Part shown: piece by piece, positions 1 to 64,000 of the stretch | Layout of the letters: each line of letters begins with the position of its first letter | Position numbering within the stretch: position 1 is the first letter of the stretch | Assembly: GCA_023213395.1 (NCBI GenBank) | Contig: CM041465.1 | Coordinates: 44,027,741-44,091,740, forward strand | Length of the DNA: 64,000 nucleotides | Source: Cycas panzhihuaensis | Lineage: Eukaryota; Plantae; Cycadophyta | Direction of reading: 5' to 3' | Position numbers and translations under genes: made by a program | The notes under the pieces: generated by a model | Seen by the model: only the letters and a program-made list of their open reading frames with translations | The model's database searches: none | What the model was told of the DNA's origin: nothing

Positions 1-2391
1 CTGCTTCTTGATAACATATAGACACACCATCATTAAAAACCAAAGCAATAAAAATAGAAGGGTTGTACCTATTAGGTGGATGACTAACTCGTGTAGATAT
101 TCTAACTGTTAGTAGAAGAGTGTCCACATACTCCTGTAAATCTACTGCAGATTCATCTTTAGAAACATCTTCCTACTCTTCTAATTCCAAAGATGGCTGG
201 GTTTCAAACTTGACCTATTGATGTTTAACTTTCTACTCCTGTTTCACTTCAACTTCTACACTATCTGATTTTAGAATGAGAGATTCATCAAATACAACAT
301 CTCTGTTAATGGTGATTTTGTGGGTAGTAGGATCCCATAACTTGTATCCCTTCACACCATCTTTATCACCATAACTAACAAAGATACATCTCTTGGATTT
401 TGGGTCTAACTTTGAACGTTTACTTTTATCAGTCAAGGCATAAGCATCACAACCAAAAACTTTCAAATTTAAATAGTCACATGGATGTCCAGTCCATACC
501 TCTTTAGGAATCTTGCAATCTATTGCAAGTGATGGTGACCTGTTTACCAGATAACAAGCTATTTAAACAACTTCTGCCCATAAGCCCTACTCTACTCCTA
601 CATTACTTAACATGCTTCTTACTCTTTCGAAGAGTGTCCTATTCATACGCTCAGCTATGCCATTTTGCTGCGGAGTATAGCTAGTGGTCTTATACCTTTC
701 AATCCTAGCTTCTCTGCAATAGTTCTCAAACTCCAAGGAATTAAAATCACCTCCATTGTTAGTTCTTAAACATTTGACTGACTTGCCAATGCTCTTCTCA
801 ACTAGAGCCTTGAACTACTTAAGCACACTGAAAACTTTAGATTTCCTTTTCAAAAAATAGACCCATACCTTTCTGGAGTAATCATTATAAATGTGACAAA
901 GTACAATGATCCTCCATAAGATATTATAGGGGATGGTCCCCATATATCTAAATGTATGTAATCCAGAACACCTTTACTAGTGTGACTCCCTACTTTAACC
1001 CTGCGTATACACTACTTTCCAAAAATACAATGTTTGTAAAAAGCCAAATCTGAAAGTTGTAAGATTGGAAGTAACTTACGGTTTATCAATACCTTAAGTC
1101 CTCTCTCACTCATGTGCCTAAGTCTCTAATGCCATAACTGAGCTGGATCTTCTATAGTCTTTGATGTTGTAGTTGCATGGCTGACATATGTACTTCCCAC
1201 TAAAATGTAAAGGTTTTTTTTCTTTAAGGCTTTCATAACAACCAAGGTGCCCTTTGACACCTTTAAGTCTCCTTCATGACCTATATGCTTATAACCACCC
1301 GAATCTAGTTCACCCAAGGAAATCAGATTCCTTTTTAGATTAGGTACATATCTAACCTCAGTTAATGTTCTCACTACACCATCAGATATCTTAATTTTGA
1401 TGCTACCAATGCCTACTGTCTTACAAGAAACTTCATTTCCCATAAGCACATCACCACCATTAAAAGGTTCGTACGATGAGAACCAACTCTTGTGTAGACA
1501 CATGTGGTGTGAAGCACCTGAATCTAATAACCAATCATGGTGATAATGGGAGACATTACAAGCAACTAAGACATCATTATCTATACCTTGATTTGACTCC
1601 ACCTGATTAGCCTCCTTGGTAGGATCTTCCTTTTTCTGTAACTCCTTTCTTTTATAGCAATCCTTCTTGAGATGACCGATTTTATTACAGTGCCAACATC
1701 TGAGCTTACTCTTCTTGCCTTTTAACTTTGACCTCGATGTATCCTTGGAGCTTTGTCCTCTCTCAATTATTCTAGCCCTTGCTATCATAGCTTCTGGTGT
1801 GGAGGTTTGAAGACTAGACTTCCTCCTCACTTCTTCCATCAATAAAGCACTCATAACAGAATCATATTTGAATTCATCTATAGTTCTAAAACTAATTAAG
1901 GTGACAATATTATCTTAGGATTCTGGTAATGAATATAACAAGGTAATAACCTTGTCCTCATCCTAAATTTTGACATCGATACTAGCTAATTGACAAATAA
2001 GAGTATTAAAAACATTTAAATGGTCAGCTATTTTTGTACCTTCTTTCATTTGTAATGAGTACAATTGCCTCTTCAAGTAGATTCGATTTATCACTGATTT
2101 GGTTATATATAGGCTTTCCAACTGGGTCCATAATTCTTCTGTTATCTGCTCCCCTGCGATATTAAATAGAACTTCATCTGCCAAGCACAATTGTATTATG
2201 CTAAGAGCCTTTTTGTCTAGATCATCCCATTCATCATCATCCATCCCTGTGGGTTTCTTCAATTTGCTTGCAAGAGCTCTATATAAACCTTATTATACAA
2301 GAACATCATACGCTTTCAACTTCCACAACTCGAAGTTGTTCTTACCATTGAATTTCTCCACCTCGAACTTTCCACTTGCTAGTTTCGTCAT
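1..2391 (-). pseudogene. Copia A gag-protease-integrase with stops and frameshifts
   Basis: Begins MTKLASGKFEVEKFNGKNNFELWK; ORF pieces 1963-2262, 1126-1854 and 233-466. Confidence 0.9.
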
Positions 2392-2449
2392 TTGGTATAG
2401 AAAAAGCCAATACTAAAACCTTCATAAACTCATTGTAAAAATAAAAGTG

Positions 2450-2461
2450 GCTCTGATACCA
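2450..2461 (-). promoter_or_regulatory. Primer binding site (tRNA-iMet) of Copia A
   Basis: Minus strand reads TGGTATCAGAGC, 2 nt after the LTR end ...GTCAACA. Confidence 0.95.
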
Positions 2462-2463
2462 CT

Positions 2464-3070
2464 TGTTGACAAGATAGGGTCCTAATAACCTGAAACCACC
2501 ACTAAGATCTAAACTATTTTTGCAACTAGTTACAGGAATCAAAACTAAAATTTAATATACAAGTTCTTAAACCAGAGATAATACAATAAAATGAATAAGA
2601 AAGCCAAGCATCACATATACACTCGATATAATGTGGTAAAACCCTAGCAGTGTGCTAGAAAAATATCCACATAGGAAAGGTATCAATCTTCATTATCAAG
2701 AATAGAGAAATGTACATAATCTATAGCAGAGTACTCACAACAACAACAATCAACCACCCAACTCCTCACAGTACATTTAACACATCAAACACCATCAACA
2801 TAATAAAAATACCCTAAATCAGGCTACATGAGATAGTCATACAAGGCACAAATCTCGACTGTAGAATCTAGGGTATTTTGAGCGAACAACTCTGATTCTC
2901 TTTATAATTTAATATACTTTCCAATGCTAGCTTTTTGGGTTGGGAGGCTCCCTAGCCAAGGGGGGCTCCCGCCTCCCTTGGAACCCCCCGAGAAAGGTTT
3001 GAGAGGGAAACCGCGTTGCCAACCTGTTAAAATTTTAGCCTCTAAACCATTGTTGTCACATTATCTAACA
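2464..3070 (-). repeat. 5' LTR of Copia A (~607 bp)
   Basis: TGTTAG...TCAACA ends on the minus strand, adjacent PBS; Copia B sequence resumes at 3071. Confidence 0.75.
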
Positions 3071-4700
3071 ATGTAGGCAAAACTAGCACTAGAAGTACCC
3101 ACAGAGTAAGGATGTATGAATCAATTTCTGTTGATCTTGAACCAATAGAACTGTACCTTGCTCTTAATGAAGGGCCCTTAACGTACCAAGAAGTTATAAA
3201 GCATACAACTTAGAGAAATACCATAAATGAAGAGTACCAATATCTTATCAAGAATGGTACATGGGAGCTTGTTGATCTACCACTTGGAAGAAAGATAGTT
3301 CAAAACAAATGGGTGTTAAAAAATAACTACAGGTTAGATGGCACCCTAGAAAAGCATAAGGCGAGGTTGGTAGCAAAGGGATTCACGCTAAGGGAAGGCA
3401 TTGACTACACTGAAATCTTTGCTCCTATAACCAAGTGGCCTACAATCAAAACTCTTATAGCGTTGGCTGCTTAACAGAGTTAGAAAATCCACCAACTCGA
3501 TGTTAAGACTACATTTCTCAATGGGGACCTTAAAGAAGAAATTTACATGGCACAACTAGAAGGATATGAGATTGTTGGTAAGGAGCATAAGGTTTGTAGG
3601 CTCAGAAAGTCCTTGTACGGCCTAAAGCAAGCCCCTCATGCTTGGTTTACCAAGTTGTCTAAAAGAATGAGGCAACTTGGATATGAGGTTTGTGACTATC
3701 AAGATATTGATGCAACATTATTCATCAAGCGCTAAAATAATAAAGTCACATATCTCTTAATCTTTGTGGATGATATGCTAATAACGGGGAATAGTGAATA
3801 AGTAATCAGCTAGTTGAAGAAGGACCTTACTAAAACTTTTGAATTGTCTGACCTCGGGTTGATGAAATATTATTTGGAAATTGAAGTAACTTAAAAGAAT
3901 GGCAAAATATTTCTCTCCCAAGAAAAATATATCAACGATCTTCTAATAAAGTTTTAGTTGGAACGTGTTCAACTAGTGGATATACTTATGGAATATAATA
4001 TTAAACTCTCAACTGATGGTGACACTAGGGAGGCAAACACAACACTTTACAAGCAACTTGTAGGTAGTCTCATCTTTACTACCAACACAAGGCCAAGTAT
4101 TGCACACTTTGTTGGCATTCTTACAAGATTCATGATAAATCCTAAGCAAAATCACTAGAAAGCTACAATACGAGTGTTGAGGTACCTGAAGACAACTAAC
4201 AAATATGGTCTGATGTATGAACCCAATGTAGAATTTAAATTTTATGCATACATAGACTCAGACTTTGTCGGAGATAAAGACACAGGAAGATCTACGTCTA
4301 GGTATGTAACATTTCTTAGAATAACACCGATATCATGGAGATCTAGATGACAAAAGATAGTTATAGACTCAACTGTCGAAGCTGAGTATATTGTCACTTC
4401 TCAAACAAGCAAGGAGGTGATATGGCTTAGAAAATTGTTGAATACATTAAATGCCACCCAAACAAGTTCTACTAGCTTATATGTAGATAATCAATCTACA
4501 ATCCAAATGGCTAAAAATCCTGTATTTCATGATCGTACCAAGTATATAAGTATAAAAGTCTACAAGATTAGAGAACTAGTTCATGATGGCATAATTCAAC
4601 TGGAGTACTGCCCCACAGTAGATCAAGTGACCGGTATTTTCACCAAACCACTGAAGAGGGTGAAGTTTAAGTAGTTCCAAAAGTAACTTAGCCTTAGAGC
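3071..4700 (+). pseudogene. Copia B reverse transcriptase + RNase H, degenerate
   Basis: [53 protein letters not shown]. Confidence 0.92.
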
Positions 4701-4726
4701 CTCCATCTCTAACTGATTGAAGGAGA

Positions 4727-5080
4727 TGACAATTAGACCATCATACTCTGTCTCATTCGTGAAATCCCCTTGTGGGCACAAAAGGATAAGAGTAAGTCTA
4801 TGTTCTATCCCATTCATGAAAACCCCTTGTGGACGCGAAAAGATAAGGGTTGTATCATTTTAGAAAATTAGAACCTGTGAAAATCCAAAAGGGCATGGGG
4901 GATGACCAAATGGTATATGGAGACTTAGTATATTTTAGCTATAAAATTCATTGTACTAATTGGTTATCTAGCTTCATTTAAAGAGCCACCTGAGCTAGGT
5001 TAGTAGATTAGAAAATCTGTGGGTTTTCTTCCCCATGAGGGTTTCCCACAAAAGTGTTATAGTAGTTTGCTTTGTAAGAG
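4727..5080 (+). repeat. Possible 3' LTR of Copia B
   Basis: Purine tract TTGAAGGAGA then TG; CTATAAAA at ~4939; TGTGGG...CCCACA stem near 5018-5050; right end undefined. Confidence 0.4.
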
Positions 5081-5149
5081 GCTCAAATGAAGACCTCATA
5101 GGATTGAATAAAATAGTATGAAATGACCTTCTACCATTAAGGGAGAGAT

Positions 5150-5503
5150 TGAAAATGGTTAATGTCATAAGGTCATTATATTAGTTGATTATTTCTAAAA
5201 AGGGTCTTAAGTAAACTTTAAATTAGATCACTTAAGTAAAATACACTTTCATGTGCATTATGTATAATTTCATTTTACCTAAATCTAATGCTCCCTCTCT
5301 CAATATAAAAGTAAAAGCTCAATGGAGGAGGCTCATTCTTACCTCTCCATTTTGTGAGAACTACTTTCTTTCTCTCAAGTCTATCTTGCTCCCATGTTTT
5401 CCTTTGTGTTTAGTGCATGGAGATGAAGGATAGATCCACTTTTTTCAAAAGGGAATTAGTAAATTAGGAATTGATATCTAAGGAATTTTTTAGAACCTTC
5501 ACA
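5150..5503 (+). repeat. Copia-type 3' LTR preceded by PPT TTAAGGGAGAGAT
   Basis: PPT 5137-5149, starts TGAAAA, TATAAAA at ~5304, ends ...TTCACA before Gypsy pol. Confidence 0.6.
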
Positions 5504-5759
5504 TATCATAGTGAAGATCAAGAAATTCAAAAAATTCTAACTATCCTTAAGATGAAAATGATGGAGGCTAATAAAAGCTGCTTTCAGATAGAAGTTATGG
5601 AAACTAAATATTGATAAGATTCAGTTAAAGTTGAGGAAAACAAACACAAAATTCCTTTAGATTACTATATTGTGGAGTATAGAGAATGGATGATTAATCA
5701 AACTCTAGCATATATATTGGGCCAAGATGAAAAAAAAAGTTCAAAGTAAACAATTGAAG

Positions 5760-8520
5760 ATTAAATAAATTAATGCTAGAATGGAAGAGCAACCTCAGAT
5801 GATCTCCATAGGAGATTAATGGGACGTAGAGACTATGCGGCAAGCTATAACATTATTCTTAGAATATAAGGTTGTCTTTGCTTGGTCACATAAGGATCTG
5901 CAAGGTATACCACTAGAATTGGGAGGGCATAAGATAGAACTAGTAAAAGGCACATAGTTTATTTGACAACATCCTTATATAATGAATCCCAAATATAAGG
6001 AAAAGATAAAAGCCGAACTAGATAAATTATTAGAAGTTGGCTATATTTTTTAAGTTGAAAATAGTGAATGGATCAGTCTAATGGTGGTGGTCTTGAAGAA
6101 AAAGGGGAAGCTCAGAGTCTATGTAACCTATAGAACCCTTAATAAAGTAACAAAGAAAGATCCTTTTCCTATTCTGTTTACTAAAGACATCCTAGAAGAA
6201 GTGGCAGGACATGAAATATATTCTTTCATGGATGGATTCAATGGATACAATAAGGTTGGGATTGCCTCAGAGGATCAATTGAAGATAATTTGTATCACTG
6301 AGTGAGGAACCTATACATATAGAGTTAAGCCCTTTGGGCTAACTAATATACCAACCACTTTTTAATGAATGATCTTAAACATCTTTTGACAAACTATTGG
6401 CAAGAAAATCGAAGTGTTTTTGAATGATTGAACAATTTATACTTTGATCAAAAATCATTTTAAAAATTTGTGATTAATGCTAAAAACATGTAGAAGGAAC
6501 AAATTGTGTTTGAATTCAACAAAATATATATTTATGGTTCCATTTGGATCTTTATTGGGATATTTAATGATGAAGGATGGGTTAAAAGAGATCCAAGTAA
6601 GGTTGTAATAATTTTGAATTATCCTACACAGAAAACGACAAAGTAGGTAAAAGGATTTCTAGTCATGATGGGGCATTATAGGAAATTCATTAAGGAATGT
6701 GCCTAGATATCTAATCCCCTAGAAACCATATTGAAAAAGAAAACTGTATGACAATGGAAATTGTAACAATAGTTTGCATTTGATTTGTTGAAGAAAAAGA
6801 TTGCACAAGCACTTGCTTTGATATTTCTAGATTAGGATAGATCATTTCATGTATATGTTGATGCCTCATTGCTTGCCATTGGGTATGTATTGGCTCAACT
6901 AAAAGACAATAATGTAGATCTCCCTATCTATTTTGCTAGTTGAAAATTGACATAGGCAAAGTAAAATTACTCAGTGACAGAGTAAGAAGGCCAAGGAATG
7001 GTTTATGCCTTACAAAAGTTTAGACATTATTTATTGGCTAATCCATTTATTTTCTTTGTAGATCACCATGGTCCCCAATATTTTCTAAATAAGCTAATTT
7101 TGTAAGGAAGGATCGACAGATGGTCGATTATGTCCTAAGAATTCAACTTTAAAATCATTGTTAAGAAAGGGGAAAAATATATCGTGCTTGATTTGCTATT
7201 AAGAGAAGCAAATGTAGAACCTAGTATGTGAATACATGATGATTTTCTAGATACTAAATTATTTTTTATTAAAGCAGTACCAAGATAGTATGAAGAAGTT
7301 ATGGAATATATTGCTACAAGATGTACACTAATGGGGCTTGAGCAAGTAGAAAGATAGTTTTTTCGAAAAAACATTCTCATTCTGATTAGTGTAGGGAATG
7401 TTGTATAAACTTAGATTGGATAGAGTACTATGACGATACATATTGGAGCATGAGGTTAAGGCGATAATACGAGAAGCCCATAAAGGGGTGGTAGTAAGAC
7501 ATCATAGTGGTGAATCAACAACATGAAAGATTTTACTTGTAGGATTATGGTGGTCAATGCTATTTGAGGGCAACAAAAAATGGCTTCAAAGATGTGATGT
7601 TTGCTAGCCCATGGGCAAGCCAAGGAAACCTCACTTCATATCCTTACATTCAATCTTATCTCGAGCTCCATTTGAAAAATGGGGACTAGATTTCATAGGA
7701 CCTATTAGTCTCTCAACTAAACAAACAAATGCAAGGTATATTCTAGTTGCCATACATTTCCTAACTAAATGGATAGAAGCACAACCTATGAGAACTTGCA
7801 ATGCTAGGAGTACAACTAGATTTTTGTATTAAACAATTATTGTTCATTTTGGTTACCCTTTAGAAATAGTGTCAGATGAAGGTGGTAGCTTTCTGAATAG
7901 TACCATAAAATATCTTACCAATGAATTCATGATCCAACATTATTAATACTCTCCTTATTATCCTGGGGCTAATGAATAAGTGGAAAGTACTAACAAAATT
8001 TTGAAATTAGGCTTGTCTAAAATTTATAGCAAAGGAAGGACTGATTGGGTAAAGTGTTTGTATTTTGTCCTTTGGACAAATAAGACGACAATTAAAAGAC
8101 CTCATTCTAGTTAGTATATGGTCTAGAAGCCATACTCCTATCAGAATTTCAAGCTGAAAGCTTACAGGTAGTGATTCAACTATAAATGTGGGAGAATGAT
8201 TCTCAAGACCAGAGGATTGTGGAGCTATTAAAGCTTGATGAGTAAAGAGTGAGAGCTTTATAGGAATTAAAAGTGGAAAGGAAAAGGTGGAAAATGTGGC
8301 ATGATCAGTATTTGAAGGCACTACAATTCAAGGAAGGAGATTTGGTTTTAATGTATGACAACAAATTTTGAATGAAACCTAGAAAAATAAAATTATAATG
8401 GTTAGGACTATACAAGATATATCATATTGGGTGAAATGGAGCAATCCAGCTTAGACAACTTAATGGAACCATATTACCAAAGGCAATCAACAAAAGCTAG
8501 TTGAATCCATATATAGTAAG
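5760..8520 (+). pseudogene. Gypsy C pol (RT, RNase H, integrase)
   Basis: YSFMDGFNGYNKV, PFGL, FHVYVDAS, HHSG...CDVC, PFEKWGLDFIGPI, GLYKI (GPY/F-like). Confidence 0.9.
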
Positions 8521-8924
8521 GTAAAAAAAAAAAACATGCAAATCATGAGGACATTAAAAACATTGTAATTATTGTAAAGATAGCTTATGAAAGGACCGTA
8601 ATATTAGGAAGATTGTGATCAATGATGACGGATTTGGTTGCAATCATTGAAGTAAAACAATGATTGTGATTAAATGATTATAAGCCATTATTTACTATGA
8701 TGTGATTATGATTTCGATAGTTATCCTTTTGATGATTATGATGTGATGAGAGATGACAATCATGACAAGTTATCATTGCTATTTATAGGAAATCAATTTA
8801 TCAATTTATTACTTGATGAAACTTCTATTACCAATGAGCTATTAATAGTTACTTCAACCAAAGAAAATTTTCAACTTGGACCTTATAGATAAGTGTAACA
8901 CAGTAAGCAAAAGACAGAGAAAGC

Positions 8925-10690
8925 ATGGCAATTAGTGAATTACAACAATTCACACTGGGATTTCAAGAATCAAACAATAAACAAATCCATAAATAATAGC
9001 TAAAAATGCCATCAAAAGATCCCCTAAATAAGAATTTGATAACTACAGGATTCATATAATATATTTTGATAGGCATTCTCTCATTTGATTTTAACTTTCT
9101 CACGGACGTGCCTAGAATGATAGTGCAATGACCTTCCTTGCTAGATTTTTCACTTGAAGTAATTGCACAACTGATTGTCTTACCTAATCAAGGACTAGAT
9201 ATTCCTAGAGAGAAATAAATGTCGAGGGAATAAGTAGCTTGCTCAATTAGAGAAAATATGTCTAATGTTTCTAGTTTAGGAATTCATATTTCAGGAATTT
9301 CTTAAGAGGAAATATGATAGGTTGCGTATTTTCTATTTACCTGAGTTATATCAGGATAGATAAGTCTATTCGTTCTAAGCCATTTACATTCCATGTTGAT
9401 CAAGGTCATAGAGGAACAATAATTTAATTAGGCCATATTCATCTCTAATAGATTTTTAAAGAATGTGGAGAGTGTAAGGAATGCTACATAATATGTTATA
9501 TGTTTTTATCCAACCTTGCTCCAAGGATTATCACAATGTCTAGGTATTAAACTCCCATCAGTGGATGAAGGTTAGCCTATTTTGGCAAAATGGACTGAAA
9601 TGTTTTCTAGAGAATGACGGCATGGTTCGATGCCATTAGTGAGACTACAAGAGAAAGTGAAGGCTTAGATTTAACAGTAGTAGTAGGCCAAAGACCCACA
9701 ATTGTGTCCAATAGGGAAATAAGAAGAAGAAGAAGAAATCGCAAGAAGAGGTGACCTTATAGACACAAGTCGGGGTACATGACTGGGATTAGAAGAAAAA
9801 AGATGAATAAAGAGAGAGAGAGAAAAAGATAGAAATTAGAATAGGGAAACAAAAAATAGGAGAATACTTGACCACTGTAGATGAAGAAGTTGATAGATTT
9901 GTAGAATAACCATAAACAACCACATTAACAGTATTAAAATGCACTGAAGAAGAGTGCCCAAAATGGAGAAAGTTGACTATAGAGAAGAGACAACAAGAAA
10001 TTCTAAAATGATTAAACAACTAGCCTCTAAAAGTTAAATTTGATCCCTCTTAAGATTTCTTGGAAGAGGGCTTGGACCCAATGTCTTATAACTACTAAGA
10101 TATTTCATAGTGGAAAACATCTTTCTTGGCAAAGGTTACTCGACAACTGGTAACTGAACTAGAACAAAGGACTAGGAGACCTTTACATAATATGTAAAGG
10201 ATACAAAAGTTGGAGGAGAAACTACCCTCTATGGAAGCTCATTTGGAATTTTTGAAGAAACTCATTATGGATTGGGTAAGGGATACAAATGTTGTTAATC
10301 ACCAGATGTAAGCATTTAAAGCTTGCTTTAAGCAAGACATTTCCCTTCGGTTGCATGAAGTCATATATAAGTTGGGGGCTTGGATCTTGGAAAAACAAGA
10401 GGATGCCATGCATGAAAAATAATTTTGGAGTAAAATTTATCACCTATGTTAGGATTTACATATGGCTAAATAGTTGAATAATAAACTTACAAAAGAAATT
10501 AAACATCAGCTTTTAAGAGAATAACCTATAGTGACATAGTTGGATACTTTGTATGACTTTGACATCTTGTTTGATCATTGTTGATCTCAGGGAGTTTGAG
10601 TACCACTTACCATTGTATGTGACTTGATCCTATTTTGATTAATAATCAATGAATAAATTGCGTAAGGAGAGAGAAGAGGTATGAGGACTA
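8925..10690 (+). pseudogene. Decayed additional ORF of Gypsy C, at the env-like position
   Basis: One frame holds from ATG 8925 for about 200 codons; most stops fit TGG/CAA/CAG/CGA decay; FSLEVIAQLIVLPNQG, FN*AIFISNRFLKNV, YPTLL; R/K/E-rich tail; 3' end approximate. Confidence 0.6.
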
Positions 10691-11097
10691 TAGTTCAAAA
10701 TTTTGGAGGTAAGGAGTTAGCGTAAAATTCTTTGAATTGAAATGAGTGAGAGTACCCGTTGGTTTTGTGATGGGGGAGATGTGTGTGGGTGAAAATGCAC
10801 ATATAATTTTGGTTTGATTAAGGTAAAGCAAGGCACACAAGAACAAAATAGAAACAAGATAAGCATTCAAAAAATAGTAGGTCTAAATTCCATAGAAGTA
10901 TTAACTATCCATTAGAAAAATAATAAAATGAAGAAAATAGAAAGGTTGGTAATTGTACTAGGTAGGCCAAGTGATAATAATGCTTTTCGTTTTATCCTCT
11001 TGCCTTTTAATGTTGATTCTAAATGGTAACTACTTCCAACTACCAAAATGCTTACTTAGTTACCAACCATTATAACTACTCCAACCTAAGGGAAAAT

Positions 11098-11464
11098 TGT
11101 TGGGCTGGGATAATATTAGCTAAGTATATGTAGATTTGGCGCTTCTAACTTTTTGTCCTTATCCATTCTAACTTAGGCAACTCAATTCAAACAAAACATC
11201 CCTACTTTATTTGTCTCTCAATTTGAGCATATAAATGTTAAGCCCATTATTAAGAATTTGTAGTGTTATAAGTCATGTTTACTTGCAATCTCCTTGTATT
11301 ATTTTCTTCAATTTAGAAAATTATCCTTTTTTATATGACCTTCCCCTCTTACCACAGAGGGAAGTTATTTTTTTCTTCAATTTCATAGAGAGGTGGATTC
11401 AACTGTTAGTTTTATAGGGCATTTGTCTCTTCTTTAAGAGGCTTCAAGGTTGGAGAATGTTACA
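11098..11464 (+). repeat. Probable 3' LTR of Gypsy C
   Basis: Follows PPT; TGTTGG start; CATATAAAT at ~11228; candidate end GTTACA. Confidence 0.5.
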
Positions 11465-12305
11465 CTCGACAATTATTCCCATCTTGAAAATTTTTAAGCT
11501 CTCCTTGTATAGCCTCCACAAATATATTATAATAATTATTTAAAATCTTCACCAAGGAGCCTATCAATTCCTATAATTTATGTGTTTCAGAGAATAAATC
11601 CTAAATATTTAAGGCAAAAAATGTCATATCCTCATTACCTTTATTTGTTAGATCTTGACCTAGTTGTGTCTCTCTTGCAATATGCTTTAACTACTCCATA
11701 AAGTGTTCCACTTGATCATAAGCATCATGATGTAAGGGTTATATTTGTAAAGGATGCCATGCCTTTGGGCATTCATGAAGGCTTTACTTAAGTTATACAT
11801 TTTCACCTTTAAGCCTCTAACTTTCTTCCCTAATATCATATGCTTCTTCTTGCAACTCCTTAAATTTTTTTCTTTCAACATCTCTATAACAGATAAATGA
11901 AAATTAACAGCTTCTAAGGGAATCTAATCCTTTAGAGATAGATCTTCTCTCTACACTCATCCTTGAGCCTACACCTATACTAAATGAATGACTTGTTCGT
12001 TGGGCTTCCATTTATGGAAATTACCAATGGATATCTCACTGCTTATTGCTTTCTTGGATACCCCTTATTACAACCTGAACTTCTATTATTGCTAGACCTA
12101 TGGATCCAAAATAAACATCAACTATTTTCCTTATGAAGATGTTGCTCCATCATCTGTGAATGTCCTCCCTCCTCTAACCAATCTTGAAGGAGTTTCGTTT
12201 ATAATCACCTCAATAGGGATATCTTCAAAAACATTTTAATCATCACCTTTCATTGTTTTATCAACATTAACATGCATTTATTTCCAAGCCAATAGACTGG
12301 GTATC
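11465..12305 (-). pseudogene. Decayed coding-like segment related to the extra ORF of Gypsy E
   Basis: 12201-12305 aligns (~70%) with 17385-17490 of E; purine-rich minus strand. Confidence 0.4.
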
Positions 12306-15300
12306 TGTTGCAACCCTTGCAACTTGCAATGTAATTAACTAAACTATAGTTAGTTGTGTGGATTATTTTGAAAAGTAGCAAGAATAATGAATAAGAAAGA
12401 AGAATGAAATGCCACAAAAATACTTTATATAAATACATGGAATATTGTATTTGTAAGCATGAATAAATAATATATAGAATAATAATATTTAGGACTATTT
12501 GCTTAGGGATTTTGTCCAATTATTTCCTTTGGCTTGCACCTATTTTAGATTTATAGTTTGTTGTAAGGTTATTGATCTCAGATCTATCATAAGGGGTATC
12601 AGAATGTGGTTTTGGAGCCTCTTTCACTACGAATTCACCCTGATAACTACAAATATGCACTTGGTTCTCTTCCTTACCCTTTCCTTTTCTCATGCACTCA
12701 TTTTGTCACTAAAATATTCCTTTGATAAGCATTTCTTTTGCCTATCCATACCTCTGTTCCTAAATTGTTTATTTTTGTAGCATTTATATGCTAAATGCTA
12801 TGCCTATTCTTGTAATATGTTTATCTATTTTCCTCTTGCCCTCGCTCACCGATAGCCAATCTATTCCATCCTCAATCTACTTGCATTTAATCACTGTTTT
12901 TAGAATTAAAATTTGCCATTATTCCTCAACGTAGTTGTCATCTCTATTTATTTGTATATCTATCATTATTCCTCTCCATAGTCGATGTATCACCATCATT
13001 GATACCATGTGGCATAGATTTCTACTTATTACATTTTCCCTTAACAAATATTATTTATTCCCTAAGTCATATTTTTAGAATGAGTATGTTCTTCTTAAGG
13101 AATATTTCATTATTTTTGAACTTGTAAGGCATACTAGAATGCTACCTTTTTATTCCATTTCATCACCCTTATTTTGTCTCATCCTCCTCTAATCACATGT
13201 CCTTATTCATTCTTAGCCACATCTGGTAACTAGTACTAGAGCTTTGGTCAAGGGTTATAAAGCCTTCCCATATAGATTATGAGAAATAAGCATGAATGAC
13301 ATCTCCCATGATGGCTCCATTAGCAGTCGTCGCAAATCTGTGGAAGTGGCCATACAAGATACTAAAGAATTAAAGGACATTATGGCTAGCATCAAAGATT
13401 TCATTGTCTCTATTCTAGGTTTAGATGCAAGGCAACCTCTACCACCACCTCCTAGTAATGATAATACTAGCACCAAGGTAGTTTAGTTAAAAAAGAAACT
13501 TGTCATTCCAAATTTTAGTACTAAGGGATCAATGGGCCTCGAAGAATGGCGATCAAAGCTTAAAGTGGCTTTTGAAGTCATCCTTATCAAAGGTATCATC
13601 AATCAAACACACTTTTCCATAAATCATATGGAAAATCATATTTATTTATGGGCACAAAATTAGTACGCAACTCATACATTTCTAGATTGGACAAGCTTTA
13701 TTGAATCTCTTTGTGAGCATATCAAAGGACCTAATATAGCATCCTATGAGGTCCAACTCTCTTATTGTTTTCAAAGAGACATGTTGGTCAAAGATTTCAT
13801 GGAACACTTTGAGAAATTTCAACACAAAGCCACTATTCTTGAGGATGAGGTGTTACAATTTTATCAAGTCCACCTTTGACTTGAACTTGATGTCAAAGTA
13901 CACGTTTATTTTGGATTCATTTATAGATGCCATTTGCTTGGTCAAGCATGCCAAATCTAAACTTAAAACACAAGCTTTATGTTACATCCCATCTCAATGT
14001 TGTCTATCCTTTAGACAAAGGAATCCAACCTTTACACAACCAGACAATTCTAATTGTATCAAACAAAATGAGACCTATCGTTATTATGGTGAGAAATGTA
14101 TTAGCAAACATCTCTGAGTATGCTCAAAGCAAAAATAATTTTATGCAGTTATACTCGATGCTAAAGACAAAGAAGTGGATATCAATGATGACTAGCTTGT
14201 GATTGAGCAAATTCTACCAATGGAGGACAATTGACCATCTATTTCACTAGCAACTATTTTAGGGATATAACAACCCATCACTATCAAGCCTTATGATTTT
14301 TTATAAAAAAGAGGTTATGGTCCTAATCGATTATGGGAATACTCATAGTTTCATAAACACTCGACTTGGCAACTAGATTGGAATACACATAGATTAATCC
14401 TGAAAGTTTATCATCTTAGTACTGATTTATTACTTAATTTTACGTGATAGAAAAGTAGCCCACTGAGAGCTACAAATTGGTAGTTTCATCATCTGCAGTA
14501 ATTTTTATGCATTTCCTATTGGCTCTTTAGATATGGTTCTCAACGTTGAGTGCCTTTGCCAACCCGATACCTATGCATTCAAACAAAACAAGAATTTTGT
14601 TTGCTTTGATTGGGATGGAAAGTTCTACCAACTAGCTAGTTTTTCAACACCCTACATTAAGATTATATTAGCTAATCTTCATAATTAACTACTTGAGGAC
14701 TAATGCTAAGACCTCCAATCTCTGCTTATTATCTATGATCAAGTCTTTCAGTCTTTGCCAACTGAACTTCCTCCTGATCATGGCATGGAACACATCATTG
14801 AGATCATGCCCAATGATAAACCCACCTTAGTATGGCCTTATAGATATAAACATAAATAGTAGATTAAAATTGAATGTCTCACCAAAGACATGTTAGATCT
14901 TAGTGTAATAATGGCTAGTAACAATCCTTATATAACCTTGATTGTACTCACTAAGAAGAAAGACAATGCTTATAGATTGTGTGTTAACCATTGAACTCTT
15001 AATACTATCACAACTAAGAATAAGTACCCTATGCCAAGGATGGATGATGTCATTGATAAGCTTTAAGGGTTTGCCTTCTTCTCTAAGATTGATTTACAAT
15101 CAAGATATTATCAAATTCCTATCCTTATTTAGAACCAACAAAAGATAATTTTTCACATTCATCAAGGGTTATTAGAGTTCAAGGTCATGCCATTTGGTCT
15201 TATAGATGCTCCAACAACATTCTAGGTTGTTATGAATAAAGTATTGAACCCTTTTTTATGAAAATTTATCATGATTGTTTTTTATGACATCCTTATTTAC

Positions 15301-17385
15301 AACAAAAACTGGCAACAACACCTAGATCATGTTCACAAGATCCTTAATATCTTATTATGCGATCACTTATTCCCTAAATAATTTAAGTGTTGCTTTGCAA
15401 AATAGACCTTAGAGTATTTGGAGCATATAATCTCAATCAAAGGTGTTTGTATGGATCCCAAAAAGGTATAAGCTATTCTAGACTAGCCCCTAGCAACCTT
15501 AGTAATCTCCCTTCCATGTTCATAAGGGCTTACCAACTTTTATCGTATTTATGTCCATCACTATTCTTCCATTATTGCCCCACTCATATATCTTTGCAAA
15601 AAAGACTCCTTTAAATGAGCCAACCTAGTAGAATAATCCTTGTCTCAATTAAAGATTTCCATCACATTTGTCTCAATCCTTGCCTGACTTGATTTTTCTC
15701 AACCATTTGAGCTCCATTGCGATGCATGCAAATCAAGAATAAGCATTGTTCTTATGCAAAATAATTATCTTATAGCCTTCAAAAATAAAAAATTAAATCT
15801 TCGAGAGTAAATATATTTAGCTTATAACAAGGAAATGTTGGCCATAGTTCATGCACTAGTAAAGTGGCATTAATATCTTCTCAAGAGCAAATTTACTGTC
15901 CATACCAACCACCACAATTTTAAATGTTTACTACAACAAAAGTAGGTCACCAAGATTCATGACATTGATTTTGATATTGTGTATAAAAAGGGCAAAGACA
16001 ACATCGTGGCCAATAGCCTTTCACGTAAATTCGAATAGGAGTCTTGCCAAGTAATCATAACCTTTTTACCCATTTGACTTGATCAACTTCACTCACATTA
16101 TGGACAAGACTTTGCCACTAAAATTAATATGCAAAAATATTATCAAGGTAAAGCACACTTAATTAGACACTTCATGGGCATATACTCCTTTACAAAAATC
16201 AAGTATACCTATCCTAATCTTTTATCCTTAAAGAGTTTATCCTATAAGAAGGTCATTTATCCCTAACAACATGCCACTCTAGATTTGAAAATACTTATGC
16301 TCATATTTGAAAATAGTTCATATCTGAAAGTTGTTCTATTAACTTGGTCAAATGAAAAATATTCAAAATTTCATCATTGCTTGTGACATATGTCAACACT
16401 AGAAGGGTGAGATAATAAAATTTCTAGGTCTCTTATAGCCTCTACCTATTCTAATGAGCAAATAGACCAACATTAATATGTATTTCATTATTGGTCTTCC
16501 TCCCTATATCAATAAATAAACTATTTTGGTTGCAGTTTATTGCCTAACCAAATATACACATTTTATACCATTAGCCAACATATCATCTACAATTTTGATC
16601 ACTGATCTTTTACGAAACATATTTATCGATTACACATTTTCTTTTAAAGACTATTGGAAGTGATTGCAATCCAAAACTTTATAGACATTTTTGGTCTAAA
16701 CTCTTGCAACTAACATGAACACAACTATAAATGAGCACTACATATCATCCTTAAATAGATGCCCAAATAGAGGCCGCTAACAAATGCCCCAAAACCTATC
16801 TTCACTACTTCACCTATGATAAACAAGCTCATTGGGCATAATGGGTGCACCTTGCAAAGTACCAATACAATACCTCATACTACTATGACATTTAAATGTC
16901 TAGCTTTTTAGTGCTTGATGGGTATCCACCCCTAGATACTTAGTGTTTTTTTCATTCTTCTCTAAGAGATTCAACAAACAAATTTGCTTATCCAAGCCCT
17001 TAAAGATAATCTCCATTAAGCCTAGAATCACATAAAGTAGTAGGTCAATGCTTATCATGCAAAATGACAATTCAATCTAAGTGATTAGGGTTTTGTTTGT
17101 CTCCAACACCACAAATAATTATCGTTGAAGAATTCTGGTAAGAAAAGTTATCACCCAGATTTTATGGTCCCTTTTAGGTTCTCAAATGCATTGGTCTTGT
17201 GGCATATACCCTTGATGTACTTGGTGCATAAATCCATAACGCGTTTTATGTGTTCAACCTCAAGCCCAAGGTTGACAACCAAACATCCCTTCAAATAAAG
17301 ATTCTATAATTTGATGAAGAGGGTAAACTAGTATTGGTTGCAAAAGCCATCTTAGCTACTCAAACCAAATAACTATGTCAGTATG
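12306..17385 (+). mobile_element. Gypsy D (chromovirus-like), 3'-truncated at the start of the chromodomain
   Basis: 5' LTR 12306-13221 (TGTTGC...CCACA), altered PBS TGGTAACTAGTACTAGAGC, gag ~13292, RT (KVMPFGL), RH (FELHCDA), INT (PLPIL, FYGPF); no 3' LTR. Confidence 0.85.
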
Positions 17386-17489
17386 TGATCAACTTAGTAA
17401 GAGTATCTTAAAAAACACTTTGATCACCACCTTTCATTGTTACATCAACATTAAGGCTAGCATTTATTTCTAAGTTGATAGACTAGGCA

Positions 17490-18480
17490 TTATTTTTTTG
17501 TAAGTCTTTAGCCCTAGCGTAGTCATGTACCCATCAAGGCTATAATATTTGTTTTATGTTTTATTAAGATCAAGTGCTCTACATTCATTTCTGAATAATT
17601 CATTTTGATCCAATCATCTACTTTCCATTGCCTAATTTAGACCAACCTATCTTAGAAAGGCGCCTTCTTCAACTTAAAACATAAATGCTCCTAAATATAT
17701 AACAATTATCTACATATCTCTAAGAAACATAGTTTCCTAGTTTGGTGTCTCAAGAGGAATAATACATAGCCTTTATGGATATTAACCCATATAATGTAGT
17801 ATTTCTCAAAAATTTAGAAGTCACCATTTCTTCTATCATCTTTCCCCACTTGCCATACTTGTACATCATCAAGTACTCTCTTACACTAGCCTAGTGATTT
17901 CTCAATAATCCAAAATAATTTATTCAATACTATTTAATAATGGAGTTCTTGATTTACCTTCCACACTATTGGATAATAAAAGGTAATAGGCATGTTCGCC
18001 TCCTATCTCTTGATATCTAGTGGAAAGGTTGAGTCTAGAGAAATGAAGGCCAATATAACAAAAAATAAATCTGAAGACACATAAAACCTATTACTTTTCT
18101 TGACTCTAATCAATTGATAGGAGATAATATCACTTACGATCAAGGCTCAATTCAACATTTATCCCTTGTGTAGAACAAGGTAAATGAGATGCGTACTCAT
18201 TTTATCTATTGTGCATGTATTCTCTTTCCCAAAGATTTTGGACAATAATGCCATCCATCTCTAAGTCCTTTATTGTAATTTATTTTTAGCTATTGATTTT
18301 TTTAACTACCTTTTTGATAGTTCCAACATTCAACCTAAAATGATTTTAGCAAGTTCTTTGTTCTTCCTAGAAGCCATCTTAAAAAAAGTTCATATGAAAG
18401 TTATGTTTACCAAAAATGTGTTAAACATTCTCTAAAATCTTTGGGTAGATAAACCACATATTTCATCTTGTGCTAGTGAC
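17490..18480 (-). pseudogene. Decayed additional ORF of Gypsy E, downstream of integrase
   Basis: LN*ALIVSDIISYQLIRVKKSNRFYVSSDLFFVILA at ~18155-18050, resembling the N(W)A.I(S) motif in C. Confidence 0.55.
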
Positions 18481-18710
18481 TTTGCATATGTCATTTTGCA
18501 TCTATGCAGTTCTCTTCTAACATGAATAGGTTCTATAATCTTTGATGTAAAAAAGATGTTAACCCCTCTTCATATTTTATCAATTGTAGTGCCTTCAAAT
18601 TAAGGTGAGTAGGTAATATAGTTTCTTCACCATAGACTATTAAATAAAGAGAATATTATAGAGCTTCCTTAGTGGTAATCCTATTAGCCCATGAAAATTA
18701 ATGTTATTTG

Positions 18711-18956
18711 ATATGTCAATCCTTTATTTTGTTTTATTAACCTTTTGAGAATCCTAGATAAGTTCTTATTTGTGGATTATATTAATCCATTACCCTAGAG
18801 AAAACAATTAGATGAAGTATTAAACTTGACATAGATTGATATGCTAATCATTTTTATTTTATTTTATCAACCTTTTGAGAATCTTAGACATGTTCTTATT
18901 TGTGGTTTCTATTAATCCATTACCTTAGGGGAAATAGTTAGATGAAGTATTAAACT
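18711..18956. repeat. Tandem duplication (~115 bp, period ~130) in the E integrase
   Basis: CCTTTTGAGAATC...ATTAATCCATTACC...GATGAAGTATTAAACT occurs twice. Confidence 0.9.
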
Positions 18957-20975
18957 CAATACCATGTTTTTGGCATAAGCTAACCATTTCAATAGAAATG
19001 AAATTCGTACTATTATCTAGAGTTAAATATGCAGGAACTCCAAAATAAGGCATCAATGCATGTTCTGAGAATGTAATCACTAAAACTAAGGTTGCTCTCT
19101 TTAAAGCCGTCATCTTTGCCCATCTTTTAAAGTAGTATATGGTAGTCAATATGAAAAGATGTCACTTACTCGAGGCCAAATTGATTAATCAAATATAATC
19201 CAGTTCCCATCTCTCAAAAAGGTTGATTTACATGAATCAACTATAAAAGTTGGCTAGAAGTAACCAACCCTCAATATCTTATGCGTTGTTGCCTTAGTTA
19301 TGAAGTTATCTCTACATAGCTCCACATGAAATTCTTATGAAACCCTAGAGGTCATCAATTATAAGGCATTTTAATAAAGCTCCATCATAGCTTCTCCTAT
19401 AAAGTTGGCCTTGCAAAAGAATATATGGTACTTCCCTCATTTTTATTGACCTTTGGCTTTCTTATCCAATGTTTTTGAGTAATACCCATTGGTCAAATAA
19501 AAGATAATGTTTTGTTAGAAAGGGATAAAGCCTACACTACCTTCATTTAGAGGTTTGACATTGGTCAGGTCTTTAAAATGCCTTCTTTTAACATCTTCAT
19601 CCTTAACCAATTCTCAGGCTTGGTTTTCCACCATCAACTTGCATAATCCTTGGGCTTTTACAATCTTAATAGGTTTCATTTTAAAGTTAAGCTCTTTAAT
19701 TATTGTGAACCACTTTGCCTACCTCCTAATCAACTTAGTCTTATTCAATATAGCTTTAATAGGGGCTATTGGGACATAAGTTATTTTATGGATGTGAATA
19801 ATGTATTTAAAATCCTTATAGCTTTCACTAAAGCATAAACTTCTTGTTTCATTACAGAGTATTATTTAAAAAAGATATCAATCTCTCCTCCTTGTTCTTA
19901 TCCTTCTACATAAGCATTATAGTATATGTCCCTTCTAAAGCATAAGAGTAAAGTAAGAAATTCTTACCAAAATCAAGGCCTACTTAAATTGATACTTAAG
20001 CAATCCAATATTTAATTTGATTAAAGGCCTTCTTTACTCCATTAGTCCACCTAAATTCAATCTCCTTTTTTGGTAATTTATTGATTACCAAGGTGATATA
20101 TACAAAGTCAGGAATGAATCTTTTGAAAAAAATAATGTTACCAAAAAAGGATTGTACTTCTTTACTATTAGTTAGCAATGCAAGTAAGATCATTTATTGC
20201 CTAAGCTCACTCTGGGTCAATATAAGTTTCTTCTATAGAAACAATGACCCAATAGTTTTCCCATGATAACCTTGAATATTATCTTCTTTAGATTTAGGGA
20301 TATGCTATATTCTCTACATCTTTAAAAAACTTGCCTAAAACGATCAACATGATCCCCCATATTTTTTTGGAAATGATAGTCATATCATCATAATATATTG
20401 CAATAATCATGCCAATTAAGTATTCAATAATATGATTCATTACTCTTTGGAAAGCGGCCCCTATATTAACCAACCCAAAAGGCATTTTCTTGTAAGCAAC
20501 GATGCCCAAAATAATAACAAATGTAGTTTTGTACTGATATGTTTTTGTCACAAATACCTTATTATAACATGAAAACTCGTCCAATAATGACATCATTTCC
20601 AACCCTATTACTACATGTAAGATTTACTCCATTTGAGGCAAAGGGTAGTTATCTTTCAAGGAATCCTTGATAAAGTTGTAAAAATCAATATATAGTCAAA
20701 TCTTTCCATTTTTCTTTTGTACAAAAACAAGATTAGCAACCTAGGAAAAATACCTAATTGGGAAGATAATCCTAGCATCCCTTAATTTATGTACATCTAT
20801 GTAGATCAAATCTTTAATTTTAGGATTTACTAGTCTTTGTTTCTCCTTGAATGGTCAGGCATTGAGCTTGATGGGTATAATATGCTAAATAAAATTAGGA
20901 TTGGAGAACTTAAAATCTTCATATGTCTAGGCAAAGACATCATGAAACTCTTTGCATAAAGATAACAGTTTACCA

Positions 20976-21476
20976 TGATAGAATTAATGATTATTTTATT
21001 AATTCATTAATGCACTTTGTAATCACTTTATAAACATAAGGCATTTTAATAACATAATGTTATACAGTGTAAATGTATTTTAAGTTACAACTATGATTTG
21101 TAAGTCCTAGCTTGTAAATGAAAGGGTGACAAACCCCGACAAACTGGAAATTGATTCCCTCCTCAAGGCTCAACACCTGAAAAAAAAAAGTCCTAGCTTG
21201 CGAGGTTAAATGCCCACTTTCTTTGTTGTAATTGTTTCATGCATGAGTGCCACTGGTCACCATGCATTAACTCAAATTGTACCTTATATTATTCTCTCCT
21301 TTGCAAATGTACATATAGTTGGAGAGGTTGCTCTTATATTTTAAGAATTCAATATTAATGAAAGATGGTTTTGGGGTTTGAACCAATTTCTACCCCTTAA
21401 TCTCTTTGTGTACCGATTTGATCTTTTTACTTATAAATGACTTTGTTCAAGTGTAAGCTTAATCTCACTCTTTTCA
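20976..21476 (+). repeat. 5' LTR of Copia F
   Basis: TGATAGAATTAATG...TTTTCA, roughly 85-90% identical to the 3' LTR. Confidence 0.93.
21115..21187 (+). mobile_element. Short poly(A)-tailed non-LTR retroposed insert
   Basis: Flanked by 13-bp TSD AAGTCCTAGCTTG (21102-21114, 21188-21200), ends in an A-run, absent from the 3' LTR. Confidence 0.85.
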
Positions 21477-21719
21477 CTTGGTATCAGAGCTTGTATAGGC
21501 ATTTTTTCCTTTCCTCTTTCTTTTGTTGGCCATATTGCTTTTCCTGTAGCTTCTGCCACCACTATTTCCCCTTGAGTCTCTTCTCATCATTCCAATCTAT
21601 TGCCCTTAAACAACTTATGAAAAAAGCTTGTTTTGTTCAAAATAACCACAATTGTTATATCAAAGCCAAACTCAACCTGCGTCCCTCTGTACAGGCTTGA
21701 AATTTGACTGTCACCTATA

Positions 21720-22540
21720 TTATGTACAACTCTATGCACAAAGATTACACTAATTTCTTGTAATCTAGATGATTACAATCCTTTACAAGTACACATAGCT
21801 AGGCAACATGCTTCTCAATTACTTTGGCAACCTCATGAAGACTACAAACTAGTCAATCATGTCCCAATAATTTCTCAATACAAGCTGCAAAACAATCGAG
21901 ATGTCCATGGGCTCCCCCATTCCAGTAATGATTTTTTTTGCAAGAATCACAAGTACTATAATTAAGAACTAATTCTTAATTCCCCTACAAACTTTGCAGA
22001 GTTACTAAAGGCTGTGGGAATTCATCCCAACTCCAACCTAGGTTCGAATCTCACAGAGCACAAAACATAACATTCATAAATATGCAAAAATAGAGGACAA
22101 TATGAGAAAATTAAATTTGTCAATTCTCTAACCATCAAAGCATTTTTCATTAATCACTTACTAAATATTACATTACATTAATATTGAGCCTCATATATAC
22201 CTTCATTTTATAGTTATGAGGAAGGCTTTTGGCAATATGAAGGGTTGATCATGCAAGGTGACATTTGGCACCTTGTATGATCAACTTACATAAGTGTTAC
22301 AATGAGGTGTGCGCAAAAAAGACCCCACATGTTTAGGCTCACAACCTCATGTTGTAACTTAACATAAACATGAGACTAATACCCTTACAATATACTAATA
22401 TACTAACATTACTTTATATTACAAATGTACATTACATTTACAAGAGATTAGAAAGAATTAATAAAGTCAACATTAATTCTTCTATTAGTTGTAATGTTTG
22501 AAGATTTAGGTGGAATAAATGTCCATAGGTACGAACATCA
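21720..22540 (-). repeat. Possible antisense LTR-like insert in the F leader
   Basis: LTR-like composition, minus-strand TATA-like motifs, hairpins, ends ...GAACA; no TSD found. Confidence 0.3.
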
Positions 22541-23968
22541 TTTGCATTTGTATTTATGCATCATTTGCGTCCCCAATCTCCATCCTCTGCAGCAGCCACC
22601 CAATAAATATTGAGATTTAGTGACAAGGCACTCAAAGAAAATGCTATCATCGCTACAATCTGCTCATATATTCAGAGGTCTTTTTCTTGCCTTGATATTT
22701 AATTAGGTGACTTCTTTCTAGTGAGTTTTTTAAGGCAAATTTGTAATTTCTAGGGTTTTATCAGCTATCCTAAGTCCATGTTTTATTCTTGGGCATTTAT
22801 CATTTGGGTTTTTACTTCTGCTCGGAGACATTTACAACCACTAGATACATAGTTTTAATTGAATAGAAATCAACCCGAGCATTGTATTCTTGAATCCTCT
22901 CTTGTTGTGGTTCAAGCTTAAAGCTACAAAGAATGAAATCAATCTATTTTAGAGGATTTGTGCAGATTTGTTGAAGAAATATTTGTGTGGCCCTCATCTA
23001 TTAATTTGGTTCTCATTCATTGAATGATTAACAAAAGTATGCAAGATGATTACTTATTGTGATCCTCTCAGAATCTAGACTTTAGATGTATTACCTGATT
23101 ACGATTCCTTAGCTTCAATTAGAAGAAAACTCCATTTGTATCCTAAATTAATTGCCCCTATCCTTCACCTATTTTGTTTTTAATTTTTTTCTATAGTTTT
23201 AAAATTTTATATATTTTAAAATATCTTAAGTATATTTTTCTTTTAATATTTGTTATTCTTCTAAAGCTTTTTATTTTATCTTTTTTAAACCTTCTTTTAA
23301 TCCCTTTTTTAATATATTTAGTCTTTTTTTTAAATCCCTTTTAGCCCTAATATTTCATTTTATCATCTTTTTTAATTAAAAATATATGTTTTCAAGTTAA
23401 AATATTAAAAATTTAATGATATTTGAAGATGTTTTTAGGCATTTATCAAAATAACAAAGTTTTTAAACTTCAAACATTAAAAGGATAACTCCTAAATTAA
23501 TTTGTGACCATATTAGTCCTGTAAAGGAAATAGTTAGGACCCTTGAAGTTAATCACTCTCATACGCATGAGTTGTATGCACTTGGATAAATGAGCTAGGG
23601 GATAGCTTACTATCAAGTGTATTGAGTGACGAGTTGATGTGTAAACCCATAGACTTAGAGTTTGGAGACTAGGCTATACCCATAGAGGGTGAGTGCCTTG
23701 GTTGGAAGTGTGCCCTTAGATGAAAACTTGATCATTAAAGCTATAAATCTATGGTGGGTGGATCCATAATGTTAGGAGGGTAGTAGAGCCTTCTAGTTTT
23801 CATGTACCTTTAGGTATATAGAGTTTCTAAACTACCACCTATGAGTAAATACGACATTAGATAGGACAGTCTCAATTACTAGGTGTTATTAGGCAAGGAG
23901 GCATTGAGACATTAAATCTTATATTAGTAAACCATTTTCAGGTAGATAAGACACTTAATTGAAACATA

Positions 23969-26900
23969 ATGGCACTTCAAATAGTTGTATCTAACACAAT
24001 TAAATTATCTAGTAGTGGTAATTTCTTGGCTTGGAAGAAATAAGTCAAGAACGTACTTGTAATTGACAAATGTTGAACTTATATTTCTGGTGCCACTTCT
24101 AAACCTGAACCCACAGAAGATCTTAATGATCCTACTATTTCTATACCACTGATTCTATTGCCCTTACTACATTTAATGAAAATAATGAAATTACACACTC
24201 CTTTTAATATCTTTCTTATGAAGAAAATATCAATCAAAATATTAAAATTACCACCACTTCAACTAAAACCTAGAACATTATGTGTACACTATATGAAAGT
24301 AAGGACAATTCTAGAGAAGTCATGCTCAAAGCACAACTGTACTCCACTCCTTATACTGGTTTAGTTGTGGTATATTTGACTTAAATCAAAGCATTGAGGA
24401 ATTAATTGAACATACTTGGACAACCACATAATGATAGTGAATTCATATCTTGCATTGTGAATGTAATGCCAATTAGATTTAACTCTCTTATTTCTAAGCT
24501 GTCCCATTCTAATCGTTTTGCCATATTAGACTTTAATACTTTTGAAAGGCTTCTACTACAAGAGGAATGCATTATGAATATACTTAAAGATTCAAGTTCC
24601 TTCTTATCAACTCCTACCTTAGTTGCATGACATAAAATGAGGTAACATCATTAAAACATCAACCAATAGTTTGGTTTAATGAATTTGAATTAATACCAAC
24701 AATGTTAACATCATTTAAATTAGGTTGTTTGTCATTATTGTGGCAAACCAAGTCACATTGCACTAGAATGAAAAAAACGAGAGTCGACCTACAACAACAA
24801 CACTAGAACTACCCTGTAAATAGAGGTAATTCCAACCATGGTCATGGTATTTTCAAGGAGTCAGAAGACCAAATCAGAATGTTCAATACACTAGTAAGGG
24901 CAATGTAAGATATTAGAACTATAACTAATGAAGAAATCAAAATCAAGGAAGCCATATGATTAACTTTTAATTTTTTTTTTTTATTGCTTCTATAACTCAT
25001 CATTTTGATAAATCTTAGTTGATTCTAGAGCCTCTCAACATATGTCTAGTTCTGAATAATTATTTATAGATACAAGACCAATTCAAGATCAATTTGTAAC
25101 ATTTGGTGAAAATTCTTTATTCAAGGTTTCCAAGATAAAAAATGGTCCTATTTTATTAAATGACTCTGATATTAAGTACCATTTAAACAATGTTGTTTAT
25201 GTACCTAGAATGATAAGAAATTTGTTATCTATCAACTAGATAAATAAGTAGAAGTTTGATGTGCTATTTAACCAGTTTGATAAATGATTCATTATTGATG
25301 TAAATAGCAATTTGGTTGCTACTATATATAAAAACCAAGGCCTCTACAAGATGAATGCTATCTATACACCTACACTTTTGCATAATGAAATTGACATTTA
25401 TAGTAATTCTGCTTCAACTTTTGATAATTCTACTTCAACTTCTAATAGTGAAGAGCAACCTATTTCAAATGTGCATATCTCTTGGACATCTTCCAAAGAC
25501 CAATTATGACATCAATGCCTTGGTTATTTGAATATGAATAGTCTCTATCTACTTTTCAAGCTAAATGTGGTACATGGGTTGCTAAAAATCAAGCAAACCA
25601 ACTATTTTTGTGAAGTATGCATTATGGCAAAACAATATAGAGCACCATTTAAATCAAATGACAAAGTCTAATGTACTAAGGAAACATTAGGACATGTACA
25701 TTTAGATATTTATGGACCAATGTTAGAAGCCTATTTCAATGGTTATTGATTCTTCATCACATTCATTAGTGATTTTTTCTAAAAGGTTTGGGTTTATTTT
25801 CTAAAGTAGAAATAAGAATCATTTAGAAAGTTCAAAGAATTTAAGCATGGTGTCAGGTTCGAAGTTAGTATGTCACTAAAAATCTTTCATTGTGACAATG
25901 GAGATGAATACACTTAAAAAAGAATTCATTTAATTCTACAAGGACAATGGCATTAAAAGGTAATTTTTTACATCTTATACTTCTCAATAAAATAGAGTTG
26001 TTAAGAGGATGAACTAGACCTTGGCCAATAAAGGCAAAGCCATGCTTGTCGTTAAAAATCTTAGACTTCAATTATGGGCTGAAGCTATTAACACTACCAC
26101 ATATCTTACCAACCGAAGTCCAACCAAGGCAATGATAAACATTACACCCGAGGAGGCTTGGATAGGCCAAAAATCTACAGTCTTATGTTTGCATATTTTT
26201 ATATGCATGATATGCATGCATATACTAAAAAAATAGAGAATGAAGCTTGATGACAAAAGCAAAAGATGCATGTTCATTGGCTATATGTCTAGATATAAAG
26301 CCTATAAACTTTATGATTCTACTACACACCAAATGCACACATCTTAGGATGTAATTTTTTTTGAAGAAAATCAGGACTGGGATCTATAACAAATTTCTTT
26401 TTTTAATGATCAAGAGGATACTACAATAACTATTATTCCTCCTCAAGTCATATAAAATGTTCTTGAAATTACAATGCCTGCATCTACAACTTATTCTCTT
26501 GATCCTTCGTCTACACCTCCTCCTTCTACTTCTAATTAAATAATTTCTCTAGAAGGCATTCGAGTAGAGGTTACTTGAAAATAACTTCTAAAATAGTACT
26601 TACAAATGATATCTTTTGCCCCATTACCTCCCTAAGCACCAAAAACATAATCAAAATACATGCCATCTACAAACTTTGACTTAATGGCATAAGTATTATC
26701 TACTACCGAACCTTCTACTTCTGAGGAGGTAGTTTCAGGTAACAAATGGTAAGTTGCAATGAATGATAAAATGAATGTTATTATTCAAAATGACACTTAA
26801 GAGCTAGTTGAGCTGCTAGTAGGAAAGAAACCAATTAGCTGTTGTTAGATCTGTAAAATAAAATTTCATATAGATGGTTCTATCCAACACTACTCGATTG

Positions 26901-28220
26901 GAAACCATATGTCTTAAACAAATTAAGGGCATTGACTATGCTAAAACATTTGCTCCTATTGCTAATATGACCACTATTTAGCTTGTTTTGGCACTAACAA
27001 CTCAATTTCTTTGGCTTGTTTATCAAATAGATGTTAAAAGTATCTTTCTAAATGGCGACTTACAAGAGAAAGTATATCTAAATCAACTTCTTGGTTATGT
27101 TATTTGTGGTAACGAACACTTAGTTTGTAAATTAAAGAAGGCTTTATATGGCCTCAAACAATCATCTTACACATGGTACACGAAAATTGATGAGTATTTT
27201 TTTAAAGCATGGGCTCATTCGCTCATCCTTGGATTCTAACTTGTACATCAAAGTTTGAAATAATTTCATCATATTAGTCATTCTTTATGTTGATGATTTA
27301 TTGATAATTGGTAACGACACTGAATATATCTCTTATCTCTAAGGGAAACTCAATTATAACTTTGAGATGACTAACCTTACACTATTGTATTATTTTCTTA
27401 GCATGGAAGTTTGGCAATAAACAAGTTGTATCTTCCTTTCACAATCCAAATATATAAGGGAGATATTATAGAAGTTCAAGATGGAGGATTGTAAGCCTTC
27501 ACCAACCCTACTAGAGATAGGACTTAAGTTGGATATTAGTGAGCTTGGTAAACCTATTGATCCCACCTTGTATATACAACTTGTAGGGAGTTTGATTTAT
27601 TTGACTTGTACTTGCCTTGACATATCTTCTATAGTTTGAATCTACTCAAGGTTTATCGCAGCCCAAAGTTTCACATTGGAATATAACTAAGTGAATTTTG
27701 AGATATCTTCATAGTTTGTTGTAATTTGGCATTAACTAATACCAGGTGGATAATACTTTTTTGGCAAGTTTCATAGATGTAGATTGGGTTGGATGTTGAG
27801 ATAGTAGAAAAATCAACCTCAGGCTACTATTTTAATATGGGTTCAATAGTTGTTTCCTGGAGTAATAAGAAGCAACTAAATGTTACTTTGTCATCTATAG
27901 AAGTTAAATATAAAGCAACTGTTAGTGTAACTATCAAAGCTGTCTAGCTTAGAAGAATTCTTATCAAGCTTGATCTTGAACATACATAAGCTACTCCATT
28001 CTTCTGTAATAACCAAAGTATTCTGAAAATGGCAAAAAATCTAACGTTCCATGCAAGGACAAAGCATATTGAGGTGCACCATTATTTTATCAGAGAACAT
28101 GTTCAGGATGGTGAAATTGATTTAGTCTATAAATCAATCGATGAACAAGTTGTAAATATTTTCATTAAAGCACTTGGTAAGGACAAATTTAAGTGGTTTT
28201 AGCATAACCTCAATATTCAA
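23969..28220 (+). pseudogene. Copia F gag-pol, degenerate
   Basis: MALQIVVSNTIKLSSSGNFLAWKK, CHYCGKPSHI knuckle, [44 protein letters not shown]. Confidence 0.92.
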
Positions 28221-28247
28221 ATTAATGAACTCACCATTAAGGGAGGG

Positions 28248-28664
28248 TGATAGAATTAATGATTATTTCATTAATTCATTAATGTACTTTGTAATCACCT
28301 TATAAACATAAGGCACTTTAATAACATAATGTTATGAAGTGTAAACATATTTTATGTTACAACTATGATTTGTAAGCACTAGTTTGTGGGGTCAAACGCC
28401 CATTTTCTTTATTGTAATTGTTTCATGCATGAGTGCCACTAGTCACCATGCATGGACTTAAATTGTACTTTATATTATTTTGTTTTCTTTGTAAATGAAC
28501 ATAGAGTTGGAGAGGTTGCTCTTGTATTTTAAGAATTCAATGTTAATGAAAGATGGTTATGGAGTTTGAACCAATTTTCACCCCTTTGTTTCATTATGTA
28601 CTGATTTGATCTTTTTGCCTATGAATGCCTTTATTTAGGTGTGAAGTTAATCTTACTCCTCTCA
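28248..28664 (+). repeat. 3' LTR of Copia F
   Basis: Follows PPT, matches the 5' LTR. Confidence 0.93.
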
Positions 28665-28975
28665 TACTTCTCTCCTCTTTTGGAAAAGCTTCACTAATGA
28701 AAAATGTTTTCAGATCTTCTTTTGTTCCTAAATTATAGGGGGCACCTTTCTCCAATGTTCTATTTGAAGTTTCAAGTTTTGACTTTTTGAATTTAAGAAA
28801 ATTATTAATATCAAATAAAGCTTTGATGAAATCATACCCTTAGGCTTTTTCAATGTTTTTCCATCAAGATTAGCATCTACCTCCATTTTAGTAGTGTCAA
28901 ATATATAGATTTGACATGACAAATTTAGATGGTCCTTGGTTGAACCATATAAACTATATTTGCTTTTAGTCATTG
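28665..28975 (-). pseudogene. Upstream continuation of Gypsy E pol (pre-RT linker); gag not found
   Basis: In frame with 20970 after removing F; LKKPKGMIS, KEDLKTFFISEAF. Confidence 0.8.
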
Positions 28976-28979
28976 AAAA

Positions 28980-31900
28980 ATGATAATTTTATCCTTTAAA
29001 AAATAAATAGTTTTATGAAGGAAAATTAAATAAAAGGGTTTGATAAGTAGGTGGCCAGAACTATGAATAATTCATTTATTATTCATAAATGACTAAAAAT
29101 AACTAGAAAAAACATTAAAAGTTGATAGAAATCATTTAATGTATTTAGAATTGATATTTCCTTGCATACAATAAATTATTCCAATTGTAGGAAGTAAGTG
29201 AAATGGTGTATATTCTATTTCTAAGATCACATATTACTATTAAATGTACGAAGCCTCTTAAATGCATTATATTTCTCAAAAATTATGTTTATTAGAATTG
29301 TAATATAAAGAAATAAAAGAATGAACTATAGGAAAAAGAATTAACAAGCATCATAATTGAATAGTACTTGCACCTAATGCATGATTAGAATGTAAGTAAT
29401 GGAATGTATATATTGTTAGAAATTCCCTATTATATATGCATTTAAATAGTTCAAGAAATTGCATTATTTTATTGTAATAAATAATATATGATTACAATGA
29501 TCCATGATTAAGTAAACATCCACTTTTACCTTAATATAACATAAGCACTTTCTTGGATGTTAAACATGAGTGAACATGTGATTCAAGTATTAAGTACAAA
29601 ATCTAAAATCTCAAACATGTGAATTAGGACTTATAAGACCCTTACTACTTATGCAATTTCCTTGATTGACTAAGGAAGACTCTCAAGAAGACCCATTAGG
29701 TGGTTGTACCCCTTTGTATGTGTTGCTTTGGAAGGAACCATTGGGTAGTTAAGTAACCCTAGAAAAAAGTGTAATCCTTATTACATTTTTTGCTTGAAGA
29801 AGACCTTAGTGAAGGTTATGAAATGAGTAGCACATAAGCATGGGAATGCTCATGGTCTCTTTTCTATGTGAGATCGAGAAGGGGCATAATTTTAGACATT
29901 ACTATGTTTAAAAAAGTCTTAAATAACGTTGAAAATAGTTTATGAATATAGGGATGTTTCTAACCTCATTGTCATAAAAGATCAAGGAAAAGTATAACTA
30001 TAGTCATAATGAGTCAAACCCATGAACATGGAATGGAATGAGAATGTTCATTTATGTGGATTAGCCAATATACAAGGTGTTGCATTCCTTATTAACTTTA
30101 TGGTAATAAGAGGAAGACTCCTTAATAGATCCTAATGGTGTTTGTACAAATGGAATGAGGAGTATAAAAGCATGTCCACTAGGATAAAACTTGTGTAGTT
30201 GATACATCCTTGAGGATAGGTCCTCTAGATTTAATAATCGATTATCCACTTATATGTATTACAAAGTATCATGAATAAATAAATATGGAAAGATGTTCTT
30301 TCATTGAGAAAGTGGGCTCTTCTTAGATAAAATAATCACCTTGTACATCTAAAAGGATTAGTGACAAGTAGGTGTAGTTAGTTAAATGCCATAGCTATTA
30401 AGCTATATATGTCACATCTAAAAATGAGACATGGATGTTATTCTTATATTTGATGTGTGGGAGCACTACCACAAAGTTGGGCATTGTAGAAGGTGGGTGT
30501 GCTGAATATTTGCCTTTTAGTGTGGGCCCACACCTATTCTCATAAACTTGCATTGGGACTCGACACATCACTTCTTCATTCACAGGCCACAGGACATTAA
30601 GGTCTTTCTTTTACTAAGACCCACACCAACATTCTCACATTGGAACTTAATGTCAAGCTCTCCTTTCCTACAAGAGGCAGGATGCGTGAGGCAAGAGAAT
30701 TACCATTTTGTTTCCTTTTTTAGCTTAAATAATTGAGATCAAACTTATTGCTTTCATCTGGTAGCTCAGACTTTTTTATAATTTTGTCTTATCCTTTTAC
30801 TGTGCTTCACCACAAATGACCGTGATGTCATCAAGTTGTTCTGATCCAATGATCTAGGTGTCTTTGTGACACTACCTATTCTCGTCGGTCACATCCTGTG
30901 CCTTTGTTCAACTTCTATCTTCCAATGTGTGGGAAATAAGACATGGGAGATTGACTTCATAAAGTTTCTAAGACATGTTCTACTGCTTGTCTAAACCTTT
31001 CCACCTTACTTCTTCGTTGATGGCTTCAATCTTCTTAAGAGTCTATTTTCAAACTTCCATCTAATACGCATCAATCTTTTATTTTTTCTCAAAACTAAAA
31101 TATAAAGTATCTCGTTTATTTAATCTTTTGACAAAAAGAACCCATCTTCCTCTATGTTTTCACTTAAATTGTCTTTGTGTCGCAGAGATCATCGCCAAGT
31201 GAAAGTCACAAACATGATGGGCTTTATTAGTCAAATTTTTTAGTAGATACCCTGTTGCTAGTAATAGAGCCCACTAACTTAAATTTACATTTGTTTTATT
31301 TTTAGTTTTTTTGCATTTTCATATAAATGAATTTCACATCTCTTCATAGTGGTGTAGTTTTTGCTTATCAACGAAAGTGCAAGGTCCAAAATGTATGCCT
31401 ACCAATTAAAGCTAATCTTAACGCGTTCTCATATCGTGCAGTTATGTGCTTTAAGAAGGGTCACTATTAAGAGGGCACTCTAATTGGATTTCTACTTTGG
31501 AATTCAAGAATGCTTGCTTATCCAAGTTAGAAAGCATGATTGTTTCACCAAAATACCTTATTGCATTCTGAGTGAGGAGCTTAATAGTAATGGAATAATT
31601 AGAAAGCGAAGTCATTTTTTGAGCGATTGCACAAGACCCTGCCAATGTATTTTCAATAAGAAGAAAATCCTTTTATTTCTTTACTAGAAGCAGAAGTAAT
31701 ATTAGTTTTACTCCACGTAGAGAAGGGAAGGGCCAACCAATCTTACTAGCCCAGTGATAGCCCATAGCCTATCTACTTCATGGGGTGCAACATGCAACCC
31801 CATAATAAGAATAATGACATGTGCCTTCCCTTCGCTACATAGAGTAAAACTATGGGTTAGCTTGGATATATTGCTTGTATTTCCTTGTGGGTGCAACTTA

Positions 31901-33900
31901 TATCTCACTTGTATATTGACCTAGAGCATATAGAAACCCATCTTAGAATAGTGGTCAATCCTTAATAGTGCCATCTATGATTATGGGCATAGTGCATAGA
32001 CAATGACTGGCTATTGTCTATGCATTATGCCATATCCAACTTATGACAATAAGGGCCATCCACTTTATATGTCAAAGCATGCTCCACTATTCTAGTATGA
32101 TCCCCAACAGATCCCACACTCTTAGTTTTACTCCACGTTATGAGGGGAAGGGGCCGACCAATCTTACTAGCATAGTGATGCACTGTATTGCTATATAATA
32201 ACCATACATCTTCCCTATCTTCAGGGCATGTTGTATATGCATATACGCTATGGATCCCACCACTATTGGCAAGAGTGCAGTGGCCAGGCTCCCAGATCAC
32301 CTCTATCATTAATAGAGTGTGGATCTAGTATCTTGCTCGTAACTTTCTTTGGAGCATATATGAACCTATTCTTAGAACAATGGCTTGGCCCAAGTAGTGG
32401 CCAAGCAAAAATTACCTTGTTTGATCCCTTTCCTTCACCCCACCTTTCCCCCCAAAATGTGAACGAAGCACCAATAAGAAATAATTCAATAGGTTAACCC
32501 TTTCTTGAGCGTAGTGAAGGGAAGGGCCAAATCTGCCCCTTGGCTTATATCGAGATATTTATTCCTTTACACAACAATTTGCTTCTCAAATTGACAAATT
32601 AGAAGAGATGCCAACTGACAATCGTATCTAAAAACAACAATTAGGGGATATTGGTATCGTCACCGCACAATAAGCAAAGAATTGGGGATTTAGTGGTAAG
32701 AGGTTGTGCACCTCATCATTCCTCTCATTATTTTGCAAATATATGTAGTCTGAAACCTTAAGGTTTCCCACTCATAATTCCTTCTCCCTACGTTAACCTA
32801 GCAACATCTTTGCTAGCAATCCATGACAAAAATTTTGTAAAATTGCAAAACCACAAAAGTGGGAAATTATGCAAAAGCCTCCTTCTCAAGCTTTTAGACC
32901 ATTTTGACTAATTCAAAGGCTGCCACTAACTCCTGTGATTGTTTAGCTAGATATGAAACACCATCAAAGCTTGATAACATTCAAATGTGTCACCCTTTGG
33001 TACAACTCATCGATGAGCACAGTAATACCCCAAGATAGCAACATAGATTATAAGATGGTTTGTTAGAGGAAATTTGTATTGTTTATAGTGAATGCTTGGT
33101 TGGGTATTAATGAACTTGTATGATTAAACACACTTGTATAATCAATTACATTACATGAGACAGTCAAAAGCATTCAACAATGCATACAAACACACACATA
33201 TACAAAACCTAGTTGTGAGTTGTAAGAATCATGCCATAATCATGGGTTCTAATATTATAACACCCCACCTAGTACCCATTCTATATTTTATTATATATTC
33301 TATTTTCCTATATTTCATTCCATGAAGTGATGCCATTATCCATTGTTGGAAAATGGGAGTTAGTAAAATGCCCCATTATGTGTGTAAGATGGACCTTAAT
33401 ACATTTTCATATACTATGCATGTGATGTTATTAATAGAATGCATTATCGTTAACTTGATATAAACCTAGGTCGTATGTTATGTCAATGTAGCTCTGGTGA
33501 ATGCAACCATGTTTATGGGAATACTTTGAATCATCTAAAAAGAAGTGAGGAATCCCCTATCTTTAGTCCATACTCCTTGCTCATCTTAATTGCTAGGTAC
33601 ATTTGCCATTGGATGTTTCTTTGTCAAATACTCATCCCTATTGTTTCCATAGTAATGCATCTTCTATTAAAATTACATCAAACCACTAACATTATTATTC
33701 TCATAAGTATGATTATGGCAAGGCCGATTATGTGAGAAAATGATCAAAAGCATCCACAAATCTAAAAACAACAATTAGGGCATGTAAAATCCTCTATGTA
33801 TAAGTGAAAATGGATCAAAACTAATAATCAAATGGTGCTATGCGAGTGAAATTTATCAACACAAAATGAAAATCATGAAACATAAAGATATATTACAGGC
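28980..33900. other. Degenerate, mostly non-coding LTR/leader mosaic
   Basis: Minus-strand PPT+TG junctions at ~30643-30626 (CCAATGTGAGAA-TGTTGG) and ~33272-33255 (CTAGGTGGGG-TGTTATAA); structured repeats; no recognisable protein domain. Confidence 0.4.
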
Positions 33901-34261
33901 ATAATAAGTGAAATATGTGTGTCAAAATGATCTCATTTGAGATATTTATAGGCATAATGAGGAATAAAATCATTCTTATGGTAAGTGCCATGTCCATGGA
34001 GGTGGACTATAAGGCTAAGGTGCCCTCGAAAGAGAGATATCTAAACATGGACAATAACTAGTTATCCACTTTAAAAGGCAACTAAAATTCCCTTTAAACC
34101 TGAATAAGTATTAAAGCTAAGAACTTTAGGTGCCCCCTCCTTACTCGAGGGAATGACTATTGACTTAAACTTTCTGCCTCTTAGAAAGAACATTTCTTAA
34201 CAGCTCACTTCGATAAGTGAAATATGTATGTCAAAATGATCTCATGTGAGATATTTATAGG

Positions 34262-36718
34262 TGTTAGAAAATAGAACCTGCAATAAGATATTGGAAAACA
34301 AAACAGAACAACTCTGCAGGATCGAACGGTACCCTTAAGGTACCTCAAATTGTATTAACAAAACATCCTTACCACATCATACAATATGATACACTATGTT
34401 GTGTATTTATAATACATGTTAATATAGTGAGAGTGGAACCCACTTGCATGTGGGACAAAACAAATGTACATTAATATTCCAACACTCCTCCTTAATGCAC
34501 ATTTGAATCATTTGTACTTGTAACGCCTTGTCCTTGGAAGTGTCTCGAAAATGGTGTATTCAACTCGATCATTGTCTTCAAACTTGTAGTGATGTCTTTG
34601 CTATAGAATGATGTATTCATCTTGATTTGTGTCTTAAATTACGTACTGATGTCTTTGTAGGATGATGTCCTCAACTTGATTTATGTCTTCAATCCTGTAG
34701 TGATGATGTTGATGTAGCAGCTCTAGCAAGTGCAAATCATGATTCTTCATTGTGCCTGGCCTAGTTTGATTTTGATGTAGATCCTGTAAACAACCATCTT
34801 CAATCACAACTTGCATGTCATCATTATCCCGTATAAACTCTTGATCACTATGTACAATAGTGATTTCTTCAATCTTTGGAGCGGCATCTTGATCAACTAG
34901 CCTACTCTTTGAAATTGAATTAATACTCAAAGTAGGAACATCATTCAAACTTGAATAAATACTTAAAGTAGGAATATCATCAACATAAGGCTCATCCTTT
35001 ATAGGACCATCATATTCATATTCAATGGTGTCATCTATATAAACCTTTATCAACTTATAATTTTCAATGTCTTTATCAATTGTTGTAGTCTCATCAATGC
35101 ATTCAACTATCATTTCCTTACATTCAATAGAAATTTCATCAGTACTAATACATTCTTCATCTTGAGATATCGTTTTATTAGTATTATTGATATTTTCTTC
35201 ATTCATTATCCCCGTACCATAACCATAACTGACCTTAATTGCATTTTCAATCATTTGTTGTGTCTCTTCAAGAGTTTGTTCAAATACTTCCCTTAGAAAA
35301 TCCCAAGCTTCTTTAGCATTACTTACATGTAGAATCATATGAATGATAAAATAGTATTTGGAAGGAAGATCAACCTCATTGAATGTAGCACGAATCATAA
35401 TGAATGCCTTTCTATCTTTCTTATCAAGCATTTTCTTTTCTTCTTCATCCTTAGGGATATCATATTCATCAGTAACAATCTTCCACAAATCTCTAACTAT
35501 GAATAAACATCTCATTTTAATTGTCCAAAAGAAGTAGTCTTCACCATTACACTTAGGTATTGGAAGAAACGAATCCCTTAGGTAGTATTCATTTGTTTCA
35601 GGAACATACATAACCACATCATTATCCTCCATGATTGTAAATGCCATCTTCTGACACTATGTCCCTTTTTCAATAAACAAATTCACCTATCAATCTCAAC
35701 AAAGTTTCTTATGTCTCATGTCCCTCATATCACTGACTTCATCATCACATCATTGCCTTATGCATCTCACATATTGCCAAATATATTCACATCAATATGA
35801 CTTAATGCCATCTCACATTGCAACAATACTCTCCCATATGCCACATATGTAAGAGAGTCTCAAACAATCACTTCATTACCATTGCCTCATTCATGTCACC
35901 ATATCAATATGAAACCCTTAAATTCCCAAAAACTTATTTATGAAAAAAAGTATAGCTAAAAAATACATAAAATATGGATAAAAATGATGGCCTCTGAAAT
36001 ACGATTCCAACGGTTCAGACAAAATTGAATTCTGATATCTAGATCAAAAGTTATGCTCATTTTAAGAATTTCACAATTAGGGTTTCTAGGGGGATGTAAT
36101 AGTACCTTCTGATAAACTACTAATAACTTTTTATTCTGAACTCTGATGAACCTCAAACCACTTCCATTAGAAAGAAAATTAAAAAATGCACAGAATCAAA
36201 AAACAATTTGAGGTCATTTGGATACTTGTAGCCAAAGTTATGGCTATTTGAAGTTGAGGTTGCAGATCTGTCCCAAAAATACGACGACGGAAAATAGCAG
36301 GCTGAAATTAATTTTGCTGCACTTTCGCATTTTCACCCCAAAATCTATAGCGCGACCATTAAAATTTTATAGAACAAGTTATTTCATCTCAATTTCGCCA
36401 TTTCTTTTCAGAAAATTTAACGTTATGGCACCTCCTAAATCACTGCTCTAATACCGAACAAAAATACCTCTCTCAACCTGGGCGCTCTGATACCATGTTA
36501 GAAAATAGAACCTACAATAAGATATTGAAAACCAAAACAAAACAACTCCATAGGATAGAATGGTACCCTTAAGGTACCTCAAATTGTATTAACAAAATAT
36601 CCTTACCACATCATACAATATGATACACTATGTTGTGTATTTATAATACATGTCAATATAGTGAGAGTGGAACCCACTTGCATGTGGGACAAAACAAATG
36701 TACATTAATATTCCAACA
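34262..36718 (-). mobile_element. Element G: 2457-bp non-autonomous gag-only Copia-type element (TR-GAG-like)
   Basis: 223-bp LTRs 34262-34484 and 36496-36718 with 11 differences, perfect TSD ATAGG, PBS TGGTATCAGAGC 36495-36484, PPT TTAAGGAGGAG 34495-34485, no pol. Confidence 0.96.
34634..35647 (-). CDS. 337-aa Gag-derived protein: Copia Gag N-terminus plus acidic repetitive tail
   Basis: IPKCNGEDYFFWTIKMRCLF...DLWKIV...DRKAFIMI...NAKEAWDFLREVF; no CCHC knuckle; longest ORF in the window. Confidence 0.8.
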   Translation of the reverse strand: MAFTIMEDNDVVMYVPETNEYYLRDSFLPIPKCNGEDYFFWTIKMRCLFIVRDLWKIVTDEYDIPKDEEEKKMLDKKDRKAFIMIRATFNEVDLPSKYYFIIHMILHVSNAKEAWDFLREVFEQTLEETQQMIENAIKVSYGYGTGIMNEENINNTNKTISQDEECISTDEISIECKEMIVECIDETTTIDKDIENYKLIKVYIDDTIEYEYDGPIKDEPYVDDIPTLSIYSSLNDVPTLSINSISKSRLVDQDAAPKIEEITIVHSDQEFIRDNDDMQVVIEDGCLQDLHQNQTRPGTMKNHDLHLLELLHQHHHYRIEDINQVEDIILQRHQYVI

Positions 36719-38344
36719 ATAGGCATAAGGAGGAATAAAATCATTTTTATGGTAAGTGGCATGTCCATAGGGATGGGCTATAAGGCTAAGGTACCCTCGA
36801 AAGAGGGATCTCTAAACATGGAAAATAACTAGTTATCCACTTTAAAAGGCAACTAAATTCCCCTTTAAACCTGAACAAGTATTAAAGCTAAGAGCTTTAG
36901 GTGCCCCCTCCTTGCTTAAGGGAATGAATGCTAACTTAAACTTTCTAACTCTTAAAAAGCACACTTGTCAAAGGATCGTTTCTAGTAGTCTAACCAGGGC
37001 TTGTGTGAATACATGAGTCACTTTAATACACACACCACATAAGTCCACAATATATCACAACAATAACACAACATTATCGTTCATCACAACATCATATATA
37101 ATTCAAAATCAACACATGATACACAAGTTCCATGTAACTTTGATTTTATTAAGCAATATCACTACTTTCATCGTTATAAATAATCATATGGTTTTTTCTC
37201 ACTACAACATGATCAATATTACAATATACTTGGCTTTCACACTAGAGAACATACTATTAGAGGGAATAACTCGACTATCACATTTAAAATAGTGAAAAAT
37301 GATCTATTAGTACCCTTTATGTGCCCAATATTTGCAATTGCCCCTTTTACATAACTTATGCCCTTTCATAATAATCCCATTAAATATTCCTTAATTACAC
37401 TTTTTAATCTATACATATATTTGTCTTTTGTTGATGTCTTGCTTGCATTCCTCTCGTTCTAAGCTATGCATTCCTCGTGTGTTCTTATTATGGAACAAAC
37501 TTGTCATACGTTCCTATATGGAACACACCTTGTCATATGTTCCTCAAGAAGCCTTTTCTAGTAATTTTCACCTAAATAACATATATTCCTCTACTTGGAC
37601 ACTCGTTGGCTATTTTCCTACATTCACCATGCCTTGTTAGATACAAATTGTTATCATTCCATAGCCTAAATGCACAGGTATCAGATTTGAACCTAACATC
37701 TATCTCTGGTCAACAAAAGAGGTTGAACATCCTTGCTAGAAAAGAATTCAAAAGTTTTCAACATTTTGGATTGCCTTTTCCCTCCTCCTTTAATCTAGGG
37801 TTGCCCTTATAGTTCTACACTCACAATTTCATTGGCAATTATTGCATTCTTCTCTCTGAGTTTTTCTTATGGAGTGACAATTTATACCTTATACTCCCTT
37901 TCCATGTCTTTTACCAACTGAATTATTTCTTTCCCATTGCCCTCCAAGGTATGTTTTCGCTGAAAGGACCTCTCTCCTGGTTCATAGTTATGTGGAATGG
38001 TGTCTCCATTTCTCATTCTTCAAGTGATGGCATGGACACAATTTCATTTGGCTTTATTTTTCTACATTTAATGCTTTTTTTTTACCACCCAAATTGAACA
38101 AAGTGGGATAAGGCTACCTAGTTTTTGATGCATCCACTTCACAATCCTCATCATTTCTTTTTTTATTTTTCATTTTATTTCTACATCCTAAATGGTATTG
38201 AGAAATATAGTTACTCATTGTTTCATTGACGGTACTCCTTATCAACTGGGTAGATGTGGGGGTTGGGCATCTAGACATTAATGAAGTAATATAGCCAATA
38301 GAAGTAAGGGGCGTCGAAAGGGATGAATTTAAATATCCATGATT

Positions 38345-38774
38345 TGTTGACTCATGTTGGTGACTAAGAATTCACAATAATTTAGTTGCACTCTATTTTG
38401 AACTGGTGCAAGTACAAGCATCATTCTATTGGGGATATTATAAACTATTAAATATTAAATGTTACAAAATGGAGAACTAACTAAAGCTAGATTAACTATC
38501 AAATATTATAAATTTTTATTTTACATAATTGACACAATCTCAAATTGAAGTTATCTCTTATTAAATTTTAGCATTGCACTATACGTGCATAAATACAAGT
38601 TTGAAAAGGAATCTAAATCCTATCTAATTGACATACATGATGTGAGCGTTGTAACACCTAATAACTCATCACTCACATAATAATAAAATGAATCTAAAAT
38701 CTAATATGATACAAAACCTTAAAGGGTGGCTCATAATCAAAGTCATGAGCCATAAATAAATGTTAATATCAACA
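38345..38774 (-). repeat. 3' LTR of Copia H
   Basis: PPT TTAAGAGGGAT (38785-38775) then TGTTGATA; far end at 38345 or 38355. Confidence 0.65.
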
Positions 38775-41700
38775 ATCCCTCTTAATGTTTATTTCATTTC
38801 TTCTGACACCTAAACCATCTCAAAAAGTCTAGAATCTTTCACATGGCAATGGTTTAGTGAAGATATCAACTAATTGTTCTTTTGTTGGTCTGTACACCAT
38901 CTCAATTATACCTTTTTGAATTAATTCTTGAATAAAATGATAGTGCACTTCAACGTATTTAGCGTGAGCATGGTACACAGGATTTTTCATAATCTTCAAA
39001 GTACTCTGATTGTTACAGTATAAAATAGTTAGTTCCAATTGTGGTAATTCCATGTCCTCTAAAATCTGTCGTAACCAAATGGCTTCAGTAGCTACTATAA
39101 CTATAGCCTTGTACTTTGCTTCAATTGATGATAGAACAATATTTGATTGTTTTTTACTACTCCATGTGATAATAGCTGATTCCAAACTAAAACAATATCT
39201 AAAAGTTGACCTTTTGCTATCTATATATCTAGCCCAATCAGAATATGTAAATCTCGTCAACTCGAAATTATCATTATAATGGAATTTGAGTTCATATTGA
39301 ATTGTTCCTTTCAAGCACATGAGGATTCTTTTTACAGTTTTCCAATGACTATGTTTTGTTGCTATCATAAATATGGACACCTCCAACTACAAAAGATATA
39401 TTAGGTTTGGTAGTAACTAGGTATATTAGACTTCCAACTAGTTGCTTGTACAACGTTGAATTAGCATTTACTCCACCATTTTTCATTGTTAATTGGGAGC
39501 CTATCTCCATAGGGATAAGTGTATGTTTACAATCTTCTATTTTGAATTTCTTCAAAGTTTTCCAAGTGTACTTCGACTGTGAGATGAAGACATGTTTAGG
39601 CCTTTGACATACTTCCACACCAAGAAAGTAATGTAAAATTCCTAGATTCGTCATCTCAAAGAGATGACTAAGATATGTTTTTAAGTTTGATATCATATCA
39701 ATATCATTACCTGTGATAGTATATCATCAACATACAACACCACAAACATGATATTATCATTTTCTTCTTTGATGTATAGATTTGAGTCAACTAGAAATCT
39801 CTCAAATCCATTTTTTAGAAAGTATTGATCAATCTTTTTATATTAGATTCTAGGATCCTATTTCAGGCTGTACAAAGTCTTTATGAGTTAGTATACCAAG
39901 TGCTCTTGACCTTTTTCAACAAAGCCAAGTGGTTGCTCCATGTAGATTTCTTCATTTAAACCCCCATTCAAAAATGCGCTCTTCACATCCATCTATTATA
40001 ATTTACAATTGACATGTGCAACTATCACCATAATAAGATGAATGGTATTTGTTTTTGCAACATGAACAAATGTTTCTTAGTAGTCAATCCCTTTTTACTG
40101 TTGGAATAATACATATTTGACTAAGTAATATGCATTTGGCCTAGTAGTGCATTTGACCTTTAATCAGGTAATCCACAAATAATGGGTCTCTCACAAATAT
40201 TATCTTGTACTATATACAGACATCATCTCTTTATCATTTGCACATCACATCACATGAGATCATTTTGTATTATTGTCTTGTTTTGTCAACACAATGAAGG
40301 TATCATTTGATCTAGATATTTTCTATGATGTTTGTGTTATGTTATTTTATTATTCAATTTAATATTATATTAGGATGCAAGATTTCAACATGGTATTAGA
40401 GCAATGTGGATCCTAGACAAAGCCAATAAATACTAGTTGCATTTGTTTGGAAGTGGCTCCGTAGAGCTGAAAGCAGTCCCGTTTGACAGTACCACAACAA
40501 AGATTGGTTTGTTATTAAAGAAAGGTCATGTGAAGCTTTTATGCCCGTGTGTATTAGTTGTGGCTATATAAAACCAAATTGTAAGGTACAAAAGACATGA
40601 GTCATAGATACTATCAACCTTAGAAGAAAATTGAATGGATTACTTATTGCATAAATGTTGCATTTTGTTTGTGTAAGGAGACTTTGCTTCATGCATGAAG
40701 TGTGAAGACATAATTATGTTTGCATTTGTGCCCTTTGGAGAATGATTGGTTGCCCTAGTAATTCTAACCTATGCATAGATGATGAATCATGGAGTGAATG
40801 ATGAGGAGTCATACCTACAAATTTAACCTACCTGTGTGGAGCATGTCTTGCACCAAGCTGTGAAGAAACATCCAAGAAACCATGGAGCTTTGAAATAAAC
40901 CCTACATATAGAGACATCCATAAGGTTGAAGTGAAGCTCCAAATTGAAGCCAGAAGAGTAGAATCCTTGCCATCAAGTGGTTGATTTACTGTTTGAAGAT
41001 TTTGCCCAAGAGCCAAAGAAAAATTTCCATCCACGTGATGATCCTATGCTTGTTGCTGGTGGAGAGAACTAAAGAAGCAATTGATCGAAGAAGCATTGAA
41101 AGTTATATAATCTGTCTACATATGAAGTATAGAGTATGCCATGATCATTTGTCATGAAGCACCTATCCTCCATAGCTAGATGAAAAAAGCATCAAGTGAG
41201 ACTTTCATGTTGCAAATCATGTTGATTGACTTAATTCGATTGATACCAGTGACCACCAAAAGTTTTGCGCATAGAGGAGTAGAATCTTTATTATCTTTTC
41301 TTTTCTTCAATTGTTTTAAAAATTGAATTGGATTAGAATTATAATTAAAGTCCATAGAGTCAGTGATCACATAGTGAACACTAGCAACCAAGGGCACTTC
41401 GTAGATTTTTTACCATAGTTGTTTCAAATTTGCTAGCCGCTTGGAGAGCTAGCCTCTTGGTCATATGAGCATTGATACAATCATGTGGCAAAGGTGTTAA
41501 AGGGGTTAAAGGTCCAAATCAAATTTTTATAATTTTCTCAAAAAGATACCTATATGTTTCTCTTTATAACATTACAATTGTAAGTTCATTTCTCGAGTCA
41601 TTTGAACTATTGGAATTCTAACTCAGAGTGCTTCAGTTAAATTTATAGCTTGAGGCAATTTGATCCTATTTGCCTAGAGAAAATTCAATTTAAAGATGAA

Positions 41701-43971
41701 GCATTATGGGGTTGGTCACATTAACCGAGGGAAATTGCTTAAAGCTTGTTTTGATTTCTTATAAGATATGGAATATTATTTCTAAAGGATTTAACTATGT
41801 GTACAACATTGCTTCAAAAATAAAGAAAAACTTCTACCAAGGAGGTTGCAAAAATACTTGTTTAGATACTCATATTCAAGATGATCAAGGTATAGGTGAA
41901 ATTGTTGCATTTATTACTATCCTAACTTCACAAGTTTAAAACAATGAGAATTGGTTTATAAATTTAGATGTATCAAATCACATGATATGAAGAAAGGCTT
42001 GGTTTGAAAATCTTCAACCATACTCTCTCAATAAATCAATAGAACTAGGAGATAGTTTTCCTCTATGCATCAAAGGCAAAGGAACTATAGCTATAAAAAT
42101 AAATAATGAAATCAAGAAAATTGGAAATGACTTGTATGCTCTTGGCTTGAAGAAGAATCTCCTCTCTGTATATCAATTGAGAATGAAAAACCTTCACACT
42201 ATATTTGATGAAGATGATAAATGTTTCATTTATGACATAAAACAAACTGACCTTATAATTGTTAAAGGAACAGAGACTAATAATTTGTATAAATTGATTT
42301 CTACTCTTATTCAACCTTTTTCTGTTTACTTTCTAGCTATTCACAACTCAATCAATGTAATAGGAAGAAATGTAATAGGATCAACTCCTCAAGATGACTT
42401 AGTAGAAAAAATCTCTACTCCTATTCAGTATTTGGCTACTCACAGCTCAAATAATGAATTGTATCATTTACGATATGATCACATTGGAAATACTAGATTA
42501 GAAATGCTTAAAGTTTGAATATGGTAAATGGTCTACCTGATATCTCTTTTAATTCCTTTATTTGTGAAAGTTGCATTTTGGGAAAACATCACAAGTCACC
42601 ATTTCATGAAAGCACTTGGAAATCACAAGATATATTGGAGTTAATTCATAGTGACAAAAATGAGCTAATTACACTAACTTCTATTAATAGAAAAAAATAT
42701 TTTTTCAGCTTTATTGATGATTATACCAAGAAAACTTGGGTTTATTTTATCTTTAGCAAATCAAAAGCATTAGATACTTTGAAAGAATTCAAAGCTAAAG
42801 TTGAATTCAAAAGTAGGCATAAGATCAAAACTCTTAGAACAGATGGAGGAGGAGAATATGTCTCAAATGAATTTTACCATTTCTACCAAATTCATGGAAT
42901 TCGTAGACAACTTACCACTCTTTATACTCCTCAATAAAATGGAGTAGCAAAAAGGATGAATCAAACTATAACTAAGATGGCTATATGCATATTGAAATGA
43001 AAAAAAATGTATTTAACACATATTGGGCCAAAGCTGTTGACATAACTGTCTATCTCATAAATAGGAGTCCAACACAAGTCCTTGAAAAGCTAACTCTAGA
43101 GGAGAGCTAGACATGCAGGAAACTTGATGTAAGTCATCTTAAAGTCTTTGATAGTACAACCTATGTTTACATTCCTACTTAAAAGAGATCCAAGTTAGAT
43201 GACAAAAGCATTAAATGTAATTTTAATGGCGCATAATGAGAAATCCAAGGCCTAGAGGTATATAGATCCAAAAGATAATAAAGTCTATGTTAGCAAAGAT
43301 GTTATGTTTGAAGAAACATCAATAAAAAATGATTAGACACATATTTCCCAAAGTCCAATTCTCTTCAAGGAACCAGTAAAAGAATCTATACTCCAAGAAA
43401 AAGATATCTCTGATAAAAGTGACCAAGAAAATAGAAATCAAGAAGAAGACACTATAAGAGAAGATAACATTTCAACAAAATCTACCTCTAAAAAAGACAA
43501 CAAAAGTTTTTTTAGACAAATTGTTCAAAAGAAGCTCCCAAAGTGGTACCTAAAGATCGTAGAAGAATCAAAAGAAGATGTTTTTGAACAAAAGACAAGA
43601 TCTTAAAGGCATCAAGCCATGATTTGCACTGTAGAAATACAGAATTATGATAAAACTTATAACAATCTTAAATGCAAAAACACAATGGATGCAAAAATGA
43701 AGGTAATATATAGAAATAATACATGGAAACTTATTCCTCCACTAAGGGATAAATTTGTTGTAGGTTATAAATAAGTTTATAAAGTTAAAGAAAAGTTAGA
43801 TGGGAGTGTTGAAAATTTTAAGGCAAGGTTAGTAGCCAAAGGCCATACTCATATTGTAGGAATCAATTATGAGGAAATGTTCTCTCCAGTGGCAAAATTA
43901 ATAACAATCATAATTGTTATTACAATGGTAGTACATTTTGGATGGAAGTTCATTCAACCATATGTGGAAAG

Positions 43972-44570
43972 TGTAGCATTCCTAAAATAAAAAAGGAAGT
44001 CAGTTTTATAAGAGAAATTATTGTCATGAAATTAGTTTTTAAGAGAATTAAAAGAAGAATCATTTATTTTATTTTATTATGAAGTTGGTTTTATAGAGGG
44101 AAATTATGAGTTAGGTTTTGAAGGCTATAAATAAGGAAGCCTTTCCCATTTGCAAAACAAGTCTTAGAGGATTCTATATTGGTAGAATGGCTCTATGCCA
44201 TTAGGGCCTCGTGTTTGTTGGAGAGTCGCTCTAGGCTTGAAGAAGGTTCATCAACTGCTGAATAGTTGGATCAGGTGTTACTATTCTATTATTATTAATT
44301 CGTGATTTACATATGTTGTTGTTATCAATGTGTAAATGATATATATATTTGCTAAATCATGTTTTATGAGGGCTTATAATTGTAATTATATCCTATCTAT
44401 TACAAATGTATGAAATCCACTATGAAATACTATGATGAAACCCATTGAGATTTCTTCCCATTTTTGTTGTGGGATTGGTAGAGGCTAGAATAAGTTAGGA
44501 TATTTTATGCTCTCACTCTTATCTCTCAAATAAGAATCACATTCTAATACGAATTTAAGAATATCAACTT
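43972..44570 (+). repeat. Left inverted arm of K: LTR 43972-44404, filler, antisense integrase fragment
   Basis: Reverse complement aligns with 59681-59814 + 60358-60823. Confidence 0.92.
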
Positions 44571-45666
44571 GGTGGAGGAAGGTTGACACGGATATTTTTT
44601 CCAACCCCTAAGACTCCCTCAAAGTAGGATTAATAGGTTAATATGAAGATTTGTGGAATACAGATTACATTGCCTAGTTAACCAAATTACAATAATCAGG
44701 ACTAGTTTAAACATGCATAGAACAATTCCAAGCCCTCCAATGCCTGGTTACTAATTGAATACTAGTCGAACTCATTATTCAAACGTATATTGGTGGATAT
44801 AAGGGACCCATCAAATACTACATAAAGACAATGGGGGCCACAAATATGAGAGAAACCATCAAGCATGCAAAGAATATTGAAGCAGAGTATAGAGAATCTA
44901 GGCCTAATTACAATCAAAGAAGCGAATTGCCAGCCTACCAGAACTTTAGCTCCGACCCAAATTGGATTAGGTTAGGAACAAAAGTGGATCCCCCACTCAT
45001 GGGAAGAAGCACCAACGAAGTAAGCAGAGTATCAAGAGATGAACATCTTAAGAGAGGTACATGCTTTAAATACAGAGGAAAATGGTATAAAGACCATCAA
45101 TGCCCATCAAGGAAGGTCTTTATGATCCATAATAATGAAGTAACCATCCTAGAAGAAGAGCAAAAAGAAGAAAATATTCAAGAAGAGGATGAGGAGGTCA
45201 AGGTAGAGAAGCTTTTGGATTTAGACATGGAGAATGTGTAGATATCTGTGCAAGCCATCACATGACAGAGTAACTTGCCTCAAATATTACGATGCCAAGG
45301 GATGTTCCAAGTATCACCAGTCTCCATCCTCATTGATAGTAAGAGTAGCCACAATTTCATAAATTAACTTACTATGGAGAAATTGGGTCTACCCATTTAA
45401 GCGCTCAACGCTTTTCAGGTTGCCATTGCAAATGGAAAATCCACGATATATGGAGGTTATTGTCAAAAGGTGAGCTTTCACATCAATGATTATTCAATAA
45501 CCACCTGCATGTTTGCGATGCCAGTGGGAGGAGGCGATGTCATGCTAAGGGTACAATGGCTACAAACATTAGGATATGTAACCACTAATTTCAAAACATG
45601 TTTCATGAGTTTTTCATAGAAGGGACATCGTTATACACTGCAAGCACCCCCTAAACCCCAATGTAG

Positions 45667-48600
45667 TGTTAAACCTTTATGTTTAAATGTTAAGTGATGC
45701 ACTATATAATATTTTATTATTGTACTTTATGAACTTTATATTAGTGTGATTTATCACTTAAAGTGATAAAGTGCACACCCATATTCTTTCTAGTAACATA
45801 ACATTGTAACTTGAGGGTCAATGTACCTTTCATGCATCTTTGCTCACAAAAGAGCCTAAGGGACACTTGTTCCTCATACATTTAGCATACCTTGCATGTT
45901 TGACATTCGTCAAATATGCAGTCTTTCAAAGTCTCTCCTCATACTCTATATATTAAAACCAATTCTCATGTATGTAGATATGAGAGTGTGTAGTATTGTT
46001 ATGTTCTTAGTTTTGTTAATCAAGTATTCTTTCTTATTTGGAGGTTGGATCAATTCCTTCTCCTTCATATTGGTGTCCTCATGCTTGTGATCTTTATGAT
46101 TATGCTTGTTTATAGTGCTCATTTCCATACTAGCTTGAATAGATGCTAATCATCTTCATTCTCATAACAATCTTTCCTCTCTTTTAGATCCCAAAGACCT
46201 TAGGCTTAATGCCCCATTCTCAACATTTTGTATCAAAACCTTGTGAGAGGAGTTTTAATGCTAATTTTCTCATATTTCTGATAAGGTTACAAACCTTTGG
46301 TGACGACCTTTGCTCTATGAAGGTGATCCAAGGCTAAGTTTAGTCATTTTTTGTAGTTGCTCATTATCTTTTGGTTATTTGTAGGCTGGAGAATGATTAT
46401 TTCAAGTTCTATTTTTTTTAAGGCTCATTTCATTGAGTGCAACAACGAAATACCATTAAAATTAGTGTTTTTTAAAATTTTTCTGTAATAAAAAAAAAAA
46501 TTAAGGATTATTGGCAAATCTCGGGAGATTATTCGTTATCTGGCTGTGAATTAGTCTCTTATTCACTCTTCTCAGTTTGCAATTGACATGCAAAGAAAAC
46601 ATCACTGTTCTAGGCAGATTTTTCACTTGAAGGGCAATTTTTTTAAAACAGAAAATGCTTATTTCTTTTTAAACTGGCTAGTTGGACTCATTTTATTGAT
46701 CATTGTAGGTTGCATTAGCTCTTGAGAAGAGTTTTGAGGCTCTAAATTTGGTTTTTAAACCCTCTATTGTGTATGGCTACCATTCAAACAATTTTTAGCC
46801 ATGCGCCCAAATACGACCTTCTCTAATTTCAACCTCATTAAATACTCCACCATTCCTCATGAAACTTCAGAGGAATCTCCACATTAGTGCTCTAACCTTG
46901 TCTACAAAATTTCATCTTGATCGGATCATTATTCATCGAGTTCTATTCGATCGAACACTCGATCTATAACGTTGCCATCGTCCGGATCTTTTTCTCTAGA
47001 AAAATTTCATTTTTAAACTTCATAAATTAAACTTTAGGTTATGAAATTTAGAATATATCATAGAATATTCTATAATTAATAATCTTTAGTTTATAAAGTT
47101 TGTTAGCTTAAGTGATTTTTTATCTTATTTAATCACATTTTAATCAAATTTCAGCTTCTTTTTTATTTTTTGAAGTTCATAAATACGTTAAAAAAAATTG
47201 TAAATGTGTTTTTTTGACTTAAAAAATGAGATTTTAATGATATTTTGTAGTCCAAAATAATAGAAATTACATTGTCAGTGATTGTATAAGGCTCCCTACG
47301 AGGTGACCTTGATGCCCTAGTCATAAAAATAGGCTAAAATTCACTATTTTTTAATAAAATCACTTATTTTTTTATGTTGGTTAGGACTATTTGAAGTCCT
47401 AAGACTTTAGTGGTAATTGTCTACTTAGTACAAAGGGATTGAATTCAATATTAAGTGGTTAGTTTTTGTCATTAAAAATGAACCCTCTTTAGCGTTATAT
47501 TAAGCAAATAATTTCTCATTTTGGACACTTGGCACTTTTTTATGTCTTTAAGTGCTCTTACAAACAATTCATATGTTAAATTTCATGTACTCAATTACTT
47601 CATTTTGAAGCCATTTTTTGAGATATTAATTAGCATTATAAGTAGTAGCATTATACCCTTAAGTAAAATTTAACTAAGTCAACTTAAACTTTAATTTTAT
47701 ATATTTTAAATCTTGTGGGAAAGGCCTAAAAAAGGTTAAAATCTTGCCTCTATAATGTAAAACTTTGTGCATTCCCTATAGGACCAATTGATTATATGGT
47801 CAATGCAAGATAATTGACATTTCTTGGAGTAAAGGGGATTTGAAAATGGTGTTATTAGGGTTAAAAATTCTAAGGAAAGCACGGTACATCTATGCAAATC
47901 AACCTTATTTAGCCTTGTCCTAGATTTAGCTTGGTCAACTGTTAGATCTACTTATAAAGATCAAGGTTAGACCAACTCTTTGTCTAGTCCTCCAACCCCC
48001 ATCACTCTCTTTAGTTGTTAGAACTTTTAGTAAGATTAGGGGTGTTAGTGTGTTAGAAGGTGAAACTTAAGTGACGAAAGCTTTGAGTTTCCAAGTCATA
48101 TGTTAGCTTTAAGACTCTTTAATCAACTTGAACATAATGGTTGCCATCAACACACTTAATGCATGCACAATTAAATTAAATGGTTAAGATAACTATCAAG
48201 AATGGAAGTGATAAACTCAAAATCTATTAATCATGAATGAATTTTGGGGATTTGTTTCTGAAAAAAATCTCAAATCTATACTTGTGGAGAGTCCAATTGA
48301 TAGAGATATTCAACCTGATCCAATTTTAGATGCTGCTTGGGAAGTTGAGGATGAAATTACCTTAGCATTTTTGCATATGATTGTTGATGTGTATATAGAT
48401 CAAAATATTGCATGTGTTAAAACATCAAAAGAAGATTGGGATACTTTATCTTCATTGTATGAAAGGTAAGATGAAGCTCACATCATGATGATCAAAGCAA
48501 AGTTGTATTCTTTGGAATTTGTAAAGTCAATGTCGACATTCTTGTCTATTATCAAAGAGATTTATAATGAGTTAAATACTCTTAGCAAACTAGTTTCTAG

Positions 48601-51600
48601 AGATGAACTTATAACTTCAACTTTGCATACTTTGTCAAAAGAATATAATGGATTCATCTTATCAATTACTAAAGATGACACATTAGCTATTTTGAATTTC
48701 AATTAGTTTGAAAATCTCCTTCTTCAAGAAAAACAAATTTACCTGAGGCAAGAAGAACCATTTCAGGAGTTATTCATAGCCAAGTTCAAGGCTAAATAGA
48801 GTTCCAAGAAATTACTTCAAAATCAGTTCGGGAATATGAACATCAACACATCTAAAGCCAATGTAATCTATCATTGTTGTGATAAGGTGGCCCATATAGC
48901 TCATAAATATAGAAATAAGCAATCAAATATGCAGTAGCCATGTTAGCAACAACCTCATCAGTAATAATTTTAATAGCACCAGCAATAACAACAACCCCTT
49001 AGACCAAATCGAAGAGGTCAAAGAAGAAGGGGGGGCTTTAGAGGTGGCAATCAATGCCATACAAATCAATTTAAAGATGAAAATAATATGTTTTGTGCTT
49101 ATCACAATTCTAAAAGTAATAATACTTAGATAATTGATTCAGGGGCATTTCGGCATATGACTGGCGATAAAGAATTACTCTATAATATAAAAGAAAGAAG
49201 ATGGCAAACTATTACATTTTGTAACAATGAATCTGTTGAAATTTCTAGTATAGACAAAATTACCTCGTTTTATTCACCTAACAACACTATTTTCACATTT
49301 CCCACTAGAGATAACTACTTAATACCCTCAATGAAGAACAACCTCTTATTTGTTAGTCAATTAGACAAATAATAAATGAGTATTTTATTTAAAGGTGGGG
49401 AATGCACAATTAGTGACAAGAATGATCAAGTGATAGCCATTGGTCATAATGACTATAGACTTTATAAACTGGATGCATCAAATATTACACTTGATACTAC
49501 CTACTTTGTCACTCAATCTATGTCAAAAGATCAACTTTAATATAATAGACTATGCCACTTAAGCCTATAAAATAACAAAATGATATTTAATAAAAACATG
49601 GTGTATGGGCTTCCAAAGATATCTAGATCAAAGTGTCTTTGTGAAGCATGTATCATGGAGACTCAACATAGATAATATTTTCCTAAAAGCAATTCATGGC
49701 ATGCATCACAACCCTTGCTATTAATCCATACAGATTTATATGGACCCATGTCCACGGTATCCCTTAGAGGTGCTTTATATTATATAACCTTTATTGATGA
49801 TTTTTCACATAGAGTTTGGGTGTACTTCATCAAGCAAAAATTATAGGCATTTAAAAATTTTAAGGAATTCAAACTGAAGGTAGAAAATGAATATAAATAC
49901 TCAATCAAAATCTTGAGATCAGATAATGGAAGTGAATTTACCTTAAGGTAATTCAATCAATTTTGCAAAGATCATGGAACTAAGGAATAGCTCACTACTC
50001 CTTATATACCTCACTAGAATGGAGTTTCTAAGCATATAAATAGGACTTTGGTCGATAAAGCCAAAGCGATGATACATGCAAAAGGGTCACCTTGTTCGTA
50101 TTGGGCTGAAACTATTAACTTGATTCAAAGAAATAGAAGGCTGATGAGAGAACTCAAGAATTTTATTGAGAAGATGATCCCTTAAATATACAATCAGACT
50201 TATAACCATTATGACATGATTTGTAACCAACCTCTGAGGACATGACACATGTTACATTCACATGTGTGAGTTACATAATTAATGACTCTTTAGATAAAAC
50301 ATTACCTCCTAACACCCTCTCTTAATGTTTTATCTTTCTCAATCCTATCTTGTCTTTCAGAAATTGAAACTTTTCTTTTCCTAGTGACTTCGTCAATAGG
50401 TCTACAGTTTGTTCTGTAGTAGAGCAGTATTCTAACTTGATTTATTTATTGTGAACCTTTTTACTTATGAAGTGATGGTGAACTTCAATGTGCTTAGTTC
50501 TTGCATGAATAATAGGATTCTTGGTCAACTTGATAACACTCTAATTATCACAGTATAAAGTTGTTGTTTGGTTTTGAGGTTGGTTCAAATCGATCAGAAG
50601 TTGCCGAAGCCATCGCTTCACGAGTTGCGCTTCACGCTTTGTATTCTACTTTAGTTGAGAAGAGTACAACCGTTGATTATTTTTTACTGCACCATGAAAT
50701 TACAGTCAGTCCCAAGAAAAAATAGTAGCCACTAGTGAATTTTCTCTGCTCTTTGTCACCTGCACAACCCGAGTCATAATATCTTATGAGTTCTGCTAAT
50801 CCTTTCTATGAGTAGATCAATTTTAGTCCAATTGTTCCTCACAGATATGTCAGTATTCTCCAAGCAGCTTTCCAATGTATCACTTTGGATTCTTGCATAT
50901 ACTAGGAGATGACTTTGACTAAGTAACATATGTTAGGTCTGGTGGCTATGAGGTAAATCAAACTACCAATTAGTTGCCTATACAGAGTGACATCAATTGC
51001 TTGTTCTTTTTCATCTGCCACCAAGTCATAGTTGATTTCCATGGGTGTTGTACATGGATTGTAGTCTGTCATCCTGAATTTGCCCTGCAGATCCTTTATG
51101 TATTTACTTTGTGAGATGAAAATGTATTTTTGTTGTTGACTTACTTCCAATCCCAGATAATAGTTAAGAAGACCAAGATCTATCATTTCAAATTCCTTTT
51201 CTAACTGATCTTTTATTTCTATAATTGATTTATCATCATTTCCTGTGAGGATCATGTCATCTACATAAACAACAATTATGGTGATTAGACCACCTTTTTT
51301 CTTTGTGTATAGACTGGAATCTAAGCTGCAATGTTGAAATCCATTATTGCATAAGTGCTTATCTAGTTTGGCGCACCGGGCACGAGGGGCTTATTTCAGT
51401 CCATACAGGGCCTTTTTTAATTTGCACACCAACTATTCTTGTCCTTTCTTAATGTAACCCTCAAGTTGTGTATGTACATATCTTCTTCAAGATCTCCATT
51501 TAAGAATGCACTTTTTACATCTAACTAAAAATTTTTCCAGTTGTGTAACACTGCAAGACCTATCACTGTTCTTATTATGTCTATGTCTGCTACAAGTGAG

Positions 51601-54600
51601 AAGGTCTCTTCAAAGTCGATTCTGACTGTCTGTGTATATCCTTTAGTAATAAGACGAGCTATGTGTTTCTCGATTTTCCTATTAGCCCCTTCTTTGACCT
51701 TATATACCCATCTACAATTAACTATGGGTTTGTTTGGAGGAAGTTCTACCAGTTCCCATGTTTAATTTCTAACAATTGAATCTATAACTACCTTCCGTTT
51801 TGGTTGATCTTGAGCCTCCTAGAAGGATTAAGGTTTAGTTCTGTTGAGCAGAGCTTTTGGTTTTTGACTCCTTGTTTTATGGTCAAGTACACTTCCTCCT
51901 TCTTCAATAGTCTTGATGAACCATTTGGGCACTTTCTTTTCTTTTCTTGAGTCTTCTCTTGTTTCTAAGAGTTCTGAATGAGATTCTACTTCCTATGTTG
52001 AATTTCCTTCTTCACCCAAATCTATGTGAGATGAACATAATGGAACTTCTTCAGTGATAATGTCTGAAATCTCTTCTGTGAAGAATTCTTTATTTGAACT
52101 CTCTGTTTCTCCTTCAATTATTTTGATTTGGGGTTGAAGATCTAAGCTTTCTTCATTAAAAACTACATCTTTGCTAACATATATCTTATTTGTTTTTGGA
52201 TGAATGCATTTATAAGCTTTTGAATTCTTACTATACCCTATTATAATGCATTCTATACTTTTTGCATCAATTTTTGATCTTCTTTTATCTGGTATGTGTA
52301 CATAAACTTGACTACCAAACACTTTAAGGGAACTAACATTACGTTTCTTACCTATCCATGCTTCCTCAGGTGTGACGTTCTCCAGAGCTTTAGTTGGACT
52401 TCTGTTTATAAGGTAGCAAGCTATATTAACTGCTTCTGCCCAATATGATTTCAAAACCTGCCTTTCATGTACCATGCTATGAACCATTTCCATCAAGGTT
52501 CTATTTTTTCTTTCAACAACACCATTGGATTGTGGAGTGTAGGGTATGGTGATTTGTCTCCAAATCTTATTCCTCTTGCAATAGGTTAGGAATTCATTAG
52601 AGATGTACTCTCCTCCTCCATCTGATCTGATATATTTTATTTTGGTTTCTGACTTGAGTTCTACCTCTGCTTTAAATTCTTTGAAGATTTCAAAAACTTC
52701 CGATTTGTTATGTAAAAAGTATACCTAGACTTTTCTAGTGAAATCATCAATGAAAGTTAGGAAATACCTACAACCATTTATTGAAAGTGGTGTGAGTGGT
52801 CCACAAAGATCTGTATGAATCAATTCCAATTTGTTTTGTGTCCTTCATTTACTTTCTTTGAAGGGTAGTCTATGATGTTTTCCAAATTGGCATCCTTTAC
52901 AAACAAAATTTTTCAAAGAAATGTGAGGCAATCCATGCACCATATCATGTTTTTTCATTTGTTTTAATGTTTCTATTGGTAGGTGCCCGTACTTCAAATG
53001 TCACATTTTATTATCAGAATTCACAACATAACAAGCTTTTGGACTCAGACTGGGTATTACAGGATTTGAGACTAATTTATACAGATCATTGCTCCTAATA
53101 CCTTTTGCAATTATTTCTCCATTGTTTTTCATATCTAATATGTGGCAGAGACCATATTCATCAAACATAGTTCTTAGCCCATTTTTACTAAGTTGTGAGA
53201 TAGATAAAAGATTCACTTTGAGGTTAGGGACCAACAGAACATTTCTAATTTTCTTTACATTACCCCATATGTTGATAGAGATAGTACCCACTTCCTTAAT
53301 TTCAAGTGGATACTTATCACCTAATTCTACTGATTTGTTGATGTCACAAGGTCTCAAGATTTCAAACCAGTCTTAGCAATTCATCATGTCGCAAAGTTCC
53401 AGAGTCAATGAAACATATATCTGTTTCCTTTAATCCTGCTAACAATACAACAATAAATGTTATTTCTTCCTCTTCTTCTTCAACTTGTTCTTTGTTATAG
53501 CTGCCCATAGATCTTTTCCCCCTCTTAATGCCTGCTCTCCTTTGAGGACATTGATAGGGATAATGTCCTAATTATTCACAATGGTAACATACATCGAACG
53601 CTCTGCAAGCACTGGCAAAATGCCCAGACCTGCCACAGTTGAAACATATCTTTGAGTCTCTACCTCGTCTGCGTCCTCTGTTATCTAAATAATGACCACA
53701 AGCAAAACTCCTAGAGTCTAGAGTTTGTCCCCTTCCACGTGACTGACTTCGTCCTTGAGATCCTAGATTTAATCTAGAAGCAAAGTCATCTTCCAGTTCT
53801 GCTAAGTCTTCATACCGCCTGTTTCTCTGTTCTTGCCTTACCAATATTCCAGTCAACTGGTCAAGGGTCATTGTATCAATCTTATTACTATTTGTGATGG
53901 TGTTGATGGTTACATTAAAGGTCTTTGGCAATTTATTGGATACCATCTAAACAAGTTCAGGTTCAGGTAGAATTTCTCTAGCACTTAAGAGTCAATTTCT
54001 AAATGGAGCGACCTTATATATAAAGTCAACCAGTGTTTTATGCTCTTTCTTATGTAACTTATATAATTCTTCCTTTAGGGCAAACATCTGAGCCTTATTT
54101 TTCTGACCAAATAGATTTTTAAAGCACTTCCAAATAGCTGATGTTGAGGTCAATTTTTCTACATATACTAAGAGGGGGTCGAAAACAAACAATTTAAGAA
54201 TGATTACTCCCACATTATCTCTTTCCAACCGACTAGGTAAGGTTGTGCTAGCATCATCAGGCTTGGTTTCAGTTCCAAGTGCAATATTCCAAGCATTCTA
54301 GGCCCTGAGAAGAGTTTCAATTTTTATTTTCTAGATATAATAATTATTATCAGTGAGTTTGCCTTGCTCAGAGAGACCATAGAGTGGCACAACCATTATT
54401 AATAAAGAGAGAGAAATTTGGACTAGTTTGACCATATAATTATACAGATTTTCATACAAAACCCTAGGTGTACGTACAAGGACAAAGAATATCTTAAAAG
54501 AGAGGTCTTTTCACCCTCAACACAGATCTGAGATCAGTTTCAAGAAATATCTTTCTGATTTGAAGAAAACAACCTCAAAAAAATCGAACAGATGACTAGG

Positions 54601-57600
54601 ATTTTAGCACGTTTAGGCTTAAATCTTTTAAAACTTTTTATAAAACTAGACAAAATTGGGTCTAAACATTTAGTAACAAAGAATTGAAGCTTTTGGGATA
54701 GTCTTTACCCAAATTCAGACGAGATTTTACTTTCAATCAATTATTTTCTCTCTAATCCTGCACAAACTGGTCTTTGCTCGATTTGGCCCTTGAAATGATT
54801 TCAAACATCTTCGAGTCAGTAAAGAATGTTAACGAGTGTTCTCTGATCTATCTATCAACCAAATTTTATCTCATTCTGAGGACTTTGAAAATTTGACATC
54901 TCAGATCAAGTTTAGTACCTGATTAATTAATGCTTCATTTCCGTACTAGAGAGCCTTCCAGACTTGCCTTCCTTCTTGAACCCTTGATTTTATCTTCAGC
55001 GGTTAAGATTTCTTCTTTCAAATAAGCAGTCACACATGTTCTGATATCATGTTAACTTGATTCAAAGAAACAAAAGGCTGATGAAAGAACTCAACAATTT
55101 TATTGAGAAGATGATCCCTTAAATATACAATCAGACTTGTAACCGTTATGACATGATTTGTAACCAATCTCTGAGGACATGACACGTCACATTCACGTGT
55201 GAGTTACATAATTAATGACTCTTTAGATAAAACATTGCCTCATAACATAAGCATTCAACATAACAATCTATGTGGTAAATAAGAGTCCAACTACAATAAT
55301 CATCGACATCACACCAAAAAAGGCTTGGTCTGGCAAAACCCGAGTTAGGTAAAAATAGTCTTAAATGTATTTTTGTTGGTTATGTTATTCACAGCAAAGC
55401 ATATACGATACATGATCCCAATGTCAAGAAAATGCATGTATTTAGAGATGTAATCTTTGCTAAATACAGTGAGTAATTGGAGTTTGCATCTATTTAGCCT
55501 CTTACTGAAAAAAGCAAGTAGATTATTGAGGATTTCCTTCTTTCATAATCATCTACACTATGCACATCTTCTGCACCTGTTGTTTCTTCATCTACTTTAG
55601 CTCTAACTACTTTAGATTTAGCTCCACTTGATCTTGGTTCTTCCTTTATTGATCAACCATTATGACCAGAGGCTATTGAGGTTCAATTTACATCTATCAA
55701 AAAGCTACCTAAATGGTATACATAGATGGTGAAAGATAACCAAGTCATAGAAGGAAAATGTTCATCCAAGATAAGGCAGCAGACAAACTATGCACATAGA
55801 TGAAGTGTTCTGTGTTCATGAGCCTTCCACTTTTGAGGAGGCATATAAAAGTGAAAAGTGGAAAGTTGCCATGGATGAAGAAATCCATTTTATTGAAAAG
55901 AATGGAACATGGGATTTGGTGGAATTACCTAAAAACAAATAGGCAATCAGTTATAAATGAGTTTATAAAACCAAACTCCACTCTAATAGTTTAATCGAAC
56001 ATCATAATGCTTAACTTGTTATACAAGGTTTCAAACAGAAAGAATACATTGATTATGAGAAGATCTTTGCATCAATAGCAAACATAAATACCATCCTACT
56101 CATTTTGGCCTTAACTGCTAAATGCAAGTGACCAATCTACTAGATGGACGTGGAGAGCGCCTTTCTCAATGACGATTTTTAAGAGGAGGTATATTTAGAG
56201 CAACCTCCTGATTACATTATACAAGGCAAAGAGCATTTGTATGTCACCTAAAGAAGGCTTTGTATGGATTAAAACAGGCTCCTAAAGCATGGTACTCTAA
56301 AATTGATAATTAATTTTTTAGACATGGATATCATCGATCCACATCATATACTAACTTGTATATAAAATTTAGAGAGAACCATGTAGTCTTTGTGGTCTTG
56401 TATGTTGATAACTTAGTTATCACTAGAAATGACACTAAAATGATAAGAAATTCTCCAAGGTGATCTTAAAAGGAGTTTTGAGATGACTGATCTTGGACTA
56501 ACCCATTATTTCTTAGGCTTAGAGGTATGGCAACAGGCAGGTCATATTTTCATCTCTCAAGTAAAATATTCTTGAGACATTTTGCAGTGTTTCAAAATGG
56601 AGAACTATAAACCAACGCCTACACTTATGGAGAATGGTATTAAGTTAATACTTGATAAGGAGATAGAACCAACAAATCCCACTTTGTATCAATAACTAAT
56701 TGGTAGCCTAATTTACCTCACAAATACTAGATCGAACATTTCATTTGTAGTTGAGATTTATTCCAGATACATGTCTCAGCCTAATCAGAAACATTGGAAT
56801 GCAACAAAGCATATATTTAGATACATCAAAGGTAAATTGCAATATAGCCTTCAGTATACTTATAATGAGAACTTCATCTTGAAGGAGTTCTTAGATTCTG
56901 ATTGGGTAGGTTGCCAAGATAATTGTAGATCGACCTCGAGAGATATTGTTTCATCATTAGTTCAAGAGTCATTTCATGGAGTTACAAGAAATGACATGAT
57001 GTTACCTTGTCATCCATAGAAGTAGAGTACAAAGCTACAATCATCTTAGCTTGTGAGGTTATTTGGCTAAGGAGGATTTTTAGAGCTTAGACTTGAGAAG
57101 AATCACCCCACCAAGCTATATTACGATAATCAAAATATGCTCAAGTTAACTAAGAATCCAATTTTTCATGCACGGACCAAGCACATAGAGATTCGTCACC
57201 ATTTTACCAGGGAACATGTTCAAAACAGTGAGATCAACCTCTTGTTCAGGCCCACGAACCAACATATTGTAAATATCTTTATCAAGCCACTTAGTAGAGA
57301 GAAATTTGAGAAATTCAGATATGCTCTTAGTGTCCAACTTAATATTATAAACATTAAAGTGGGAGAGGGTGTTAAACATTTATATTTAAATGCTAAGTGA
57401 TGTGCTATATAATTATTTTATTATTGTACTTTATGAACTTTATGTTAATGTGACTTATCACTTAAAGTGATAAAGTGCATACCTACATTCTTTCTAGTGA
57501 TATAACATTGTAACTTGAGGGTCAATGTACCCCTCTTGCATCTTTGCTCACAACAGAGCCCAAGGGACACTTATCCCTTATGCATCTGGCATACTTTGTA

Positions 57601-57928
57601 TGTTTGACATTTGTTAAACATGCAGTCTCTCAAAGTCTCTCCTCATAGTCTATATATAGAGACTAATTCTCATGTATGTAGATATGAGAGTGTGTAGTAT
57701 TGCTATGCTGCTAGTTTTGCTAATCAAGTATTTTTTCTTATTTGGAGATTGGATTAATTAATTCTCCTCCATATTGGTGTCCTCATGCTTATGATCTTTA
57801 TGATTATGCTTTCTCATAGTACTCATTCCATACTAGCTTGAATAGATGTTAATAATCTTCATTCTCATAGCAACCTTTCATCTCATTTAGATCCTAAAGG
57901 CCTTAAGCTTAATGCCCAATTATCAACA
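45667..57928 (+). mobile_element. Copia I, full length, inserted in K between protease and RT
   Basis: 559-bp LTRs 45667-46225 and 57370-57928, perfect TSD TGTAG, decayed PBS, PPT AAAGTGGGAGAGGG, gag ATG 48137, pol at 49130-50112 and 55253-57350. Confidence 0.96.
50113..55247 (-). mobile_element. Copia L, full length (5.1 kb), inserted in the integrase of I
   Basis: ~200-bp LTRs 50113-50314 and 55050-55247, PBS TGATATCAGAAC, PPT TTAAGAGAGGG, TSD GAAAC/TAAGC (restores WAEAFN); gag ATG 54396 with two CCHC knuckles. Confidence 0.95.
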
Positions 57929-59814
57929 TGTAGTTGGTGGCATCCCATTGCATGGAGAAGATGTTGGAGAAGAATCCATCAACATACATAATAACGTACT
58001 ATAAGATCACAATAAAGGACATTCTAATGGATATACAAGAAGTCATAAACCAATACAATTTAGTGTTCGAGGAACCCCTACTAGGACTTCCCCTCGATCG
58101 TGGATGCCAACACGCCATCGGACTAGTACTAAGAGATGCACTGGTCAACATTTGTCCTTACTAGCATCCCTACTAATTAAAGAGGGAAATCATGAAAATA
58201 ACCAAAGAGGTCTTACACCAACCATATATTGCAAACAACACAAGCCCATTTGCATCCCCAATTATACTCAAGTGAAAAAAAAATGGGGCCTACTGTATGT
58301 GTGTTGACTAATAAATGATTGAATAAGATCATTATCAAGAATTGCTATCCCATCCCATGAATAAATGATTTGTTAGATGAAATACACGGCGAAATATTTT
58401 TCAAAGATCCGTCTTTAATAGGAATACTACCAGATCTGTATCAAAATAAAGGACATGCACAAAATAGCTTTCTGCACTCATGAGAGGTTGTTCGAATTCA
58501 GAGTTATGCCATTTGGTCTAAAAAATGTACCGACAATGTTCCTGAACACAATGAATACCATACTAAAACCCCTCTTATAGATATTTATGCTAGTTTTGTT
58601 TGACAACATTATAATCTATAGAACAACATGGAAGGAACACTTAGAGCAGATCAAGTCTGCTTTCTAGATCTTAAAGAGCAATCAACCTTTTGCAAACAAG
58701 AAAAAATGTATATTCGAGAAAGTGGAGCTCAAATATATGGGATACATTATTTCGCAAGAAGGGATCAAGATGGATCCCAAGAAGGTCTAAGCCACTATTA
58801 ATTGGCCCACTCCCAAGAATGCCATAGGGGTCAGGGCTTTCTTAAGTGCAATAAGATTTCTTAGGAAGTTTATCAAGGGGTATACTTACATTGCATCATT
58901 TCTAACTGATCTCATGAAGAAGGATGTAATCACTTAGAACCTCTTAATAGAGGACACTTTCCGGGGTTTCAAAAGGAAAATGATCATTTCCCTTATACTT
59001 GCAACTCTAGATTTTTCTTAGCCATTCACCTTAGAGTGTGATGCATCAAAAACTAGGATAAAAGCAGTCCTCCTCTAAAATGATTGACCACTAGCATACA
59101 AAATTCAAAAGCTAAACTGCAAGGAATGACTCAAACCTATTTGTGACAAAGAGATGCTTGCAATCATGCATGTTATTCATCAGTGATACCAATATTTGCT
59201 AGGGAATAGATTTGTGGTCAAAACAGATCACGACAACCTCAAATACTTCCTTAACTAGAAGAATCTCTCATATGAACAACAAAAATGGGTAATTAAGATT
59301 TAAACATTCAATTTCAGTATTTTATATAAAAATGGCAAAGAGAATATGATTGTAGATGTATTATTATAGATACCCAAAGACAACGGTGGCGAGATCTCAC
59401 TGCAAGAAATAATAGTAGCTAACTCTTAGCTGGACACACAAACTAATATATGACTACCAGAATGACCCTCTCTTGGAGAAGATATTGGAAGAGATTAAGA
59501 ACCAAGGAAGAACTAAGTATAATCTACAAGGAGGCTTGATTCTACAGAAGGAGAAAATATTTATTCCAGCATCATCTAAACTAAAAGAGATGCTACTAGA
59601 AAAAGTGCATTCTATGATGAGTGCAGGGATCGACAAAATCTATCACAAGATATGGGACTCCTTCTTTTAGAAAGGGATGAAATTCGATGTTCTTAAATTC
59701 ATATTGGAATGTGATTCTTGTTCGAAAACTAAGAGTGAGAGCATAAAAAGTCTTGGCTTACTCCATCCTCAACCAATCCCACAGCAAAAATGGGAAGAAA
59801 TCTCAATGGATTTC

Positions 59815-60352
59815 TGTTAAACCTTATGTTTACATGTTAAGTATGTACTTTATTCTTTCATTCATTATTTTGTACTTTATGGGGTGACTAATCACTTAAG
59901 TGATAAAGTGCACACCCACTTTCATCCTAGTGACATAACATTGTAACTAAAGGGTCAAATGGATCCTCATACATTTTTTCTTACTTGAGAGCCTAATGGA
60001 CACATGTCCCTCATGCATGACATGCAAGCCATGCATTGCATGTACCTTGGATGTTTGCCACTTGGCAAACATCCAATGGTGTTAGGTAACCTCAATTACT
60101 CTATATATTGAGACCTCTCATCATGTCTCACATGTAGAGTTGAAGTGTAACGTTATGCTGCCATTTTGCTAATCAATTGGTATTCTTTGGAGTAGGACTA
60201 ATTCCTCCTCCTCACACCTTGGTATCATTTTGCTTCCTTGATCTTGCTTATCTTAATTTTACTTTTATGTTATTTAGAGCTAGAGGTGAACTATCTTCAA
60301 GATCTTTGCTTTATAGGTCTTAAGCACTTTAATCCTTTGACCTTTTCTCACA
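59815..60352 (+). repeat. Solo LTR (538 bp) related to the Copia I LTRs
   Basis: TGTTAAACC...CTCACA with perfect TSD ATTTC, inserted in the K integrase within the right arm. Confidence 0.93.
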
Positions 60353-60389
60353 ATTTCATCACAATATTTCATAGTGGATTTTATACATT

Positions 60390-60823
60390 TATAACAGATA
60401 GGATATGATTACAGTAGTAAACCCTCATAAAACATGATTCAACAGAGATATGTATTATTCATACATTAATAGTAATAACATATGTAAATTGTGAATTAAT
60501 AATAATAGAATAGTAGCACCTAATATAAATGTCTAACAGTTGGTGAACCCTCTTTGAGGTGAAGGTGACCCTCCAGTAAGCACGAGGCCCTAGTGGCACG
60601 AAGTCATTTTATCGATATATAGAATTCTCCAAGACTTGTTTAATAAAGATGGAAAGCTACTATATTTATAGCCTTCAAAACCCAACTCATAATTTTCCTC
60701 CAAAAAAATAACTTCATAATAAAATAAAATAAATGATTCGTCTTTTAATTCTCCTAAAAATTGACTTCATGATAATAATTTCTCTTATAAACAGACTTCC
60801 TTTTTTATTTTAGGAATGCTACA
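60390..60823 (-). repeat. Inverted LTR of K (right arm)
   Basis: 434 bp, reverse complement of 43972-44404. Confidence 0.92.
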
Positions 60824-63187
60824 AAATATATCTTCTTAAATGGAGACATGGATGAAGAAGTATATACGAAACAACCTCCTGGGTATACAAAGGAAGGTGA
60901 AGAACATCTAGTATGCAAATAAAAAAAGATATTATATAGACTAAAACAAACACCTCAAGTATGATATACAAAATTAGATCATTATCTCAGACAAAATAGT
61001 ATTAATAAGTGTAAATTAGATCTAAGCTTGTATACAAAAATTTGAGAAAATAGTTTAATCACCATAATTGTTGTATATATAGATAATATGATTGGTACAT
61101 GTAGTGATCAAAAATCAATTGATTGGGTAAAAACTCAAATGGAAAATGAGTTTGAAATGACAGATATGGACCTCTTACATTATTATCTTAGTATTGATGT
61201 AAGTCAAAAAAATAATTTTATTTTTATATCTCAATCAAAATATATTAAGAATCTACTAAAAAGGTTCAATATGGAAGATTGCAATGCTTGTACCACACCA
61301 ATGGAAGTAAGATGTGTTCTAACGGCAGAAGAAAATAATCAAAAGATGAATGTCAAGATAGGCAACTTGTTGGAAGTCTTATCTATCTAATGATAACCAA
61401 ACCAAATATATCATATTCTATTGGAATAATTTCTAGATACATGCATGCTCCAAAGATTATCCATTGGAATGCATCTAAAAGAATTTTAAGATACATCAAA
61501 AACACTTTAAATCTGGGATTAAATTATACCAAAGCTATTGATTTCATATTGAAAGGATACAATGACTCTAATTGGGCTAAAGAGCAACAAGAAAGTTTAT
61601 ATCTAAATATTGCCTCACCCTAGGATCAACAATAATATCTTGGAGTAGTAAAAAAAAACCAACGGTTGCCTTCTCATCAATAAAAGTAGAATACAAAGCA
61701 ACAGTAAGTGCTACTTGTAAAACAATATGGTTAAAGTAGTTGCTTAAAGATTTAAGATAAGGAACCTCTAAATCAACTATAATATTTTGCGACAACCAGA
61801 GTGTTATCAATTTAACAAAAACCCTATCTTTTATACAAGAATAAAACACATCAAAGTTCGTCGTTATTTCGTTTGAGAGAAGATTCAAGTTAAAGAAATT
61901 GAGCTTCAATACTGCAATAATGAACTTTAACAGGTAGATATCTTTACTAAGTCATTACCAAAAGACAAGTTCCTGTATCTTAAAAGTTTACTAGAAGTCC
62001 AAAACAAAGTATAAAACATTGAGGAAGGGATATTTATTAAAGGTTTTTACCTTTGTTCCAAATTTTAGATATCATTGTTACAAATTTAAAGCAATGGAGA
62101 GTTTGGATTAAGAATGTTGAAATATTGATGTATTGGAAATGTGCATTATGGGAGGATGTTAGAATAATGTATATTTGACCAAGTAATATGCATTTGACCT
62201 TTTGACCAGATAATCTACAAATAGTGGGTCCCTTATAAATGCTACCTTGTACTATATAAGGACATCATCTCTTTATCATTTGTATATCATGTCATGTGAG
62301 ATCATTTTGTATTATTATCTTGTTCTGTCAATACAATGAAGGTATCATTTGATCCAAGTATTTTCTATGATGTTTGTGTTATATTATTTTATTATTTTGT
62401 TTAATATTATATTAGTATATAAGATTTCAACACTTGCTACTTGAAGCCTTTTATTATAAGTTGAACTTTGTATTTGTCTACAAATCTGACTAATTTGAAC
62501 TTTTTCCTATAGATCTATTTGCATCCAATTGCATGCTTGTCAGCAAGTAATTTAACCAAATCCCATGTGTAGTTCTTCTTGGCAGCTTGGATTTCAATCA
62601 CTATAGTGTCATTCCACTTCTACTCTTTGATTACTATTCCAATCATTGATGGTTCATCTGCATCTAATACACATGCCATAAGAGCCATGATCACCTATTT
62701 AGAATGTCATAATTTTGACTTTTACTTTCCCTTAGAATTAAGTAACAGTTTCTTAATGTCCTCCACAGGGTTCATATACCATTTTGGAAGCTTCTTCTTA
62801 AAGATGAAGGTAACGAATTAGATAACTTCTCTAGCTCCAGCTTTAGTTTTTTTTCAATATCTTCTCAGATTTAACTTTTGAAAACTGAAAAGATTCAAAT
62901 TCTACTTCTTCAACTATGTCAAACATCTCATATTCAGGTTGAACAATATCACATGAAGTACTGCATTCAAGCGGCGACTTTACTTAATCCTCAACCTCAA
63001 CTGAACCAGCATTTTGAATCTCACCTTCTCGAAAAATAACATCATGAGTTATATGAACTTTTTGAGTCAATAAATTGTATACTTTGCATAGTTTGTTTTC
63101 CTTAGAGTATCCAACAAGGATGTATTATGTGCTTTTATCTTCCAACTTTCATCGTTTCTCTTTTGGACTATGTATGTATGATTTACA

Positions 63188-63530
63188 TGTAAGTGAAGTG
63201 ATCTTTAATTGGATCTACTTCTACAAACACAAAAGAAAACTAAAATGAAAATTAAATAGACTAATTTTCTTCGAGCACCAAGGGCCAAATAGAATTAGGA
63301 GCCCAAAAATAAAACTTACAAAATGAGCTAGGGGTCTCCCTTATTATAGGTGCCAATTTGGTTGCCTATTAAAAAATCAACTTTAGTAATAATATTAATA
63401 ATAAAATACTAAATTCCTAATATAAAACCTGACTTTATATTAATTAAAAGCATCATTCCCTAATAATAATAATAATAAAACTAACTTCTAATAAAATACT
63501 AACTCTCCTTAATAGATTAGGACCACTACA
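63188..63530 (-). repeat. 3' LTR of a further element (probably Gypsy) inserted in the H integrase
   Basis: PPT TTTGAAGGAGGGATGGAT (63548-63531) then TGTAGTGG; H coding resumes below 63188. Confidence 0.7.
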
Positions 63531-63770
63531 ATCCATCCCTCCTTCAAAGAGTGCTTCACCTACGAAGTATTTATAATTTTATCATTTGAAAGTTTGAGAC
63601 ATATATGTCCTTGTGTATATATATTTGATCATCCACTTGTTAGGGCTTGAATATCATAGGCTTTAGATTCTCTATTATCTTGTTGTCTTAGAGCAAACCA
63701 AATATATCCTCTTCTCATTTCTGATATTGTTATATCTGGAACTACTTTTATCGGTGGCTTTTTTATTACT

Positions 63771-64000
63771 TGTTAAACCTTATGTTTAAATGTTAAGTGA
63801 ATGTACATTTATTTTTCATGTAATATATGCACTTTATACTTTAGGGGTGACTTATCACTTAAGTGATAAAGTGCACACCCACATTCTTTCTAGTGACACA
63901 ACGTTGTCACAAAAGGGTCAATGGACCCTCATGCACTTGTTTGAATATTCCAAGTGATGTATCTTGGATGTTTGACACTTATCAAACATCCAAGGCCTTA
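63771..64000 (+). repeat. Start of another LTR of the I/solo-LTR group
   Basis: TGTTAAACCTTATGTTTAAATGTTAAGT...TCACTTAAGTGATAAAGTGCACACCC. Confidence 0.9.

Follow-up and report, generated by a model that had tools for sequence, protein, structure and literature searches.

In the 64-kb stretch of Cycas panzhihuaensis DNA analysed here (the window), a Copia element on the plus strand (40099-62432), bounded by LTRs at 40099-40390 and 62157-62432 and retaining a PBS (40391-40402) and a PPT immediately before 62157, has its RT gene split by a 16.85 kb block with inverted LTR-like ends. The TSD of this host Copia element is itself decayed (TTTAC/CTTGC, three of five positions agreeing). Both the RVT_2 profile and four paralogous Copia RTs in the window show that the flanks of the block are the two halves of one Copia RT gene with an exact overlap of 5 nt: the left flank ends at approximately RVT_2 profile position 85, and in the right flank residues K and Y correspond to positions 84 and 85 and residue I to position 86. 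Since the host RT halves overlap by 5 nt, the whole block appears to fill one integrase-type target site. This places on a profile scale what the preliminary description of this DNA had reported, namely that the host RT rejoins in frame once 5 bp are removed. It had also called the two copies of the target, GAAAG (43967-43971) and AAATA (60824-60828), poorly matching, and they do agree at only two of five positions; at the divergence of the two arms, three or more differences have a probability of about 0.04-0.06.

Once a solo LTR at 59815-60352 is set aside, positions 43972-44567 are the reverse complement of 60358-60823 together with 59684-59814. The outer segment, 43972-44440, pairs inversely with 60823-60354 (82.5%, E 4e-114), and the inner segment, 44437-44565, pairs inversely with 59814-59686 (85%, E 7e-32). 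Without the solo LTR the arms are 596 and 597 nt long and are 82.9% identical over 595 alignment columns, the differences consisting of 83 transitions, 19 transversions, and three gap columns. The inverted repeat at 43972-60823 is therefore confirmed, as is the earlier observation that the first 30 bp are the exact reverse complement of the last 30 bp (30 of 30 terminal bases match). Both termini read TGTAGC..., which gives ...GCTACA-3' ends on both sides. The symmetry of about 600 bp that had been described is likewise borne out by the arm lengths and identity, but the limits assigned within it, a 433-bp LTR followed by a 26-bp filler, are no more than a guess from TG..CA, there being no direct copy by which to fix the LTR ends. 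With those limits, the left LTR-like part spans 43972-44404 (433 bp, TGTAGC...ATTACA), its reverse complement on the right spans 60390-60823 (434 bp), and the inner part of the left arm, 44431-44567, is a minus-strand copy of the integrase N-terminus running from the end of the zinc finger to ISM[G/D]F. Within the 64-kb window there is no second copy of the arm, direct copies included, and no second copy of either of the two junctions described below.

The first junction, J1, is the filler between the LTR-like part and the antisense integrase (44405-44430, 26 bp), which is neither a PBS nor a PPT and contains a 12-nt stutter (44409-44435) repeating the adjoining integrase codons. The right arm carries the corresponding copy at 60358-60389, comprising the end of the MDFIT codons and the filler in reverse complement, and because both arms have the same J1, stutter included, J1 is older than the duplication that produced the arms. 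MDFIT lies only about 30 nt away from the LTR-like part, and a 32-residue piece reading through the filler (MDFIT...HSGF.TF..DRI) had no match in Pfam or the PDB. At the second junction, J2 (44565-44570), antisense integrase meets sense gag, and arm homology stops at 44567.

Between the arms the coding content runs one way, with gag, protease, RT, RNase H, and the integrase N-terminus all on the plus strand in the order typical of Ty3/gypsy elements. Gag (44568-45240) is partial, lacks its N-terminal part and leader, and has a decayed CCHC knuckle. That it begins mid-domain, as previously stated, is supported by the protein P0006, which aligns to the gag/protease region (tblastn, E 3e-17) and whose offset puts the break at 44567/44568 inside the Retrotrans_gag capsid domain, roughly 12 residues from its start. 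Positions 44678-45613 align with residues 297-596 of P0007, a gag-protease protein of Carya (tblastn, E 2e-28), and the protease (45266-45616) is collinear with that of P0007. The Pfam matches are weak and each is below cut-off alone, although they are collinear: RVP_2 at 45266-45616, RVT_1 at 58422-58577 (E 2.5e-5), and Integrase_H2C2 at 59671-59817. The RT and RNase H region (57935-59418) is heavily frame-shifted, and the integrase N-terminal region (59419-59814) continues to ISMDF, its last portion (59684-59814) being the inner part of the right arm. Taken with the two protein alignments, these collinear matches substantiate the PR-RT-RH-INT series ending at MDFIT that had been read from the sequence. 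Also upheld is the claimed absence of a PBS, a PPT, and the integrase core: no tRNA-iMet PBS lies next to either arm within two mismatches and the filler has no TGG, no purine run of at least 9 occurs at the inner LTR edges, and the search for the catalytic core (rve) gave no match. Beyond the window, an exhaustive phmmer search of the gag ORF against 1.8 billion representatives returned 11 weak matches, none close enough for the same family, and a word search with this ORF within its length band returned none. A conserved 20-mer from the LTR hit 15 metagenome loci by seed only, which is chance, and a conserved integrase 25-mer had no match among viral contigs. Another gypsy remnant lies near 7686 in the window but is too remote for use as a protein reference.

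Most of the length of the block is due to later insertions, and 4.04 kb remain when these are subtracted. A second Copia element, B (45667-57929, plus strand), which is not part of the inverted-LTR element, has 560-bp LTRs and a perfect TSD (TGTAG, 45662-45666 and 57930-57934). Within it lies Copia C (50115-55247, minus strand) with LTRs of about 200 bp and a PBS at 55038-55049 on the minus strand, and the solo LTR in the right arm (plus strand) is from a B-type family and has a perfect TSD of its own (ATTTC, 59810-59814 and 60353-60357). Because B and the solo LTR have perfect TSDs, the inverted structure is older than these nests and is very probably neither a recent event nor one of assembly. 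The K2P divergences, 0.145 for the host LTRs, 0.203 for the arms, 0.122 for Copia B, and 0.053 for Copia C, agree with the nesting order. The intervals for host and arms overlap, and the excess of the arms over the host LTRs is marginal (+0.059, one-sided P 0.045). On a rice-type clock, the insertion would date to some 6-8 million years ago.

In vivo, the integrases of LTR retrotransposons and retroviruses are taken to bring together the U3 end and the U5 end of the same cDNA molecule, and the pairing of like ends is known mainly from in vitro assays, in which retroviral intasomes form on two identical ends, whether U5 or U3, and integrate them in concert. Based on the architecture described above, we put forward as the probable reading that the locus is an old, dead Ty3/gypsy (chromovirus-like) fossil, in which an integrase placed a defective cDNA of about 4.0 kb, terminating on both sides in the same LTR end, into one staggered 5-bp target in the Copia RT gene. 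Most likely this was a one-off same-end integration rather than a new kind of mobile element. As the element has no terminal direct R repeats, PBS, PPT, or integrase core, it is unable to transpose again. The preliminary description had proposed insertion via two U3 ends. A single unit inserted through two like ends is upheld by the 5-nt overlap of the flanks, the shared TGTAGC termini, and the order of divergences, but the assignment to U3 goes back to one TATAAAT box, and we consider it more likely, on mechanistic grounds, that the outer ends are U5. The natural intermediates of reverse transcription have an LTR followed by antisense pol only if the outer end is U5. TATA-like motifs can be read on either strand of the arms, and three conserved AATAAA motifs are found only in the reading opposite to that of TATAAAT. 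The direction of TATAAAT, the best conserved of the motifs, favours U3 outside.

We propose that, with U5 on the outside, the right arm would represent the ordinary 3' end of a source RNA from which the integrase core, the C-terminus, and the PPT region had been deleted at J1. Concerted joining to the target would then have involved two incomplete reverse transcripts of this RNA, both double-stranded at the LTR end and both with a minus strand extending beyond it as a 3' tail. Of these tails, which faced one another, one would have ended 140 nt into integrase and the other mid-gag, and they could have been fused at J2 by microhomology-mediated end joining carried out by the host. Copy-back of a single minus strand would be an alternative route to the same product. 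Because the arms exceed the host LTRs in divergence, the extra +0.059 fits two non-identical templates better than a self-copy. Some points weigh against same-end integration of this kind: a source RNA with no PPT would yield duplex LTR ends inefficiently, and the target 5-mers show the low agreement given above.

A possible, though clearly less probable, explanation keeps U3 on the outside. Here plus-strand strong-stop DNA would have jumped to sense integrase RNA and been folded or copied back, and the resulting panhandle would have been integrated via its two U3 ends. The conserved TATAAAT, which reads inward from outer to inner and sits in each arm at 155 nt from the outer end, is as expected of U3 outside, two U3 ends would give the same single-insertion geometry as two U5 ends, and U3/U3 concerted integration is established to work in vitro. 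However, the filler is not a tRNA copy: it contains no TGG and no iMet PBS, its deviations from a PBS are common to both arms, and it partly repeats integrase codons. The conserved AATAAA motifs fit only the opposite reading, and a sense LTR joined to antisense pol corresponds to no natural intermediate. Moreover, a lone fold-back strand offers one duplex end, and for that reason it would need extra steps before integrase could use it.

The remaining explanations dispense with same-end insertion, treat it as the habit of a family, or question the locus itself. It is unlikely that a conventional or internally deleted insertion was rearranged afterwards, with break-repair fold-back copying, inversion, or gene conversion swapping its 5' part for the inverted 3' end. 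The J1 stutter does look like templated repair, but the end of the inverted arm coincides exactly with the LTR terminus and exactly with the host junction offset by 5 nt, the target 5-mer has no complementary microhomology that could prime copying, and on topological grounds an outer LTR edge cannot be flipped by homologous recombination, whether between LTRs or between nested copies. By similar reasoning we rejected recombination between nested or neighbouring copies, inversion with internal breakpoints, and autointegration circles, which either cannot set an inverted LTR terminus at the 5-nt-offset host junction or give J1 only once.

That the locus is one of a spreading family or class of inverted-LTR elements, occupying many sites and each with a TSD of its own, we regard as very unlikely. 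The slightly higher divergence of the arms than of the host LTRs may indicate that more than one source copy carried J1, but the window holds no second arm, J1, or J2, and the gag search found only the 11 weak relatives. An inverted-LTR class is mechanistically unlikely, since its transcript would lack R repeats at the ends and both PBS and PPT are absent, and with the integrase core missing as well standard retrotransposition is impossible. Recurrence of J1 and J2 with TSDs of their own would point to a family that multiplies in a non-standard manner, for example by trans-mobilisation through like ends, an outcome to which we give very little weight. More likely than such a family is that same-end concerted integration, whether U5/U5 or U3/U3, may happen repeatedly in vivo in this genome, which would have left many fossils, each of which might supply hairpin RNA against its own family. 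Least probable of all is an assembly artefact in which two copies were joined head to head, as the arms differ at 17% of sites and are effectively unique sequence, the interior holds nested insertions bounded by TSDs, and the host RT is back in register on the far side of the 16.85 kb.

The locus shares with chromovirus-like Ty3/gypsy elements (Metaviridae) the gag-PR-RT-RH-INT order, a zinc finger followed by ISMDFI, TG..CA termini, and a 5-bp target offset, but it differs in that its gag is N-terminally truncated, the PBS, PPT, integrase core, and chromodomain are missing, and its terminal repeats are inverted and so lack the direct orientation of LTRs in that group. It resembles like-end integration in vitro in having two copies of one LTR end and a normal stagger, whereas the donors in those test-tube or structural set-ups are separate molecules and the Cycas locus would be a natural product formed in vivo in a plant. 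A TIR DNA transposon (MULE, Pack-MULE, or foldback) was rejected, the overlap being 5 nt rather than the 9-11 bp of MULEs and the inner part of the right arm being continuous with the RH-INT coding region. DIRS elements, which have an internal complementary region, produce no TSD. DIRS-type retrotransposons do share inverted terminal repeats with the locus, but the resemblance is one of form only, as they use a tyrosine recombinase (PMC7192593; PMC3950715) and the Cycas locus has remnants of the DDE-integrase type and a 5-nt offset. A DIRS-like identity was rejected given the Integrase_H2C2 remnant with ISMDF, the 5-nt overlap of the host flanks, and the lack of a recombinase match in any piece. 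Aberrant cDNAs can integrate as one unit with TSDs (Sabot and Schulman, 2007; PMC1950507), and the complex LTR insertions attributed to abnormal template switching (PMC1950507; in rice, bioRxiv 10.1101/452573) are like the Cycas locus in being aberrant products with a single TSD (a putative one in the Cycas locus), like outer LTR ends, and a normal integrase. Those insertions, however, have three direct LTRs and two complete cores, in contrast to the inverted LTRs and truncated interior found here, and inverted arrangements are not mentioned in either report. In full-text searches of the literature, inverted LTRs were discussed only for DIRS elements, and no paper turned up that described integrase-type elements having both inverted LTRs and a TSD, or U3-U3 or U5-U5 integration in vivo.

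Taken alone, one decayed fossil whose TSD copies match poorly is a curiosity, and the locus is most likely a rare fossil of a faulty insertion. A natural insertion with one target offset and the same LTR end on both sides would constitute direct genomic evidence for like-end integration in cells, and the locus would also record the salvage of incomplete reverse transcripts by host repair. A systematic count of such loci could measure how frequent the event is and which end is preferred. The built-in inverted repeat, judged from its sequence, is also a candidate hairpin source that might feed RNA silencing of the family. In this respect it is similar to the inverted duplications of the Mu killer type, which share the inverted partial duplication and the possible hairpin RNA directed against a family, but Mu killer arose by rearrangement of a DNA transposon and the Cycas locus derives from a retroelement.

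The element at 43972-60823, a Ty3/gypsy derivative lying within the RT gene of a Copia element, carries its two LTR-like arms in inverted orientation. In a self-comparison of the window, 43972-44440 pairs in reverse complement with 60354-60823 (82.5%, E 4e-114) and 44437-44565 does so with 59686-59814 (85%, E 7e-32), and the stretch that interrupts the right arm, 59815-60352 (538 bp), is a solo LTR. With this removed, the arms measure 596 and 597 nt, and their alignment of 595 columns contains 83 transitions, 19 transversions, and 3 gap columns (82.9% identity), which bears out the arm symmetry reported in the preliminary description, as well as its observation that the outermost 30 bases of one arm are the exact reverse complement of those of the other. 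This terminal identity needs no special cause, since the long identical runs in the alignment sit in stretches made up of A and T only and most of the differences are transitions that affect G/C sites. The window as a whole is AT-rich (about 30-36% GC), with the nested LTR retrotransposons of a plant-type repeat landscape.

Without its nested insertions the element is 4,041 bp long, with two 596-nt arms flanking a unique interior of ~2.85 kb. The left arm consists of a 433-bp non-coding LTR-like part (TGTAGC...ATTACA), whose inner limit at 44404 is a guess from the TG..CA pattern because no direct copy delimits the LTR, a “filler” of ~26 nt inward of it, and 137 nt of antisense integrase N-terminus that extends from the zinc-finger end to ISM[G/D]F. 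We refer to the junction of these three parts, found in both arms, as J1, and to the switch from antisense integrase to sense gag, at 44567/44568, as J2. Residues 297-596 of the gag-protease protein P0007 from Carya align to 44678-45613 (E 2e-28) and residues 129-421 of a second protein, P0006, align to 44663-45616 (E 3e-17). By offset from P0006, in which the Pfam Retrotrans_gag domain occupies residues 86-174, J2 lies ~12 residues inside the capsid domain, so that the gag start had been placed roughly correctly as mid-domain; Gag lacks its N-terminal part, and the leader is missing altogether. The protease region (45266-45616, weak RVP_2 matches) is interrupted by a nested Copia, termed B, after which the sense reading resumes, much frame-shifted, with the RT (58422-58577, RVT_1 match, E 2.5e-5), the RNase H region between RT and the integrase zinc finger, and the zinc finger itself (59671-59817, Integrase_H2C2 match). 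This is followed by ISMDF and, 3′ of it, by the solo LTR, the filler, and the inverted LTR-like arm. The integrase core is absent, with only ~30 nt between MDFIT and the arm and no rve match; no tRNA-iMet PBS was found beside either arm at up to 2 mismatches, in a search that recovers the PBS of the host Copia and of a further nested Copia, C; and there is no purine run of 9 or more at the inner arm edges that would represent a PPT. All three absences had been noted previously and were confirmed by these direct checks.

Both flanks of the element are parts of one decayed but complete Copia (40099-62432), with LTRs of 292 and 276 bp, the PBS TGGTATTAGAGC immediately 3′ of the 5′ LTR, and the PPT GGGAGGA immediately 5′ of the 3′ LTR. 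The left flank reaches about position 85 of the RVT_2 profile, while in the right flank a residue I corresponds to position 86 and the two residues before it to positions 84 and 85, and four further Copia RTs of the window are ungapped here (...DVK[ST]-[AIT]FLNGD...). Based on these profile positions and the four paralogs, the host flanks overlap by exactly 5 nt, matching the stagger at which LTR-retrotransposon integrases cut. The preliminary description had rejoined the host RT by removing 5 bp, and the exact overlap agrees with this, although the two target 5-mers, GAAAG and AAATA, do match poorly (2/5 positions), the chance of at least three differences at the divergence of the arms being about 0.04-0.06. 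The paralogs carry AA[AG]A[GC] at this site, from which one copy at the element differs at one position and the other at two. The TSD of the host Copia, which provides a calibration for the erosion of a 5-bp TSD at comparable age, has itself decayed to 3/5 (TTTAC/CTTGC). In view of the paralog state and the decay of the host TSD, we give the geometry of the overlap more weight than the letters of the 5-mers.

Any route to this structure must be considered in light of the outer edge of each arm, which is an exact LTR terminus at the exact 5-nt-offset host junction. By reasoning, homologous recombination between LTRs or nested inverted copies never inverts the outer portion of an LTR, inversion with internal breakpoints would carry the LTR off the host junction, and autointegration yields circles or J1 only once; for break-repair copying, the target 5-mer lacks complementary microhomology from which an inverted copy could be primed. 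As these routes fail, what would remain is the integration of a DNA, or a pair of DNAs, presenting the same LTR end twice. For retroviral intasomes, concerted integration by like ends (U5/U5 or U3/U3) occurs in vitro. The core of the earlier proposal, that one unit was integrated by like ends, is thus supported by the LTR termini at the 5-nt-offset junction and by the failure of the other routes.

The motifs within the arms leave it undecided which end of the LTR faces outward. TATAAAT, at position 155, is conserved in both arms and reads from the outer end inward, but it is TATA-like in reverse complement too, and the left arm has additional TATAAAA motifs on the opposite strand. Three tandem AATAAA motifs are conserved in both arms in the inner-to-outer reading only, ~50-60 nt past the box and ~90 nt from the terminus, a placement that would correspond in that reading to the classical U3-R-U5 layout. 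The previous assignment of two U3 ends relied on the TATA box, and with TATA-like motifs on both strands and AATAAA in the opposite reading it is not supported. In reverse transcription, a strand that begins at its 5′ end with an LTR terminus and continues into antisense pol is the minus strand, and this terminus is U5. We therefore prefer, by inference from this mechanism, the integration of two molecules by their U5 ends. With U5 outermost, the right arm would represent a regular 3′ end that carries an internal deletion (J1), and the substrates would be incomplete reverse transcripts, each comprising a duplex LTR with a minus-strand 3′ tail. Were two such transcripts inserted through their U5 ends in a concerted reaction, a 3′ tail on one strand would face a 3′ tail on the other, much as at a resected double-strand break, and microhomology-mediated end joining with fill-in would then generate J2. 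Integration by two U3 ends is credible but the less probable of the two: the conserved TATAAAT does read from outer to inner, but the sense LTR would be fused to antisense integrase, and this needs an extra exotic step copied into both arms. The fold-back (panhandle) route suggested earlier is not supported, in that a lone fold-back strand offers a single duplex end, and integrase could use it only after its second strand had been synthesized in full.

The filler at J1 contains 2.5 copies of a 12-nt unit (44409-44435, TRF), with a right-arm counterpart in 60358-60389, and in both arms the 13 nt adjoining the LTR-like part nearly duplicate the MDFIT integrase codons ~24 nt away. In a shuffle test the repeat gave P of about 0.04 in the left arm and was not significant in the right, where the test sequence was one base short. 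An origin as a tRNA copy is ruled out, as there is no TGG and the departures from the iMet PBS are common to both arms. The filler resembles a polymerase stutter made at an illegitimate junction, which may have arisen by slippage or templated insertion. Alternatively, it may be a decayed integrase frame running ~17 codons past MDFIT (MDFIT...SGF.TF..DR); the 32-aa piece translated through the filler matched nothing in Pfam or PDB.

We consider it very improbable that the element represents a propagating, multi-copy class with inverted LTRs. It lacks the terminal direct R repeats, PBS, and PPT needed for standard retrotransposition, and within the 64-kb window no second copy of the arm, J1, or J2 was found. 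The public collections scanned yielded no relatives, and a full-text literature search on inverted LTRs returned only DIRS elements and one unrelated mention. The TSD-flanked complex elements that Sabot and Schulman (PMC1950507) attribute to template switching have LTRs that are all direct, whereas the LTR-like arms here are inverted; a rice preprint on abnormal elements makes no mention of inverted forms (bioRxiv 10.1101/452573), and a search for like-end integration in vivo found no paper. The element is an unusual form of a known kind of retrotransposon and a single decayed fossil.

Copia B (45667-57929, 12.26 kb), which cuts the protease region, has LTRs at 45667-46226 and 57370-57929 and a perfect TSD, TGTAG. 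Within it, three levels deep, lies Copia C (50115-55247, minus strand), with ~200-bp LTRs of approximate limits and a PBS at 55038-55049. The solo LTR of the right arm belongs to the B LTR family (77-79% similar to the B LTRs; perfect TSD ATTTC), and a further fragment of this family lies near the window end (63771-63942). The proximity of a full element, a solo LTR, and an LTR fragment to the gypsy element suggests that the B family was repeatedly active after the gypsy insertion. The K2P values are 0.145 (0.095-0.199) for the host LTRs, 0.203 (95% interval 0.163-0.247) for the arms, 0.122 for the B LTRs, and 0.053 for the C LTRs. B is clearly younger than the arms, the order of B then C is consistent with the nesting, and C is the youngest layer at the locus. 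Divergence is marginally higher between the arms than between the LTRs of the enclosing host (+0.059, one-sided bootstrap P 0.045), and since both pairs have much the same number of transitions per G/C column (0.367 in the arms, 0.356 in the host), the excess could reflect noise or chance, rate variation such as faster decay of inverted repeats (e.g., by stronger methylation), or arms that were non-identical at insertion, possibly from two non-identical templates. With a rough rice-type rate of 1.3e-8 per site per year, the insertion would be about 6-8 million years old, again a rough estimate.

A Copia RT/RNase H remnant (38832-39986, minus strand) lies just upstream of the host 5′ LTR in the opposite orientation. 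A different gypsy-type integrase remnant, of the W-GLDFIGP type, lies at ~7600-7830 (plus strand) and is too distant for protein alignment with the element. At 337 aa, the ORF at 34634-35647 (minus strand) is the longest intact one in the window.
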